Origin: an uncultured Christensenellaceae bacterium
Lineage (GTDB): Bacteria > Bacillota > Clostridia > Christensenellales > DTU072
Assembly: GCA_964432485.1 (NCBI GenBank)
Contig: CAYSNP010000003.1
Coordinates: forward strand, 20,232-84,231
Direction: 5' to 3'
Length of the DNA stretch: 64,000 nucleotides
Shown here piece by piece: positions 1 through 64,000 of the stretch. A model generated the notes under the pieces. It did not search any database, was not told where the DNA came from, and saw only the letters and a list, made by a program, of their open reading frames with translations. The translations under genes and the position numbers were made by a program. Position 1 is the stretch's first letter. Each line of letters starts with the position of its first letter.

Positions 1-927
1 TGGTTTTTGGCTCATCTTGATTTTCCCGCACCTCCTCAACAAATAGAATTTGCACGCTTAAATATTAAAAATACCATAATGAGCAAACGCTTTCTAAAAA
101 GGCTAGTAGACAATGGAGCGGTGGAAGGATGGGACGACCCCAGGATGCCTACTTTGTCAGGTTTGCGCAAAAGGGGCTTCCCCAAAGATGCCATTAACGC
201 ATTTTGTGCCGCAGTAGGAGTAGCCAAGGCGGATAGCGAAATAGAAGAAGCTATGCTAGAGCACTTTGTAAGAGAAAACCTTAATAAAAATGCATTGCGT
301 GCAATGGCGGTAGAAGACCCGATAAAAGTTGTGATAACCAATTGGCAAGAGGGGGCAGTTGAGCAGTTGCAGCTTGCCAATCATCCCCAATATTCGGAGT
401 TAGGCTCACGAAGCGCCAATTTTTCGGGCAAGTTATATATAGAAAGAGAGGACTTTGCGCTAGCTCCCCCCAAAGGCTATAAAAGATTGACGCCGCAAGG
501 TACGGTGCGCCTTTGGGGAGCGTATATAATAAAGCATACAGACTCAAAGTTTGACAAGGACGGCAAGATAGATACCATTTATTGTGAGTATTTGCCTGAA
601 AGCAAATCGGGCTCAAGCAACGCCACTATAAAAGTAAAAGGTGTTATTCATTGGGTAGATGCAAGTAATTGCGTACCCATAGAGTTTTACAATTACCAAT
701 CCTTGCTGATTGACGAAACCGAGGAGTTAAAGGATTTTGCGGACAGGCTCAACCCCAACTCCCTTTTTATAACTAAAGGTTTTGGCGAAGGCTCTCTTGC
801 GGGCAGTGCTAACGGTGATTGCTTTCAGTTTATGCGCAAGGCATACTACAAAAGAGAATCGTCGCAAAATGCATTGCGCTTCAATCGTATTGTAGAGTTA
901 AAAGATAGCTATAAACCTAAAGGATAA
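1..927 (+). CDS. glnS: glutamine--tRNA ligase, C-terminal ~306 aa (5' end lies outside the window)
   Basis: The reading frame is open to the window edge. The translation (..MSKRFLKRLVDNGAVEGWDDPRMPTLSGLRKRGF.., RAMAVEDPIKVVITNW) is colinear by eye with the E. coli GlnRS catalytic-to-anticodon-binding region. Confidence 0.85.
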   Translation, partial: WFLAHLDFPAPPQQIEFARLNIKNTIMSKRFLKRLVDNGAVEGWDDPRMPTLSGLRKRGFPKDAINAFCAAVGVAKADSEIEEAMLEHFVRENLNKNALRAMAVEDPIKVVITNWQEGAVEQLQLANHPQYSELGSRSANFSGKLYIEREDFALAPPKGYKRLTPQGTVRLWGAYIIKHTDSKFDKDGKIDTIYCEYLPESKSGSSNATIKVKGVIHWVDASNCVPIEFYNYQSLLIDETEELKDFADRLNPNSLFITKGFGEGSLAGSANGDCFQFMRKAYYKRESSQNALRFNRIVELKDSYKPKG

Positions 928-1067
928 TGCCCCCTTCTTTTAAGTTATTTGCTAAAAATAATATGCAATAACAAGAAATTATCATAATCCTATTGATTAT
1001 TTGCAATAAAGATTATATAATAGATTAAATAAGGAGCAGGAATAGATTAACAATTCGAGGAGCAAAT

Positions 1068-1868
1068 ATGGCACTATGTAAAATATGCGGCGAGTACATA
1101 ACAAAGGATATGAAGAGTTGTCCTAAATGCGCTACCCCGATTTCTGCCGATTACGATTATCAAACGGCTCTCTCAAATATTGAAGATACTTATAAGAAAT
1201 TCGAGGAAGACCTAAAAGTTTATGTAGACCGCTCTAAGCTTACTTACATTTGTTCTCTCTGCGGCGGAGTCAACCATATAGATAGGAAAAGATGCTTCCG
1301 CTGCGGCAAACCTCGCCCCAGAACAGAATATATTAAGGCACTAAGATCTCTTAAAAAGAAAGTTGCCCCGCAAGAGGATGTTTTTGAAAAGCTGGACGAG
1401 CCCGCTAAAAAAGTTGAGGAAGAGCAACTTGAAAAGATTGCTCCCGCTATCCCGCCTCCTGTAGCCAGCCTTGCAGAACAGCAAGCTCAGCTTGGAGCAG
1501 GCGGTTTTCCTTTAGGGCAACAACAGCAAGCTGTCCTTTACCGTTATGAGACAGGACCGGCTCAAACCCGTCCTGTATCTCAACCTTTTGTTATTGTGCC
1601 TTATGTCAATCCTACGCAACCTCTTTATCAATATGACCCCGAGCAGCTTTATAGGTTTGAACCTTATACATATTTAGAAAACTTAGCAAAGGCGGAAACA
1701 CAAAAGACTTATTTGCAAGGCCCTGCCCCCACACCTACGGATTTAACTATTTTGCGCGCAAAAAGATTGGAAGAAATTGAAGAAATGTCACGCAAAATTA
1801 AAGAGCTGGCAACTTTTCGCAAAAAAGCTATGAAAACACGTAAAAAGAAAAAGCGCTCCTCTGACTAA
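1068..1868 (+). CDS. double zinc-ribbon protein with a Pro/Gln-rich middle carrying a degenerate VPY-Q motif and a Lys-rich tail
   Basis: Two CxxC..CxxC ribbons (CKICG..CPKC and CSLCG..CFRCG). The segment PVSQPFVIVPYVNPTQPLYQYDPEQ matches the motif family found downstream. GAGGAG RBS upstream of the ATG. Confidence 0.7.
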   Translation: MALCKICGEYITKDMKSCPKCATPISADYDYQTALSNIEDTYKKFEEDLKVYVDRSKLTYICSLCGGVNHIDRKRCFRCGKPRPRTEYIKALRSLKKKVAPQEDVFEKLDEPAKKVEEEQLEKIAPAIPPPVASLAEQQAQLGAGGFPLGQQQQAVLYRYETGPAQTRPVSQPFVIVPYVNPTQPLYQYDPEQLYRFEPYTYLENLAKAETQKTYLQGPAPTPTDLTILRAKRLEEIEEMSRKIKELATFRKKAMKTRKKKKRSSD

Positions 1869-1951
1869 GAGCCGGATTATACCTAATTGCTGTAAAAATA
1901 AGCATATTCTATCTTTTTAATATAAAAATAGTAAAAATTCTTATTTTGCTA

Positions 1952-1980
1952 TTGAAAACTAGATAAGATTATGATATTAT
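1952..1980 (+). promoter_or_regulatory. sigma-A-like promoter (TTGAAA-17-TATTAT) upstream of the first motif-only gene
   Basis: TTGAAA at 1952-1957, a 17-nt spacer, TATTAT at 1975-1980. The same TTGAAA-17-TAnnnT layout recurs at 3743 and 6492. Confidence 0.4.
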
Positions 1981-2173
1981 TTATAAGCAAATAAAAACTA
2001 AGCCCAATAAGTGCATGTTTTTATTGGAGCAAGCTTTGTGCTTAATAGCAGATATAGAAGCCCTTGGGATATGATTTGGCAGGACATTCGGCCTTTTTGC
2101 TGATTTTGTCGATGCTGATAAGTAAAAAGAATAACATACAAAAATATAAAAAACTAAAAAGGAGTTTATTCAA

Positions 2174-2392
2174 ATGGCAAAAAAGAAAAAAGTAGAAGAA
2201 GTAGTAGCAGTTGAACAAGCACCCGTACAGAAAAGACCCAGCGTTTCTTTTAGAGTAATGAATAATTGCGGCCCTGTACCTATTGCAAAACCTGCTGATT
2301 TTATACAGCTTACTCCGATTGTTCAACCTGTAGCATTGGTACCTTATTCTACACAAGCCCAACCAATGGCTACTTTTGACGACGAATATTAA
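2174..2392 (+). CDS. 72-aa motif-only protein (paralog 1 of 3), function unknown
   Basis: AAAGGAG RBS. The C-terminal 52 aa are nearly identical to ORFs 3401..3619 and 5481..5702, although many third-codon positions differ. No TM segment or signal peptide. Confidence 0.8.
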   Translation: MAKKKKVEEVVAVEQAPVQKRPSVSFRVMNNCGPVPIAKPADFIQLTPIVQPVALVPYSTQAQPMATFDDEY

Positions 2393-2443
2393 ACCCATTT
2401 TACAAGAGTAACTTACCTTATTTAATGCGGTTTAATAGCCATT

Positions 2444-2488
2444 GCAATACAACTTAAAAATAATGATTTTTTTAAGTTTGTGTATTGC
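2444..2488 (+). terminator. imperfect hairpin after the first small gene (possible terminator)
   Basis: gcaatacaacttaaaaa / tttttaagtttgtgtattgc form inverted arms with a bulge. There is no clean T-run, and the hairpin overlaps the next promoter. Confidence 0.3.
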
Positions 2489-2513
2489 GTAATAGATTTT
2501 TGTATGTTATAAT
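2485..2513 (+). promoter_or_regulatory. extended -10 promoter (TTGCGT-17-TGnTATAAT)
   Basis: TGTTATAAT at 2505-2513, with TTGCGT 17 nt upstream. Precedes the membrane gene at 2558. Confidence 0.4.
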
Positions 2514-2557
2514 CAGTTAGAAAGCAAATCATAAAAATTATTGAAGGAGGTAATCCA

Positions 2558-3385
2558 ATGAGCAACAAGAGCAACATTGCGGTAACACCGCGTGAAGTCG
2601 CTCCTACACCAGCTCCTGAGTCTGCAATTCCTTATAACGTGACCTCTAAGATTAAAGTTTCGCCATATTACCTTAGTTTTTTAGAAAGCTATGATAAAAA
2701 ATATGACGAAATGGTTTCTTATGGCTCCAATGGTCCTGTTGCAGCAAGTTATGCTCAACCGGCATCCAAGGCAAAAAAGGCAAAGAAAGCATTGGCATCC
2801 GGCAGCGTAAAAAAGAGGAAAGTTATTGTATTTTTGGTACTGGTGTTAATGGCGGTAGTATTGGCAGTAGGAGTGTTGGGCTATTTACAGCTTGACGCTG
2901 TTAAAGAGTATGTAGGTGTCTTAAATGCCAATGAGGAGGATGTCTATTTCCATGACCCTGTATTTGGAGCATTGGAAAAGTGGGCATCTGATTTTGTACC
3001 TAAACTTGGCGATTCTGTCTATTATGATAGCTATCTGTCTACCATACAAACTGACAATATAGCTATTACTATTAGCTTATATGTACTGCCTGCAGCATTG
3101 GTACTTATTGTTTTATTTGCAATTATTGTAATTATTAAAGCATTAGTCGCCCTATTGAGCAAAAAGGATTGCAAGCTTGGCTTCCTATCCTTACTTACCG
3201 CTATCTTTGGCTTATTTGTAGCCGGATGCGGAGTTATTTGGAATAATATGGGGTTTGCTGAAATAATTAACTTTATCAAGATGGATGCGGCAAATGTAAG
3301 TGCGGCATACGGACTTTACGCTCTGATAGGCTTGCCTCTTATAGCAGCAATACTCAGTGCGTTCGCTTATAAAAAAATCAAATAA
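2558..3385 (+). CDS. multi-pass membrane protein (275 aa) with a cytoplasmic N-terminal VSPYY region, function unknown
   Basis: GAAGGAGG RBS. Lys-rich linker (KAKKAKKAL..KKRK) followed by several hydrophobic helices. The N-terminal KVSPYYLSFLESYDKK resembles TVSPYFHSYADAFSEK of ORF 3817. Confidence 0.7.
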   Translation: MSNKSNIAVTPREVAPTPAPESAIPYNVTSKIKVSPYYLSFLESYDKKYDEMVSYGSNGPVAASYAQPASKAKKAKKALASGSVKKRKVIVFLVLVLMAVVLAVGVLGYLQLDAVKEYVGVLNANEEDVYFHDPVFGALEKWASDFVPKLGDSVYYDSYLSTIQTDNIAITISLYVLPAALVLIVLFAIIVIIKALVALLSKKDCKLGFLSLLTAIFGLFVAGCGVIWNNMGFAEIINFIKMDAANVSAAYGLYALIGLPLIAAILSAFAYKKIK

Positions 3386-3400
3386 AAAGGGGTATTAAAA

Positions 3401-3619
3401 ATGGCAAAAAAAGCTAAAAATGTTGAAGAAGTAGTAGTAGCTCCACAAGCTGCACCTAAAAGGCCTAGTGTTTCTTTTAGAGTTATGAACAACTGCGGTC
3501 CTGTGCCCATTGCAAAACCGGCAGACTTTATACAATTGACTCCTGTTGTGCAACCGGTAGCAATGATTCCATATTCTACACAGGCGCAACCTATGGCTAC
3601 ATTTGATGACGAGTATTAA
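3401..3619 (+). CDS. 72-aa motif-only protein (paralog 2 of 3)
   Basis: Starts 15 nt after the membrane gene stop. The sequence RPSVSFRVMNNCGPVPIAKPADFIQLTPVVQPVAMIPYSTQAQPMATFDDEY is conserved with the other two paralogs. Confidence 0.8.
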   Translation: MAKKAKNVEEVVVAPQAAPKRPSVSFRVMNNCGPVPIAKPADFIQLTPVVQPVAMIPYSTQAQPMATFDDEY

Positions 3620-3642
3620 AATATACTAACTAAGGAAGCGTT

Positions 3643-3677
3643 ACAAGGACTGCCAAAATGTGCAGTCCTTGTTTTTC
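3643..3677 (+). terminator. rho-independent terminator
   Basis: acaaggactgc / gcagtccttgt form an 11-bp stem followed by TTTTTC. Confidence 0.8.
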
Positions 3678-3742
3678 TAGATTAAAAAGTAAAAGAAAAG
3701 GTAATTTTTTTTAACTTTATAGAAATTATTTAGGTTTCACTA

Positions 3743-3771
3743 TTGAAATTGCAATTATATTATGGTAAACT
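3743..3771 (+). promoter_or_regulatory. sigma-A-like promoter (TTGAAA-17-TAAACT)
   Basis: Hexamers and spacing read directly from the sequence. Located 45 nt upstream of the ATG at 3817. Confidence 0.4.
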
Positions 3772-3816
3772 ATATACAATTGTAATTATTAGTACTATAT
3801 TTATGGGAGAGCGTAT

Positions 3817-4914
3817 ATGGCAAATGAAATCAACAAAAAAAAGTCAGTGATTAAACCCAACGATTTTATTACTGTCTCGCCTTATTTTCACTCTTACGCT
3901 GATGCTTTTTCTGAAAAGGAAAAAGAGTTAGCGCTCCATGGCAGTTATTCAACAAGGGCATATACTAAGGATTTTGGTCCTATAGCAGAAAAAGTTGCAC
4001 CAGCTCCGGTGGCTGCTGCGCCGGTTATCGAAGCAGAAGTCAAAAAAAGCAAGAAGGAGTTAGCCAGAGAAGCTGCGGAGGCCGAAGCTGCCCAACAGCG
4101 GGAAGCTAAGAAAAGGCGTATCGAAGAGGCAAAACTGCTAAAAAGACAAGAGCGCATTAAGAAAATTAAGCGTAAGAGAATTAAGCGTGAAAAAGATTAC
4201 TTCTTTGTTATGAACAAAGGCTTATGCGTTATTATGATTATCTTTATGTTGCTTACTTTAGCTCTTATGAGCATTAGTATTGTAGGGATGGATGCAATTG
4301 AGCCATATACCTCAGCTTTTAAGCAGCCTGACTTGACTCCCGTTGAGGAGCGGATTGCCACAACAGACCCTGAAACAGGGGAAGAAATCCCTTATGCGGA
4401 GCAAGTTTCTTATATAGGCTTCTTAGACCCTGTCTATGGATTTGCTAAGGCTAGTTTGGGCTTAGAGCTAGGCGAATCGCCTCTTTATGATGCACAAGTG
4501 AGCAAGGCAGAGCTGGAAGGTATGGATCCTATAGCGGCTATTGTGCTGGTTTGGTATCCTGTAGCTCTTTTACTATTTGCAGTCCTTGTACTGCTCAACT
4601 TGATAAAAGCATTCTTTGGCATATTAGGCAGACGGATATTTAAGCGTTTTGGGCTTAACTCCATCCTTATGATGATAATGGTAGTTGCATTCCTATTTGC
4701 AGGATATTGTACCAATCTCGAAGCGGGAGCACCTTTGGATTTTGCAGGCTTGCTGCCTTTTGCAACTCAATTGTTCTCATCTCCCGTAGACGGAGCAGGT
4801 GCGCTATCCGTAGTAATGGGCATAGGCAGTATCGGCTTATTTGTGTTGTCTATCTTATCACTACTGCTTTCGTTTGGGATACGCAAAAAAGTGCCCTACA
4901 GTATATTCGATTAA
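3817..4914 (+). CDS. multi-pass membrane protein (365 aa) with an N-terminal VSPYF region and a charged coiled linker, function unknown
   Basis: GGGAGAG RBS. The N-terminus is paralogous to ORF 2558. Contains an EAEAAQQREAKKRRIEEAKLLKRQERIKKIKRKRIKREK linker followed by hydrophobic helices. Confidence 0.7.
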   Translation: MANEINKKKSVIKPNDFITVSPYFHSYADAFSEKEKELALHGSYSTRAYTKDFGPIAEKVAPAPVAAAPVIEAEVKKSKKELAREAAEAEAAQQREAKKRRIEEAKLLKRQERIKKIKRKRIKREKDYFFVMNKGLCVIMIIFMLLTLALMSISIVGMDAIEPYTSAFKQPDLTPVEERIATTDPETGEEIPYAEQVSYIGFLDPVYGFAKASLGLELGESPLYDAQVSKAELEGMDPIAAIVLVWYPVALLLFAVLVLLNLIKAFFGILGRRIFKRFGLNSILMMIMVVAFLFAGYCTNLEAGAPLDFAGLLPFATQLFSSPVDGAGALSVVMGIGSIGLFVLSILSLLLSFGIRKKVPYSIFD

Positions 4915-4944
4915 AAATAAACTGAGATAAGGAGATTTAATAAT

Positions 4945-5439
4945 ATGGCAAAAGGTAAAAAAACTTATAAGAAAAGAGTAGTGGTATTGATTCTGATTCT
5001 GGTGCTGGCTATTGTATCAATCGGCGTACCCATTGTATCTAGCTTAAAACTGCTGGAGGAGCATATTGATATTGGTGTCGATATACTTGGGGTTGCAGAC
5101 CTTTTTGCAGACGGTTTTAGCTTTGATATAATAAAAGACAACATATCTGTCTGGGTGCTGGGCGTGTATATGCTGGTAGCGCTGATACTGGTGCTGAAAG
5201 GTTTGTTTGCTTTACTTGTTCGCGGTAAAAAGAGGTTTGGTTTGGCAGCAATAATCACTTTGCTTCTTGGTGTAGTGTTTATATTGGCAGAGTTTGACTT
5301 TGACTTTGAGCTTATAGGAGAGCTGGCAGGTGAGCCTAAGCTTTTGGCAGAGACCATTGATTATGGCGTTTATGCAATGGTTGGAGCACCTCTCTTGATT
5401 TTGATTCTTAGCTTATTTACATATAAGAAAAAGAATTAG
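4945..5439 (+). CDS. small multi-pass membrane protein (164 aa), function unknown
   Basis: AAGGAG RBS. About 4 hydrophobic helices. Ends ..LSLFTYKKKN, similar to the ..SAFAYKKIK end of ORF 2558. Confidence 0.65.
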   Translation: MAKGKKTYKKRVVVLILILVLAIVSIGVPIVSSLKLLEEHIDIGVDILGVADLFADGFSFDIIKDNISVWVLGVYMLVALILVLKGLFALLVRGKKRFGLAAIITLLLGVVFILAEFDFDFELIGELAGEPKLLAETIDYGVYAMVGAPLLILILSLFTYKKKN

Positions 5440-5480
5440 ATTGTCTAAAATAAATAATCATTTAATAAAGGAGTATTCTA

Positions 5481-5702
5481 ATGGCTAAAAAGAATAAAAA
5501 AGTGGAAAGTGTTGAAGTAGTTCAGCAGGCTCCTGTTGCTAAAAGACCTAGTGTTTCTTTTAGGGTTATGAATAATTGCGGCCCTGTGCCTATTGCAAAA
5601 CCTGCCGACTTTGTTCAGCTTACACCTGTTGTGCAACCTGTAGCAATGGTGCCCTATTCTACCCAAGCTCAGCCGATGGCAACCTTTGATGACGAATATT
5701 AA
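5481..5702 (+). CDS. 73-aa motif-only protein (paralog 3 of 3)
   Basis: AAAGGAG RBS. The C-terminal 52 aa are nearly identical to the paralogs at 2174 and 3401. Confidence 0.8.
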   Translation: MAKKNKKVESVEVVQQAPVAKRPSVSFRVMNNCGPVPIAKPADFVQLTPVVQPVAMVPYSTQAQPMATFDDEY

Positions 5703-5718
5703 GCCATATTCTTAATTA

Positions 5719-6432
5719 ATGCCAAGAGCACATAAGCGAGCCCTAGACTCTCAAGACTTAGGTGCTAGCATAGATAATGATAAAGCCAGGCCTAAAGGCG
5801 TCAAGGCGTCCCTTAGGCCTTTATCAACAGGTAGCGGACCTGTAGCAATTGTGCCGCCGGCAGAAAAGGTACAATTGGCGCCGGTTGTTCAACCTTTGGC
5901 GCTAGTGCCTTATTCTTCGCAAAAGCAGCCGCTTTTCATTCAAGAAGAGCAAAAGGTAAAGCAAAACAGTCCGCAATTGCCGGAAAAGCGTTTAGAGAAA
6001 GTAGCCTCTAAAAAACCTATTATGGCAGCAGTGCTCACAATGCTTTGCATTTTAGCACTTGTGATAATGATTATAGGTGATTTTCTCTTGCAAAATATCT
6101 TATCGCTAGCAAATGGGCAAGGGATAACATATATAGCTATAAGTCTACTGGATGCAGTTAATCAAGGCTCTTTCTTTACTATTAGTAATATTGTGGAAGT
6201 TGCTTTGTTAGCCTCTTTTGTTCTATACATTATTTTGCTTATTGTTTTGGTGAGTTTGCGTAGCAGCGGCGTCAGTTTTGCAGTAAAGATATTAGCATTT
6301 ATTATTACGGTACTACAGTTGGGCACCGCTATATTTTGCTATAATGTCGGGACTGCCAATTTGGGTATCTACATTTCTGCAGGGCTGGCTTTAGTGATTA
6401 TGCTTGCAAGTTTTTCAGCAAAGAGGGAATGA
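5719..6432 (+). CDS. fusion protein: N-terminal VQP-ALVPY motif plus a C-terminal multi-pass membrane domain (237 aa)
   Basis: GPVAIVPPAEKVQLAPVVQPLALVPYSSQKQPLF is followed by about 5 hydrophobic helices. No obvious SD sequence. The ATG lies 17 nt after the upstream stop, so the exact start is uncertain. Confidence 0.6.
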   Translation: MPRAHKRALDSQDLGASIDNDKARPKGVKASLRPLSTGSGPVAIVPPAEKVQLAPVVQPLALVPYSSQKQPLFIQEEQKVKQNSPQLPEKRLEKVASKKPIMAAVLTMLCILALVIMIIGDFLLQNILSLANGQGITYIAISLLDAVNQGSFFTISNIVEVALLASFVLYIILLIVLVSLRSSGVSFAVKILAFIITVLQLGTAIFCYNVGTANLGIYISAGLALVIMLASFSAKRE

Positions 6433-6491
6433 AAAAAGCTTAATCGGCATACTTAATTTACAGTTTCATAATATGTATTCGATAAAATCTA

Positions 6492-6520
6492 TTGAAAAAA
6501 ACAAGGTTATAGTATATACT
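6492..6520 (+). promoter_or_regulatory. sigma-A-like promoter (TTGAAA-17-TATACT)
   Basis: Hexamers and spacing read directly from the sequence. Located upstream of the gene at 6567. Confidence 0.4.
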
Positions 6521-6566
6521 AGAGGTATGTAAGATTTCTTTGCTGTAAAAAACTAATGGAGGCTGT

Positions 6567-6944
6567 ATGAAAAGGAAAAAGAAAAAAGGCAGAGGCGAAC
6601 AGCGACTTTCCATAGAAAGGAATGTTACTCCCCCTCCTACACCTAACGGGAATATGCCTATTATTCAAGAGCCTATAGGCGGTACTAAAATGCTGCCTAA
6701 TACAAGCAAGTTTACGGTAGTCCCTAACGGTATGCCTATGGGACTGGCTCGGTATAGCCAAGTGGACGAATACGGTAGAGAGTTTACGCCTATAATGATG
6801 TACGGTCCTCAACCTAACAGTTCACCTGTACCTATTGCAAGACCTGCACAAATTGTTCAGGTAGCTCCTGTAGTTACACCCTTAGCTCTTGTGCCTTATG
6901 CAACGCAAAATCAAGAGCTTTATCAATATGAAAAAGAAGAATAG
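6567..6944 (+). CDS. 125-aa soluble protein ending in the VQP-ALVPY motif
   Basis: GGAGG RBS. The C-terminus reads SPVPIARPAQIVQVAPVVTPLALVPYATQNQELYQYEKEE. Confidence 0.7.
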   Translation: MKRKKKKGRGEQRLSIERNVTPPPTPNGNMPIIQEPIGGTKMLPNTSKFTVVPNGMPMGLARYSQVDEYGREFTPIMMYGPQPNSSPVPIARPAQIVQVAPVVTPLALVPYATQNQELYQYEKEE

Positions 6945-6970
6945 CTATTGTAATACATTAAGAGAGAGAT

Positions 6971-8017
6971 ATGGAGAATATAAACAATTCGCAACAAGCT
7001 GAAGAAGTTAGGGATGAGCAGGAGCAACTGCAAGCATCTAATCAGGAGACTTTAGCCAACTCTGAGAATGCAGAAAGCTCTAAAGAAAGCACTCCGCCCA
7101 ACCCGCCTCCTCATGGCCGTTGGGTGCCTATTGATGCTCAAGAGTTGAATTTTGCCATTTCCGGAGAGCATGATAGACCTATTCAAGGTCCTGACGGACA
7201 TATTTATTGTATTGGCAATAGCCAGCCTACTCTGGCACCAGTAAACCCTTCGTCAAATGCAATACCTCGTCCCAGCGCAATTATTCAAATGCCTTCTATA
7301 GTTCAGCCAATTTCTTTAGTGCCTTATACTTCGCAAAATCAGCCAATGCTCCAATATGACCCTTATTCCCGTCCGTTGCCGCCTGAAGCGCCTCAAGAAG
7401 CCCCCAGATATAGAAAGAAGCCATATAAAGGGTTAAGTTTAGCACTTATGGTTATTGCGCTGCTTGCAGTAGTGTTGCCGCTTTTATCTAACGCAACAAT
7501 AGGCATACTTACTTCTACCGGGATAGACTTAGTTAAGGCAGCCTTAATTATAGTGGGCGTAGACGGCTTTTCGTCCAACTATTACGATATTGCTATTGCT
7601 CCTATTGATGATATACTACATGCTTTGGTGGAACAATCTTATGATACCCTAGCATTGCTGGCTCTCCCTATTATTTATACGCTAATATTGCTGTTTAGCT
7701 TGATTTTGGCAATAAAGTATTTAGCCAAATTGGCAAAAAGTCAATCTCCAAGGGGGTTTAGCGTGCTTGCTTTTGGCAATATTCTATTAGGCTCATTCGT
7801 AATATCAATTTTATATGGTATGAGTGCCTATGTGGATAAGACCACTCAACCTATAACTTTTTTAATAGGACAAAATGCAATAGGGCTAGGGCTTGGTGTT
7901 TTTTTGATAATGATATTTAGCTTAGTCTTGCTGGTGCTACCTTTTGCGGCAAAGAAATATGCGCATATTCTAGATGTACCCAGCGCTAAACGCACTTATT
8001 TTTTCCCGCCCAATTAG
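6971..8017 (+). CDS. fusion protein: acidic N-terminus plus motif plus multi-pass membrane domain (348 aa)
   Basis: AIPRPSAIIQMPSIVQPISLVPYTSQNQPMLQYDPYS is followed by a RYRKKPYK positive patch and about 6 hydrophobic helices. Confidence 0.7.
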   Translation: MENINNSQQAEEVRDEQEQLQASNQETLANSENAESSKESTPPNPPPHGRWVPIDAQELNFAISGEHDRPIQGPDGHIYCIGNSQPTLAPVNPSSNAIPRPSAIIQMPSIVQPISLVPYTSQNQPMLQYDPYSRPLPPEAPQEAPRYRKKPYKGLSLALMVIALLAVVLPLLSNATIGILTSTGIDLVKAALIIVGVDGFSSNYYDIAIAPIDDILHALVEQSYDTLALLALPIIYTLILLFSLILAIKYLAKLAKSQSPRGFSVLAFGNILLGSFVISILYGMSAYVDKTTQPITFLIGQNAIGLGLGVFLIMIFSLVLLVLPFAAKKYAHILDVPSAKRTYFFPPN

Positions 8018-8038
8018 GCAAGCAGTAAAGGAGTATAT

Positions 8039-8266
8039 ATGGCAGGCGACAAGATTAAAGAGCTTATAGCTAAACAGTTAGGGCTTGAAGCGGACGAAGT
8101 AAATGAAAATGCCGAGTTAGTTAATGATTTAGGTGCAGATTCTTTAGATATTATCCAAATGTTAATAGGTTTAGAAAGAGAGTTTTCTATAGTTTTTGAC
8201 GATGAGCAAATAAAAAAAGTCAAGACCGTAGGAGATGTTATAAGGTTCGTCGAGTCTCATAACTAG
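8039..8266 (+). CDS. acpP: acyl carrier protein
   Basis: 75 aa with the LGADSLDIIQMLIGLEREF phosphopantetheine-attachment motif (DSL). AAGGAG RBS. Confidence 0.85.
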   Translation: MAGDKIKELIAKQLGLEADEVNENAELVNDLGADSLDIIQMLIGLEREFSIVFDDEQIKKVKTVGDVIRFVESHN

Positions 8267-8377
8267 CTTATTTTCACGATTTTACATAAATATTTAAGAT
8301 ATTTAATTGACATACATGGAGCTATATGTTAAAGTATATAAGCATCCTTAGAGGTGTTCTTTTTTTGGAGGTAAAAG

Positions 8378-8527
8378 ATGCGCGTTAAAATAACATTAGC
8401 TTGCACCGAATGCAAACAGCGTAATTATGATAGTATGAAAAATAAAAAATCTACCCCTGATAGGATAGAAATGAGTAAGTATTGCAGGTTCTGCAAAAAG
8501 CATACTACACATAAGGAAACTAAATAA
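8378..8527 (+). CDS. rpmG: 50S ribosomal protein L33 (below the ORF-track length cutoff)
   Basis: My own translation: [49 protein letters not shown] (49 aa). GGAGG RBS. Sits in the canonical position before secE-nusG. Confidence 0.9.
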
Positions 8528-8539
8528 CGGAGGGGCATA

Positions 8540-8974
8540 ATGGCAAAAAAAAGGTCAAAATATGTTGCTAAAATAAGGGCAAGCCAAAAGCCTGCGCCTA
8601 CAGTCGATCCCAAAAGCGAAAAACTAAAAGAGCTTTCGGCAAAGGCAGAGTCTTTTCCTGAAACGGAAACTGCTTTAGCCGAAGCTGTCAAACCTGAAGA
8701 AACTGCTAAGCAAGCCGCCCCAAAAAAGGCAGCTCCTAAAAAGAGCGCGCAGCGTGCAAAGAAGAAGTTTGATATAGCAAAAAAGTTTCGTGAGGTGGTA
8801 AGCGAATTAAAAAAGGTGGATTGGCCGCCTTTTAAGAGCACTACACAACGCAGCGGCGTGCTGCAAAGCACTTCTACAGTGCTTGTTATGGTGCTTATTT
8901 TTGTTGTAATAGTAGTTGCTTTTGACTCCGGACTGCTGCAATTGCTTAGCTTGCTTACTCAAGCATCTAAATAG
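8540..8974 (+). CDS. secE: preprotein translocase subunit SecE with a long Lys/Ala/Pro-rich N-terminal extension
   Basis: The C-terminus (..VVSELKKVDWPPFKST.. plus a single TM helix) is SecE-like. Gene order rpmG-secE-nusG supports the call. Confidence 0.8.
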   Translation: MAKKRSKYVAKIRASQKPAPTVDPKSEKLKELSAKAESFPETETALAEAVKPEETAKQAAPKKAAPKKSAQRAKKKFDIAKKFREVVSELKKVDWPPFKSTTQRSGVLQSTSTVLVMVLIFVVIVVAFDSGLLQLLSLLTQASK

Positions 8975-8983
8975 GGGTAATAA

Positions 8984-9517
8984 ATGGAAGAAGCCAATGC
9001 TAAATGGTATGTGATTCATACTTATTCCACTTATGAAAGCGCAGTTAAAACCAATCTGGAAAAAATGATTGAAAATAACAACCTGCAAAAATATATTTAT
9101 GAGATAGCTATTCCCGTAGAAAAAGATATAGTAGAAAAAAACGGTAAGCGCAAAGTGGTGGAGCGCAAGAAATTTCCTGCTTATGTGTTTATTAAAATGA
9201 TATATACGGACAACCTATGGTATATGATTACCAATACCAGAGGTGTAACAGGTTTTGTCGGACCGGGCGGCAAAGGGCTGCCGCTGACCGTTGCCGAAAT
9301 CAAGCGTATGGGGCTGGAAAAGATTGATGCCGCTGAGTTTGATATTAAAGTGGGCGACAATGTCAGGGTAATAAGCGGTGCGCTGGAAACTTTTTTGGGC
9401 ACTGTAGAAGAAATCAATATGGAAAAGCAAAAAGTAAGAGTTATCGTGCATATGTTTGGCAGACAAACACCTGTTGAGTTGGAGTTTAACCAAATAGAAA
9501 AAATTAATTTAGTTTAA
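8984..9517 (+). CDS. nusG: transcription termination/antitermination factor NusG
   Basis: NGN start (WYVIHTYS..E) and a KOW region (GDNVRVISGALETFLGTVEEI). Synteny supports the call. Confidence 0.9.
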   Translation: MEEANAKWYVIHTYSTYESAVKTNLEKMIENNNLQKYIYEIAIPVEKDIVEKNGKRKVVERKKFPAYVFIKMIYTDNLWYMITNTRGVTGFVGPGGKGLPLTVAEIKRMGLEKIDAAEFDIKVGDNVRVISGALETFLGTVEEINMEKQKVRVIVHMFGRQTPVELEFNQIEKINLV

Positions 9518-10076
9518 GGAAAAACTGAATAAATACTCGTGCTGATTGCGGATAGATTTTGGGCTAGGTTGCGCCGGAGCGACGAAGGCTGTACTTGCGG
9601 TACAGACGAGGAGCGGAGGCGCAAGATAGTCTGAAAGATACCGCAAGCAGCCGAAAAGGCCTAAAAAGTGGACTTTTACTTGGATAATATGGTATAATTA
9701 GGGTATGAAAGCGCAGATGAATATAAGCGATTTAATGCAAAGTAGAGCATGCCTTTCATATAGTAAAAAACATCTTTGGGTTCAAGCGTATTCGCTACAA
9801 AGGCAAAGATAAAAACGACGGTCTTTTCCATATGCTCTTTGCAAGTGCCAACCTGTATAAGTTAGTGCGGCAAGGGAAAAGTTTGTCTTATATCAAAACA
9901 GGAGGATAAAAACTGATAAATGCCTTTAAATGACGCACTCTTGAAATCACAGCTCATCTTTTTGGCGTAAAACCGCTGAAATCGCTTGCCAATATTTCAA
10001 TATTGGCCGCGCGCCTTCATCAATTTTCCGTTCAAAAATCTGCGGCTGTATTTCAAGGTATTTGTTCAGTTTTTCC
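9518..10076 (+). mobile_element. 559-bp internally deleted IS5-like element (non-autonomous remnant) flanked by a TTAA duplication
   Basis: IR-L ggaaaaactgaaTaaatac (9518-9536) matches the reverse complement of 10058-10076 (ggaaaaactgaaCaaatac), 18/19. TTAA occurs at 9514-9517 and at 10077-10080. Contains a transposase C-terminal fragment. Confidence 0.7.
9736..9909 (+). pseudogene. C-terminal fragment of a DDE (IS5/IS1182-type) transposase
   Basis: Translation ..VEHAFHIVKNIFGFKRIRYKGKDKNDGLFHMLFASANLYKLVRQ.. matches the typical IS5-family C-terminus (FG..K.RYRG..KN......LFA.ANLY). No upstream catalytic part is present. Confidence 0.65.
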
Positions 10077-10152
10077 TTAAGATAAACTCACAAGTCTGGG
10101 AGGGAGGCAAACGCTCCCGCTGGAACCTAAATAGTTAAAAGGAGATATAACT

Positions 10153-10578
10153 ATGGCAAAAAAAATTACCGCAGTTGTTAAACTGCAACTCCCCGCCGGC
10201 AAAGCAACGCCCGGCCCGCCTGTAGGCTCAACATTAGGACCTTATGGCATCAATATTCCCGGTTTCACAAAGGAATTCAACGAAAAGACTAAGAATCAAA
10301 TGGGATTGATTATCCCCATTGTGATGACTATTTTTGCTGACCGTTCGTTTACCTTTATTATGAAAACCCCTCCTGCCGCAGTGCTGATTAAAAAGGCTTG
10401 CAATATTGAGCTCGGCAGCGCAATTCCTAATAAGACAAAGGTTGCTACCATAACCCGCGCACAAGTAAAAGAAATTGCACAAACTAAGCAAAAGGACCTC
10501 AATGCTGCCACTATTGAAACAGCAATGAGTATGGTAGAAGGCACAGCCCGCAGTATGGGCGTTACGGTTGTGGATTAG
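10153..10578 (+). CDS. rplK: 50S ribosomal protein L11
   Basis: [37 protein letters not shown] is canonical L11. Confidence 0.95.
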
Positions 10579-10587
10579 GAGGCGGAA

Positions 10588-11268
10588 ATGAAAAGAGGAA
10601 AAGCATATATTGATTCTAAAAAATTAATAGAAAAGACCAAATTATATGATGCAGGCGAAGCCTTTGAGCTGATACTGCAAACTGCTAAAGCCAAGTTTGA
10701 CGAAACGATAGAGCTGCATATTAAGTTAGGCGTAGACCCCAGGCATGCTGACCAGCAAGTAAGAGGCGTACTTGTATTGCCTCACGGTACAGGTAAGACT
10801 GTCAGAGTATTAGTTATAGCAAAAGGACCAAAAGCGGATGAGGCAACAGCGGCAGGAGCTGACTTTGTAGGTGCGGAGGAATATGTCGAAAAGATTCAAA
10901 AAGGCTGGTTTGACTTTGATGTTTGCGTAACAACCCCTGATATGATGGGCTTAGTGGGCAGACTTGGCAAGCTGCTTGGACCTAAAGGGTTAATGCCCAA
11001 TCCCAAAAGCGGAACGGTTACCCCCAATGTTACCAAAGCCATAGAGGATATCAAGGCAGGTAAGGTAGAATACAGGGTAGACAAAAGCGCAATAATTCAT
11101 GTGCCTATCGGCAAAAAGTCTTTTGGCACGCAAAAGCTGGAGGAAAACTTTACCGCTCTAATGGATGCGGTGGTAAAAACAAAACCTGCCAGTGCTAAAG
11201 GCCGCTATATTAGGAGCGTAGCCATAGCTTCTACAATGGGGCCTGGCATTAAAATAAATTATGTATAA
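10588..11268 (+). CDS. rplA: 50S ribosomal protein L1
   Basis: 226 aa. [24 protein letters not shown] and [15 protein letters not shown] are canonical L1. Confidence 0.95.
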
Positions 11269-11276
11269 AGGTTTGC

Positions 11277-11305
11277 TTGACAGCACAATATAAATAATTT
11301 ATACT
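11277..11305 (+). promoter_or_regulatory. rplJL promoter (TTGACA-17-TATACT)
   Basis: Consensus -35 at 11277-11282, a 17-nt spacer, and -10 at 11300-11305. Confidence 0.55.
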
Positions 11306-11324
11306 TGATTTACAACTAAATATC

Positions 11325-11430
11325 AGCTTCACAGACAGCTTAGCGCCTATGGGCTTAAAATTCGCTAGCCGAGAAGAGAACAATTGTTCAGAGCAATTTT
11401 AACTCCGTGTCTGTGGCGCGGAGTTTATTA
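11325..11430 (+). promoter_or_regulatory. putative L10(L12)4 autoregulatory leader of rplJL
   Basis: The long-range stem cacagaca (11329-11336) / tgtctgtg (11408-11415) competes with the local hairpin aactccg..cggagtt (11401-11425) followed by TTTATTATT. The position matches known Firmicute L10 leaders. Not checked with a covariance model. Confidence 0.45.
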
Positions 11431-11450
11431 TTAAAAAAGGAGGTAAGAAA

Positions 11451-11936
11451 GTGTCTAAGTTTAGAGAACAAAAGGAACAAAAAGTAGAAGATATTAAAGA
11501 AAAGATTGCAAATGCTAAGTCCTTTTTACTAATTGATTACAAAGGCATAACCGTTGGGCAGGATACACTATTGCGCAAAGAGTATCGTGAAAACGGTTGC
11601 AGCTATGAAGTGCTTAAAAATAGCCTTTTGAAGATTGCGCTCAACGATATGGGCTATACGCAATTCGACGCATCGTTAAAAGGGCCAACCGCTGTGGCTA
11701 TGGCAAATACTGACGATATATCAGCACCTGCCCGAATAGCTTTTGCAAAAGCAAGAGAGTTTAGAAAAATGACTATCAAATGCGGACTGGCAGATGGAGA
11801 GTTTTTGGGTCAAGAGCAATGTAGAGAGCTTGCTTTACTGCCAAATAAAGAGACTCTTATTGCGCAACTGCTTGGAATGTTGCAAGCACCTATCGCATCT
11901 TTTGCCCGAGTTTTAGATGCAATAGCCACCAGATAG
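11451..11936 (+). CDS. rplJ: 50S ribosomal protein L10 (GTG start)
   Basis: AAGGAGG RBS, 161 aa, L10-like sequence, with rplL downstream. Confidence 0.9.
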   Translation: MSKFREQKEQKVEDIKEKIANAKSFLLIDYKGITVGQDTLLRKEYRENGCSYEVLKNSLLKIALNDMGYTQFDASLKGPTAVAMANTDDISAPARIAFAKAREFRKMTIKCGLADGEFLGQEQCRELALLPNKETLIAQLLGMLQAPIASFARVLDAIATR

Positions 11937-11966
11937 CCAAATAGGTAATAAAAAAGGAGAATAAAA

Positions 11967-12341
11967 ATGGCAGATTTAACAAAATTTATCGAAGAAATAA
12001 AAAAATTAACAGTATTGGAGCTCAATTCTTTAGTTAAGGCTTTAGAAGAGGAGTTTGGAGTAAGCGCAGCGGCGCAAGTAGCGGTAGGTGCGGGCCCATC
12101 ACTAGCCCCTGTGGAAGAAGTAGAAGAAAAGACCGAATTTGATGTCGTTATCAATAGCGTAGGCGACAAGAAAATTGCAGTCATTAAGGTAGTGCGTGAA
12201 GCAACCGGGCTGGGCTTAGTACAAGCAAAAGCATTGGTAGATGGCGCACCTGCTAAGGTAAAAGAAGCTATAGGCAAAGAAGAAGCTGATGAGCTTGTAG
12301 CTAAACTAAAAGAAGCAGGAGCTGACGCAGAAGCAAAGTAA
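11967..12341 (+). CDS. rplL: 50S ribosomal protein L7/L12
   Basis: Ala/Glu-rich hinge and a C-terminus ([30 protein letters not shown]....EA.....KLKEAGA) that are canonical L7/L12. Confidence 0.95.
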
Positions 12342-12360
12342 TTGCAGCAACTGCCGCAAA

Positions 12361-12509
12361 CCGTTTGCAAGCAAACGGCAGTAAGTACCGCCTAGCGGCG
12401 GCATGATGAGTTACCCTATGGGTAACATTATGTACATTGCTATCGCAATGCATTATGTACCATTTGCAAGCAAATGGCATTATGAACCCGCCTGACGGCG
12501 ACATTAAGG
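12361..12509 (+). repeat. array of six different short hairpins joined by CATKATGWA-type linkers, ending ACATTAAGG
   Basis: Hairpins lie at 12361-78, 12388-401, 12410-26, 12435-50, 12460-77 and 12488-500, with a period of 22-27 nt. Linkers are catgatga, attatgta, cattatgta and cattatgaa. Confidence 0.75.
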
Positions 12510-12540
12510 AAAAAAAAGACAGGCTTTTGCCCGTCTTTTG
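12510..12540. terminator. bidirectional rho-independent terminator between rplL and tsaD
   Basis: An A8 run, the stem aagacaggc / gcccgtctt (one mismatch), then TCTTTTG. Confidence 0.75.
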
Positions 12541-12563
12541 TCATTTATAGTAGGTAATAACAA

Positions 12564-13631
12564 TCAATTATGTTCGTCAATCTTTAATTCAGCAGTAGCG
12601 TCAAGAGTTAAGGGAGAAGGGAGCATACCTTCTTTTATAGCATAATAACTGGCTACTCCAATCATTGCCGCATTGTCTGTACAATGTTTTTTTTCCGGCA
12701 TATATAGCGTTGCGCCAACTTCCTCACAAGCGGTTCTTAGTTTTGAGCGCAGCAGCTCATTTGCTCCTACCCCGCCGGCAAGTATCACCTTGTCTATTTT
12801 TGTCCTTTGCACCGCTTTTATAGTATTGCTTACAAGTACACTTGCCACTTCCTCTTGAAAAGAGCATGCAATATCAGCCTTGGGTATGGGCAGCCCTTTT
12901 TGCTCCAGGTTGTGAACATAATTGACAATAGAAGTCTTTATTCCGCTAAAAGAAAAGTTTAGGTGTTCTTCCCCTTTAAAGCTTCGGGGCATTTTAATAC
13001 TGTTTTGTCCCTCTTTAGCCAGTATGCTGATTTTAGGGCCTCCGGGGTACTCTAACCCCAGCACCCTTGCCACTTTATCAAATGCTTCGCCTGCCGCATC
13101 ATCACGGGTAGAGCCTAATAACTCTATATCGTTATAGCTGTTCACTTTTGCAATAGCTGTATGCCCCCCGCTTACAATAAGCGCAATAGCGGGCAAGTTT
13201 ATATCGTGATAACCAAAATTGGCAAAGATATGCCCTTTAATATGATTGATTCCATAGCACGGAATGCCCAGCGCATAAGCCAAACTTTTGGCATAAGACA
13301 CGCCTACAATCAATGCTCCAAGCAGCCCCGCCCCATAGGTTACAGCAATAGCATTAATTTGGCCTGCCTTAACTCCCGCTTCTGCAAGCGCACACTCAAC
13401 AATATTGTCAATGGCGGCAATATGGTTGCGGCTTGCAATCTCAGGCACTACTCCGCCAAAGCGTTTATGGATATCTATTTGGCTCATAATTGACGAGCTT
13501 AAAATCCGCTTGCCTTGCAATACTGCTACCGCAGTTTCGTCACAACTGGTTTCTATGGCAAGAGTGAGGTAATCCTCTCTTGCCCGCAAAGCCTTGCCTA
13601 GCTTTAGTGCGGCAGTATAATACCTGCTCAT
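12564..13631 (-). CDS. tsaD: tRNA N6-adenosine threonylcarbamoyltransferase
   Basis: 355 aa. LAIETSCDETAVAV, HI.GH and GGVGANELLR are TsaD/Kae1 hallmarks. Confidence 0.9.
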   Translation of the reverse strand: MSRYYTAALKLGKALRAREDYLTLAIETSCDETAVAVLQGKRILSSSIMSQIDIHKRFGGVVPEIASRNHIAAIDNIVECALAEAGVKAGQINAIAVTYGAGLLGALIVGVSYAKSLAYALGIPCYGINHIKGHIFANFGYHDINLPAIALIVSGGHTAIAKVNSYNDIELLGSTRDDAAGEAFDKVARVLGLEYPGGPKISILAKEGQNSIKMPRSFKGEEHLNFSFSGIKTSIVNYVHNLEQKGLPIPKADIACSFQEEVASVLVSNTIKAVQRTKIDKVILAGGVGANELLRSKLRTACEEVGATLYMPEKKHCTDNAAMIGVASYYAIKEGMLPSPLTLDATAELKIDEHN

Positions 13632-14731
13632 AAGCCGCCCCTCTTGAGGTACTCAATAATAAACTCCTCTATCTCTCCATCCATAACCGCACCAATATCA
13701 GTCTTTTCGTAATTGGTTCGATGGTCCTTAACTAAGGTATAAGGACAAAACACATAAGAGCGTATTTGGGAGCCCCATTCTATCTTTTTGGTATCCCCTT
13801 TTAGCTTATTACTCTCCTCAAGCTGCTTTTCTTCCTTTAATTGTGCCAGCTTAGATTTCAGCATTTTCATAGCTGTATCTTTGTTTTGCATTTGGCTTCT
13901 TTCATTTTGGCATTGCACAACTATGCCTGTAGACAAATGCGTAATTCGGATTGCGCTATCGGTTTTGTTGACATGCTGTCCGCCCTTTCCGCTTGCTCTA
14001 AAGGTGTCTATCCTTATTTCCTCAGGCTTGATTACTATTTCGCTATCGTCAATAATTTCAGGCATAACTTCCAACGCTGCAAAAGAAGTGTGCCTCCGCT
14101 TGTTAGAATCAAAAGGGCTTATGCGCACAAGGCGGTGCACTCCCTTTTCCGCTTTTAGATACCCGTAAGCATTGGCACCGGAAATATAAAAAGTAACCCT
14201 TTTTATACCTGCTTCGTCTCCGTCAAGGTAATCCAGCTCCTCTATTTTATACCCTTTGTTTTCTGCATATCGGGTATACATACGATAAAGCATAGCCACC
14301 CAATCTTGGCTTTCTGTGCCGCCTGCTCCGGCATGCAAGGTAAGGAGCGCATTGTTATTGTCGTACTTGCCCCTCATCAATGCTTCTATGCTAAGCTTGG
14401 CGCATTCTTTTTCCGTTTGTAACAGCATAGAGCGCACATCCGCCGCCTCTTGCTCATCTTGAGCATCTTCTACCATATTTACCAGCTCTTCTATATCCAA
14501 AAGCTGCACTCGTAGCCCTTCTACGGTGCTTATTTTCTTTACTGCATCAGTTAATTCTTGATTGACTTTATGTGCCGCTATAGGGTCTTGCCAAAGACCC
14601 GCTTCCGCTTGTCTTTCCTCAAGTACTTTTACCCTTTTTTTCAGCTCATCAATATTATAAGCAGAAGCAATAACTTCTGCTTGCGCCTTCAAATCTGCTA
14701 AAAGTGCCTTTTCTTTATAAAAATCTATCAC
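13628..14731 (-). CDS. prfB: peptide chain release factor 2 (single uninterrupted frame)
   Basis: SPF tripeptide (RISPFDS), GGQ motif (SGKGGQHVNKTDSAIRITH), 367 aa. ATGA overlap with tsaD. Confidence 0.9.
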   Translation of the reverse strand: MIDFYKEKALLADLKAQAEVIASAYNIDELKKRVKVLEERQAEAGLWQDPIAAHKVNQELTDAVKKISTVEGLRVQLLDIEELVNMVEDAQDEQEAADVRSMLLQTEKECAKLSIEALMRGKYDNNNALLTLHAGAGGTESQDWVAMLYRMYTRYAENKGYKIEELDYLDGDEAGIKRVTFYISGANAYGYLKAEKGVHRLVRISPFDSNKRRHTSFAALEVMPEIIDDSEIVIKPEEIRIDTFRASGKGGQHVNKTDSAIRITHLSTGIVVQCQNERSQMQNKDTAMKMLKSKLAQLKEEKQLEESNKLKGDTKKIEWGSQIRSYVFCPYTLVKDHRTNYEKTDIGAVMDGEIEEFIIEYLKRGGL

Positions 14732-14734
14732 AAT

Positions 14735-17407
14735 TTATTTTCCGCAACACATTTTATACTTCTTGCCCGAACCGCAAGGGCAAGGAGAATTTCTGCCCGG
14801 TCTAGAATTAACTTTTACGGTAATTTTTTCCGCTTCTTGCCTTTGCCGCTCCATAAAAGCATTGCGCCTTTCTATCACTTGTTCGACATTTACTTTGCAC
14901 AATATAATAGCGGCACTATTTTGTATGCTTTCTATCATATCGTCAAACATTTCAAAACCTTCTCTGCGATACTCCAGCACAGGGTCTTTTTGCCCGTATC
15001 CTCGCAAGCCTACTCCCTGTTTTAGCGCATCCATAGCGTCAATATGGTCCATCCAATGCCTGTCCACTTGATTGAGCAGCACCGTCCTTTCTGTTTCTCT
15101 AAAATCTATACCGCTGCTTTCCGCTAAAGCCAGCTTTTCGTCAAATTGCTTGCAAGCCTCACTATAAACAGCGTCCACAATAGCGTGAAAATCAATTTTG
15201 CCGCAAAGCTCGGGCGTGATAATATTTGTGCCCTTTTTCAGCACTTTTTGCTCAAGTGCGCTATTAAAGCCTTCTATATCTATCTCTATATCGTCGCCTT
15301 CTTTGAAGTCCACAAAACTGGTCACTATTGAACTGCAAATAGGCTCTATAAACCGCTTAATCTGTTCATGCACATCGGCGCCCTTTAGCACATCGTCCCT
15401 TTGCGAATAAATAAGTTCCCTTTGCTTATTCATAACATCATCGTAATTAAGCACATATTTTCTGCGCTCAAAGTTGTTTTCCTCACAGCGTTTTTGCGCA
15501 TTTTCTATTTGTTTAGCCAGTAGCGGCATTTGAATTACTGTATCCTCATCTCGGGTTAGCGTCTCTACCATAGATTTTAGCCTGTCGCCGCCAAAACGCT
15601 TTAACAGCTCATCCTCAAAAGACAAATAAAATAAGCTGCCGCCCTCATCGCCCTGACGCCCCGTTCTGCCTCTAAGCTGATTGTCTATGCGCCTGCTCTC
15701 ATGTCTTGTAGTGCCTATCACTCTAAGCCCGCCAAGGCTTTTTACCTCTTCTTTTTCCGCATCGGTAATTGCTTTATACTCTGTTACAAGCTCCTTGAAT
15801 TTTTGTCGGGCAGCTATTAAGTTTTCCTCTTTCAAATTGATAAAAGAGTCTGCATAATATATTTCCTCCGACGTGTAGCCCAAATTTTCCATAGCTCTTT
15901 TGGCCATATATTCAGGGTTGCCGCCTAGCAGAATATCTGTGCCTCGACCCGCCATATTGGTTGCAATTGTGACCGCTCCTTTTCTGCCCGCTTGCGCAAT
16001 AATTTCCGCTTCTCGGGCATGGCTTTTAGCATTTAGCACATTATGAGTTATCTTTTTCTTTTTTAGCAATGAGCTTATATGCTCACTTACATCCACATCC
16101 ACCGTGCCTACCAGCATAGGTTGCCCTTTTGCATGCAATTCTACAATTTCGTCAATCACAGCATCATATTTTTTATTAAGAGAAAGATAAACCTTGTCCG
16201 GCTCATCAGCCCTTATCAAAGGCATATTTGTAGGTATTTCAATAACATCCAACTCATAAATCCCTCTGAACTCTCCTTCCTCAGTCATAGCAGTACCGGT
16301 CATACCGCTAAGTTTTTTATAAAGACGAAACAAATTTTGAAAAGTTATGGTAGCAATAGTTTTATTTTCCTTTTTTACCTTAACATTCTCTTTAGCCTCT
16401 ATTGCTTGGTGCAAACCTTCGGAATAGCGGCGGCCTATCATTTTGCGGCCGGTAAACTCGTCTACAATAATAACTTCGCCATTTTCTACGATATAATCCT
16501 TATCCCTTTGCATAATTTTGCAAGCCCGCAAGGCAGAATTGATTTTAAGGTTAAGGTCTGCATTTTCTGCAGTACTTAAATTGTCAATCCTAAAGAAACG
16601 CTCTGCCTTTTCCACACCGCTTTCATTGAGATATACATTCTTATCCTTTTCGTCTATGGTATAGTCCTCTTCTCGCAAACCGCTGATAAAGCGATTGACC
16701 GTAAAGTAAATATCGCTGGATCTCCCGATAGGAGCGGAAATAATAAGAGGGGTGCGTGCCTCATCAATTAAAATGCTGTCCACCTCGTCAATAATGGCAA
16801 AGTTTTGCCCTCGCTGCATTTTATGCTCCATCTTAGTAGCCATATTATCTCTAAGATAATCAAAACCTATCTCGTTATTGGTAGCGTAAGTAATATCCGA
16901 ATTGTATGCCGCTTTTTTATCTTCTGCCGGCATATTGTTTAGGATTACACCCACGCTAAGCCCAAGGAACTTATAAATCTTGCCCATCCATTCAGCGTCA
17001 CGGGCTGCCAAATAGTCATTGACGGTTACAATATGCACCCCTTTTTCCTCTAGCGCATTGAGATATGCAGGCAAGGTTGCTACCAAAGTTTTACCTTCGC
17101 CGGTCTTCATTTCTGCAATCCTGCCTTGGTGCAATGCTATGCCGCCAACCAATTGCACGTAAAAGTGGCGCATATTCAGCACTCTTTTAGACGCCTCTCT
17201 TACTACCGCAAAAGCCTCAGGCAATATATCGTCAAGAGTTTCGCCCGCTTTTAGCCTTTCTTTGAAGACTGTAGTTTGCGCTCTTAGCTCCTCATCCGAA
17301 AATGCTGCGTAATGCTCCTCAAGAGCCTCTATTTTATCAGCTATAATTCTTAGTTTTTTTAGCTGTTTTTCTTTTTCTTTTCCAAATAGTTTACTAAAGA
17401 AACCCAT
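14735..17407 (-). CDS. secA: preprotein translocase ATPase SecA
   Basis: 890 aa. Walker A MKTGEGKTL, DEVDSILIDEARTPLIIS, and a C-terminal zinc finger CPCGSGKKYKMCCGK. Confidence 0.95.
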   Translation of the reverse strand: MGFFSKLFGKEKEKQLKKLRIIADKIEALEEHYAAFSDEELRAQTTVFKERLKAGETLDDILPEAFAVVREASKRVLNMRHFYVQLVGGIALHQGRIAEMKTGEGKTLVATLPAYLNALEEKGVHIVTVNDYLAARDAEWMGKIYKFLGLSVGVILNNMPAEDKKAAYNSDITYATNNEIGFDYLRDNMATKMEHKMQRGQNFAIIDEVDSILIDEARTPLIISAPIGRSSDIYFTVNRFISGLREEDYTIDEKDKNVYLNESGVEKAERFFRIDNLSTAENADLNLKINSALRACKIMQRDKDYIVENGEVIIVDEFTGRKMIGRRYSEGLHQAIEAKENVKVKKENKTIATITFQNLFRLYKKLSGMTGTAMTEEGEFRGIYELDVIEIPTNMPLIRADEPDKVYLSLNKKYDAVIDEIVELHAKGQPMLVGTVDVDVSEHISSLLKKKKITHNVLNAKSHAREAEIIAQAGRKGAVTIATNMAGRGTDILLGGNPEYMAKRAMENLGYTSEEIYYADSFINLKEENLIAARQKFKELVTEYKAITDAEKEEVKSLGGLRVIGTTRHESRRIDNQLRGRTGRQGDEGGSLFYLSFEDELLKRFGGDRLKSMVETLTRDEDTVIQMPLLAKQIENAQKRCEENNFERRKYVLNYDDVMNKQRELIYSQRDDVLKGADVHEQIKRFIEPICSSIVTSFVDFKEGDDIEIDIEGFNSALEQKVLKKGTNIITPELCGKIDFHAIVDAVYSEACKQFDEKLALAESSGIDFRETERTVLLNQVDRHWMDHIDAMDALKQGVGLRGYGQKDPVLEYRREGFEMFDDMIESIQNSAAIILCKVNVEQVIERRNAFMERQRQEAEKITVKVNSRPGRNSPCPCGSGKKYKMCCGK

Positions 17408-17436
17408 TTTATTACCTCAAAAAATTATATGCCCAT

Positions 17437-17465
17437 ATTGTACCATGATTAATCGTTTTTTTCAA
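17437..17465 (-). promoter_or_regulatory. secA promoter (TTGAAA-17-TACAAT on the minus strand)
   Basis: The reverse complement reads ttgaaa aaaacgattaatcatgg tacaat. Located about 30 nt upstream of the secA ATG. Confidence 0.5.
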
Positions 17466-17504
17466 ATAATTAGTATAGGCGGTACAAAATTAACAAATTA
17501 TCCT

Positions 17505-17539
17505 TATAAAAAAAATGGCGGCGGCATTAATGCCGCCGC
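17505..17539 (-). terminator. terminator-like GC hairpin with T-run (minus-strand sense) just upstream of the secA promoter
   Basis: gcggcggca ttaa tgccgccgc with an A9 run on the plus side, which is a T-run on the minus strand. No minus-strand gene lies upstream within the intergenic region, so its role is unclear (insulator?). Confidence 0.4.
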
Positions 17540-17685
17540 ACCTAATTTTCAGGCTTTTTAAGTCAAAAAGTTATTAAAGCAGCTTATAATAAATGTATAT
17601 TATCGTTTAAGTGATATTTATATAATCAAACTCATATTTTATAAAGAAATCTAAATATATTCTGGCTACAGCTTTCCATATCTTA

Positions 17686-17726
17686 TGTGGATAAGTCTGT
17701 GGACAGCTTATGCTTTTTGTGGACAA
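17686..17726. promoter_or_regulatory. cluster of three DnaA-box-like 9-mers
   Basis: TGTGGATAA (17686-94) is a perfect reverse complement of TTATCCACA. TGTGGACAG (17698-706) and TGTGGACAA (17718-26) follow, all in the same orientation, next to a ~120-bp AT-rich tract. Confidence 0.4.
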
Positions 17727-17812
17727 CTACCCCTTCTTTGGCTTGCTGCTGTCGAATATTGTATTAATTTACACAAAAAGGTAACCCAAAATGGCAGTTA
17801 TATAGGTGATTC

Positions 17813-18511
17813 ATGGTTATATTTCTAAAAAGAAAACATTTGAAATTTATTGCAATTATTTTGTTGCTTTGCTCTTTGGCAATTGCCGCTACGCATACTT
17901 ACATTAAAGGAGCCGCTACTCCTGCTAAGACCCATATTGTACTTGATGCGGGACATGGCGGGGTAGACCTTGGCGTTATAGGCAAGGTTAGCGGCACTTC
18001 GGAAGCGGAGCTCAATTTGATAATAGTAAAGAGCCTAGAAAAAAAGCTAAAAGAGCACAATTTTGCAGTTACCTTAACTCGTAAGGATGAGCAAGGATTA
18101 TACGACTCTAGGATACCGGGATTTAAGTTAAGGGATATGAAAGAGCGCAAAAGGATTATAGAGCAAGCGCAGCCAAGTTTGGTAATAAGCATCCATTGCA
18201 ACAAATTCCCTCGTTCTGATGTAAGGGGGGCGCAAGTATTTTATGAGCCTTCCAGCCCCAAAAGCGTAAACCTTGCCAAGGCTATACAAAGCAATTTAAA
18301 TATCCTTAACCGTGAATATGTTGGACGCCCTTATGAATGCCATTCCGGCGATTACTATATTCTTAAATGCTCTCCCTATCCCAGCGTAATTGTAGAATGC
18401 GGATTCCTTAGCAACCCCGAGGACGATGCCCTTCTTAACAGCAAGGTTTATCAAGACAAGATAATATATGCTATTTTTTCGGGTATTGTAGGCTATCTGG
18501 CGCAAAATTAG
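17813..18511 (+). CDS. N-acetylmuramoyl-L-alanine amidase, CwlD-like (Amidase_3)
   Basis: N-terminal anchor, LDAGHGGVDLG, E..LNL and SIHCN zinc-ligand pattern. The 232-aa size is typical of germination amidase CwlD. Confidence 0.75.
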   Translation: MVIFLKRKHLKFIAIILLLCSLAIAATHTYIKGAATPAKTHIVLDAGHGGVDLGVIGKVSGTSEAELNLIIVKSLEKKLKEHNFAVTLTRKDEQGLYDSRIPGFKLRDMKERKRIIEQAQPSLVISIHCNKFPRSDVRGAQVFYEPSSPKSVNLAKAIQSNLNILNREYVGRPYECHSGDYYILKCSPYPSVIVECGFLSNPEDDALLNSKVYQDKIIYAIFSGIVGYLAQN

Positions 18512-18595
18512 CTGATATACTTTAAGGCAAGATACCCTTTACATATATCAAGAATCATTGTATTATAGTAATAGGATAAAAAAAGAGGATTTTTT

Positions 18596-19555
18596 ATGCA
18601 ACAATATCTTGTTTATTTTATGTTTGTAGCAGGCTTTGTGCTTATCATTAAAGGCGGAGATTTTTTAGTAGACTCTGCTATCAAAATAGCTAAAGCAACA
18701 GGTATATCCGAAGTAATTATTGGCGCAACAATAGTTAGTCTTGCCACCACACTGCCGGAAATCTTAGTAAGCGTAATTGCTACTGCCAGAGGGTCAATAG
18801 AGTTTGCAGTAGGCAATGCCACCGGTAGTATGCTAAGCAATTTGGGGCTTACCTTAGCTTTGCTTTTATCAATCAAAACCGTAAAGATTCAAGGCAGAGC
18901 TTTACCCGTAAAAGCCGCATATCTGGTTGCGTCAGCTCTGCTTGCCTATGTTTGCATAGCACTTGACCGTAAACTTGACGCTTGGGAAGGCTGTGTACTG
19001 CTAGGCGGGTTTTTGCTTTTTATGGCAATCAATGTAGTAGAAGCCAAACGAGCCGCTAAAAATAGTAAAAATGATAGCGAATATTGCAAAGAAGAGACAG
19101 GCGGCAAAACAAATATGGTGTTATTATTTTTGTTAGGCGCGGTAGGAATTGGCTCAGGGGCATGGTTGCTGGTAGAGTATGGGACTAAGGTTGCCGGCAT
19201 TTTAGGAGTGCCCGACCGCCTTATAGCTGTTACAATGGTAGCCATAGGGACAGGGCTGCCGGAATTGGTGACCGGGCTTGCCTCTATCAGAAAGGATAAG
19301 GCGCATTTATGCATAGGCAATATAATAGGGGCAAATATCATAAATGGCTCGTTGCTGCTTGGGCTGGTAAGCATAATTGGCAATGGCATTGCCTTGCAAG
19401 GCTCTGTTTTCTTAGAGCTTCCGCTTATAATGCTTATCTCGCTGATTTTAGTAGTGCCTTTGATACTTAAAAAGCGCAGCTACAGATGGCAAGGCTTTAC
19501 AATGCTGGCAATTTATGCGGCATTTATAACTTACAATATAATTGCAGTCAGATAA
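18596..19555 (+). CDS. Ca2+/Na+ antiporter family (CaCA, YrbG-like) membrane protein
   Basis: Two alpha-repeat regions (GATIVSLATTLPE and AIGTGLPELVTG), about 10 TM helices, 319 aa. Confidence 0.75.
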   Translation: MQQYLVYFMFVAGFVLIIKGGDFLVDSAIKIAKATGISEVIIGATIVSLATTLPEILVSVIATARGSIEFAVGNATGSMLSNLGLTLALLLSIKTVKIQGRALPVKAAYLVASALLAYVCIALDRKLDAWEGCVLLGGFLLFMAINVVEAKRAAKNSKNDSEYCKEETGGKTNMVLLFLLGAVGIGSGAWLLVEYGTKVAGILGVPDRLIAVTMVAIGTGLPELVTGLASIRKDKAHLCIGNIIGANIINGSLLLGLVSIIGNGIALQGSVFLELPLIMLISLILVVPLILKKRSYRWQGFTMLAIYAAFITYNIIAVR

Positions 19556-19576
19556 AAGATTGATAAAGGAGTTTCT

Positions 19577-21313
19577 ATGGATAAGTATTTAGTGCGTTAC
19601 AACACCTGGCTTCAGCAATTAAGCGGTCAGGAAAAAGAGCGGCTGGAACAAATCGGCAAGGAGGATAACTTAATTAAAGAAAGATTCCTTTTGCCTTTGG
19701 AGTTTGGCACAGCAGGTATGCGTGGCGAAATAGACCTTGGCATAGGAAGAATGAATATTTATACGGTAAGAAGGGCAACCGCAGGGCTGGCAGAGTTTAT
19801 TTTAGCAGAAAATAAGGGCAATTCCGGGGTAGTTTTAGCATACGATACCCGCAATATGAGCCTGGAGTTTGCCTTAGCGGCAGCGGAAGTGCTTGCCGCT
19901 TATCGTATAAAAGTATATATTTATGAGGATGTGCGTCCTGTTGCGCTATGCTCCTTTGCTGTGCGCTATTTTGGAGCGGCGGCAGGCATTATGATTACTG
20001 CCAGTCACAATCCCAAGGAATACAATGGCTTTAAGGTTTATGGTTCTGACGGTGCGCAAATGGAACTTGCGGACACCCAAAAGGTAGTGAGCTATATTAA
20101 CTTGATAGAGGACTATTTTTCTGTTAAAGCTACTCCCATCAAGATTGAAAAAGGCATAAAGGGACTTGACAATTATAAGCTGACTAGCTATGTAACAGTA
20201 ATAGGTGCTTGTGTAGATGAGGCGTATTACAAGCAAGTGCATGCCTTATCGCTATCCCAAGAGGCATTGGCAAAAAACGCAGATAAAATAAAAATCGTAT
20301 ACACCCCTATACACGGTACAGGGTATAAGCCGGTAGTAGAGATTCTTTCCCGTATAGGCATTAAGCCGATATTGGTAAAAGAGCAATGCACAAAAGATGC
20401 CTCCTTTTCTACCGTAAAGCTCCCCAACCCCGAATATAAAGAAACCCTTGCTATGGGCATAGAGCTGGCAGAGCAGGCAACAGCAGATATTGTGCTGGGC
20501 ACTGACCCTGATTGCGATAGAGTAGGAGCGGCAATAAAAGACAGTTTGGGTAACTTTATTACGCTTTCGGGTAACCAAATCGGCATTTTATTGCTTGACT
20601 ATATTTTAGAAAGACTTGCTGCCACAAGTGCTTTGCCTGCAAACGGAGCAATAATTAAAACTATTGTAACCTCCACTCTTGCCGATAAGATAGCCGAGAA
20701 TTATGGCATTACGGTAATAGATGTACTTACGGGATTTAAGTATATAGGCGAAAAGATTAAACTTTGGGAGCAAAGCTGCGAGCATAGCTTTGTCTTTGGA
20801 TTTGAAGAAAGCCATGGCTATTTGCGCGGCACTCATGTAAGGGATAAAGACGGGGTTGTAGCTTGTATGCTTTTTGCAGAAATGGCAGTCTATCTTAATT
20901 CTAAGGGTGAGAGCGTACACTCCCGACTTATTAATTTATTCAAAAAATACGGTTGGTACACCGAGCGCAATCTTTCTATCGAATATAAAGGCTTGCAAGC
21001 TATGGGGGAGCAGCGCTCCATTATGGAAGCAATCAAGCAAAAACCTGTTTGGCAACTAGCCGACTATTCAGTACTATATAATATCAATTACGACATAGGC
21101 GAACAGCTTTTTGCAGACGGCAGCAAAGCGCAAGTATCCTTACCCAAGACCAATGCTGTATATTACGGTTTAGAACAAAAAGATTTTATTTGTATTAGAC
21201 CTTCGGGCACAGAACCAAAATTAAAAGTTTATGTACTATGTAGCGCAAATAGCGAAACTGCCAGCTCAAAAAAGGCAAATAAACTACTGGAAGCAGTAAA
21301 AAAGCTATTGTAA
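19577..21313 (+). CDS. phosphoglucomutase/phosphomannomutase family protein
   Basis: 578 aa. Active-site loop TASHNPKEYNGFKVY, metal loop GTDPDCDR, sugar loop GFEESHG. Confidence 0.85.
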   Translation: MDKYLVRYNTWLQQLSGQEKERLEQIGKEDNLIKERFLLPLEFGTAGMRGEIDLGIGRMNIYTVRRATAGLAEFILAENKGNSGVVLAYDTRNMSLEFALAAAEVLAAYRIKVYIYEDVRPVALCSFAVRYFGAAAGIMITASHNPKEYNGFKVYGSDGAQMELADTQKVVSYINLIEDYFSVKATPIKIEKGIKGLDNYKLTSYVTVIGACVDEAYYKQVHALSLSQEALAKNADKIKIVYTPIHGTGYKPVVEILSRIGIKPILVKEQCTKDASFSTVKLPNPEYKETLAMGIELAEQATADIVLGTDPDCDRVGAAIKDSLGNFITLSGNQIGILLLDYILERLAATSALPANGAIIKTIVTSTLADKIAENYGITVIDVLTGFKYIGEKIKLWEQSCEHSFVFGFEESHGYLRGTHVRDKDGVVACMLFAEMAVYLNSKGESVHSRLINLFKKYGWYTERNLSIEYKGLQAMGEQRSIMEAIKQKPVWQLADYSVLYNINYDIGEQLFADGSKAQVSLPKTNAVYYGLEQKDFICIRPSGTEPKLKVYVLCSANSETASSKKANKLLEAVKKLL

Positions 21314-21322
21314 CGGGACAAA

Positions 21323-21574
21323 GTCATTGCGAGCGTTAGCGAAGCAATCCAGCCTCCGGAGCGCTGCTCCTTGAATAAAATAACCTTACAGCGCCTTGCT
21401 CCTTTGCCCCACCTTAATCATTTGCGTACCGCAAATGTATTTCATCATTTACGCAGTAAATGGATTGCATCACTTGCTTCAGCAAGTGCATTTCATCACG
21501 CTTTAGCGTGTATAATTGCCCTGGATTGCTTCGGCACTTTGTGCCTCGCAAAGACGGTAAGGCAAAGTCATTGC
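21323..21574. repeat. composite palindromic repeat element; core is a 4-hairpin array in inverted orientation (21407-21523)
   Basis: Left arm gtcattgcgag..cgaagcaatccag, right arm ctggattgcttcg..ctcgcaaagac. The reverse complement of the core equals gggcaattatacacgctaaagcgtg-atgaaatg-cacttgctgaagcaagtg-atgcaatc-catttactgcgtaaatg-atgaaata-catttgcggtacgcaaatg-attaaggtgggg. Confidence 0.75.
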
Positions 21575-21608
21575 TAATAGTACAGTTCAACAAAGTTTTA
21601 CATCAAAG

Positions 21609-21631
21609 AAAAAAGCCGCGAATTGCGGCTT
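21609..21631. terminator. bidirectional rho-independent terminator
   Basis: aaaaaagccgc gaatt gcggcttttt: a 7-bp stem flanked by an A-run and a T-run. Confidence 0.75.
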
Positions 21632-21635
21632 TTTG

Positions 21636-22163
21636 CTAGAATCTATATCTTTCTTTCCATTTGGGCTTATATAATACCTCTCCTAGTATCATTGCTTCTA
21701 GTACAGCTTTATTGCCTTCTTCTGTTATATCATCACTATATGCCAGTCTTTGGTAAAGAGGGCTTACAGTAGAGCCAGTTTTTTCTTCTATTACGGTAAT
21801 TTTGCTTTTTGATACTGTTTGCAACTTAGAGGGCTTTAGCTTTTGATATGAGTATTTTACTAAAACTGTTGGACGGATGTTGCTTGGCTTTATGGAAGAT
21901 TTAGTTTTTTCTATTGTCCAATCTGTTTTGGGCTTTTCCGGCTTTTTTGCTTTAGGTTTTGCAATAGGAGCACCGGGCTGCCTTCCTGCTTTTTGCCTTA
22001 TTTCATCTGCAAGATTGTAGTAGCCGCCCTTAGGGCTATACCCCTCATTGCGTGGAGCAATGGGGGGTTGTTGCCGCTTGTTGCCGCTGTCTTGAGAGGA
22101 GAAGCCAATGATTACTATCAGAATCACTACTCCTAAAAAGATAAATATAGGAATTGCTGTCAT
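21636..22163 (-). CDS. membrane-anchored basic protein (175 aa), third gene of the nfeD-floA operon, function unknown
   Basis: N-terminal TM helix, Lys/Pro-rich middle. Starts 14 nt after the floA stop. Confidence 0.55.
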   Translation of the reverse strand: MTAIPIFIFLGVVILIVIIGFSSQDSGNKRQQPPIAPRNEGYSPKGGYYNLADEIRQKAGRQPGAPIAKPKAKKPEKPKTDWTIEKTKSSIKPSNIRPTVLVKYSYQKLKPSKLQTVSKSKITVIEEKTGSTVSPLYQRLAYSDDITEEGNKAVLEAMILGEVLYKPKWKERYRF

Positions 22164-22176
22164 TTATGCTTACCTA

Positions 22177-23214
22177 TCAACCTTTATCTTTGGGTTTAGA
22201 GGGTTTTGCAGTAGGTTTTTCCGAACCGCTCAGTGCATTGCGCATAGAGGTATCCGCTTGAATATTTTGCATTTGGTAGTAATCCATTATGCCCAACCTG
22301 CCTGTCCTAAAGGCTTCTGCCATAGCTCTTGGCACTTCGCTTTCCGCCTCTATAACTTTAGCGCGCATTTCTTGAGATTTTGCTTTCATTTCTTGCTCAA
22401 GAGCTACCGCCATTGCCCTGCGCTCTTCCGCTTTTGCCTCTGCAATACTCTTATCCGCTTCCGCTTGGTCGATTTGCAGTTGTGCGCCCACATTACGCCC
22501 TACATCAATATCAGCTATATCAATGGAAAGTATTTCAAAAGCTGTACCTGCATCCAGTCCTTTATCCAGCACAGTCTTGCTGATAAGGTCGGGATTCTCC
22601 AGCACTTCCTTATGGGTTTCTGCGCTGCCTACGGTAGTAACAATACCTTCGCCTACTCTGGCAATAATAGTTTCTTCCCCTGCGCCGCCAATAAGTCTGG
22701 AAATATTTGCCCTAACGGTAACTCTGGCTTTAGTCCGCAATTCTATACCGTTTTTTGCAATTGCCGAAACTTCCGGCGTTTCAATAACTTTAGGGTTTAC
22801 GCTAACATTGACAGCCTCCAGCACATTGCGCCCTGCAAGGTCAATCCCCATAGCGGTCTTTGTAGACAATTCGATATTAGCCGCATGTGCGCTGATAAGA
22901 GCCCTTACCACCCTTAGCACATCGCCTTTTGCCATAGCATGGCTTTCCATAACATCTATATCTATATCTAGGCCTGCTTTTTTGGACTGAATGTATGCCT
23001 CCACAATCATAGCCACCTTGACTTTGCGCCAACGCATACCTACCAGCCTTCCCATAGAGACAGGCGCGCCGGACACCAAAGAGGTGAACCACAAGTTCAC
23101 GGGCACGATTATTGCTATAATGATAATAAGGACAACCAGCAAAGTAATGGCAATGGCAATTGCCGCTCCTGTGCTAATCAATAGAAATGGTATCATTTGA
23201 TTTCCTCCTAACAA
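22177..23214 (-). CDS. floA: flotillin-like protein FloA
   Basis: Colinear by eye with B. subtilis FloA/YqfA: [84 protein letters not shown]. Confidence 0.9.
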
Positions 23215-23233
23215 ATAATAAAGTATTTATATA

Positions 23234-23764
23234 TTACTCTGCTCTTTTAACCAGAATCTTAACGCCTTCTACGCCGATAACCCTTACGCCTTCGCCTTTT
23301 GCAATGTAAAAACCGTCAGCCACCACATCATAGATTTCTTCACCTAGCTGCGCTCTTCCCACAGGTCTAAGGTCGGTGGTGGCTATCCCGATTGAGCCTA
23401 TAAGACTAGTATAATCCTTAGTCCCTTCAGTTATTCCATTACCTAAAACAGAGCCCTTTTGTATAATTGGCGACCGAAAAATCCATCCTTTTTTTGCGCT
23501 GGAAAGCATAACTAAAAATGCGCTGATTATCGAAATACATATAATAAATATCATTATAAAAGCCTGAGCCAAAGGCGTGCCGTGCCCGGCAGATACATGA
23601 ATAAAGATAGAGGCTATGCAAAGTATAATGCCTAAAGTACCAAAGATGCCGAATCCGGGCTGAAAAATCTCCACAATTATAAAAACAAGTCCTGCAACAA
23701 GACAAATCACCGCTACAGCATTTATCGTGGAAAAAAATATACCAATTTCTTGAAAGATACTCAT
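23234..23764 (-). CDS. NfeD-family membrane protein
   Basis: About 4 N-terminal TM helices plus a C-terminal OB-like soluble domain (GIATTDLRPVGRAQLGEEIYDVVADGFYIAKGEGVRVIGVEG). Sits upstream of floA, as in Bacillus. Confidence 0.8.
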   Translation of the reverse strand: MSIFQEIGIFFSTINAVAVICLVAGLVFIIVEIFQPGFGIFGTLGIILCIASIFIHVSAGHGTPLAQAFIMIFIICISIISAFLVMLSSAKKGWIFRSPIIQKGSVLGNGITEGTKDYTSLIGSIGIATTDLRPVGRAQLGEEIYDVVADGFYIAKGEGVRVIGVEGVKILVKRAE

Positions 23765-23957
23765 TTTTAGAGCTCCTTATTATATTGCAATTTCAAGTAT
23801 ACAGCCAATTTATTTATATGTCAAGTATTATGAAAATTACAGTCTTGGCACAATTATATTGACAACAGGGCAACGATACCTAGCTTTAGTATGAGAACAA
23901 TAAGCTAAAAAAAAGAATACCTTATAATATAAATATAAACAAGGAGATATTAAAGAG

Positions 23958-24836
23958 ATGGATATTCCTATCAATGAGCCTGAAAAGGAGCTTGCCAGGC
24001 AAGAGCCGATTGCTATAGTGGAACAGCCTTGGAGCAGAGATGCTGTTATTGCTGTAGAAAGTACGGAAAAAGTTGATGAGCCTGCCCTTCAAGCAGCAGT
24101 AAATGAACCTAAGGAAGAAGTTGTAGTAAATGTAGCGGGCAGTGATAAAGCTGAAAAGATTGATAAGGAGGAGAGCACCAAAGCAGAAAGCGTAGCTAGT
24201 AAAGAGCCAGAAAAAGAAGAAACAGAAGCAAAAGCAGCGTCTGCGGCCAATCCAAAGCCCCCCATAAGACCTCATGAGCAATCATATGAGCCTGTTATTG
24301 CGCCAGACTTGGCTTCTAAGCCTCCCATACATAAGCCTTTACCTTTAGACAAGTATCGTTATGATGCCCCATATCCAGATACCAAAGGTGTTGCCCGAAA
24401 CTTAGCTTATGCTAAAATAATACAAGAAAGTTTTTCCTCTCCCATAAGCGAATTCACCGCCGCCAGCCAATATGTATTTGACCATTTGGTATCAGGGCCT
24501 CAAAATGATGAGATTAGCGCAGCCTTTGAAGGGATTGCAATAGTAGAAATGGAGCATTTAGAGTTGCTGGGTGAGCTAATTCTGGAGCTGGGGGCATTGC
24601 CCTTTTACAAAGGTGATTGGCGCAACAAGTTTTGGCAAGGAAACTTTGTTAAATATAATACCAACCTCCGAACTATGATACTATGCGCAATAAGCGATGA
24701 GAAGAAAGCAATTAGCCAATATGAGAAAAGCATTAAAATGATAAAGGACCCTAAGATAAATAAATTGCTTGAAAGAATTATTTTAGATGAAGAGGTTCAC
24801 ATAGAAATCTTTAAAGAGCTGCTGAGAAAACTGTAA
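23958..24836 (+). CDS. ferritin-like (Mn-catalase/CotJC-like) domain protein with a ~130-aa acidic low-complexity N-terminus
   Basis: The C-terminal half has paired E..H metal motifs (IVEMEHLELLGE and LDEEVHIEIF). The N-terminal half is Glu/Lys/Ala/Pro-rich. Confidence 0.55.
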   Translation: MDIPINEPEKELARQEPIAIVEQPWSRDAVIAVESTEKVDEPALQAAVNEPKEEVVVNVAGSDKAEKIDKEESTKAESVASKEPEKEETEAKAASAANPKPPIRPHEQSYEPVIAPDLASKPPIHKPLPLDKYRYDAPYPDTKGVARNLAYAKIIQESFSSPISEFTAASQYVFDHLVSGPQNDEISAAFEGIAIVEMEHLELLGELILELGALPFYKGDWRNKFWQGNFVKYNTNLRTMILCAISDEKKAISQYEKSIKMIKDPKINKLLERIILDEEVHIEIFKELLRKL

Positions 24837-24878
24837 CCTTATGATATACGCCTTATAAAACTTATTAATTTTTATACT

Positions 24879-24910
24879 CATTGCCTGCAAAGTGCGGGCA
24901 ATGATTTTTA
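24879..24910 (+). terminator. rho-independent terminator
   Basis: cattgcctgca aag tgcgggcaatg stem (one mismatch) followed by ATTTTTATTT. Confidence 0.75.
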
Positions 24911-25009
24911 TTTATATCCAACTAAGATTGTTTTTGCCAGCAAAAAACTTTACTTTAATGCTGCAAAATTGTATACTTTATAATATATTGTTTTCTAAGG
25001 AGAAAAAAG

Positions 25010-25213
25010 TTGGCAAAGACAATTATAGATAAGCAAGTGTGTAAAGGGTGTGCTCTTTGCGTAAGAGAGTGCCCTGTAAAGATAATAGAAATATCGTCCT
25101 CCAGCAACTTGCACGGTTACTTTTATGCAGTTGTTATAGACAATGATAAATGCATAGGTTGCGCTAATTGTGCAGTTGTTTGTCCTGATTGCGCTATAGA
25201 GGTGTACAGATGA
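25010..25213 (+). CDS. 2-oxoacid:ferredoxin oxidoreductase delta subunit (2x[4Fe-4S] ferredoxin), TTG start
   Basis: CKGCALCVRECP and CIGCANCAVVCP cluster motifs. AAGGAG RBS. ATGA overlap with the alpha subunit. Confidence 0.8.
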   Translation: MAKTIIDKQVCKGCALCVRECPVKIIEISSSSNLHGYFYAVVIDNDKCIGCANCAVVCPDCAIEVYR

Positions 25214-26265
25214 AAAAACTAATGAAAGGCAATGAGGCAATAGCAGAAGCCGCTGTTTTGGGTGGCTGTAGAGCCTTTTTTGGTTACCCAATCACCCCAC
25301 AAAACGAAATCCCCGAATATTTATCTTGGAGACTGCCTGAGTTGGGCGATGTGTTTATTCAAGCGGAAAGCGAAGTTGCGGCTATCAATATGGTATATGG
25401 TGCTGCCGCCGCAGGTGCTCTTGCTATGACCAGCTCTTCCAGTCCCGGCATTAGCTTAAAGCAGGAAGGTATCAGCTATATAGCAGGTGCGCAACTCCCT
25501 TGCGTTATTGTCAATATGGTGCGCAGCGGTCCGGGGCTAGGGGGCATACTTCCGTCGCAAGGGGACTACTTTCAAGCAGTTAAAGGCGGCGGACATGGGG
25601 ATTATAAACTTTTGGTCTATGGCCCTTCAACCTTGCAAGAAGCTGTGGATATAGTATATAACGCCTTTGAAAAGGCAACTAAATATCGCATCCCGGTAAT
25701 GATATTAGGCGACGGAATGCTTGGCCAAATGATGGAAGCTGTGGAATTGCCGCCTATGAAACAGCCCGACAGCCTAAGCATGCCTTGGGCGGCGGACGGA
25801 AGCGGCAGAGGGGCAGGACGCAGGATTATCAATTCCTTATATATACAGCCTGAGGAGCTGGAGGCTCGCACCATAGCCGCTTATCAAAATTATAAGGCTA
25901 TGGAAGAGGCGGAGCTGGCATACGAAAGCTATATGACCGATGATGCGCAGATAGTTCTTTGCGCTTATGGCAGCGTAGCCCGTATTTGCAGGAGCGCAAT
26001 TAATCTATTGAGAGGTCAAGGCATTAAGGTAGGTATGCTTAGGCCGATTACCCTTTATCCATTCCCTTATCAAGCAATTAATGAGCTTGCAAGCAAAGAC
26101 AATGTGCAATCCTTTTTGACTGTAGAGCTATCTATGGGACAAATGCTTGAAGATGTAAAGCTAGGGGTAAACGGAGCAAAACCTGTGGACTTTTATGGCA
26201 GAACGGGCGGCATTGTAATGACTCCAGAAGAAATTGCAGATTATGTAAAAGGCGGTATACGCTAA
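25210..26265 (+). CDS. 2-oxoacid:ferredoxin oxidoreductase alpha subunit
   Basis: MKKLMKGNEAIAEAAVLGGC..FFGYPITPQNEI is typical of KorA/VorB. I chose the ATG at 25210 rather than the track start at 25189 because it overlaps the ferredoxin stop. Confidence 0.85.
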   Translation: MKKLMKGNEAIAEAAVLGGCRAFFGYPITPQNEIPEYLSWRLPELGDVFIQAESEVAAINMVYGAAAAGALAMTSSSSPGISLKQEGISYIAGAQLPCVIVNMVRSGPGLGGILPSQGDYFQAVKGGGHGDYKLLVYGPSTLQEAVDIVYNAFEKATKYRIPVMILGDGMLGQMMEAVELPPMKQPDSLSMPWAADGSGRGAGRRIINSLYIQPEELEARTIAAYQNYKAMEEAELAYESYMTDDAQIVLCAYGSVARICRSAINLLRGQGIKVGMLRPITLYPFPYQAINELASKDNVQSFLTVELSMGQMLEDVKLGVNGAKPVDFYGRTGGIVMTPEEIADYVKGGIR

Positions 26266-27002
26266 TGAAAACCGTATTTGAAAAAACTAATATGCTAACA
26301 GACACACCGCTGCATTATTGTCCGGGCTGTACTCACGGTATAGCACATCGCATTACTGCAGAGGTGTTGCAAGAGCTTTGTCCTGACAAGGATATTATAG
26401 GCATTGCGCCTGTGGGTTGCGCTGTTTTTGCTTACAATTACTTTAATTGTGATATGATTCAAGCCGCTCATGGCAGAGCGCCTGCTGTGGCAACAGGAGC
26501 AAAAAGGGTGCGCCCTGACGCTGTGGTATTTGCCTATCAAGGAGATGGCGACCTGGCTTCTATAGGTATGGCAGAAATAGTGCATGCCGCTGCCAGAGGT
26601 GAAAATATCACTGTTATTTTTATCAATAATGCCATTTACGGTATGACAGGCGGGCAAATGGCACCGACCACTTTACTAGGACAAAAGGCAACTACTTCTC
26701 CTCAAGGGCGCATTGTACCGTTACATGGTAACCCTATTAAGGTTTGCGAGCTGCTTGCCTCCTTAGACGGTCCTGCTTATATAGAGCGGGTGCTGTTAAA
26801 TGATGCCCGCAATATCCGCAAAGCAAAAAGAGCGGTAAAACGGGCTTTTGAATGCCAATTACAAAACAAAGGGTTTTCACTTATCGAAATGTTATCCACC
26901 TGTCCTACCAATTGGCGAATGACTCCGCAAGCGGCGCTTGATTTTTCGGCTAATGAAATGGCAAAAGTTTTCCCTCCGGGCGTATTTAAGGAGTTAAAGT
27001 AA
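26265..27002 (+). CDS. 2-oxoacid:ferredoxin oxidoreductase beta (TPP-binding) subunit
   Basis: YCPGCTHG plus GDGD..IG..E (TPP motif) plus NNAIYGMTGGQ. Confidence 0.85.
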   Translation: MKTVFEKTNMLTDTPLHYCPGCTHGIAHRITAEVLQELCPDKDIIGIAPVGCAVFAYNYFNCDMIQAAHGRAPAVATGAKRVRPDAVVFAYQGDGDLASIGMAEIVHAAARGENITVIFINNAIYGMTGGQMAPTTLLGQKATTSPQGRIVPLHGNPIKVCELLASLDGPAYIERVLLNDARNIRKAKRAVKRAFECQLQNKGFSLIEMLSTCPTNWRMTPQAALDFSANEMAKVFPPGVFKELK

Positions 27003-27535
27003 TGGAAGAAAAGATAATAATTGCAGGTTTTGGCGGACAAGGGGTGTTGAGCTTAGGACAATTTTTAGCCAATATGGCAATTGCAGAAGGGCAAGAGGTC
27101 ACTTGGCTGCCCTCTTACGGACCTGAAATGCGCGGCGGCACAAGCAATTGTATGGTTGTGGTAAGCGATAAGCCGGTAGCTTCGCCAATTATTGCTTATC
27201 CCGACTGCCTTATAGCTATGAATTTGCCTTCCCTTATTAAATTCAAAGACCAAGTGAAAAAAGGCGGCACTATAATTATCAATAGTACGCTAATCGACTT
27301 TGAGCAGGAGCTTAAAGGGGTTAATATAATCAGAGTTCCTGCCGGCGAGATAGCTTATTCTGCAGGCAGCGAAAAAGCCGCTAATATCGTAGCTCTTGCG
27401 GTGTATCTAAAGGCAAGAGGCACTTTTGCAAAAGAAACCGCGCTTTTGGTAATAAAAGAGCGTTTTTCTGCCAAACCTAAACTTGTAGATATTAATATTG
27501 CCGCATTTGAAGCAGGCTACAACTATTTTTCCTAA
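27002..27535 (+). CDS. 2-oxoacid:ferredoxin oxidoreductase gamma subunit
   Basis: IIIAGFGGQGVLSLGQ..A......G..V...PSYGPEMRGG is typical of the gamma subunit. Confidence 0.85.
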   Translation: MEEKIIIAGFGGQGVLSLGQFLANMAIAEGQEVTWLPSYGPEMRGGTSNCMVVVSDKPVASPIIAYPDCLIAMNLPSLIKFKDQVKKGGTIIINSTLIDFEQELKGVNIIRVPAGEIAYSAGSEKAANIVALAVYLKARGTFAKETALLVIKERFSAKPKLVDINIAAFEAGYNYFS

Positions 27536-27619
27536 GGATTGCTATATAATCAGCCCGCAAGGTTTTAATTGACGCAATTGTAAAAATATGGTAGTATTTA
27601 TAGCGTAAATAAAAAATAG

Positions 27620-28945
<1,326 letters not shown>

Positions 28946-28965
28946 AATTGTAATCCTTTTTCGCT

Positions 28966-29000
28966 AGCCCCGCCTTAGCTAAGGCGGGGCTTTTTTTTTA
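28966..29000 (+). terminator. rho-independent terminator of eno
   Basis: agccccgcctt agct aaggcggggct followed by T9. Confidence 0.9.
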
Positions 29001-29061
29001 CATCTTTTTCGCTTTGCTAATGTTCTTAAATTAAATAACAAAAATATTTCTAAAAAAACGC

Positions 29062-29090
29062 TTGACAAAAGATTTGCCTTATGTTACAAT
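29062..29090 (+). promoter_or_regulatory. near-consensus promoter (TTGACA-17-TACAAT) for the R-M cluster
   Basis: -35 at 29062-67 and -10 at 29085-90. Flanked by a 21-bp direct repeat (29019-39 and 29088-108). Confidence 0.6.
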
Positions 29091-29119
29091 GTTCTTAAAT
29101 CAAATAACGGAGCATAGCA

Positions 29120-29698
29120 ATGACTTTAAGCGATATTGCAAATATAAATATTGGTACGATAATACGGCGCTTATCCAAGGTGGATACAGTAGGACAAGAG
29201 CATTGCTATCAATATTATACCCTAAGCAGTGCAGAATACGACCAAACTATTGATATATCCAAACTAAAAGATATTAAGACAAGCGCCACCATAGACTCAA
29301 AATATATTTCTAAACAAGGTGATATTATTGTAGGCTTATCCGCCCCCTTTTCCTTTGCTTATATAGACAATAGCACAGCAGGCACAATTATCCCTTCCCA
29401 ATTTGCACTAATTAGGGCAAAAACGCATTTGATTTTGCCCGAATATTTGATTGCATACCTTACAAGCGAGCATATAACCAAGCTAATAGACAAGAGCGCC
29501 AAAGGTATGACAGTCAAGACTATCAGCATAGCGGTTTTATTTAACTTGCCTATAAAATTGCCCGATATGCAGACTCAACAACAAGTAGCCCGCTTACGCT
29601 CACTTATATTAGAAGAAAATGCACTTAATTACCAATATGCAAAACTGATGCAAGCTAAAAATAAGTACTATATAGATAAACTTATTAAAAATAAATAA
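29120..29698 (+). CDS. half-size type I restriction-modification specificity subunit (single TRD plus one conserved helix)
   Basis: 192 aa, about half the length of a normal HsdS. The C-terminus PDMQTQQQVARLRSLILEENALNYQYAKLMQAKNKYYIDKLI resembles the HsdS conserved coiled region (compare ..[27 protein letters not shown] in the gene at 31297). Lies upstream of hsdM. Confidence 0.65.
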   Translation: MTLSDIANINIGTIIRRLSKVDTVGQEHCYQYYTLSSAEYDQTIDISKLKDIKTSATIDSKYISKQGDIIVGLSAPFSFAYIDNSTAGTIIPSQFALIRAKTHLILPEYLIAYLTSEHITKLIDKSAKGMTVKTISIAVLFNLPIKLPDMQTQQQVARLRSLILEENALNYQYAKLMQAKNKYYIDKLIKNK

Positions 29699-29722
29699 AA
29701 AGTATAAAAGGAGAAAACTATA

Positions 29723-31300
29723 ATGAGTAATGCAACAAGCAAACCAACCGAACAAGAGCGGAGCGAACTCCATAGAGCAATTTGGGCAATAGCCGATGAC
29801 CTTAGAGGCGCTATAGAGGGTGGGGATTTTAAGAATTATGTTTTAGGCATAATGTTTTATCGTTATATAAGTGAAAATATGGAAAGTCACTTTAATACCA
29901 ACGAGCATAAAGCAGGCAGGACGCATTTTTCTTATGCACAACTGCCTGATGATAAAGTAACAACTGCAATAGTAGAGGATACTATCAAGAGCAAAGGCTT
30001 TTTTATCTATCCATCACAGTTATTTTGCAATATACTACAAAAGGCAAAAACAGACCCCGACCTTAATATTACATTAGGCAATACTTTTAAGGAGATAGAA
30101 GGCTCTACCAAAGGTTGGCCTAGTGAGGCAAACTTTCAAGGCTTATTTGATGATATGGACTTCAATAGCATCCGCTTAGGCACTAATGTGCCCGAACGCA
30201 ACAAGCGCATTTTAGCACTACTTAACGGTGTAGCAAGGATGAGCCTTAAGTATCGCAACAAAATAGATGCCTTTGGTGATGCCTATGAATATCTTATGGG
30301 TATGTATGCCTCTCAAGGAGGCAAAAGCGGTGGAGAGTTTTTTACTCCGCAAGAAGTATCTAGGTTGCTAGCCCAACTAACCCTAGTGGGCAGAACTAAA
30401 ATAAACAAAGTGTACGACCCTGCTTGTGGTAGTGGTTCGCTACTACTCCAATTTGAAAAACTGCTAGATGCAGGTAGTATGGGCAAAGGCTTTTTTGGGC
30501 AAGAAATCAATGTAACCACATACAACCTCTGCCGTATCAATATGTTTTTGCACAATGTAGGATATGACAAGTTTGATATAGCGCTAGGCGATACACTAAC
30601 CAATCCCCTACACGATGACTTTATCCCCTTTGATGCAATAGTATCCAATCCCCCTTACTCTATCAAATGGGAGGGCGATAACAACCCCACCTTAATAGAT
30701 GACCCACGCTACAACCCTGCAGGCGTACTTGCTCCCAAGAGCAAGGCGGATATGGCATTTATTTTACATAGCCTAAGTTATCTAGCTAGCAGTGGCACAG
30801 GCGCTATTGTATGCTTCCCCGGTATATTTTATCGTGGCGGAGCAGAACAAAAGATAAGAAAATACCTAGTAGAAAAAAACTTTGTAGATGCACTTATTGA
30901 CCTGCCTGCTAATCTGTTTTTTGGCGTAGGTATCGCAACCACTATATTAGTGCTAAAAAAGAGCAGAAAAGATAATAAGGTACTATTTATAGATGCTAGC
31001 CAAGAGTTTGTAAAAGCTGGTAACAAAAACAAACTATCAGAAGATAATATAGAAAAAATCTTAGGAGCGTATATAGACCGTATAGATTTACCACACTTTG
31101 CTCACTCTGCTACAATAGCCGAGATAGCAGAGCAAGACTATAATCTCTCAGTCGCCACCTATGTAGAAAAAGAGGATACCCGAGAGCAGATAGATATCAA
31201 GGCACTTAACCAAGAGATAGCATCTATAGTTAGCAGAACTGCTACCTTGCGTAGTGAGATTGATAGTATTATTGCAGAGATAGAAGGGGCTAACCAATGA
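29723..31300 (+). CDS. hsdM: type I restriction-modification system methyltransferase subunit
   Basis: HsdM_N-like start ([14 protein letters not shown]), AdoMet motif [13 protein letters not shown], catalytic SNPPYSIKW. Confidence 0.92.
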
Positions 31301-32469
31301 GTAAACTATCACAACTAATAGCAGAACTTTGTCCTAATGGGGTGGAGTATAAGCAATTTGGACACTTTGTAAAAATTGAAAAAGGAAAACAATTAAACAA
31401 AGAATTTTTACATACAATAGGCAAATACCCAGCATATAACGGTGGTATATCTTTTTCAGGTTATACTGATGTCTATAATTATAATGAGAATACCATAATA
31501 GTTAGTCAAGGTGGTGCCTCAGCTGGTTTTGTGAATTTTGTTCAAACTAAATTTTGGGCAAATGCACATTGTTATGTTATTTTACCCAAAGAAGAATTAC
31601 TAAATAATAGATATGCTTATCATTTTTTGAAACTTAATCAAGAAAAACTGATGCAAAACCAGCATGGGGCAGGAATCCCAGCATTGAAACCTGCTAATAT
31701 AAAGTGTTTATCTATCCCCATCCCCCCTATATCTATTCAACAAGAGATTGTGCGTATATTAGATAGTTTTACAGCGCTTAGTACAGAGCTTAGTACAGAG
31801 CTTGTCGCAAGAAAAAAGCAATATCAATATTATAGAGATACTTTATTGACCTTTGATAATAATGTGCCAAGGGTAAAATTAGGCGAGATATGTGAGATTG
31901 AGCGAGGCAACGGATTGCCCAAAAGAGATTTTGTAAAAGAGGGTATAGGCTGTATTCATTATGGGCAAATATATACTTATTATGGCTTATTTGCAGACAA
32001 AACAATATCGTTTGTTTCGCCAGATAAAGCGAGTAAATTAAAAAAAGTATATAAAGGCGATATTATAGTAGCAGTAACTAGCGAGAATATAGAAGATGTA
32101 TGCAAATGTGTAGTATGGCTTGGAGATAATTATATTGTCACTGGCGGACATACAGCAATCATAAGGCATAATCAAAACCCTAAATTTATCGCATATTGGC
32201 TTCAGTCAAGAGAATTTTACAGTCAAAAAACAAAAATAGCACAAGGAATAAAAGTTATTGAGGTAACACCATTTAAGTTAAAAAATATTATTATTCCCCT
32301 ACCCCCATTAGCAGAGCAGCAGCGTATAGTAGATATATTAGACCGCTTTGATACTTTAGTTAATAATATATCCATAGGTATACCAGCAGAGATAGAGGCA
32401 AGGGACAAGCAGTACCAATATTATCGCAACAAGTTACTTAGTTTTAAGCGATTAAAGGAGGAGTTATGA
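31297..32469 (+). CDS. hsdS: type I restriction-modification specificity subunit (two TRDs)
   Basis: 390 aa with two conserved regions (..[24 protein letters not shown] and ..[26 protein letters not shown]). ATGA overlaps with both hsdM and hsdR. Confidence 0.9.
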
Positions 32470-35400
32470 ACAAGCAAAATATTATAGCGGAAAACAACTA
32501 TTCTACAGTAGTAGCAGAGTATACCCCACTACCCAAAACGCAGACAAGCTATCAGAGCGAGGCGGAGCTGGAGCAAGATTTTATAGCTAGGCTAGAGCGA
32601 TTGGGGTATGCAAGGATATACAACCCAAAAGAGCAGGTGCTAATAAACAATCTTAGGCGAAAGTTAGAAAAGTTAAATAGTGTAGCCTTGTGTGCCAAAG
32701 GCTTTAGCGATAGAGAGTGGGAGCAGGTATTTAGAGAGATACTAGCCAATAGAGCAGACAGTGTGCAAAAAAAGACTGAGCGCCTACAAGTGGAAAATAG
32801 GTATACCATAACCCGAGATAACGGTACCGAAATCAATATAATGCTTATTGACAAAGACAATATATTTAACAACGACCTGCAAGTATTCAATCAGTATGTA
32901 GAGGGTAGCACCCCTTACAAAGGTATATATGATGTTACGGTGTTAGTCAATGGGCTACCGCTTGTACATATAGAGTTAAAGAGGCGAGGGGTAGCAATAA
33001 AAGAGGCATTTAACCAGATTGCTAGGTATAGCAAAGACAATTTCTTTGGCAGTTCCGGACTGTTCGAGTGGGTGCAACTATTTGTTATCTCCAATGGCAC
33101 AGAGACCAAATACTATTCCAATACAACAAGAGAGCAATCTATTGCACAAAGTGCGAGTTTTACAAGCAAGCGCAAGACTAGCCATAGTTTTGAGTTTACC
33201 AGTTATTGGGCGGATGCGCGCAACCGCAATATCCTTGATTTAGCTGATTTTACCGAAACATTTTTTAGCAAAGGTACATTGCTTAATATCTTAACTAAAT
33301 ATTGTGTATTTACAGTAGATAAGTTACTGCTTGTTATGAGGCCATATCAGATAGTAGCTACCGAAAAGATTATTGAACGCATAAAATATGCCGAGCACTA
33401 CAAAAAAGTAGGCACTATTGAGGCAGGGGGATATATTTGGCATACCACAGGTAGCGGAAAAACGCTAACCAGCTTTAAGACAGCGCAGATAGCAACTTAC
33501 TTAGAGTTTATTGATAAAGTAATATTTGTAGTAGACCGCAAAGACCTTGATTACCAAACTATAAAAGAGTTTGAAAAGTTTGGGGGTAAAGATAGCGTAA
33601 GTGGCAATGTTAGCACCAATATTCTAAAAAACAACCTAGATAGCGATGACCAAAAGATAATTGTTACCACTATACAAAAGCTTAACAAGTTTGTATCAAA
33701 GTATACCAACCAAGCAATATATAACAAAAGATGCGTGATTATATTTGATGAGTGCCACCGTAGCCAGTTTGGCAAGATGCACCTTGCTATTACTAAGGCA
33801 TTCAAGAACTATTATTTGTTTGGTTTTACCGGTACACCAATTTTTTTAGAAAATGCATCAAGTGGCAGCAATATTGTTAAAACCAATAGAGGCGTAGAAA
33901 ATATAAAAACCACAGAACAAATATTTGGCAAGTGCCTGCACTCCTACACCATAGTAGATGCTATAAGTGATGGCAATGTTTTGCCATTTAGGGTAGATTT
34001 GGTAGATACTATCAAGTTTAAGGATGGGGTGCAAGATGTTAAGGTGCATGCCATTGATAAAGATAGTGCGCTTAAGTCACCAGAAAGAATAAGCGTAATT
34101 TCAAAATATATCCTTGATTACTTTGATACTAAAACATACCGCCAAGATGGTATATTTTATGAGCATAAGGTGCTTGAAAACATTGTAGAGCTTGCAAAGG
34201 CAAGGGATAGCAGGGTAGATGAGATAAGGGACAAGCGCCGAGTTAAGGGGTTTAACGCACTTTTTGCAGTAGACAGCATAGCTAGCGCCAAATTGTTTTA
34301 TACAGAGCTAAAGAGGCAAATAGCAGAAAGATATAGTGACCTTAGGATAGCTACAATATTTTGCTATACGCCCAATGAGGATATAGAGGCCTTTTTGGAT
34401 GAAGAATTCGAAACAGAGCTTTTGGATACGCCTAGTAGGGACTTTTTAGAGAGCGCAATAGCAGACTACAATGCTATGTTTGGCACTAGCTGGGATACAC
34501 AAGGGGACAACTTTGGAGCATTTTACAAAGATGTTTCTATGCGGGTAAAAAACAAAGAGATAGACCTGCTTATCGTTGTCAATATGTTCTTAACTGGCTT
34601 TGATGCCACTACCTTAAATACTCTTTGGGTAGATAAGAATCTGCGTTATCATGGACTTATCCAGTCTTTTAGTCGTACCAATAGGATACTCAATGCGCAA
34701 AAGAGATTTGGCAACATTGTGACCTTTCGCAATCTGGAGAGCCAAATTAATGAGGCTTGTAGCCTTTTTGGAGATAGGGAAAATACTAAAAATATAGTAG
34801 TGATACGCCCTTTTGCAGACTACTACAATGGTTATGATAACAAGCCAGGATATGTGCAGATTGTAGCAGAGTTGCAGAGCAAGTTTGACCCTAACGAGTT
34901 TTTTGCAAGTGAGGCAGAAGAAAGGGAATTTATCAACCTTTTTGGAACTTTTTTAAGGGTAGAAAATATCATGCGACCTTTTGATGAGTTTATAGGCAAA
35001 GAGATATTGTCACAGAGAGAGCGACAAGACTACCAGTCAGTCTACCTCACCTTAAACGAAAAATACCGCAAGCAAAAAGAGGCAGATGCGGTAAGCATAG
35101 TAGATGATCTAGTCTTTGAGATTGAGCTTATCAAACAGCTTACTGTCAATATAGACTATATCCTGCTGATGGTAGAGCGATATGCCAGTGCCAAAGATAA
35201 AAAAGAGCAAGAGCTTGTACTAGGTGAGATTACTAGCACCATCAATTCCCGACCGGAATTGCGTTCTAAAAAAGAGTTGATTTTAGGTTTTATTAGTACT
35301 GTTAATAACAATAGCCTTGTGTCTAGTCAATGGCGGTCGTATGTAACAGAAAAATCAGAGCAAGAGCTAACAGATCTAATAGCAGATGAAGAACTCAATG

Positions 35401-35585
35401 ACAAAAAGGCTAGGCGCTATGTAGAAAATTGTTTGCAAGATGGAGAAATTAAGGAGATAGGTACAGAGCTGGATGAGATTCTTCCGCCTATGAGTATGTT
35501 TGAGGAGCCCGAAAAAAGAATGCATAAAAAAAGAAGTGTTATAGAAAAAATAAAACTCTTTTTAGAACAATTCTTTGGCGTTTAA
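32466..35585 (+). CDS. hsdR: type I restriction enzyme endonuclease/translocase subunit
   Basis: 1039 aa. Helicase motifs HTTGSGKTLTSF (I), IIFDECHRSQFG (II), FGFTGTPIF (III) and QSFSRTNR (VI). Confidence 0.92.
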   Translation: MNKQNIIAENNYSTVVAEYTPLPKTQTSYQSEAELEQDFIARLERLGYARIYNPKEQVLINNLRRKLEKLNSVALCAKGFSDREWEQVFREILANRADSVQKKTERLQVENRYTITRDNGTEINIMLIDKDNIFNNDLQVFNQYVEGSTPYKGIYDVTVLVNGLPLVHIELKRRGVAIKEAFNQIARYSKDNFFGSSGLFEWVQLFVISNGTETKYYSNTTREQSIAQSASFTSKRKTSHSFEFTSYWADARNRNILDLADFTETFFSKGTLLNILTKYCVFTVDKLLLVMRPYQIVATEKIIERIKYAEHYKKVGTIEAGGYIWHTTGSGKTLTSFKTAQIATYLEFIDKVIFVVDRKDLDYQTIKEFEKFGGKDSVSGNVSTNILKNNLDSDDQKIIVTTIQKLNKFVSKYTNQAIYNKRCVIIFDECHRSQFGKMHLAITKAFKNYYLFGFTGTPIFLENASSGSNIVKTNRGVENIKTTEQIFGKCLHSYTIVDAISDGNVLPFRVDLVDTIKFKDGVQDVKVHAIDKDSALKSPERISVISKYILDYFDTKTYRQDGIFYEHKVLENIVELAKARDSRVDEIRDKRRVKGFNALFAVDSIASAKLFYTELKRQIAERYSDLRIATIFCYTPNEDIEAFLDEEFETELLDTPSRDFLESAIADYNAMFGTSWDTQGDNFGAFYKDVSMRVKNKEIDLLIVVNMFLTGFDATTLNTLWVDKNLRYHGLIQSFSRTNRILNAQKRFGNIVTFRNLESQINEACSLFGDRENTKNIVVIRPFADYYNGYDNKPGYVQIVAELQSKFDPNEFFASEAEEREFINLFGTFLRVENIMRPFDEFIGKEILSQRERQDYQSVYLTLNEKYRKQKEADAVSIVDDLVFEIELIKQLTVNIDYILLMVERYASAKDKKEQELVLGEITSTINSRPELRSKKELILGFISTVNNNSLVSSQWRSYVTEKSEQELTDLIADEELNDKKARRYVENCLQDGEIKEIGTELDEILPPMSMFEEPEKRMHKKRSVIEKIKLFLEQFFGV

Positions 35586-35731
35586 TTTCTCCTATTGGTA
35601 TTTCTTTTTTGTGAAAAATTATGTGCGAAACTTACTTGCAGGCCTTATTATTGATTTTTTTGTTTTTTTCAGCAAAAACTGTTTTTATATGTTAGAATAG
35701 GTAAGGCACATAAAGTTGCTAAGGAGAAATT

Positions 35732-37237
35732 ATGCTAAAGAAATTAGGATATAAGCTATTTGGGCTTACGCCCCAAGACGACCTTCAGCCCAAAGAGGCA
35801 ATTAGCTATAGCATTGCAGGTTTTGGGCAAAATCTAATTTGCGGATTTGTAAGCTCTTATTTAGTTTACTATATGACCAATGGGCTGCTTATTAGTGCTG
35901 TTACCGTAGGCTTTATTATGCTGGCAGTAAGACTTTTTGATGCGCTAAATGACCCGATTATGGGTAGCATTGTGGACCGCACCCGCTCCAAATGGGGCAA
36001 GTGCAGACCTTATTTGCTATTTATGCCCATTCCTATTGGCATATTTACTGTTTTGCTTTATTTGCCGCTTTCTCCTCAAAGTGCCAATACAGTTACTATA
36101 GCCACCGCTATTTATGTATTGTGGAGCATTTTTTATACCATAGTGGATGTGCCTTATTGGGGGCTGGCTTCTTCAATGACTTCGGATACCCTGCAAAGAG
36201 GCAATATGCTGACTATAGCCAGGATTGCTTGCACCTTAGGCGGTGGGGTTATTGCTGTTGCAGTACCTATTCTTTCTAATTACTGGATAAAAGACTTTAC
36301 CGATGCGGAAGGCAATATTGTAGCAGGCATGGAGCAAACTGCCGCCGCCGCGCTGCGCTCTAACTATATTTGGTTGGCATTGGCAATCGTGCTGCTTGCG
36401 CTGCCTACTTTCTACATAGGGTTTAAGTATACTAAAGAGCGTTTTTACGCGCAAAGCAAGCCTGCCTCGCTAGGTCATAACTTGGGGTTAATCTTCAAAA
36501 ACAAGCCGCTGATGCTTATTATTTTAAGCGGTATTTTAGGTTCTGCAAAGCTGCTGTATTTGGCAAGCGGCATTTATATTGCACAATACAACCTTGCCAG
36601 TGTAGAGTTTTTGGGTATGAGCGGCATTGCGCTTTTTACTGTTATTACCTTTGCAATAGTGCCGGGCGGCTTTTTAGCCAGCGTGCTGACCCCATACTTT
36701 ACTAAAAAAATCGGCAAAAGGAATATCTTTATATACTCGCATATTATGGGCGCAATAGTTTTGGTAGCTATGTATTTAATTGGTTGGGATGCGCCTTGGA
36801 AACTTGCTCTCAATCTTGTCGGGCTAGCTTTGGTTGGCATACCGGGCGGCTTTTCTAATATCCTTACCTATGCAATGATAGCCGACAGCATAGATTATCT
36901 GGAATGGAAAACAGGCGAAAGAGCGGAGGGGATTTGCTTTTCTATGCAAACCTTGATTAATAAAATAGGTATGGCGGCAGGAGCGGCTGTTACTTGTTTT
37001 GGGTTGGGATGGGCAAAAATATCTGCAAGCGATACTTCCAGTATTACCAAAGATGGGCTGGATATTTTGTTTTTGGTATCTGTCCTTATCCCCGGTATAA
37101 GCATGGCTCTTTCGGTTGTTCCGCTTTTCTTTTATAAGTTCGACGAAGGCAGTCAAGCGCTTGCGGTTGCAGAAGTAGCTAAAAGAAAACAACAAGCTCA
37201 AGTTACCGAAGTTGACTATTATAGAATAGAATATTAA
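35732..37237 (+). CDS. glycoside-pentoside-hexuronide (GPH):cation symporter family transporter
   Basis: 501 aa, about 12 TM helices. GPH signature region RLFDALNDPIMGSIVDRTRSKWGKCRPYLL. Confidence 0.8.
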   Translation: MLKKLGYKLFGLTPQDDLQPKEAISYSIAGFGQNLICGFVSSYLVYYMTNGLLISAVTVGFIMLAVRLFDALNDPIMGSIVDRTRSKWGKCRPYLLFMPIPIGIFTVLLYLPLSPQSANTVTIATAIYVLWSIFYTIVDVPYWGLASSMTSDTLQRGNMLTIARIACTLGGGVIAVAVPILSNYWIKDFTDAEGNIVAGMEQTAAAALRSNYIWLALAIVLLALPTFYIGFKYTKERFYAQSKPASLGHNLGLIFKNKPLMLIILSGILGSAKLLYLASGIYIAQYNLASVEFLGMSGIALFTVITFAIVPGGFLASVLTPYFTKKIGKRNIFIYSHIMGAIVLVAMYLIGWDAPWKLALNLVGLALVGIPGGFSNILTYAMIADSIDYLEWKTGERAEGICFSMQTLINKIGMAAGAAVTCFGLGWAKISASDTSSITKDGLDILFLVSVLIPGISMALSVVPLFFYKFDEGSQALAVAEVAKRKQQAQVTEVDYYRIEY

Positions 37238-37283
37238 GATATGGTATCCCAAAAGGCTAAAATAAGTATACCAAACTTTAGAA

Positions 37284-38828
37284 TTAGTTTTTAATATCAA
37301 AAACTTTATTGCAAATGCTTTCGGCGAATTCTCGTTCGTGGCTCACTAATATTATAGCTCCGGAGAAAGCTACCAGCGCATCTTTTAATGCTTGCTTTGC
37401 TTTTATGTCAAGATGATTGGTAGGTTCGTCCAATAGCATAATGTTGCTTTTATGCTGTGTAAGGCAAGCTAGCTTAATGCGCACTTGCTCACCTCCGCTA
37501 AGGTTGGCAATGGGCTTGGTCGCAAGCTCTCCTTTTATCCCCACCTTAGCCAGCAAAGCCCTTTGCTGTTTAGCATTTAAGCGGGGGAACAGCTCATTAA
37601 TATAAGTTACCGCATTTACTTGCGTGGAGTAAAACTCAATATCTTGCTCTAAATAATTTATTTGCTTTTGTATATGAAACTTAAAACTGCCGCCTAGCTT
37701 TTTAATCTTTTGTACTAAAGTCTTTAACAAGGTGGTTTTGCCTATACCGTTTGTCCCTCTTACCCATAGCTTGTCATTTCCTTTCAAATGCAAGCTAATG
37801 GGGGGCAAAATTGGTTTAGCGTACCCTATTGTTAAGTCCTTTACTATCAACATATCCAAAGTATGTATCGGCTCGCAAGGAAAATCGAAATGCGCTTCAT
37901 ACACTTGAGTCGGCTTTTCTATCAGCTGTATACGCTCCAATTGCTTTTTACGGCTGTTTGCCATACCCGCAGTAGCCGCTCTAACCTTATTGCGGGCGAT
38001 ATAGTCTTCCATTTTTGCAATTTCTCTTTGCTGACGCAAATAACTTTCCTTATATTGCTTTGCAATTTGTTCCCTTTGCGCCATAAAAGATTGGTAATTG
38101 CCTGTAAACTTCTTTATCCCTCCATTTTCTATATTTATAATATATTTGCAAGTGCTGTTAAGAAAAGCTGTATCGTGGCTAATAAGCATAAAAGTGCCCG
38201 CAAATGTATTTAGGTAGTTTTTTAGCCATTCTATATGCTCAATGTCCAGAAAATTAGTAGGCTCGTCCAGCAGCATAATATCCAGATTCTCAAGTAAAAT
38301 CTTGGCAAGCATAAGTTTTGCCCTTTCCCCTCCGCTTAACTTGCCAATATGAGTTTCATAGCCAATTACACCTAGTCCTAGACCATTGGCTACTTTTTTT
38401 ATCTCTGCGTCTAAATCATAAAAACCTGCCAAAAGCAGCATATCTTGCAAGCGTGCGCTTTTTGCAATTAGTTTATCAAGCGCTACCGCTTCTTGCTCAT
38501 CTGCCATTGCTGCATATAACTCTTGTAAGGCGGCATCCGTATCGTATAGGTAGCCAAAAGCAGTACGCAAGTAATCTATCACACTAAGGTTGCCTTCTAT
38601 ATCAACATGCTGGTCCAGATAGCTCCAGCGTATACCGGACAGCCAAATAACTTCGCCGGAATCTTGAGGGAGCTTGCCTGCAATTATATTTATAAAAGTA
38701 GATTTGCCCGCACCGTTAAGCCCCACTATCCCAATATGCTCTCCCTTGTTTACCTTAAAGCCGGCATTGTTAAATAGAGGTTTGTTATCGAATTGATGGG
38801 TCAGCCCTTTTACTTCAAGTATACTCAT
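37284..38828 (-). CDS. ABC-F family ATPase (two fused ABC domains, no TM domain)
   Basis: Walker A motifs GLNGAGKST and GTNGIGKTT, two LSGGE signatures, and an inter-domain linker (QREIAKMEDYIARNKVRAATAGMANSRKK). Confidence 0.85.
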   Translation of the reverse strand: MSILEVKGLTHQFDNKPLFNNAGFKVNKGEHIGIVGLNGAGKSTFINIIAGKLPQDSGEVIWLSGIRWSYLDQHVDIEGNLSVIDYLRTAFGYLYDTDAALQELYAAMADEQEAVALDKLIAKSARLQDMLLLAGFYDLDAEIKKVANGLGLGVIGYETHIGKLSGGERAKLMLAKILLENLDIMLLDEPTNFLDIEHIEWLKNYLNTFAGTFMLISHDTAFLNSTCKYIINIENGGIKKFTGNYQSFMAQREQIAKQYKESYLRQQREIAKMEDYIARNKVRAATAGMANSRKKQLERIQLIEKPTQVYEAHFDFPCEPIHTLDMLIVKDLTIGYAKPILPPISLHLKGNDKLWVRGTNGIGKTTLLKTLVQKIKKLGGSFKFHIQKQINYLEQDIEFYSTQVNAVTYINELFPRLNAKQQRALLAKVGIKGELATKPIANLSGGEQVRIKLACLTQHKSNIMLLDEPTNHLDIKAKQALKDALVAFSGAIILVSHEREFAESICNKVFDIKN

Positions 38829-38838
38829 TTGTTACCTT

Positions 38839-39567
38839 TTAGTGAAATCCGCCATCCACAGCCAAGACTTGACCGGTGATATAGCTTGCCTCTTTTCCTG
38901 CTAAAAAGAACACAGCTTCTGCCACATCTTCAGGAGTGCCTAGCCTCCCCATAGGGATAGCTAGGGTAAGATTAGCTATTTCGTCCTTGCTAAGGTAAGA
39001 GTTCATTTTGGTAGCAATCACCCCGGGCGCAACCGCATTTACGGTAATACCGCAAGGCGCAAGCTCATAGGCAAGAGAGCGTGTAAGTCCTATTAAGGCA
39101 TGCTTGCTGGCACTGTATAAACTTTCCATACAAGCTCCCTTTATACCCCAAATGCTGCTAATATTGACAATGCGCCCTCCTTGCTCTCTCATATAAGGCG
39201 AAAGCAATTTGCAAAACAAAAAAGCGCTTCTAAAATTGATATTCATCACTTCATTATATTCTTGAGCAGTAGTTTCTGCTAGCAAAGCTCTTTTCGGTAT
39301 CCCACAGTTGTTAATAAGGATACCTATACTACCGTAATTGGTAACAATTTGGGTGCATATTTCTTCTATTTCTTGAGGGTTTTGCACATCACAATGATAC
39401 CCATAATGCATAGTTTGGTATCCCGAAAGCATATCTTTTAACAATGCTGCTTCTTTTTCACTTTTATTAAAAGTATAGAAAATATTATAGCCGGCTCCTG
39501 CAAATTTTAAGGCAATAGCCTTGCCTATACCTGTTGCTCCGCCTGTAATTAGCACATTTTGCTTCAT
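38839..39567 (-). CDS. short-chain dehydrogenase/reductase, FabG-like
   Basis: TGGATGIGKA Rossmann motif, NNCG, catalytic YSASK, 242 aa. Substrate is not inferable. Confidence 0.75.
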   Translation of the reverse strand: MKQNVLITGGATGIGKAIALKFAGAGYNIFYTFNKSEKEAALLKDMLSGYQTMHYGYHCDVQNPQEIEEICTQIVTNYGSIGILINNCGIPKRALLAETTAQEYNEVMNINFRSAFLFCKLLSPYMREQGGRIVNISSIWGIKGACMESLYSASKHALIGLTRSLAYELAPCGITVNAVAPGVIATKMNSYLSKDEIANLTLAIPMGRLGTPEDVAEAVFFLAGKEASYITGQVLAVDGGFH

Positions 39568-39706
39568 TTTTTCTCCTTTTTGCTTAAAAAATCGTTCATA
39601 TTATAGCCCAAAACGCTTACTTTTGCAATAAAATCGTTAAGTTTTAGCAAAAAAGTCCCTTAAATGCTTTTTTTGATACTCTAAACTACAGGTTTGCAAC
39701 CTATGG

Positions 39707-39735
39707 TTGACATCTAATTTTGACTTTGTTATAAT
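39707..39735 (+). promoter_or_regulatory. consensus promoter (TTGACA-17-TATAAT with TG extension)
   Basis: ttgaca tctaattttgactttgt tataat, located 37 nt upstream of the ABC ATPase ATG. Confidence 0.65.
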
Positions 39736-39771
39736 AGCGTTATCAATAACTTTTAAGAAGGTAAGTATCCT

Positions 39772-40497
39772 ATGTTGGAAATTAAAAATCTATACAAGAA
39801 GTACCTCAACAGCGAAAGATTTGCAGTCGAGAATTTAAGTCTTGAACTTAAAGAAGGAGAAATTTTTGGATTCCTCGGAAAAAACGGTGCAGGCAAAAGC
39901 ACCACATTAAAATGCGTTACAGGGATATATCCTTTTAACGGTGGCTCAATCAAGGTATGCGGCAAAGACATAAGGGAAGAAAGTATCGATGCCAAACTCA
40001 ATATGGGATATGTGCCGGACAATCACAGCGTTTATGAAAAACTCACCGGCAGGGAATATATTAATTATATTGCCGACCTTTACAGGGTCAGCAAGTTTGA
40101 TAGGATGGAACGCTTTACAAGGTTTGTAAAAATGTTTCGCCTTTCTCATGCGGTAGATACACAAATCAAATCTTACTCTCACGGTATGAAGCAAAAGATT
40201 TGCATAATTGCGGCGCTTATTCACCAACCCCGCCTTTGGGTGTTGGACGAACCTATGATGGGGCTAGACCCCCAATCTATGGTAGAGATTATCAGTTACA
40301 TGCGGGAGCATTGCAAGCAAGGCAATACTGTGTTCTTTTCGTCGCACAATTTGGACCTTGTTGCCAAGCTATGCGATAGGGCAGCTATTATCCATGAGGG
40401 CAAGTTGCATGATATAATTGACCTTACTGTCAAAGGCAATAAGGAAACATTGGAAGAAGACTTCCTTTCTATAACTAGGGAAGAAGAGGAGGGTTAA
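39772..40497 (+). CDS. ABC transporter ATP-binding protein
   Basis: Walker A GKNGAGKST, signature-like YSHGMKQK, Walker B LWVLDEP, H-loop SSHNL. Confidence 0.88.
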   Translation: MLEIKNLYKKYLNSERFAVENLSLELKEGEIFGFLGKNGAGKSTTLKCVTGIYPFNGGSIKVCGKDIREESIDAKLNMGYVPDNHSVYEKLTGREYINYIADLYRVSKFDRMERFTRFVKMFRLSHAVDTQIKSYSHGMKQKICIIAALIHQPRLWVLDEPMMGLDPQSMVEIISYMREHCKQGNTVFFSSHNLDLVAKLCDRAAIIHEGKLHDIIDLTVKGNKETLEEDFLSITREEEEG

Positions 40498-40499
40498 GG

Positions 40500-42143
40500 A
40501 TGAAGAGTACCTATACCCTGTTAAAGTTAGAGTTTAGGAATAACTTTGGCGTTTTTTCTTTAAAAGATAAAAAGATGGTGAAAAAAACTATAGGCACAGC
40601 TGTCTTTGTGATAGTCTTTTATCTTTTTCTTTTATGGGCAAGCGAAGTATTGTTTGAAATGTTTGCAAAAGAAGGGCTGGCTTATGAGATTCTGGTATTC
40701 TTATTTACAGCTATGTTCCTGTTCTTTGTGCTCTCAGGTATTTCCAGTACATCTAAGGTATTGTATTACAAGGGCGATAACGAAATGCTTATGCGCCTGC
40801 CTGTCAAGGGATACGAAGTTTTTATTTCCAAAACCCTATACCTTATTATTAATCAAATCCTATTAACAGGTGTAGTGCTTGTCCCTGTTATGTTTGCTTA
40901 CTCTAATGTGGTAGAAGTGCCTAAGCAATTTCTAAAGCTAATCCCTGCGGCAACTGCATTTATAGTGTTTATACCCTTTTTTATCAGCAATCTGCTGGCT
41001 ATACCCGCTATGGTGCTCACCAATAAGATAAGGCATAGGTTTGGGCTTGTTATTGTAATTATGGTAATAGGCGTTACGGTTATGTTTACCGTTTATATGA
41101 TGCTCTTTGAAAGTATGGTAACCTACCTTAAAGGGCAAAGCTTTTCCGTATTTGACCCCGAAGTAGTGCAAGTATTTAAGCAAGTGGCAAGCTACTGCTA
41201 TCCTACTAAATACTTTGCCGACTTAGTGCTGCAAAGGAGTCCGGTTGTTGCTCTTTTCTTATTAATGCTAATTTCCTTATTCTTACTTTTCTTAAATATA
41301 CTTCTAGTCGTCTTTGTATATCAAAAGACTTTGCTTAAAAATATAGAAATAGAGGGCTCTGCATATCGTAAAAAGCGTGGGCGTTTTGTGCATCGTTCTA
41401 TCTTTTCCACTCTTTTAAGAAAGGAGTTTCTGCAGGTGTTGCGCTCTGTCAATTATTCTTTTCAATACTTTGTGCTTGCATTTTCTATGCCTGTAATGGT
41501 GTATTTCTGCAATGAGATAGCCATTAAGATTGGCCGCAATGATATAGGCGATAAGATTATATTAGGGCTTACCCTGCTGGTTATGCTTATCTTCAATACT
41601 GTAATTATCTCCTTTTCTGCCACCAGTATTACCCGAGAAGGGGACAATTTTTACCATACAAAAGTGATACCTGTATCCATCCGCAAACAACTAGCAGCTA
41701 AGTTTACTATGTATCTCTTTATTTCAATACTGGCAAATGCGGCAACTACCGCACTGATAATCTATCGAAAGCAAATTGGTTTGCTGGAAGGTGTTTGGCT
41801 CTTTGGAATCATACAATTTATAGGAATATCTTTGACCTTGCGTTCTATGAAAATGGATGTCAAGCGTCCTAAGTTCAATTTAAGCGGACAAGGTGAGTTG
41901 GTTAGCGGCAATGTAAATACTACCGCAAGTGTAGGTTTAGGCTTTGCTGTAAGTGTAATTATTGGCATCTTAGCTATGCTTATCTCTTATTTGCTGGACT
42001 CTTTCTTTGCTATCAACACTGAGGTGCTAAGTGTAGACCAATGGATGCTAGTAATTATTAGCGGTATTTCTCTTATCTTTGGTATATACTGCATACTCTC
42101 TTACCAAATCAACTTGAAGAAGCATTACAATAGAATCACGTAA
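40500..42143 (+). CDS. large polytopic membrane protein, putative permease partner of the ABC ATPase
   Basis: 547 aa, more than 10 hydrophobic helices. Starts 3 nt after the ATPase stop. I see no recognisable family motif. Confidence 0.6.
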   Translation: MKSTYTLLKLEFRNNFGVFSLKDKKMVKKTIGTAVFVIVFYLFLLWASEVLFEMFAKEGLAYEILVFLFTAMFLFFVLSGISSTSKVLYYKGDNEMLMRLPVKGYEVFISKTLYLIINQILLTGVVLVPVMFAYSNVVEVPKQFLKLIPAATAFIVFIPFFISNLLAIPAMVLTNKIRHRFGLVIVIMVIGVTVMFTVYMMLFESMVTYLKGQSFSVFDPEVVQVFKQVASYCYPTKYFADLVLQRSPVVALFLLMLISLFLLFLNILLVVFVYQKTLLKNIEIEGSAYRKKRGRFVHRSIFSTLLRKEFLQVLRSVNYSFQYFVLAFSMPVMVYFCNEIAIKIGRNDIGDKIILGLTLLVMLIFNTVIISFSATSITREGDNFYHTKVIPVSIRKQLAAKFTMYLFISILANAATTALIIYRKQIGLLEGVWLFGIIQFIGISLTLRSMKMDVKRPKFNLSGQGELVSGNVNTTASVGLGFAVSVIIGILAMLISYLLDSFFAINTEVLSVDQWMLVIISGISLIFGIYCILSYQINLKKHYNRIT

Positions 42144-42176
42144 ACCGATAAAAGGTGTCCCGTAAAGGTAACTAAT

Positions 42177-44921
42177 ATGAAAAAGTTTTTAATTGCTGTG
42201 CTATTAATCATCCCTATTGTAGTAATATTTGCTTTAATGCTTACTGGCGTAATTATTTCCAATACCATAAATGTCAATGCAGAACAAATGATTATCCACG
42301 ACATCAATGATAGCATATTTGATACCAAGCGCACTTATACCTTGCCTCTTGAGGGCGGAAAGCTGCAAATTATTATATTTATCTTGCCTGCAATCAGTTT
42401 TGATTCCGAAGTGGCATACGAATATACGGAAGACAGCGAGGGAGAAGTTGACCTTATCAAACAAGAGGGGCATAAATATGTTATTGTGCCTAAAAAAAGC
42501 GGTGAGGTTGGCTTAATTATATATCCTCGAAGCAATTACAACTTAAAGCAAGTTATCAATATATACATTACCAGCAATTATGTAACTGATTTTAATATAG
42601 CTGTAGATGAAAATCCTATACAAGGCACTCTTTTTATCAACAATAGCGTAAAATTGTATGCTTCTTTTTATCCTGCAGAGGCAATTGGAGCCAATATTAT
42701 CACTTGGCAAAGCAGCAACCCTTCCGCAGTGGCTGTAGATAAGAATGGACTGGCTAAAGTTAAAGGCAAAGGCAGCGCAATAATTAGTGCCAGCGTAACA
42801 GATATGGCAGATGTCAAGCGCACAGCACAAATTGAGGTAAGTACAGAGCAGGCAATTACCAAGCAAAAAACCGTTTATCTAAGCAACCAATTCAACAATG
42901 AGGATTGGGTGCTGGATAATTTGGTGCTGCATAATGGCGGTGATATAGAGATTGCTACTGTCGCCTCAAGCAGCGAGTTTACTACTTATAAGGTATTCCA
43001 AGGAGATAGAGAAGAAGAAATTAATGTATTTAATATCCCTGATGGCGAATGGGATATTCTTAACCGTGAAAACTTTTCCACAATTTACATAGATAATGGC
43101 GGCTACTTTTTAGAAGCCGCATATTTAGACTTTGCCGCTGCTCGCTCTTTGTCCCCTGTTTTTACATCCGGCAATGAAAATGTGCTAAAAGTAATGGCAT
43201 CAGGGATGCTAATGCCAATAAAACAAGGTATAGCTGTAGTCAGAGCCACAGTTGCCAACGGAGAATATAAAGAAATAGAAATCAAGGTATCTCATAGAGC
43301 CAATACCTTTGCGCTTAACCTTACCGAAGTGGACAATAAAGTAGGTATTAAGCTGGAAAGGGTATGGGGCTACAACTTTATTAGCGGCAGCCTTGACCCT
43401 CAAGATTATACCCATAGCCATACGCTCTTTTTTCATTCGGAATCTGCTACTTTTAGGGGCATAGTTATAGATGACTTTAAGCTATATTGGGAAGCCGACA
43501 ATTCTGACTATGCTACCGTAGGCCAAGACGGGCTTGTTACTTTTACAGAGCAGGCTTGCGGTAAAGATGTTAAGATACAAGCCTCCGAGTTAGTGCATGG
43601 GGTAAAAACCAAATTATCTAAAAGCTATACTTTTAGAGTGCTTGCAGATAAAGAAGCAGTTAATGTTTTTGAAGAAGATACTAACTTAGATGTAGGTAGT
43701 AGACGCAATATTATCAATTATTTATCAGATTACCGCAAAGTGCCAATAGCATTGCACACCGATATCTTTATAGAGATAGAAAAGCTTGCAGACTCTGTTT
43801 TTTATGCTCGTATTTCCAATTGCATTTATGGCAACGGATACACTATAAGTGCAGAAGGCTGGCCTAATAGATATGACAGTAGCTACAAGCCTATTGCCGG
43901 CAACGAAAAGGGCACCAGCCGTAATACAAGAGTATTTGATATTGTAGCTTCGCATATTAAGGCGGATTTGCCCGAGTTTGTTATAGAAAATCTATCTTTT
44001 AAAGGTGCGCCTATCTCAGGCGACAAAGCAGTAGAGTTAACGGACTTTAAGAATAGAGGTTCCGGCATAGATGTTAATATTAATAAAGACTATAAAGCCA
44101 CACCTATTAAGTTTAGGTACAATCATTTACGGTACTTTAATGATTGTATACATGCGTATTGCGCTCGTGGCGAGTACTCATATAATATTGCGGTAGAAGG
44201 CTCTATTATAGGAGATTGTCATGGTTTTCCTTTTTATATAGAGCAAAGGAATCATTATCCGGATAGCTATTTATTATTTAAGAATATAGTGTTTAAGCCA
44301 TCAATGGGTCCTTCTATGATGTATTTACCAATTACAATAGCCGGCAATATCACCTTGCAGGATATTCCTGATGAGATAAAAGTAAATGTTGCCATTGAAG
44401 GATTTATTGACAATTATAATTGGAAAAGAATTAATCAGTTAAGCTCTATTTTCATGGGTCTTTTAGATCCTTCATTTGTGGAAGGTTTTCCGGGAATAGA
44501 GGATGCATTGCAGGGTTTTCTAGGGGATGATTTAGAAAGGATTCTTAAAAAAGAAAAATATAACAATTTAAGATATACTGATAGTGAAGGTAAAGAGTGG
44601 GTCTCCTTAATGGGCTTTATTAATGGCATGTGGAATAGTATTGATCTTGGTACCATAACAATAAAAGAGCCTAACTATACTACATTAGAGTTGCCTATGC
44701 CTACTATTAAAGATGGTGGGATGGTCGGAGCGCTGTTGCTTATATTAAGATCTAGCTTTTCTATCCCCGTAGCGCCCGGGTCATCTACCAAAGAGGCACC
44801 GCCAATGGACAAGTCTTGTTATATTATTTCATATAAATTCAAAAATAATCAGCCTGCAATATTGCCCGGACAAGCTTGCCCAAGTGATGAGAACTTATTA
44901 AAACGCCTACAAGGTGAATAA
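42177..44921 (+). CDS. 914-aa membrane-anchored/secreted protein with a Big_2 Ig-like domain and a divergent C-terminal half (copy 1)
   Basis: N-terminal hydrophobic anchor (FLIAVLLIIPIVVIFALMLTGVII). Big_2-like ITWQSSNPSAVAVDKNGLAKVKGKGSAIISASVTD. C-terminal conserved end ILPGQACPSDENLLKRLQGE. Confidence 0.8.
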   Translation: MKKFLIAVLLIIPIVVIFALMLTGVIISNTINVNAEQMIIHDINDSIFDTKRTYTLPLEGGKLQIIIFILPAISFDSEVAYEYTEDSEGEVDLIKQEGHKYVIVPKKSGEVGLIIYPRSNYNLKQVINIYITSNYVTDFNIAVDENPIQGTLFINNSVKLYASFYPAEAIGANIITWQSSNPSAVAVDKNGLAKVKGKGSAIISASVTDMADVKRTAQIEVSTEQAITKQKTVYLSNQFNNEDWVLDNLVLHNGGDIEIATVASSSEFTTYKVFQGDREEEINVFNIPDGEWDILNRENFSTIYIDNGGYFLEAAYLDFAAARSLSPVFTSGNENVLKVMASGMLMPIKQGIAVVRATVANGEYKEIEIKVSHRANTFALNLTEVDNKVGIKLERVWGYNFISGSLDPQDYTHSHTLFFHSESATFRGIVIDDFKLYWEADNSDYATVGQDGLVTFTEQACGKDVKIQASELVHGVKTKLSKSYTFRVLADKEAVNVFEEDTNLDVGSRRNIINYLSDYRKVPIALHTDIFIEIEKLADSVFYARISNCIYGNGYTISAEGWPNRYDSSYKPIAGNEKGTSRNTRVFDIVASHIKADLPEFVIENLSFKGAPISGDKAVELTDFKNRGSGIDVNINKDYKATPIKFRYNHLRYFNDCIHAYCARGEYSYNIAVEGSIIGDCHGFPFYIEQRNHYPDSYLLFKNIVFKPSMGPSMMYLPITIAGNITLQDIPDEIKVNVAIEGFIDNYNWKRINQLSSIFMGLLDPSFVEGFPGIEDALQGFLGDDLERILKKEKYNNLRYTDSEGKEWVSLMGFINGMWNSIDLGTITIKEPNYTTLELPMPTIKDGGMVGALLLILRSSFSIPVAPGSSTKEAPPMDKSCYIISYKFKNNQPAILPGQACPSDENLLKRLQGE
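42240..43644 (+). repeat. ~1.4-kb tract apparently nucleotide-identical to 44985-46389 (offset 2745 bp)
   Basis: Spot comparisons at several positions match. The antisense ORF-track peptides are identical in both copies (for example 42307..42516 = 45052..45261 and 43209..43436 = 45954..46181). The first downstream difference is at 43645 (C) versus 46390 (A). Confidence 0.85.
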
Positions 44922-47675
44922 GTGAAAAAGTTTTTAATTGCTGTGCTATTAATAATCCCTATTGTAGTCATATTTACCTTAACGCTTACTGGCGTAATTA
45001 TTTCCAATACCATAAATGTCAATGCAGAACAAATGATTATCCACGACATCAATGATAGCATATTTGATACCAAGCGCACTTATACCTTGCCTCTTGAGGG
45101 CGGAAAGCTGCAAATTATTATATTTATCTTGCCTGCAATCAGTTTTGATTCCGAAGTGGCATACGAATATACGGAAGACAGCGAGGGAGAAGTTGACCTT
45201 ATCAAACAAGAGGGGCATAAATATGTTATTGTGCCTAAAAAAAGCGGTGAGGTTGGCTTAATTATATATCCTCGAAGCAATTACAACTTAAAGCAAGTTA
45301 TCAATATATACATTACCAGCAATTATGTAACTGATTTTAATATAGCTGTAGATGAAAATCCTATACAAGGCACTCTTTTTATCAACAATAGCGTAAAATT
45401 GTATGCTTCTTTTTATCCTGCAGAGGCAATTGGAGCCAATATTATCACTTGGCAAAGCAGCAACCCTTCCGCAGTGGCTGTAGATAAGAATGGACTGGCT
45501 AAAGTTAAAGGCAAAGGCAGCGCAATAATTAGTGCCAGCGTAACAGATATGGCAGATGTCAAGCGCACAGCACAAATTGAGGTAAGTACAGAGCAGGCAA
45601 TTACCAAGCAAAAAACCGTTTATCTAAGCAACCAATTCAACAATGAGGATTGGGTGCTGGATAATTTGGTGCTGCATAATGGCGGTGATATAGAGATTGC
45701 TACTGTCGCCTCAAGCAGCGAGTTTACTACTTATAAGGTATTCCAAGGAGATAGAGAAGAAGAAATTAATGTATTTAATATCCCTGATGGCGAATGGGAT
45801 ATTCTTAACCGTGAAAACTTTTCCACAATTTACATAGATAATGGCGGCTACTTTTTAGAAGCCGCATATTTAGACTTTGCCGCTGCTCGCTCTTTGTCCC
45901 CTGTTTTTACATCCGGCAATGAAAATGTGCTAAAAGTAATGGCATCAGGGATGCTAATGCCAATAAAACAAGGTATAGCTGTAGTCAGAGCCACAGTTGC
46001 CAACGGAGAATATAAAGAAATAGAAATCAAGGTATCTCATAGAGCCAATACCTTTGCGCTTAACCTTACCGAAGTGGACAATAAAGTAGGTATTAAGCTG
46101 GAAAGGGTATGGGGCTACAACTTTATTAGCGGCAGCCTTGACCCTCAAGATTATACCCATAGCCATACGCTCTTTTTTCATTCGGAATCTGCTACTTTTA
46201 GGGGCATAGTTATAGATGACTTTAAGCTATATTGGGAAGCCGACAATTCTGACTATGCTACCGTAGGCCAAGACGGGCTTGTTACTTTTACAGAGCAGGC
46301 TTGCGGTAAAGATGTTAAGATACAAGCCTCCGAGTTAGTGCATGGGGTAAAAACCAAATTATCTAAAAGCTATACTTTTAGAGTGCTTGAAGATAAAAAA
46401 GCAGTTAATGTTTTTAAGGAGGACTTATCCCTTAATGTAGGCGGGCATCGCAATATTATCAATTATTTATCAGACAATCAGGAGCTGCCTATAGCTCTGC
46501 ATACTGATATTGATATTGTTTTGCAAGTAATAGGCGGCGGCCGCTACGCGCGATTAAGGAACAGCTTTTACGGCAACGGATATACAGTAAGTGCAGAAGC
46601 ATGGGGAAGCCGATATGATGTTAAGAATGGATATGCGCCAATCCCGGGTATGGAAAATGGAGTTTGGCGCTATTCCACCTCGTTTTTAATTGATAACAGG
46701 CTGATAAACTCTGATATTGAGCAGCTAGTTATTGAAAATACTTCTTTCAAAGGCTCTCCGATACCCTCAGAAGGAACAATTCAACTCGAAGATTTTGATT
46801 CTCGCGGTAGAGGCATAGATGTTTATTTTGAAGATGCGCAACCTGCACCGCCAATTAAGCTAAGGTACAATCATTTGCGCTACTATGGCGATTGCATCCA
46901 TTTGCTGGTAGGTCTTAATTCAGAGATTTCTTACGACTTAGCTATCGAAGGTTCTATTATAGGAGATTGCAGCAATTACCCTGTATATATTGAAGAGAGA
47001 GGGCCTATTCCCAATAGTAGTTTATTGATAAAGAATGTTGTTTTCAAGCCTTCTATAGGCCCGTCTATTATATTTATGCCTCTTGCAATTGGCTCGGGTA
47101 TTACTTATCAAGATATACCTGATAAGACTATAATAAATCTAACTTTTGAAGGCTTTATAGACAATTACAATTGGAAAAGAATAAGTCAGTTGGACACTCT
47201 CTTTATGGGGCTGATAGATCCGGCCTTCCTTCAAGATTTTCCAATGATAAATGATTTATTTAAAAATTATTTGAAAAAGAGTATGGAAGATTTGTTGGCT
47301 AAGAGCAAGTATCAAAGCTTAAAATATACAGACGAAGAGGGTAAAGAATGGGTTTCGCTAATGGGCTTAATTGCAGGGCTTTGGAGCGATGCTGCGGTTG
47401 AAACAGTAAGTATCAAAGTTCCGTCTTATGAAATGCTTATCTTGCCTATGCCTTCAAAAGAAGAAGCTCCTATGCTAAAAGCAGCTCTTGATATTTTCAG
47501 CGTCTTTTTTACAGCCCCTGATAAGCCTAATTCTGACATTAAAGTTTCTTTACCTTTGGACAAGCCTTGCTATGTGCTCAGTTATAAATTTAAGCGTAAT
47601 AAACCTGATATCCTGCCCGGGCAACCTTGCCCAAGTGACGAACACTTATTAAAACGCCTACAAGGTGAAGGGTAA
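44922..47675 (+). CDS. 917-aa tandem paralog (copy 2), GTG start immediately after the copy 1 stop
   Basis: Residues 1 to ~490 are identical to copy 1 except for 3 substitutions in the anchor. Beyond that the protein is only roughly half identical. Ends ILPGQPCPSDEHLLKRLQGEG. Confidence 0.8.
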   Translation: MKKFLIAVLLIIPIVVIFTLTLTGVIISNTINVNAEQMIIHDINDSIFDTKRTYTLPLEGGKLQIIIFILPAISFDSEVAYEYTEDSEGEVDLIKQEGHKYVIVPKKSGEVGLIIYPRSNYNLKQVINIYITSNYVTDFNIAVDENPIQGTLFINNSVKLYASFYPAEAIGANIITWQSSNPSAVAVDKNGLAKVKGKGSAIISASVTDMADVKRTAQIEVSTEQAITKQKTVYLSNQFNNEDWVLDNLVLHNGGDIEIATVASSSEFTTYKVFQGDREEEINVFNIPDGEWDILNRENFSTIYIDNGGYFLEAAYLDFAAARSLSPVFTSGNENVLKVMASGMLMPIKQGIAVVRATVANGEYKEIEIKVSHRANTFALNLTEVDNKVGIKLERVWGYNFISGSLDPQDYTHSHTLFFHSESATFRGIVIDDFKLYWEADNSDYATVGQDGLVTFTEQACGKDVKIQASELVHGVKTKLSKSYTFRVLEDKKAVNVFKEDLSLNVGGHRNIINYLSDNQELPIALHTDIDIVLQVIGGGRYARLRNSFYGNGYTVSAEAWGSRYDVKNGYAPIPGMENGVWRYSTSFLIDNRLINSDIEQLVIENTSFKGSPIPSEGTIQLEDFDSRGRGIDVYFEDAQPAPPIKLRYNHLRYYGDCIHLLVGLNSEISYDLAIEGSIIGDCSNYPVYIEERGPIPNSSLLIKNVVFKPSIGPSIIFMPLAIGSGITYQDIPDKTIINLTFEGFIDNYNWKRISQLDTLFMGLIDPAFLQDFPMINDLFKNYLKKSMEDLLAKSKYQSLKYTDEEGKEWVSLMGLIAGLWSDAAVETVSIKVPSYEMLILPMPSKEEAPMLKAALDIFSVFFTAPDKPNSDIKVSLPLDKPCYVLSYKFKRNKPDILPGQPCPSDEHLLKRLQGEG

Positions 47676-47677
47676 TA

Positions 47678-47713
47678 CAAAAGCCTTTGGAAAGAGTTCC
47701 AAAGGCTTTTTTT
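47678..47713. terminator. bidirectional rho-independent terminator
   Basis: aaaagcctttgg aaagagt tccaaaggcttttttt: a 9-bp or longer stem flanked by an A-run and a T-run. Confidence 0.9.
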
Positions 47714-47734
47714 AATTAAGAATAACAAGTTGTT

Positions 47735-48664
47735 TTAGGCTTTGCCTGCGCAACCTAATACATTGATTATTTTATGTCTTACTAACTCTTTTATTGCCGC
47801 CCTGGCAGGAGATAGGTATTGTCTAGGGTCAAAATGAGAAGGATTGTCTGCAAAATACTTTCTAACAGTAGCGGTTACGGCCATTCTTAAATCGCTGTCT
47901 ATATTGATTTTGCATACAGCCATTTCTGCCGCTTTGCGCAACATATGTTCAGGCACGCCTTTTGCGCCGGGCATATTGCCGCCATATTGATTAATAATCT
48001 CTACCAAATCTTGCGGAACACTGCTTGCACCGTGCAACACGATAGGAAATCCAGGTAATCTTTTAGCAATTTCTTCTAAAATATCAAAACGAAGTTTCGC
48101 TTCCCCCTTAAACTTAAATGCCCCGTGCGAAGTGCCTATGGCTATTGCCAAACTGTCCACGCCTGTCCGTTGTACAAACTCCTGCACTTCGTTAGGGTCA
48201 GTATAGCGGGAGTCCGCTTCACTTACATTAATAGCGTCCTCTATCCCTGCCAGCCTGCCTAGTTCTGCCTCTACCGTTACATTGTATTTGTGCGCATAAT
48301 CTACTACCGCTTTAGTGATTTTGATATTTTCTTCAAAGCTATGGTGCGAGGCATCAATCATAACAGAGCTAAACCCTTTATCCACGCAATCTTTGCACAA
48401 CTCAAAGGTATCCCCATGGTCTAAGTGTAGCGCAATAGGGATATCCGTAGTTTCTACAGCCGCTTCTACCAACTTTTGCAGATATACAGGATGGGCGTAT
48501 TTACGCGCGCCGGCACTTACTTGCAAGATAAGCGGGGCTCTTTCTTCCTGAGCTGCCGAAACAATACCTTGGATTGTCTCCATATTGTTTACATTAAAAG
48601 CGCCTATTGCATATCCTCCCGCATAGGCTTTTTTGAACATTTCCCTTGTATTAACTAAAGGCAT
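47735..48664 (-). CDS. fba: class II fructose-1,6-bisphosphate aldolase
   Basis: MPLVNTREMFKKAY..GYAIGAFNVNNME, LHLDHG and HGASS. I moved the start to the ATG at 48664 because the GGGAGG RBS lies inside the longer track ORF. Confidence 0.9.
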   Translation of the reverse strand: MPLVNTREMFKKAYAGGYAIGAFNVNNMETIQGIVSAAQEERAPLILQVSAGARKYAHPVYLQKLVEAAVETTDIPIALHLDHGDTFELCKDCVDKGFSSVMIDASHHSFEENIKITKAVVDYAHKYNVTVEAELGRLAGIEDAINVSEADSRYTDPNEVQEFVQRTGVDSLAIAIGTSHGAFKFKGEAKLRFDILEEIAKRLPGFPIVLHGASSVPQDLVEIINQYGGNMPGAKGVPEHMLRKAAEMAVCKINIDSDLRMAVTATVRKYFADNPSHFDPRQYLSPARAAIKELVRHKIINVLGCAGKA

Positions 48665-48811
48665 TTTAGCACCTCCCAAAATTCATTATACTATTATTAT
48701 ACTCCTTTTTTAACTTTTGGTCTAGTGTCTGGTGTAAATATTTTCCTATACCATATTCGCCCGACGGCAAAAACTTTACTACTAGCAAGAAAAATATGAT
48801 ATAATAACGGT

Positions 48812-49534
48812 ATGCTAAAGGAAAATGAAAGAATAGACGACTTAATGTATAAAGGGCTTCAAATCATTCAGCATAAGGAGGGTTATTGCTTTACTCAAGA
48901 CAGTATTTTGCTAAGTCATTTTATTAAGGCGGGAGCAAAGGAAACGCTGGTAGATTTGGGCACGGGCAGCGGAATAATTGCCATTCTGGTAGCTAAAAAA
49001 ACGCAAGCAAGAAAAATAATAGGCATTGAATTGCAAGAGCGGCTTGCAGATATGGCAAAAAGGAGCGTAGCTCTCAATGGGTTAAGTGAGCAGGTGCAAA
49101 TAATAGGTGGCGATATATTAGAGGCGCATACCTTATTAGGGCAAGGCAATATTGATGTAGTATGCACCAATCCACCTTACTTGGCAAATAAAAAAGATGC
49201 TCTTGACGAAATTGACATTTGCAAAAATGAGGTTGCCATTACTTTAGCGCAGGTAATTAAGTCGGCTAATAAATTGTTAAAATATGGCGGCCGATTTTAT
49301 ATGGTGCACCGTGCGGACAGGCTTGCTGATATAATTGCCTTAATGCGTCAAGAGCGGATAGAGCCAAAGCGGTTGATGCCTATTCAGCCCACCGCAAAAA
49401 AGGCGATTGATACCATAGTTATTGAAGGCAAAAAAGGCGGCAAGCCCTCATTGATATTTGACAAGCCTATAATAGTATACAATCAAAAAGGTGAACTTAC
49501 CCCTTATGCCCGCAAGATATACAATTTAGGATAA
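48812..49534 (+). CDS. SAM-dependent methyltransferase, tRNA (adenine-N6) TrmN6/YabB-like
   Basis: DLGTGSGIIAIL AdoMet motif and NPPY (VVCTNPPYL). Lies upstream of rsmI, as yabB does in Bacillus. Confidence 0.7.
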   Translation: MLKENERIDDLMYKGLQIIQHKEGYCFTQDSILLSHFIKAGAKETLVDLGTGSGIIAILVAKKTQARKIIGIELQERLADMAKRSVALNGLSEQVQIIGGDILEAHTLLGQGNIDVVCTNPPYLANKKDALDEIDICKNEVAITLAQVIKSANKLLKYGGRFYMVHRADRLADIIALMRQERIEPKRLMPIQPTAKKAIDTIVIEGKKGGKPSLIFDKPIIVYNQKGELTPYARKIYNLG

Positions 49535-49543
49535 GGAGGAGAG

Positions 49544-50371
49544 ATGGCAGGAGTATTATTTTTGGTAGCAACGCCAATAGGCAACTTAGCTGATATTACA
49601 TTAAGAGCTAAGCAAACTTTGTCCCAAGCTGACCTTATTGCTTGTGAGGATACTAGACATACTTTAGGGCTTCTTACGCATTTGGGTATCCAAAAGCGGT
49701 TAATCAGTTACCATAAACATAATGAAAGGCAATCTGCTCAAAAACTTTTATTACTGCTTGCGGAAGGGAAGCGCATAGCCTTAGTATCTGATGCGGGTAT
49801 GCCCGGCATCAGCGACCCCGGGGCATATTTGGTTAGCGAAGCAAGAAGGGCGGGGATAGAAGTTGTGGTGATTCCGGGCGCAAGTGCAGTTACAGCCGCT
49901 GTTGCGCTTTCCGGTATAGATGAGGGCGGATTTGTCTTTTTAGGATTCCTGCAAGGTACAGAAAAAGAGAAAAGACAAAGGCTAAGCCGCTATGCTGCCG
50001 AGCCTATGCCCTTAGTGATTTACTCTGCGCCTCACGATATAAAAAAGGAGCTTGCGCTGGCTGCTCAAGTGTTGGGGAGCAGAAAAGCGCTTATAATAAA
50101 GGAGATGACTAAAGTATACGAAGCAGTTATTCAAGGAGTGCTGGGCGAAATTGAGCCAAAAGAGGAAAAAGGCGAGTTTGTGCTAATTATCTCAGGGTGC
50201 AAACAAGAGAGGACTATTAGCGACAAGGCTATAATGGCAGAGCTTGATTTCTTGCTTGGCTTTGGGCTTAGCAAAAGAGATGCCTCAACTATAGCGGCAC
50301 AACATTTAGGCATACCCAAAAAAAGGGCATATGACCTATGCCTTGCCAAACTTAGCCAACAGCTTGACTAG
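49544..50371 (+). CDS. rsmI: 16S rRNA (cytidine1402-2'-O)-methyltransferase
   Basis: LFLVATPIGNLADITLRA...L...DLIACEDTRHT and SDAGMPGISDPG are RsmI hallmarks. Confidence 0.88.
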   Translation: MAGVLFLVATPIGNLADITLRAKQTLSQADLIACEDTRHTLGLLTHLGIQKRLISYHKHNERQSAQKLLLLLAEGKRIALVSDAGMPGISDPGAYLVSEARRAGIEVVVIPGASAVTAAVALSGIDEGGFVFLGFLQGTEKEKRQRLSRYAAEPMPLVIYSAPHDIKKELALAAQVLGSRKALIIKEMTKVYEAVIQGVLGEIEPKEEKGEFVLIISGCKQERTISDKAIMAELDFLLGFGLSKRDASTIAAQHLGIPKKRAYDLCLAKLSQQLD

Positions 50372-50398
50372 CTCAATATACTTTATTATAATTACATT

Positions 50399-52264
50399 AT
50401 GGCTAAAGTTAACTTAAAGTTCTTAAATAAATTAAGCAAAAAAGGCAAAATCGTTTTAGCGGCAATTTTAGTTGTTGTAATTGCAGGGGGTGCTACTTTA
50501 GCCTATTTTTTAACTCGCCCAAAAGACAACTCTTCTTCGCAATATTCTCAAATATATAAAAATTATCAATCCTTGCAAAGTTTTAAGCATGCAGAAGAGA
50601 TTTTGCGCTTAAAAGATGGGATTAGGGTAGATAGCTACGATGCCGAATCAGAGATTTTTATACTTGCAAAGACAATTGTTACCTCAGAAGCGGAAGATGA
50701 AGATGAAGAAGACGAAACTATGGAGCTCTATGGCTTTGCCAATAAAGAAAAAATGCTTGTCAATCCTGCAGAGCATTTTTATTTGGGAGTTTTAGGCATA
50801 AAGAGCAACTATGCAATTGTAATGAAAGGCGTGCTGCAAGCTGAGGAACTGCAATATAAAATAGGGCTGATTCGCTTTGATAAGCATGGAGTTTATGAGT
50901 ATGGATTTGTACATGATTATCGAGAGTTATTAATTACCGTTAGTTTTCAAGGGGATTATATAGCCTTTTTTGCCGGACAAGAGTATAGCAATCCCGATAC
51001 CGCATCTTATGCCGTATTTTACGATTACAAGAGTACCTCTGGTTTAAGCGAAGTATTTAGAGTTGCATCATCCGCTTTTACCGTTTTTGATTTAACGGAT
51101 AATTGGCTGGTTGCTGCAGACCTAAACAAAACTTATTTTTACGATATCCATAAGATAGACGCTAACGGGTATTTAATTAGACAAGATACCTACTTTCCAT
51201 TTGAAGACGAGATAAAATACCCTCCTGCCAATGTATCTTTTACTATTAATTATCTGGGCAATAATTGGTTTCTGCGCAAAGCTATATATTATGAAAAAGA
51301 GCCTTTTGACACTTACTATTATGTTATGCCCGGAGAAAATAAAGAAACTCTTTATGTTGTACAAAAAAATGATAGATATAATGCAGCCACCAAAAAGACG
51401 CTAAAGAGCGATATTCTGCTGGCGGATAATGTTGCCAATAAGTATAGCAACGATGTTTTTAGCGGGCTTGCCGCAATGGCCAATCTTTTAGATATTTCTC
51501 AAATGGTAGGGCTGTCCTCGCATATTATTTATTCTGAGCCTGCTTTTCCTCCTTCAGGTTTTGTCAATGACGGATACACTATTGTATATAATTACTTTTT
51601 TCCTGAACCTACGGATGTGCCCGAAACTTCTTTTCTTATACTGGACCCCAATGCCAATATTGTAAGGCAGGAGTTATTGTATTTGCCGCCCTTATTTGTG
51701 GATGGGATAGGGGTAGAAAATGCCTCTGTTAATTACCCCAATCTTATAGGCAATGCGCAAGTGCATTACTTGGATGGCAGCAAAAAGGTATTAAAGGAGT
51801 ATGCCGAGGGGCAATATACTTATGAGGCTACTTTTGCCAATGACAATATGCTTACTGTTTACCAATATAAAATAATAGGCTCCAGCGTTCAGCCCAAAGC
51901 AGGCGCAGTTAATTTAGACAAAGGGGTGCAAAGCATACCTTTTATCTATGACACCCTAAGTATGTTTGTAGGCGGTTATGCAATTGGCAGCATATTAGAC
52001 ACAGATAGCAATTTACAATATTATAGGATATCAAAAGACGGTGTTCAGGAACCCATAACAGGGGTATATAGCGTTAAGCATGGCGTATATATTACTGCCT
52101 CAGCAACCAGAAAAGCACTTTATTCGAATGACGGTACAGAGCTTATTCCCAATTGGTGTAATGATATAATTGTTTATGAATTCTTTTTATCAAACAATCA
52201 ACTGCTTGAAAGCATAGTAGTAACAGAGCAAGCTGATGATTGTGTAGTTTATATTTTGAGCTAA
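50399..52264 (+). CDS. 621-aa N-terminally anchored protein, function unknown
   Basis: Lys-rich start plus one TM helix (IVLAAILVVVIAGGATLAYFL), an acidic stretch (SEAEDEDEEDET), then an aromatic-rich and probably beta-rich ectodomain. Confidence 0.6.
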   Translation: MAKVNLKFLNKLSKKGKIVLAAILVVVIAGGATLAYFLTRPKDNSSSQYSQIYKNYQSLQSFKHAEEILRLKDGIRVDSYDAESEIFILAKTIVTSEAEDEDEEDETMELYGFANKEKMLVNPAEHFYLGVLGIKSNYAIVMKGVLQAEELQYKIGLIRFDKHGVYEYGFVHDYRELLITVSFQGDYIAFFAGQEYSNPDTASYAVFYDYKSTSGLSEVFRVASSAFTVFDLTDNWLVAADLNKTYFYDIHKIDANGYLIRQDTYFPFEDEIKYPPANVSFTINYLGNNWFLRKAIYYEKEPFDTYYYVMPGENKETLYVVQKNDRYNAATKKTLKSDILLADNVANKYSNDVFSGLAAMANLLDISQMVGLSSHIIYSEPAFPPSGFVNDGYTIVYNYFFPEPTDVPETSFLILDPNANIVRQELLYLPPLFVDGIGVENASVNYPNLIGNAQVHYLDGSKKVLKEYAEGQYTYEATFANDNMLTVYQYKIIGSSVQPKAGAVNLDKGVQSIPFIYDTLSMFVGGYAIGSILDTDSNLQYYRISKDGVQEPITGVYSVKHGVYITASATRKALYSNDGTELIPNWCNDIIVYEFFLSNNQLLESIVVTEQADDCVVYILS

Positions 52265-52287
52265 TTTAAGATACTACTAAGGATTGT

Positions 52288-53244
52288 ATGGAGACAGTAA
52301 TAGGCAGCTATAAAGATATAGAGTATGCGGCGCAATTGTTGCAAGCAGGAGAGGTTGTTGCTTTTCCTACCGAAACCGTATACGGACTGGGCGGCAACGC
52401 TTATTCGGAGGCAGCTATAAAAAAGATTTTTACAGCTAAAGGCCGCCCCCAAGACAACCCTTTAATAGTGCATATTGCGGATATTCAAGATTTAGAGCAA
52501 GTAGCAATAGATATACCTAAAATAGCTTACTTATTATTTGATGAGTTTGCCCCAGGTCCGTTAACTTTAGTGCTAAAAAAACATCCTAATATACCGTATC
52601 AAGTGACAGCGGGAGGCGAAAGCGTAGCTGTGCGCATCCCCGCCCATAAAATGGCTCTTGAACTTATAAGGCAAGCAAATCTTCCTATTTGTGCGCCCAG
52701 CGCAAATACTTCTACAAGAGTTAGCCCTACGCTTGCAAGTCATGTATATGAGGATTTGCAAGGCAAGATTCCTTTAATATTGGATGGCGGAAGCTGCGAT
52801 ATCGGGGTAGAATCCACAGTATTAGATTTAACCAGAGCGCAACCTGTCATATTGCGCCCGGGTGCAGTAACAGCAAGTATGTTAGCTCCTTTTCTTAATG
52901 TAAGTATGACAGCCCCGCCCGACGAAACCGCTAAATCTCCGGGCACTAAATACCGTCATTATGCCTCGTTGGCAAAGGTGGAGCTTGCAAGCACACCTAA
53001 GGAAGCACTTGAGAAACTCAAAGCATGGGATAAGGACAAAGCTATAATATTAGGGAGCAAGGATTTTATAGATAGTTGCAAAAAGGGCATTTCTTTAGGC
53101 GCAACAAGTGCAGAAATAGCAAGAAATCTTTTTGCTGCCTTACGCAAAGTTGAAAAGCAATTTGATTATATTATTATAGAAAGATTCCCCGAAACCGAAG
53201 AAAATATTACATTATTGAACCGTATCACCAAAGCAATCAATTAG
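52288..53244 (+). CDS. tsaC: L-threonylcarbamoyladenylate synthase (Sua5/YwlC type, with C-terminal Sua5 domain)
   Basis: VVAFPTETVYGLGGNAY, GRP..NPLIVH, SAN.S, 318 aa. Confidence 0.88.
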   Translation: METVIGSYKDIEYAAQLLQAGEVVAFPTETVYGLGGNAYSEAAIKKIFTAKGRPQDNPLIVHIADIQDLEQVAIDIPKIAYLLFDEFAPGPLTLVLKKHPNIPYQVTAGGESVAVRIPAHKMALELIRQANLPICAPSANTSTRVSPTLASHVYEDLQGKIPLILDGGSCDIGVESTVLDLTRAQPVILRPGAVTASMLAPFLNVSMTAPPDETAKSPGTKYRHYASLAKVELASTPKEALEKLKAWDKDKAIILGSKDFIDSCKKGISLGATSAEIARNLFAALRKVEKQFDYIIIERFPETEENITLLNRITKAIN

Positions 53245-53800
53245 CTTGCTCCAACTCCCGCATAGCCTCTATTGTCTTTTGAATAAGTTCCTCTAAGCTC
53301 CAGCCCAGCATATCCGCGCCTCTGGCAATAATTTCTCTGGAGCACCCTGCGGCAAAAGCGGGGGTTTTGTATTTCTTCATTACACTTTTTACTTCCAAAT
53401 CCATTACGCTCTTAGATGGGCGCACCAATGCTGATGCCCATATCAAGCCGGAAAGCTCATCTGCGGCAAACAATATCTTTTCCATAATATGCTCTGGGGC
53501 AATATCCACATTGGTCAGTCCGTAACCATGGCTTTGCACCGCTCTAATTATGCCTTTATCAATCCCTTCCGCTTCCAGCAACTCTTTTGCTTTTATGCAG
53601 TGCTCGTCAGGATACATTTCAAAATCTATATCGTGTAGCAGCCCCCCCACAGCCCAATACTCCGCCTTTTCCGGGTCATACTGCTGCGCAAAATATCTCA
53701 TAATGCCAGCCAGCGTATATGCGTGATTAAGATGAAATTCCTGCTTGTTATACTGTTTTAACAGCTTTTCTGCTTCTTCAAATGTAGGAATATAGCTCAT
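53237..53800 (-). CDS. HD-domain hydrolase (COG2316-like)
   Basis: H..(LLHDID) HD motif, 187 aa. Has an 8-nt convergent overlap with tsaC. Confidence 0.7.
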   Translation of the reverse strand: MSYIPTFEEAEKLLKQYNKQEFHLNHAYTLAGIMRYFAQQYDPEKAEYWAVGGLLHDIDFEMYPDEHCIKAKELLEAEGIDKGIIRAVQSHGYGLTNVDIAPEHIMEKILFAADELSGLIWASALVRPSKSVMDLEVKSVMKKYKTPAFAAGCSREIIARGADMLGWSLEELIQKTIEAMRELEQAN

Positions 53801-53963
53801 AATATACTTCCTTCTTTGTAAAGTTATTAGCTAAAAGTTACCATATTAAGCTGCCAAAGTCAAGAAAGAAAGTAAAAATATAAGGATAGAAATATCTGCA
53901 AAAAGATAAAAGTGTGCTATAATCAATTTAGATTACAGCAGAGTAAGGCTTATAGGAGTTGCT

Positions 53964-54866
53964 ATGCTATATTTTATAGGTGTGTCTTGTGCAATATTGT
54001 CAGGCTTTGTTAATTTTTTAGGACAAATATTGCAGAAAAAAGCAATAAATGACATTAAAGCCAAAAAGGGCGAAATGCATATTATAGACTTAATTAAGAG
54101 CCCAACTTGGCTAGTAGGATTTCTATTTATGGCTGTATTAACTACAGCTTTTTTAATTGTTACCCAACTTTTTATAGGTCCTGCCTTAGTCCCCGGTCTT
54201 GTGGCATCAGGCTTTATAGTGCTGGCTATTGGCTCTGCTAAGATTTTAGGCGAAAAGTTAAAAAAGGAAGAGTATGCCGCAATAGCTATGCTTATTTTGG
54301 CAGTATTATGCTTATCATTCAGCAAGCTGGTTATTGTGCCCGATATTGGCAACTTTAATGATTCTGCATTTAACCTTAGGATTGGCATTGTATCTGGGCT
54401 GCTTGTTGCAGTATGGCTTACGCTCTTTTTTATAGGCAAAAAAAGCAATAAAAGAAAGGCAATCTTTATACCTCTTGCAACCGCTTTTCCTTTTATTGTG
54501 GCCAATATTTGGATGCAACCCTTTCTTATAACAATTGGCAACTTATTTTCCGGACAGGTTGACTCGTTTACCTTAACATTATTTTTTACAGCTATTGCAA
54601 TACTAGCTGTTACTAATAGCGTTGGACTTATTCATACCCAAACAGCAATGGCGTCAGGCAACGCCAGCATAGTCATTCCAATGATGCAAATACCTGCGCA
54701 ATTATCGCCTATTTTAATTTATTTTGTAGTTTATGCTTTGCCTGTCCCCAATTTTTATTCTTACATTTTACTTGCAATAGCTATAATACTTGCAATTGCG
54801 GCAGGATTCTTGCTTTCTAAAAGGCAGACTGAACTTGAAAAACTTGTAGCACCAACAACCTCTTAA
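53964..54866 (+). CDS. NIPA-like (DMT superfamily) membrane transporter, paralog 1
   Basis: About 9 TM helices. The N-terminal pattern G.ILQKKAI....(K)......L..P.WL.G......T.F......F.GPALV.PG....... resembles NIPA/DUF803 Mg2+ transporters (..QKKG... / ..P..LV.PLGA). AGGAG RBS. Confidence 0.5.
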   Translation: MLYFIGVSCAILSGFVNFLGQILQKKAINDIKAKKGEMHIIDLIKSPTWLVGFLFMAVLTTAFLIVTQLFIGPALVPGLVASGFIVLAIGSAKILGEKLKKEEYAAIAMLILAVLCLSFSKLVIVPDIGNFNDSAFNLRIGIVSGLLVAVWLTLFFIGKKSNKRKAIFIPLATAFPFIVANIWMQPFLITIGNLFSGQVDSFTLTLFFTAIAILAVTNSVGLIHTQTAMASGNASIVIPMMQIPAQLSPILIYFVVYALPVPNFYSYILLAIAIILAIAAGFLLSKRQTELEKLVAPTTS

Positions 54867-55010
54867 AAAAAGTTATTGATGTTAAATAAGAAAACTAAAT
54901 ATAGCCAAGTGCGACCTTTTTAATTAATATCAAGATTTTGTTTGACCAAACAATAAAATATGTTATAATTAAATTAGGGTATTTTGCACGGTATAAGAAT
55001 AGGAGAAATT

Positions 55011-56009
55011 ATGTATTTTTTAGGCGTATTATCAGGTATACTATCAGGTTTTGCTAATTTTTTTGGGCAAATTTTGCAGAAAAAAGCAATAAATGATATA
55101 AAAAAGCAAAAAGGTAAAATAACCTTGGTAGATTTAGTTAAGAATCCTATTTGGCTTACGGGTTTGGCTTCTATTATAGTGCTTAGCACAGTTTTTTTAG
55201 TCCTTTGCCAGCTTTGGGTAGGCCCTGCGCTTGTTCCCGGACTTGTGGCATCAGGTTTTATAGTTTTGGCAATAGGTTCTGCTAAGATTTTGGGCGAAAA
55301 ACTAAATAAAGAAGAATATCTTGCAATTGGGATGCTTATTTTAGCGGTAATTTGTCTATCATTTAGTAGACTGTCTATAGAAGGCGATACCAAATTATTT
55401 AGCAATGAGCCTTTTGTAAATAGGATTGGTATATTGAGCGGGCTTTTTATTGCAGTATGGCTGTACCTTTATTATACGGGCAAAAAAAGTGCCAACAAAA
55501 AGGCAATACTAATATCGTTAGCCGCAGGCTTTCCGTTTATTGTGGGCAATATTTGGATGCAGCCTTTTGTTATGACCGTTGGAGACTTATTTGCAGGTGC
55601 GCTCAATCCGCTTACCGTTAGGTTGCTTATTATTTCTACTATTGTAGTAGCGGTAACTAATATTGGCGGCATGATACATATGCAGACCGCAATGGCGTCA
55701 GGCAATGCAAGCATAGTGATACCTATTATGCAGATACCTCAACAGCTTTCGCCGATAGTTATTTACTTTGTACTTTATGCCTTAAAGGCACCTTACATTT
55801 ATTCTTACTTTTTGTTAGTGATAGCTATTGGGCTGGCAATTTATGCAGGCTTTTTGCTTACCCGCAGGCAAACGGAACTGGAAAAACTTATAGCAGATGA
55901 GCCAGGCCAGTTACCGGAAGCAGAGCTAATAAGTGAAGAAAAAGAAGAAAAAGAAGAAAAGGAAGAAAAGGAAGAAAAGGAAGAAAACAATGCAAACCTT
56001 AACATTTAA
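55011..56009 (+). CDS. NIPA-like (DMT superfamily) membrane transporter, paralog 2, with a C-terminal (EEK)n tail
   Basis: Roughly two-thirds identical to paralog 1 by eye. I moved the start to the ATG at 55011 (MYFLGVLSG, AGGAG RBS) to match paralog 1. Acidic tail EEKEEKEEKEEKEEKEEN. Confidence 0.5.
   Translation: MYFLGVLSGILSGFANFFGQILQKKAINDIKKQKGKITLVDLVKNPIWLTGLASIIVLSTVFLVLCQLWVGPALVPGLVASGFIVLAIGSAKILGEKLNKEEYLAIGMLILAVICLSFSRLSIEGDTKLFSNEPFVNRIGILSGLFIAVWLYLYYTGKKSANKKAILISLAAGFPFIVGNIWMQPFVMTVGDLFAGALNPLTVRLLIISTIVVAVTNIGGMIHMQTAMASGNASIVIPIMQIPQQLSPIVIYFVLYALKAPYIYSYFLLVIAIGLAIYAGFLLTRRQTELEKLIADEPGQLPEAELISEEKEEKEEKEEKEEKEENNANLNI
55935..55988 (+). repeat. six tandem 9-bp units (GAAGAAAAR)
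   Basis: gaagaaaaa x2, gaagaaaag x3, gaagaaaac x1. Encodes (EEK)6 and directly abuts the start of the next gene. Confidence 0.9.
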
Positions 56010-56946
56010 GAATCTTGATAGAGCCAAGACCGCTGAATATGTTAAAAAGATAGCAGAAGAAGGCTTTGGTCGCAAGGTACTAGCTGTCAAGTGCATGGGC
56101 GGAGGCTCTTACGGACTGGCATATAAGGTAGATTTTGAAGGAGAAAGCGTAGTAATAAAGGCTTTTAAGGCGGCAGGTATGCATATAAGCGAAGCAAGGC
56201 AGTTGCGGGAGCTTATTAAATACTGTCCTGTGCCCATACCTAAAGTACATTTTGTATTTGATGCAGTGCCCGAATTGCCTATTGACGGTATATGTATGGA
56301 GTTTATGCATGGCGAAAATGTATTTACTTACTTTCCGTTTATATTTTATTCCAGAAAAAAGAAGCAGGCTTTTGCAGAAGCAGTAGCTGATGCCCTAATT
56401 GCCTTGCATGGAAAAACTAAAGACAAATTTGGGGAGTTAGATATCACCCCTTACGAAAATTGGCTGGATTACTACCAACCTTTTGCCCACGATGTGCTAA
56501 AAGATGCCCTGGAGTTAAACCGCAATGGCGATTTGGACGAAGAAATTACCGAAATAATGGTGGAAGCCTATGATAGCTTTAGTGAGATTTTTAGTGAAAA
56601 AGTGGAAAAAGCCTCACTAATACATGGCGATTTGAATGTAATGAATATTTTTGCGGACAAAAAGAGCTTGCAGCCCACAGCTTTTATTGACCCACTAGAT
56701 TGTATGTATGCTGACAGAGAGTATGACCTCTTTCAGTTTAACAATTATTCGGGTAAGTTTTTTGGACTCTACAAGGCTTACAAGGCAAAACAGTCTACCA
56801 GCACATATTGCGATGTAAAGGTGGCATTTTACGGACTTTTTCATCAAGTGGCAATTTATATCAAGACAGGGGTACTTTTTAAGTTTATTATGAATCCTTT
56901 GCTTATCAATATGAATAAGCAGTTAAAGTTAATCAAAAGAAAATAA
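55990..56946 (+). CDS. phosphotransferase-family kinase (APH/choline-kinase fold)
   Basis: Brenner-type catalytic loop LIHGDLNVMNIF and IDPLDCMYADREYDL. I chose the start at MQTLTF (55990), because the track's poly-Lys extension is the out-of-frame reading of the 9-bp repeat. Confidence 0.65.
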   Translation: MQTLTFKNLDRAKTAEYVKKIAEEGFGRKVLAVKCMGGGSYGLAYKVDFEGESVVIKAFKAAGMHISEARQLRELIKYCPVPIPKVHFVFDAVPELPIDGICMEFMHGENVFTYFPFIFYSRKKKQAFAEAVADALIALHGKTKDKFGELDITPYENWLDYYQPFAHDVLKDALELNRNGDLDEEITEIMVEAYDSFSEIFSEKVEKASLIHGDLNVMNIFADKKSLQPTAFIDPLDCMYADREYDLFQFNNYSGKFFGLYKAYKAKQSTSTYCDVKVAFYGLFHQVAIYIKTGVLFKFIMNPLLINMNKQLKLIKRK

Positions 56947-56947
56947 T

Positions 56948-57563
56948 GGGGGCAATTATACACGCTAAAGCGTGATGAAATGCACTTGCCAAAACGCAAG
57001 TGATGAAATGCATTTGCGTTCCGCAAATGATTAAGGTGGGATTTATAAACAAGGAGCAACCCTCTGGAGTTGGATTGCCGCACTTCGTTCGCAATGACGC
57101 ACTAAAAAGTCATTGCGAGGCGCAAAAGCGACGAAGCAATCTAGGGCAATTATACACGCTAAAGCGTGATGAAATGCACTTGCCTAAATGCAAGTGATGA
57201 AATGCATTTGCGTTCCGCAAATGATTAAGGTGGGGCTTTGAGGCGGGGCTTCCGCTAGCAAGGCTTTTACCCTCTGCCGTCTTTGCAGGCGATGCGTTAA
57301 ACTGGATTGCCAGTGGCAAGCCAGTAGCGGGAGCCCACGAGCAATTGCGGGAGCAATGCGAGGGTATAAATAAGCGAAGCAATCCAGGGCAATTATACAC
57401 ACTTAAAGCGTGATGAAATGCACTTGCCAAAACGCAAGTGATGAAATGCATTTGCGTTCCGCAAATGATTAAGGTGGGGCTTTGAGGCGGGGCTTCCGCT
57501 AGCAAGGCTTTTACCCTCTGCCGCTCGCAATGACTTTTTGGGGACCGAATTGCTTCGCTTTAG
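56948..57563. repeat. complex repeat region: three direct copies of the 3-hairpin array (56948-57040, 57144-57235, 57387-57479) interleaved with GC-rich palindromic modules
   Basis: Unit: gggcaattatacacgctaaagcgtg-atgaaatg-cacttgccaaaacgcaagtg-atgaaatg-catttgcgttccgcaaatg-attaaggtgggg. A ~136-bp block at 57144-57279 repeats at 57387-57523. Palindrome ggattgccgcacttcgttcgcaatgac / gtcattgcgaggcg..cgaagcaatc. Confidence 0.85.
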
Positions 57564-57572
57564 GTAAATACC

Positions 57573-58046
57573 CTAACTTTCGTATTTTTCTACTTTAATA
57601 CCTGCTTCGCCAAACATTTGCATAGAAAATTCGTCAGGGTATCCTTGTTCAAATACTACTCTTTGAATACCGCTGTTTATTATCATTTTTGCGCATATTG
57701 AGCAAGGTTGATGGGTGCAATACATTGTAGCATCCTGTAGGCTTATACCCAACTTTGCCGCTTGTATTATAGCATTTTGTTCAGCGTGTACCGCATAGCA
57801 AACCTCTTGCATAGTGCCGCTTTTTATCCCTCTTTTTATCCTTATGCACTCTTGCCTTTCCTTGCAACTGGTAACGCCGCTGGGCGCACCGTTATAGCCG
57901 GTAGTAAGGATTCTTTTATTGCGCACTACTATTGCGCCAATTTGCCTGTCATCTTTATAGCAAGAAGACCAAGTAGCTACCAACTTAGCCATTTGCATAA
58001 ATCTGCTATCCCATTTATCCCTGTTTTCCATTAAGTGCTTCTCCAT
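57573..58046 (-). CDS. comEB: dCMP deaminase (ComEB-like)
   Basis: HAEQNAI and PCSICAKMI zinc motifs, 157 aa. An alternative start at 58031 has a better GGAG spacing. Confidence 0.85.
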   Translation of the reverse strand: MEKHLMENRDKWDSRFMQMAKLVATWSSCYKDDRQIGAIVVRNKRILTTGYNGAPSGVTSCKERQECIRIKRGIKSGTMQEVCYAVHAEQNAIIQAAKLGISLQDATMYCTHQPCSICAKMIINSGIQRVVFEQGYPDEFSMQMFGEAGIKVEKYES

Positions 58047-58063
58047 TTTTATGCTACTTGCAA

Positions 58064-59593
58064 CTATTTCTTTTTACAGCCCGCTTTGTCCATAAACTTT
58101 AAGAATGCAGCTTGCCCTTCTTTATTATTCTTAAAAACAGCAGTACACTCCAAAATCTTTCTGCATGTGTCATTGATATATTCAGTAATTGCCTTATTGG
58201 CATCCTCGCCGGAAAGTTTGCAGCCGTTGTCACTTGCCAGCTGTACAATCATATTGAAATGCTTTTCAAGCATAGCATCTTGGCTTAACGCCTTAAAATC
58301 CAAAGGTTTGCTGCCTTGCAAAATAGCTGTAATTTGCTTCATTTCTTCATTTAATCTGCCGGGCAAAATAAATATGCCCATAGCTTCAATTAGCCCAATC
58401 CCTTCCTTTTTTATATTGTGCATATCCTCTGTAGGATGAAAAATACCATAAGGATGCTTGTCATCCGTGCGGTTATTGCGTAAGATTAGGTCTAATATAT
58501 ACTTTTTATTGTTAATGCTGGCAATAGGAGTAACGGTATTATGAGGCATTTGCCCAGAAGAAGCTATTATATTTACGCTTTCATCTGAGTAATCTTTCCA
58601 AAAGTCCAAAAAATAGCTGGCGCAGCTTAGAAGCTCCTCGCTATCAACAGAGGATAGGCGCACCACACTATTATACCAATCCAGCAAATGCAGCTGCACA
58701 TTAGGAAAGTCCTTATGCACAAAATCAGCTTTTGCAGAGCGTTTTAACATAGGCAGTCCTTTGCCGCCTCCTTGAAAATGCTCATGTGAAAGAATGCTCC
58801 CGCCCACAATAGGCAGTGCCGCATTGCTGCCGCAAAAAAAGTGGGGGAACAGCTTAACAAAGTCAAGCAGCTCAATAAAGGTGTCCGTGCCTACTACCAT
58901 AGGTCTATGCTCTGCGGTAAGCACTATAATATGGTCTTTGTAATATACATAAGGTGAGTATTGCAAATACCATTTTTCGTCATTGAGAAAAAGCGGAATA
59001 ATACGCAAGGCATGTCTTGGAGGGCGAGTTAAGGTACCCTTAAAGCCCATATTGGTAGGACAAAGTAAGCATTTTGGATAACCCGAGCTATCTTTAGCTT
59101 CTCTTTCTATCAGCTTTGCATCTTTTTCAGGCTTGGCTAAATTAATGGTAATAATCAAATCGCCCAGCTCTCCCGGAGCAGTCCATTTTATATTTTTTTC
59201 TATATCTTCGGCTCGGATATAGTTGCTGGCAATAGATATTTCTCTTAAATAATCAGTTGCCGCTTGTGTGCCTTCCCGAGCAGAAATAAAGTCAAATTCA
59301 CCAATAACAGCACTTGGCGCAGGGGTCACCAGCCCCATTATTTTACTTTCAAAAAGCAGTCGCTCTTCTTCCGTAATAAGTCCTGAACTAATAGCTAATC
59401 CAGCAAGCGGAGTAAGAATCTCGCTTTGCAATTCTGCTAAGTCACTACTTGCCTGCCCAGGCTCATTTATAGAAAATAAATCTAGCAAATTGTTTCGGGC
59501 AAGTATAGCATCTTCTTCGGATAAAAAGAGTTTAACTGTAGCATAAAAGAGTAATGACTCTATCAGAGCGGCTATGGTTGCTTTATTATTCAT
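58064..59593 (-). CDS. galT: UDP-glucose--hexose-1-phosphate uridylyltransferase (long, Firmicute-type GalT)
   Basis: 509 aa. GYPKCLLCPTNMGFKG...PPRHALRIIPL.L..E.W.LQYSPY.YY..H.IVL...H.PM is typical of type-2 GalT. Divergent from galK. Confidence 0.8.
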   Translation of the reverse strand: MNNKATIAALIESLLFYATVKLFLSEEDAILARNNLLDLFSINEPGQASSDLAELQSEILTPLAGLAISSGLITEEERLLFESKIMGLVTPAPSAVIGEFDFISAREGTQAATDYLREISIASNYIRAEDIEKNIKWTAPGELGDLIITINLAKPEKDAKLIEREAKDSSGYPKCLLCPTNMGFKGTLTRPPRHALRIIPLFLNDEKWYLQYSPYVYYKDHIIVLTAEHRPMVVGTDTFIELLDFVKLFPHFFCGSNAALPIVGGSILSHEHFQGGGKGLPMLKRSAKADFVHKDFPNVQLHLLDWYNSVVRLSSVDSEELLSCASYFLDFWKDYSDESVNIIASSGQMPHNTVTPIASINNKKYILDLILRNNRTDDKHPYGIFHPTEDMHNIKKEGIGLIEAMGIFILPGRLNEEMKQITAILQGSKPLDFKALSQDAMLEKHFNMIVQLASDNGCKLSGEDANKAITEYINDTCRKILECTAVFKNNKEGQAAFLKFMDKAGCKKK

Positions 59594-59736
59594 ATAATAT
59601 TCCTTTTTCCAGATTTGCCATTAATAAAATCTAACTAAAAATCTTTATCCCTTTGCGTTTGAAATGAATCTATGATACAATACCCTTATCTAAATCCTAA
59701 CTGTTAATATTGTTATTATACAATAAAGGCATAAAT

Positions 59737-60999
59737 ATGGCAAGAGTAAAATATACAAATTTTTCTTTCGATAAGGACAATTTTGCTAAAGGGACAGTTG
59801 GCTTATATGCTGAGAGCGCCGCTTTTCAAGCAAAGCGGGCAGAGTTGCTTTTTAAGACTCATACCTTAAAATATGGAGAATCTCCTATATTTTACTCCAG
59901 TCCGGGCAGAATAGAAATCATAGGCAATCATACAGACCACAATCATGGCAAGGTGTTGTGTGCGGCTATATCGCTGGATACTTTAGCCGCAGTTAGCCCT
60001 ACAAAAGATAACAAAGTTGAAATATATAGCAAGGGCTATCCGCCTGTTGCGGCAGATTTGGCGGATTGCAATATAAAGGAAGAGGAAAAGGGCACAAGTA
60101 CTGCTTTAGTTCGAGGAGTGGCTAAAGCCTTTACCTGCAGGGGGCATAAGGTAGGCGGTTTTGCAGCTACTACCGTTAGCAATATATTCAAAGGTGCGGG
60201 AGTAAGCAGCTCTGCCGCTTTTGAACTGCTTGTGGCAGAGATTTTTAATGATTTATACAACAATGGCAAGGTATCTCCGCTAGAAAAAGCTATTTGTTCC
60301 CAATATGCCGAAAATAATTACTTTGGCAAACCTTCGGGGCTAATGGATCAGTGCGCAATTGCTTTTGGCGGGGCAAGCTGGATTGATTTTAAGCACTTGG
60401 ACAACCCTACAATTAAAAAGACAAAGTGGCTCTTTGACGAGCTGGCTATTGTTATTGTCAATTGCGGCGGCGACCATGCCAATCTTACTCCTCATTATGC
60501 AGAAATCAGAGAGGATATGGAAAAGATTGCCCTCCACTTTGGGACAAGCACCCTGCGGGCAGTTAATAAGCAAGAGTTTGCCGCAAATATTAAGCAATTG
60601 GCAAACTTATATAGCGAAAGAGCGGTTCTGCGAGCCATTCATTTCTTTGAAGAAAACGCCAGAGTAGATGCTGCAAGGCAAGCTATGGCAAGGGCGGATA
60701 AGGATACTTTTTGCGCCCTTATCAATCAAAGCGGGGATAGCTCTTACAAACTGTTGCAAAATTGCTATCCTGCCGGAGAAGCAAGGCAGCCTATTCCGCT
60801 TGCGCTTGCTCTTTGCTCACAGCTTGCAGGCATAAGAGCTTGTAGAGTGCATGGCGGAGGGTTTGCCGGCACTATCCTTAATTTTGTAGATAAGGAAAAA
60901 GAGCATATATTTATTAAAAAGGCGCATAAATTATTTGGAAAAGACAATGTTTTTGCCTTGCAAATAAGAGATAAAGGGACTTGTAGATTGGAGGTATAA
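59737..60999 (+). CDS. galK: galactokinase (GHMP kinase family)
   Basis: GRIEIIGNHTDHNHG galactokinase-type motif and GHMP ATP loop GAGVSSSAAFE. ATG at 59737 preferred over the TTG in the ORF track. Confidence 0.8.
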   Translation: MARVKYTNFSFDKDNFAKGTVGLYAESAAFQAKRAELLFKTHTLKYGESPIFYSSPGRIEIIGNHTDHNHGKVLCAAISLDTLAAVSPTKDNKVEIYSKGYPPVAADLADCNIKEEEKGTSTALVRGVAKAFTCRGHKVGGFAATTVSNIFKGAGVSSSAAFELLVAEIFNDLYNNGKVSPLEKAICSQYAENNYFGKPSGLMDQCAIAFGGASWIDFKHLDNPTIKKTKWLFDELAIVIVNCGGDHANLTPHYAEIREDMEKIALHFGTSTLRAVNKQEFAANIKQLANLYSERAVLRAIHFFEENARVDAARQAMARADKDTFCALINQSGDSSYKLLQNCYPAGEARQPIPLALALCSQLAGIRACRVHGGGFAGTILNFVDKEKEHIFIKKAHKLFGKDNVFALQIRDKGTCRLEV

Positions 61000-61002
61000 C
61001 TT

Positions 61003-61866
61003 ATGCATTGGACAGGCAAAGTGCAACCTATCGCTTTTACCGTATTTGGTTTAGATGTGGCTTGGTATGGCATTATTATGACAGGCGCAATATTGATAGG
61101 TATGTTTTTAAGTATCAAAAGATGCGAAAAAATCAAGATGACTACCGATGACTTTTTAGAGATTTTTTTGTTTGCAGTTCCGCTTGCTGTGGTGTGCGGC
61201 AGATTGGGATGGATTATCTATCAAGCAAAAGAGTATTTTGTCCCCAATTTTGGCTGGAGCGACTTTGTGCATATGATAGCTGTTTGGGAAGGCGGTATCA
61301 CCGTGGTGGGTGCTATCCCGGGCGGCGCAATAGGGCTTTATTTATGGTGCAGATACAGAAAAGTGGACTTTATAACGCTGGCAGACCAAATAATGCCGCT
61401 ACTTTTAATAGGTCAGGCAATAGGGCGTTGGGGCAACTTCTTTAATCAGGAAATCTATGGCCCTGTTGTTGCCAATCCTAAATTGCAGGTCTTTCCCTAT
61501 GCTGTGTATATCACGCATACAGGCGAGTTTCACAATGCATTATTTTTCTACGAAAGTATGCTAACCCTTATCAGCTTTTTTATATTGCTGTATGTTATGC
61601 GACGCTTTACAATGCGTTATAACGGTATTTTGCTTTATTCAGGCACTTACTCTTTTATTAGATTTGTAATGGAGTTTTTGCGGCTGGATTTTGCAGATTA
61701 CCCGGTAGACCCCTTGCAAATTGCAATGTTTTTAGTTTCGGCAACCTGTTGGACACTCCTTGTTTTGCAAATCAGAAAAGCTAAAGCGGCAGGCAAAAAG
61801 GTATGGTATAAGGATGGCATACCGCTAAAACTGTATACCAATGCTAAAAAGGCATATGTAGATTAA
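61003..61866 (+). CDS. lgt: prolipoprotein diacylglyceryl transferase
   Basis: GRWGNFFNQEIYG signature, about 7 TM helices, 287 aa. Confidence 0.88.
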   Translation: MHWTGKVQPIAFTVFGLDVAWYGIIMTGAILIGMFLSIKRCEKIKMTTDDFLEIFLFAVPLAVVCGRLGWIIYQAKEYFVPNFGWSDFVHMIAVWEGGITVVGAIPGGAIGLYLWCRYRKVDFITLADQIMPLLLIGQAIGRWGNFFNQEIYGPVVANPKLQVFPYAVYITHTGEFHNALFFYESMLTLISFFILLYVMRRFTMRYNGILLYSGTYSFIRFVMEFLRLDFADYPVDPLQIAMFLVSATCWTLLVLQIRKAKAAGKKVWYKDGIPLKLYTNAKKAYVD

Positions 61867-61874
61867 GGCGCAAA

Positions 61875-63314
61875 ATGATTGATTGCAGCAACTTAACTTT
61901 ATTAACAGACCTTTATCAGCTCACTATGATGAACGGTTACCTTCAATGCGGCAAAGCAGATGAGGTAGCAACCTTTGACTTGTTTTATCGTAAAAACGGT
62001 AAAGATTTTGCGGTAGCGGCAGGGCTGGAACAGGCAATAGATTATATTAACAATCTTAAATTTGAGGAAAAGGATATAGCATATCTTGCAGGCCTTAATC
62101 TTTTCCCCACCAATTTCTTTGACAGCCTACGCTCTTTTAAGTTTACAGGCAGTATAAGAGCGGTACAAGAGGGCGAAATTATCTTTCCGCAAGAGCCTAT
62201 ATTGACAGTAACAGCAAGGCTGTTTGAGGCGCAACTAGTAGAAACAGCACTTTTGAATATCCTTAATCACCAAACCCTTATAGCAACTAAAGCGTTTAGG
62301 ATAGTCAGCGAGGCAAGAGGAGCGGTAGCGGAGTTTGGCTTGCGCAGAGCGCAAGGCCCTGATGCCGGCTTATACGGTGCGCGTGCCGCTATGATAGCAG
62401 GTTGTGCGGCTACCAGTAATGTGCTTGCTGGCAAAAAGTTCGAAGTTAAGGTTACGGGCACTCATGCGCACAGTTGGGTAATGAGTTTTGACAATGAGCT
62501 GCAAGCCTTTATGGCTTATGCAGACGCTTATCCCGATAGCTGTCTTTTGTTAGTAGATACCTATGACACCTTAAAGAGCGGCGTCCCCAATGCTATTAAA
62601 GTATTTGATTACCTTGTAGCCAAAGGACACTCCCCGGTTGGCATCCGTCTGGATAGCGGCGACCTTGCATACTTATCCAAACAAGCAAGAGCAATGTTGG
62701 ATGCGGCAGGGCATACAAGCGTTAAGATATATGCAAGCGGGGATATAGATGAGGAAATTTTGCGTTCCCTTTATTTGCAAGGCGCAAAGATAGATGTATG
62801 GGGCATAGGCACAAAGCTAATCACTTCTTACGACAATCCATCTTTAGGCGGCGTATACAAAATGAGCGCCACTTATGCAAATGGCGTGGAATCACCTAAA
62901 ATGAAAGTTTCTGACGCTATTGATAAAATCACCAATCCGGGCAATAAAACTACATATAGGATTTATGACGAGCACGGTTTTGCCGCTGCTGATTTAATAG
63001 CTCTTAGAAGCGAGCATTTTGACACTTCCCAACCGCTTACAATCTTTCATCCCATAGAAACATATAAGAAAAAGACCTTTGAAACTTACTCCATGCGTGA
63101 TTTAATGATAGATGTTTTTAAGGATGGCAAGCAAGTTTACTTTTCTCCTTCGATAAAAGAGATAGCAGAGTATCACACTAAAGTTAAAGCGGAGTTTTAT
63201 GAAGAAAATATCAGGATAACCAATCCGCATATCTATAAGGTAGACCTTTCCGACGGGCTCTATGAGCTAAAAAATAGGTTAATTCACCAAGCTAGCCAAA
63301 ATATAAAAAACTAA
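61875..63314 (+). CDS. pncB: nicotinate phosphoribosyltransferase
   Basis: LLTDLYQLTMMNGY start, GTHAHSWVM and RLDSGDL motifs, 479 aa. Confidence 0.88.
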   Translation: MIDCSNLTLLTDLYQLTMMNGYLQCGKADEVATFDLFYRKNGKDFAVAAGLEQAIDYINNLKFEEKDIAYLAGLNLFPTNFFDSLRSFKFTGSIRAVQEGEIIFPQEPILTVTARLFEAQLVETALLNILNHQTLIATKAFRIVSEARGAVAEFGLRRAQGPDAGLYGARAAMIAGCAATSNVLAGKKFEVKVTGTHAHSWVMSFDNELQAFMAYADAYPDSCLLLVDTYDTLKSGVPNAIKVFDYLVAKGHSPVGIRLDSGDLAYLSKQARAMLDAAGHTSVKIYASGDIDEEILRSLYLQGAKIDVWGIGTKLITSYDNPSLGGVYKMSATYANGVESPKMKVSDAIDKITNPGNKTTYRIYDEHGFAAADLIALRSEHFDTSQPLTIFHPIETYKKKTFETYSMRDLMIDVFKDGKQVYFSPSIKEIAEYHTKVKAEFYEENIRITNPHIYKVDLSDGLYELKNRLIHQASQNIKN

Positions 63315-63385
63315 TACGACAAAAAAGGTCAATATAATTTGCAATTAGCCCGTTTAATTTATTTTATTCGGGTTATAATTTTGCT

Positions 63386-63985
63386 ATGAAAAGGCTATTT
63401 GCAAGATTTAGAAAAAGCAAAGAAGACGAGCGGGCGGGCGACCTTGCTGTTATGCGTGAACAAGTGATGCGCATTCAGGAGCTAAAGCGAGAAAATGCAG
63501 ACCTGTTGGCAAGAATAGAGGATTATAAAAAGAAAGAAGAAAGCATTGTCGGCGCTATTAATTTTGCGCAAAAGGAAACCGAAAGACTGCTTAAAGAAAG
63601 CAAGGACAGATATGCGCTTGAAGCGGAAAGGCTAAAGAGCTTTCGAGCTAAATGGGTAGGTTATGTAGGGGTAGTTCAAAACAATGGTAAACTTGCGCAA
63701 GAGTTTGAGGAAAGCAATCGGGTCTTGAAGGAATGTCAAGCGGAGTTAGAGGAAATGATTTATAAAGATTTGATGGGCTCTAACCCTATAGACGAGGTTA
63801 AGCAAGACTACTTGCAAGAGCGAGCCCGGATCGATGCGGAACCCAGCCTTGATTACAAGCAAATACTAAAAAATGAGCGGCCTGCCGAAGCTCTTACCAT
63901 AGATATCAAGCCTCCAAATGAAGAAAAAATGAGCGAAAATGAGCTTAGCCAGCTTATTAAGCAAATAAAAATAGATGACAAATAG
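63386..63985 (+). CDS. coiled-coil protein, possibly DivIVA-domain related
   Basis: Heptad-rich sequence. KKKEESIVGAINFAQKETERLL resembles the DivIVA central segment (E.....L..AQ..A). The assignment is weak. Confidence 0.35.
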   Translation: MKRLFARFRKSKEDERAGDLAVMREQVMRIQELKRENADLLARIEDYKKKEESIVGAINFAQKETERLLKESKDRYALEAERLKSFRAKWVGYVGVVQNNGKLAQEFEESNRVLKECQAELEEMIYKDLMGSNPIDEVKQDYLQERARIDAEPSLDYKQILKNERPAEALTIDIKPPNEEKMSENELSQLIKQIKIDDK

Positions 63986-64000
63986 GCCAATCTTTATATT

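Follow-up and report, generated by a model that had tools for sequence, protein, structure and literature searches.

BOX elements, described from pneumococci and S. suis, are modular MITE-like repeats with the structure boxA-(boxB)n-boxC, in which boxB is a 45-nt module (PMC3049150). REP/BIME sequences are palindromes tagged with GTAG or CGTC and associated with RAYT, and head-to-tail arrangements are rare or absent in REP families; Firmicutes and Clostridia are not mentioned in the text of the paper concerned (PMC3733652). In Neisseria, intergenic mosaic elements make up large spacers in which interleaved repeat families are reshuffled between strains (PMC3049150, PMC3733652). Much work has been devoted to REP/BIME in Proteobacteria and to BOX in streptococci; for uncultured Clostridia, we found no description of such elements.

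Here, we analyse a 64,000-nt stretch of DNA (in the following, the window) from an uncultured Christensenellaceae bacterium. The original prediction for this window placed six short hairpins at 12361-12509, between the stop codon of rplL and its terminator, and the letters are exactly as it described them. As detailed below, this array has relatives both in the window and in related strains. Like BOX, these sequences are Firmicute intergenic repeats that, in the composite type A elements, have complementary conserved end modules around a variable number of tandem internal modules; they cluster with other repeat families, encode no transposase and are often co-transcribed as 3' adducts. With REP/BIME they share extragenic palindromes that are short, rich in G+C and flanked by a conserved unpaired tag, a dispersed distribution in which most units follow genes and the neighbouring ORFs are convergent or unidirectional, the formation of mosaics with short linkers, a strain-variable copy number and their use as IS-insertion targets. 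The large mosaic spacers with interleaved families recall the neisserial elements, and the regular alternation of constant and non-constant parts, with a period of ~25 nt, recalls CRISPR. Finally, in the small dispersed repeats (SDR) of Nostoc, which Elhai and colleagues are said to have described in 2008, hairpin-forming units of 21-27 nt are reportedly nested or arrayed at a specific short motif, show compensatory changes and were proposed to be structure-dependent mobile units.

Results

Six perfect hairpins separate rplL from its terminator

The rplL gene and the tsaD gene are convergent, and the array occupies the rplL side of the spacer between them. The features of this locus are:

11967..12341, + strand: rplL (ribosomal protein L7/L12), an ORF with Pfam Ribosomal_L12_N and Ribosomal_L12 on the identical protein; its stop codon lies 5' of the array
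12361-12378, + strand: hairpin H1, CCGTTTGC-AA-GCAAACGG, a paralogue of H5 outside the canonical 5-cassette module
12388-12401, + strand: hairpin H2, CCGCC-TAGC-GGCGG
12410-12426, + strand: hairpin H3, GTTACCC-TAT-GGGTAAC
12435-12450, + strand: hairpin H4, CATTGC-TATC-GCAATG
12460-12477, + strand: hairpin H5, CCATTTGC-AA-GCAAATGG
12489-12500, + strand: hairpin H6, CGCC-TGAC-GGCG
12383..12509, + strand: putative diverged copy of a type B module (see below), AAGTA-H2(CCGCC/GGCGG)-CATGATGA-H3(GTTACCC/GGGTAAC)-ATTATGTA-H4(CATTGC/GCAATG)-CATTATGTA-H5(CCATTTGC/GCAAATGG)-CATTATGAACC-H6(CGCC/GGCG)-ACATTAAGG, assigned by colinearity, BLAST pieces and a covariance model
12514..12539, no strand assigned: intrinsic terminator hairpin, AAAAGACAGGC-TTTT-GCCCGTCTTTT, preceded by an A-run and followed by a T-run
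12564..13631, - strand: tsaD

With the stop codon at 12341 and the terminator at 12514-12539, the array lies in the rplL 3' UTR, as had been proposed. All six hairpins are perfect, with stems of 8, 5, 7, 6, 8 and 4 bp, loops of 2-4 nt and linkers of 8-11 nt that read, in order, CAGTAAGTA, CATGATGA, ATTATGTA, CATTATGTA and CATTATGAA(CC); the array ends in ACATTAAGG. None of these hairpins is followed by a U-tract (a T-run in the DNA), as an intrinsic terminator would be, and the canonical terminator at 12514-12539, which is probably active in both directions, is separate from them. Terminal inverted repeats, leader and trailer, which frame complete members of the family, are absent from the rplL copy.

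When perfect hairpins with stems of at least 5 bp and gaps of 6-11 nt are chained across the window, this array yields the longest chain (5 hairpins, 34 bp), while the maximum in 100 dinucleotide-preserving shuffles of the 64 kb is 3 hairpins and 22 bp. Folding gives z-scores of -4.2 for RNA of the + strand, -7.5 for RNA of the - strand and -4.75 for DNA. H1-linker-H2 and H5-linker-H6 form a direct duplication of ~45 nt with 82-83% identity, and H1 and H5 differ by a single G-C to A-T double change. This duplication is old, and because of it the six hairpins are not six independent sequences.

The array varies between close relatives and is missing from more distant ones

Five contigs assembled from other samples carry a gene for an identical RplL, and their DNA is ~97% identical to the window. 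By spacer alignment, these five assemblies lack 104 nt, i.e. four hairpins, and keep two:

12371..12474, + strand: 104-nt segment absent in sister strains, from the right half of H1 through the left half of H5, with a position ambiguous by 2 nt (alignment and BLAST coordinates)

At the junction of the short allele, CCGTTTGC is directly followed by AATGG, and the first remaining hairpin, CCGTT-TGC-AATGG, has its left arm from H1 and its right arm from H5. Because this hairpin is an H1/H5 chimera and the H1-H2/H5-H6 duplication is old (82% identity), we favour a deletion by recombination between H1 and H5 as the likely origin of the 104-nt difference. The long rplL allele is found in the window only and may be an assembly artefact through the repeats.

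More distant relatives were found via TsaD, and all of them retain the rplL/tsaD synteny. In the relative with 86% TsaD identity, there is no array at this locus; rplL is followed by 130 nt of unrelated AT-rich sequence and then by the same terminator. In the 78% and 72% relatives, a different segment of ~130 nt follows rplL, with three tandem copies in one of them (L030; L numbers denote sequences of relatives), and the 78% relative has a small hairpin array ending in GTTAAGGTG on the tsaD side of the terminator. Since the array is absent in the 86% relative, is replaced by different sequences in the 78% and 72% relatives and lacks 104 nt in five sister-strain assemblies, these comparisons indicate that it is not a dedicated or conserved feature of rplL.

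Type A arrays and composite elements in the window

A hairpin-cluster scan and a motif search uncovered four more arrays in the window besides that at rplL. These arrays, which we refer to as type A, have the linker ATGAAATG and the ending ATTAAGGTGGGG, and comprise 2-4 hairpins across the family. The search for further arrays that the original prediction called for thus yields related ones at two other loci in the window, in addition to many loci in relatives:

21407..21524, - strand: type A array of 4 hairpins, GGGCAATTATACAC-H1(CACGC/GCGTG)-ATGAAATG-H2-ATGCAATC-H2'-ATGAAATA-Hlast(CATTTGCG/CGCAAATG)-ATTAAGGTGGGG
21323..21350, no strand assigned: terminal inverted-repeat arm of a composite element, GTCATTGCGAGCGTTAGCGAAGCAATCC
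21523..21555, no strand assigned: partner inverted-repeat arm, GGATTGCTTCGGCACTTTGTGCCTCGCAAAGAC, with an orthologous arm in L038 and L039
56947..57572, + strand: mosaic spacer between convergent genes, with three tandem composite units and GGATTGC../..GCAATGAC palindromes
56947-57041, 57141-57235 and 57384-57479, + strand: type A arrays of 3 hairpins each, one per composite unit of the 56947-57572 spacer

In total, the 64-kb window has 5 arrays at 3 loci, each of which is a spacer of convergent ORFs. Inverted arms of 28-33 nt usually frame the type A modules; they read GTCATTGCGAG..CGAAGCAATCC and GGATTGC..CTCGCAATGAC, with the consensus GTC(A/T)TTGCGAG..GCAATCC and GGATTGC..CTCGCAA(A/T)GAC. 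For the motif GATGAAATGCA, 8 occurrences compare with 1.7 expected, and the 12-nt sequence CAAAGTCATTGC flanks the element in the window. The composite units have a length of ~190-300 nt, contain no plausible ORF, fold strongly and are multicopy, as is typical of small (<~600 bp), non-coding and highly base-paired MITE/BOX elements.

A repeat family with types A, B and C in related strains

In a metagenome scan with the type A pattern, six true relatives were detected outside the window loci, all in JGI 3300028603, which represents a ~97%-identical strain; related arrays are also present in L032 and L038. Two further kinds of array are present at the loci of JGI 3300028603: in type B, the linker is CATTATGTA, as at rplL, and in type C, the linkers are RTGAKAT and the ending is GTTAAGGTGGGATT. 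The sample from which the family is described here is the ~64 kb window plus roughly 100 kb from relatives, mostly from one metagenome. The organism occurs in JGI 3300028603 and 3300015214, ENA ERZ27247346 and ERZ27247376, and SRR11702754. L032 has a run of eight consecutive hairpins, which results from the head-to-head fusion of a type A with a type B array, and a fragment of an IS (rve) is inserted into an array there; this fragment is not a partner element.

The canonical type B module has a length of ~125 nt and reads AAGTA-CCGCC..GGCGG-CATTATGTA-CATTGC..GCAATG-CATTATGTA-CCACC..GGTGG-CATTATGTA-TCAATGC..GCATTGA-CATTATGTA-TTGCC..GGCAA-CATTATATTG. In alignments, each cassette from H2 to H6 of the rplL array has its counterpart, in the same order, in the canonical type B arrays of L017, L020 and L032. 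By BLAST, pieces of the rplL array match family copies at 22/22, 35/37 and 16/17 positions, and a type C cassette at 22/24. A covariance model, which had been suggested as a check, was built from five arrays and scores the rplL array at 121 bits. It detects every type B array in the compared sequences together with weaker ones in L016 (E=2e-6) and L017 (E=0.002), gives a weak match in the 78% relative (L026, E=0.018) and finds nothing else in the window beyond the rplL array.

The original prediction saw in the array an inverse of CRISPR, with a constant linker and freely variable palindromes. This part is not supported: the palindromes are a small ordered set (CCGCC, CATTGC, CCACC, TCAATGC, TTGCC) that is conserved between copies. 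From this ordered set, the rplL array reads as a diverged copy of a discrete ~125-nt module and not as an accumulator of novel hairpins; in other words, judged by its alignments, it is a diverged type B copy, and its hairpins were inherited with the module.

The array loci in relatives lie between convergent or co-directional genes, and one lies upstream of a gene. The arrays have no fixed orientation with respect to transcription: at 21.4 kb, type A runs antisense to the upstream gene, at 57 kb it runs in the sense direction, and within one spacer types A and B point in opposite directions. We considered the shared ..TTAAGG ending as proof that type A forward is homologous to type B forward and rejected it, because the shared leader (GCAATCYAGGGCA..TATACA) puts B in reverse to A; the orientation of the A/B homology appears ambiguous from these sequences.

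Modularity, turnover and rearrangement

The arrays are modular. Type A arrays contain H1 and Hlast, either alone or with H2, H2' or both; H1 and Hlast are the fixed ends, and the edges of the alignment gaps fall inside the linkers. Type B arrays have 5, 4, 3, 2 or 0 cassettes. In L038, the gene orthologous to the 175-aa gene of the window is followed by the same inverted-repeat arm and a 4-hairpin type A array, after which comes a 3-cassette type B array. By contrast, L039 has an empty site in an otherwise well-aligned orthologous spacer: the A module is absent, with a junction flanked by AGGGC/AGGC, and there are zero B cassettes, the junction joining ..AATG to TTAC at a short direct repeat (xxAATG). 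Synteny breaks at this element, and the gene beyond it is pgm in the window and a GFO_IDH_MocA gene in L038 and L039. The 56947-57572 spacer is also polymorphic, measuring 626 nt in the window versus ~1555 nt in a ~97% strain (L020), with different modules and an inverted 107-nt segment. All of these polymorphisms can, as far as the sequences tell, also be read as deletion or recombination. Contigs of relatives often terminate at these repeats.

Linkers and stems are constrained while loops drift

Among three canonical type B paralogues, 8/19 loop columns are variable and 0/36 linker columns are (Fisher p=6e-5); in the stems, 3/56 columns vary. When the type B set, the rplL copy and one more array are considered together, 96.3% of the cells are standard pairs. 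Pairing is kept by double changes, as the G-C to A-T difference between H1 and H5 had suggested: in 11/23 pairs both partners have changed, and in no pair has just one of them changed, a count that rests partly on the assumed positional homology of cassettes. There is no G-U among 109 paired cells. The covariation values lie above all 500 shuffles and all slid controls, and covariation this strong speaks against palindromes arising by chance. In type A, the H1 and Hlast stems are invariant, while H2 shows one compensated and one uncompensated change.

Because linkers are invariant and stems perfect while loops drift, the stem plus linker is likely the part that is recognised or copied. Binding of RNA or protein could equally account for the invariant linkers. 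The strict Watson-Crick pattern would be explained by DNA-level maintenance at least as well as by selection on the RNA. Template-switch correction of quasi-palindromes is one possible route of such DNA-level maintenance, and protein recognition of hairpin and tag is an alternative.

Searches for known RNAs, mobile elements and further copies

No match to Rfam 15 at gathering thresholds was found in the window, and there was none at the related loci. Matches that overlap the arrays, such as one to the ceN69 snoRNA (E=0.034), are at chance level. A C/D-box snoRNA reading, suggested by ATGATGA and GTGATGA, was likewise dropped as chance because CTGA, the would-be D box, has the complementary flanking segment on its wrong side and C/D RNAs are not known from bacteria. 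A K-turn reading of the linkers was discarded since there is no partner strand. The arrays and their immediate surroundings showed no promoter-like sites.

Among 10 small ORFs scanned in the window, there was no transposase or RAYT-like gene, and no autonomous element was present in ~160 kb of sequence from the window and relatives. Against species-representative genomes (185,579 species), the type A pattern gave three matches only, all of them chance. In viral contigs, it gave two unrelated matches, and the type B pattern gave only unrelated tandem repeats and iteron-like sequences. BLAST of the composite element against plasmids and phages returned the terminal inverted-repeat motif only, in a Methylobacterium plasmid. 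A spurious ORF across a type A array had a single match in the protein database, so that such ORFs do not lead to further copies. Literature searches with the repeat sequences recovered unrelated primers only, and TAACTGA repeats (PMC4679880), considered as an analogue, are plain heptamer tandems.

Relation to described repeats

Among described repeats, BOX and the REP/BIME mosaics come closest, and the composite elements show most structural traits of MITE/BOX. As in the A-Bn-C arrangement of BOX, type A modules have 2-4 hairpins between a fixed H1 and Hlast, and type B modules have 0-5 cassettes. This likeness is one of architecture, and it has limits: the internal units here are 22-27 nt long, each is its own perfect hairpin, the stems differ by cassette and the unpaired linker is invariant. 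From REP/BIME, the family differs in several features. The units here are perfect and have 12-20 nt (stems of 4-8 bp, loops of 2-6 nt) versus imperfect palindromes of 20-40 bp in REP, and the tags are CATTATGTA, ATGAAATG and RTGAKAT, with type B hairpins preceded by GTA(C/T) and not by GTAG. Moreover, REPs mostly form HH/TT dimers, whereas all cassettes of an array described here run head-to-tail, inverted pairs are formed by entire A and B arrays alone, and several distinct stems follow each other in a fixed order. The missing GTAG/CGTC tag, the shorter units and the head-to-tail arrangement agree with the original prediction, which did not recognise the array as a described REP/BIME class.

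The neisserial mosaics are built from other repeat units, and there are no dRS3-like 20-bp repeats here. In CRISPR, direct repeats of 24-48 bp alternate with unique spacers; here, the constant part is 8-9 nt and unpaired, the supposedly variable palindromes recur in the same order across copies, the arrays are short and dispersed, and no cas context was seen. The Nostoc elements come from another phylum and have other sequences, and the likeness to them lies in the hairpin-unit architecture. The repeat family is apparently undescribed.

Discussion

We suggest, with a probability of roughly 0.72, that the array in the rplL tail is a diverged internal hairpin-cassette module of lineage-specific, non-autonomous, modular intergenic DNA repeats that are BOX/BIME/MITE-like. 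The module consists of short perfect palindromes arranged head-to-tail and joined by a constant unpaired linker of 8-9 nt, CATTATGTA in type B and ATGAAATG in type A. Complete elements add a leader, a trailer and terminal inverted repeats of 28-33 nt (GTCATTGCGAG..GCAATCC / GGATTGC..CTCGCAATGAC). In this model, the elements would build up where insertion is tolerated, i.e. mostly downstream of genes and often between convergent genes. Their evolution would take place at the DNA level, with cassettes or whole modules gained or lost at short identical linkers or other short direct repeats; similar hairpins would recombine, and copies would act as rearrangement breakpoints. The family, its modularity, its polymorphism and its constraint pattern follow directly from the sequences. 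How the elements are mobilised, and any effect they have at the RNA level, we infer: a trans-acting hairpin-recognising DNA enzyme and/or hairpin-templated correction may maintain the copies. Because the array lies upstream of the terminator, the rplL copy would be co-transcribed with rplL, and its hairpins could serve as generic 3' exonuclease barriers or pause sites, a role of the kind put forward for REP and BOX elements, and not as a dedicated rplL regulator. The best-supported view of the rplL copy itself is that it is a decayed internal module that happens to precede a terminator.

Alternative explanations have been weighed against this model. Individual stems are short, and chance palindromes in one UTR might look alike, but the 100 shuffles stay well below the observed 5 hairpins and 34 bp (maximum 3 and 22 bp) and homologous arrays are present at other loci, which refutes this explanation. 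A functional RNA, in which single-stranded linkers are multivalent binding sites for protein or RNA and the array acts as a sponge or as a 3'UTR-derived sRNA tuning L7/L12 or a trans target, would explain why the linkers are invariant while the loops drift, why the array lies within the rplL transcript 5' of the terminator, and why the hairpins fold robustly. However, orientation relative to flanking genes is unconserved and types A and B are mutually inverted, the array is absent in the 86% relative and reduced by four hairpins in sister strains, neither promoter-like sites nor Rfam matches were found, and the lack of G-U among 109 paired cells would be unusual under RNA-level selection. We regard such an RNA as quite improbable. 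Recruitment by the host at gene ends, whether to assist termination or insulate convergent genes from each other or to stabilise the mRNA by a structure at its 3' end, accounts for the placement of all three window loci between convergent genes and of the rplL array between stop codon and terminator, and such roles have been proposed for REP/BIME and for "hairpin clusters" (PMC3733652, PMC8355165, PMC3049150). Against it, a canonical terminator is present besides the array at two loci, the array hairpins have no U-tracts, the arrays are dispensable between closely related strains, and some copies are between co-directional genes or upstream of a gene; the pattern of locations is equally expected of tolerated selfish insertions. 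We therefore consider recruitment unlikely as the main explanation.

A further reading concerns how the repeats spread. The hairpin-plus-linker cassette may itself be the unit of propagation, with a structure-specific ssDNA enzyme (HUH/Y1-like or other) that inserts or copies cassettes beside an existing linker (xxAATG / CATTATGTA). This reading, which we consider unlikely, agrees with the L039 site that has no cassettes, with cassette indels bounded exactly by linkers, with linkers that never vary and with stems that keep to Watson-Crick pairs throughout. Such an enzyme would build head-to-tail arrays of different palindromes and, if the reading is true, Clostridia would have a REP-like class of mobile DNA that is new and separate from both the GTAG/CGTC REPs and BOX.

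On the preferred reading as a diverged module of intergenic repeats, the array says nothing specific about the regulation of rplL. What the family adds is an unusual architecture, i.e. ordered head-to-tail rows of different perfect mini-hairpins with an invariant unpaired linker, nested in composites bounded by inverted repeats. Invariant linkers versus drifting loops predict a factor that reads "hairpin plus tag". Because contigs end at them, these elements fragment metagenome assemblies; they also mark rearrangement breakpoints and could serve as strain markers.

Organization of the rplL region and its 3' end

In the window, the ribosomal protein genes around rplL are arranged as follows:

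8540-17407, secE-nusG-rplKAJL cluster, then convergent tsaD-prfB-secA
11311-11438, match to the ribosomal protein L10 leader (RF00557), upstream of rplJ

The secE-nusG-rplKAJL cluster is followed by the convergent tsaD-prfB-secA genes in place of rpoBC, and this order is kept among relatives down to 72% TsaD identity. The RF00557 match before rplJ (39.3 bits, E=0.0003) is slightly under the gathering score of 44 and is probably a genuine though divergent L10 leader. In two distant relatives, L026 and L030 (78% and 72% TsaD identity, respectively), the rplL 3' region contains a different segment of ~130 nt (GAGCGCTGCATAGCGGCACATATGCAAGCTGCGAGTGCC...):

L026 11225-11425, minus strand, single copy
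L030 3060-3495, minus strand, three tandem copies

Possibly, the segment is a further structured repeat, or else an element of the 3' UTR.

Other repeats and gene clusters in the window

Further features of the window are:

1500-6950, 84-nt coding repeat, five copies across several ORFs
29120-35585, type I restriction-modification cluster (apparent), HsdS domain in the first ORF
42177-47675, two adjoining paralogous genes of ~2.75 kb each (914 and 917 aa)
55935-55987, perfect 9-nt tandem repeat GAAGAAAAG, 5.9 copies

The 84-nt repeat encodes PVPIAKPADFIQLTPVVQPVA(L/M)VPYSTQ-like motifs, with copies that are 67-85% identical to the reference copy, and the ORFs carrying it are a family of repeat proteins. 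In the apparent restriction-modification cluster, the HsdS specificity domain is in ORF 29120-29698, and large ORFs come next. The two paralogues are 98% identical over the first 300 nt and ~75-79% identical over the remainder, and may have undergone recent gene conversion at their 5' ends. The GAAGAAAAG repeat is located where ORF 54984-56009 and ORF 55933-56946 (start uncertain) overlap, and the region encodes the E/K-rich C-terminal tail of the former and the K/R-rich N-terminus of the latter.

Terminal inverted repeats, recombination and a putative insertion at the arrays

The terminal inverted-repeat motif has the arms GTC(A/T)TTGCGAG-N-GCGAAGCAATCC and GG(A/G)TTGCTTCGC-N-CTCGCAA(A/T)GAC and is present at:

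window 21323-21350, 21523-21555 and 57074-57142
L033 1503-1590

It also occurs as a hairpin, with arms ~36 nt apart, in an intergenic region of the Methylobacterium plasmid NZ_CP087107.1 (34 nt at 94% identity), i.e. a near-identical short palindrome is common to Clostridia-like and alphaproteobacterial genomes. Translated (..LAMT.., ..RRSNP..), the motif is found among spurious ORFs of many phyla.

In the mosaic spacer, which lies between convergent genes and carries type A arrays (rows of short perfect hairpins with a constant linker), a 107-nt segment (57279-57385) is 97% identical to L020 1370-1476 of the sister strain. Because the orientation of this segment relative to the flanking genes is inverted between the two strains, the comparison indicates that inverted repeat copies have recombined. 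One array is truncated:

L032 1290-1650, third type A array, ending after the second hairpin

Directly past the break point is an ORF fragment with an rve domain (IS3-family-like), and we read this as an IS inserted into the array. REPs are known IS targets, and such an insertion into a type A array would be a parallel to them.
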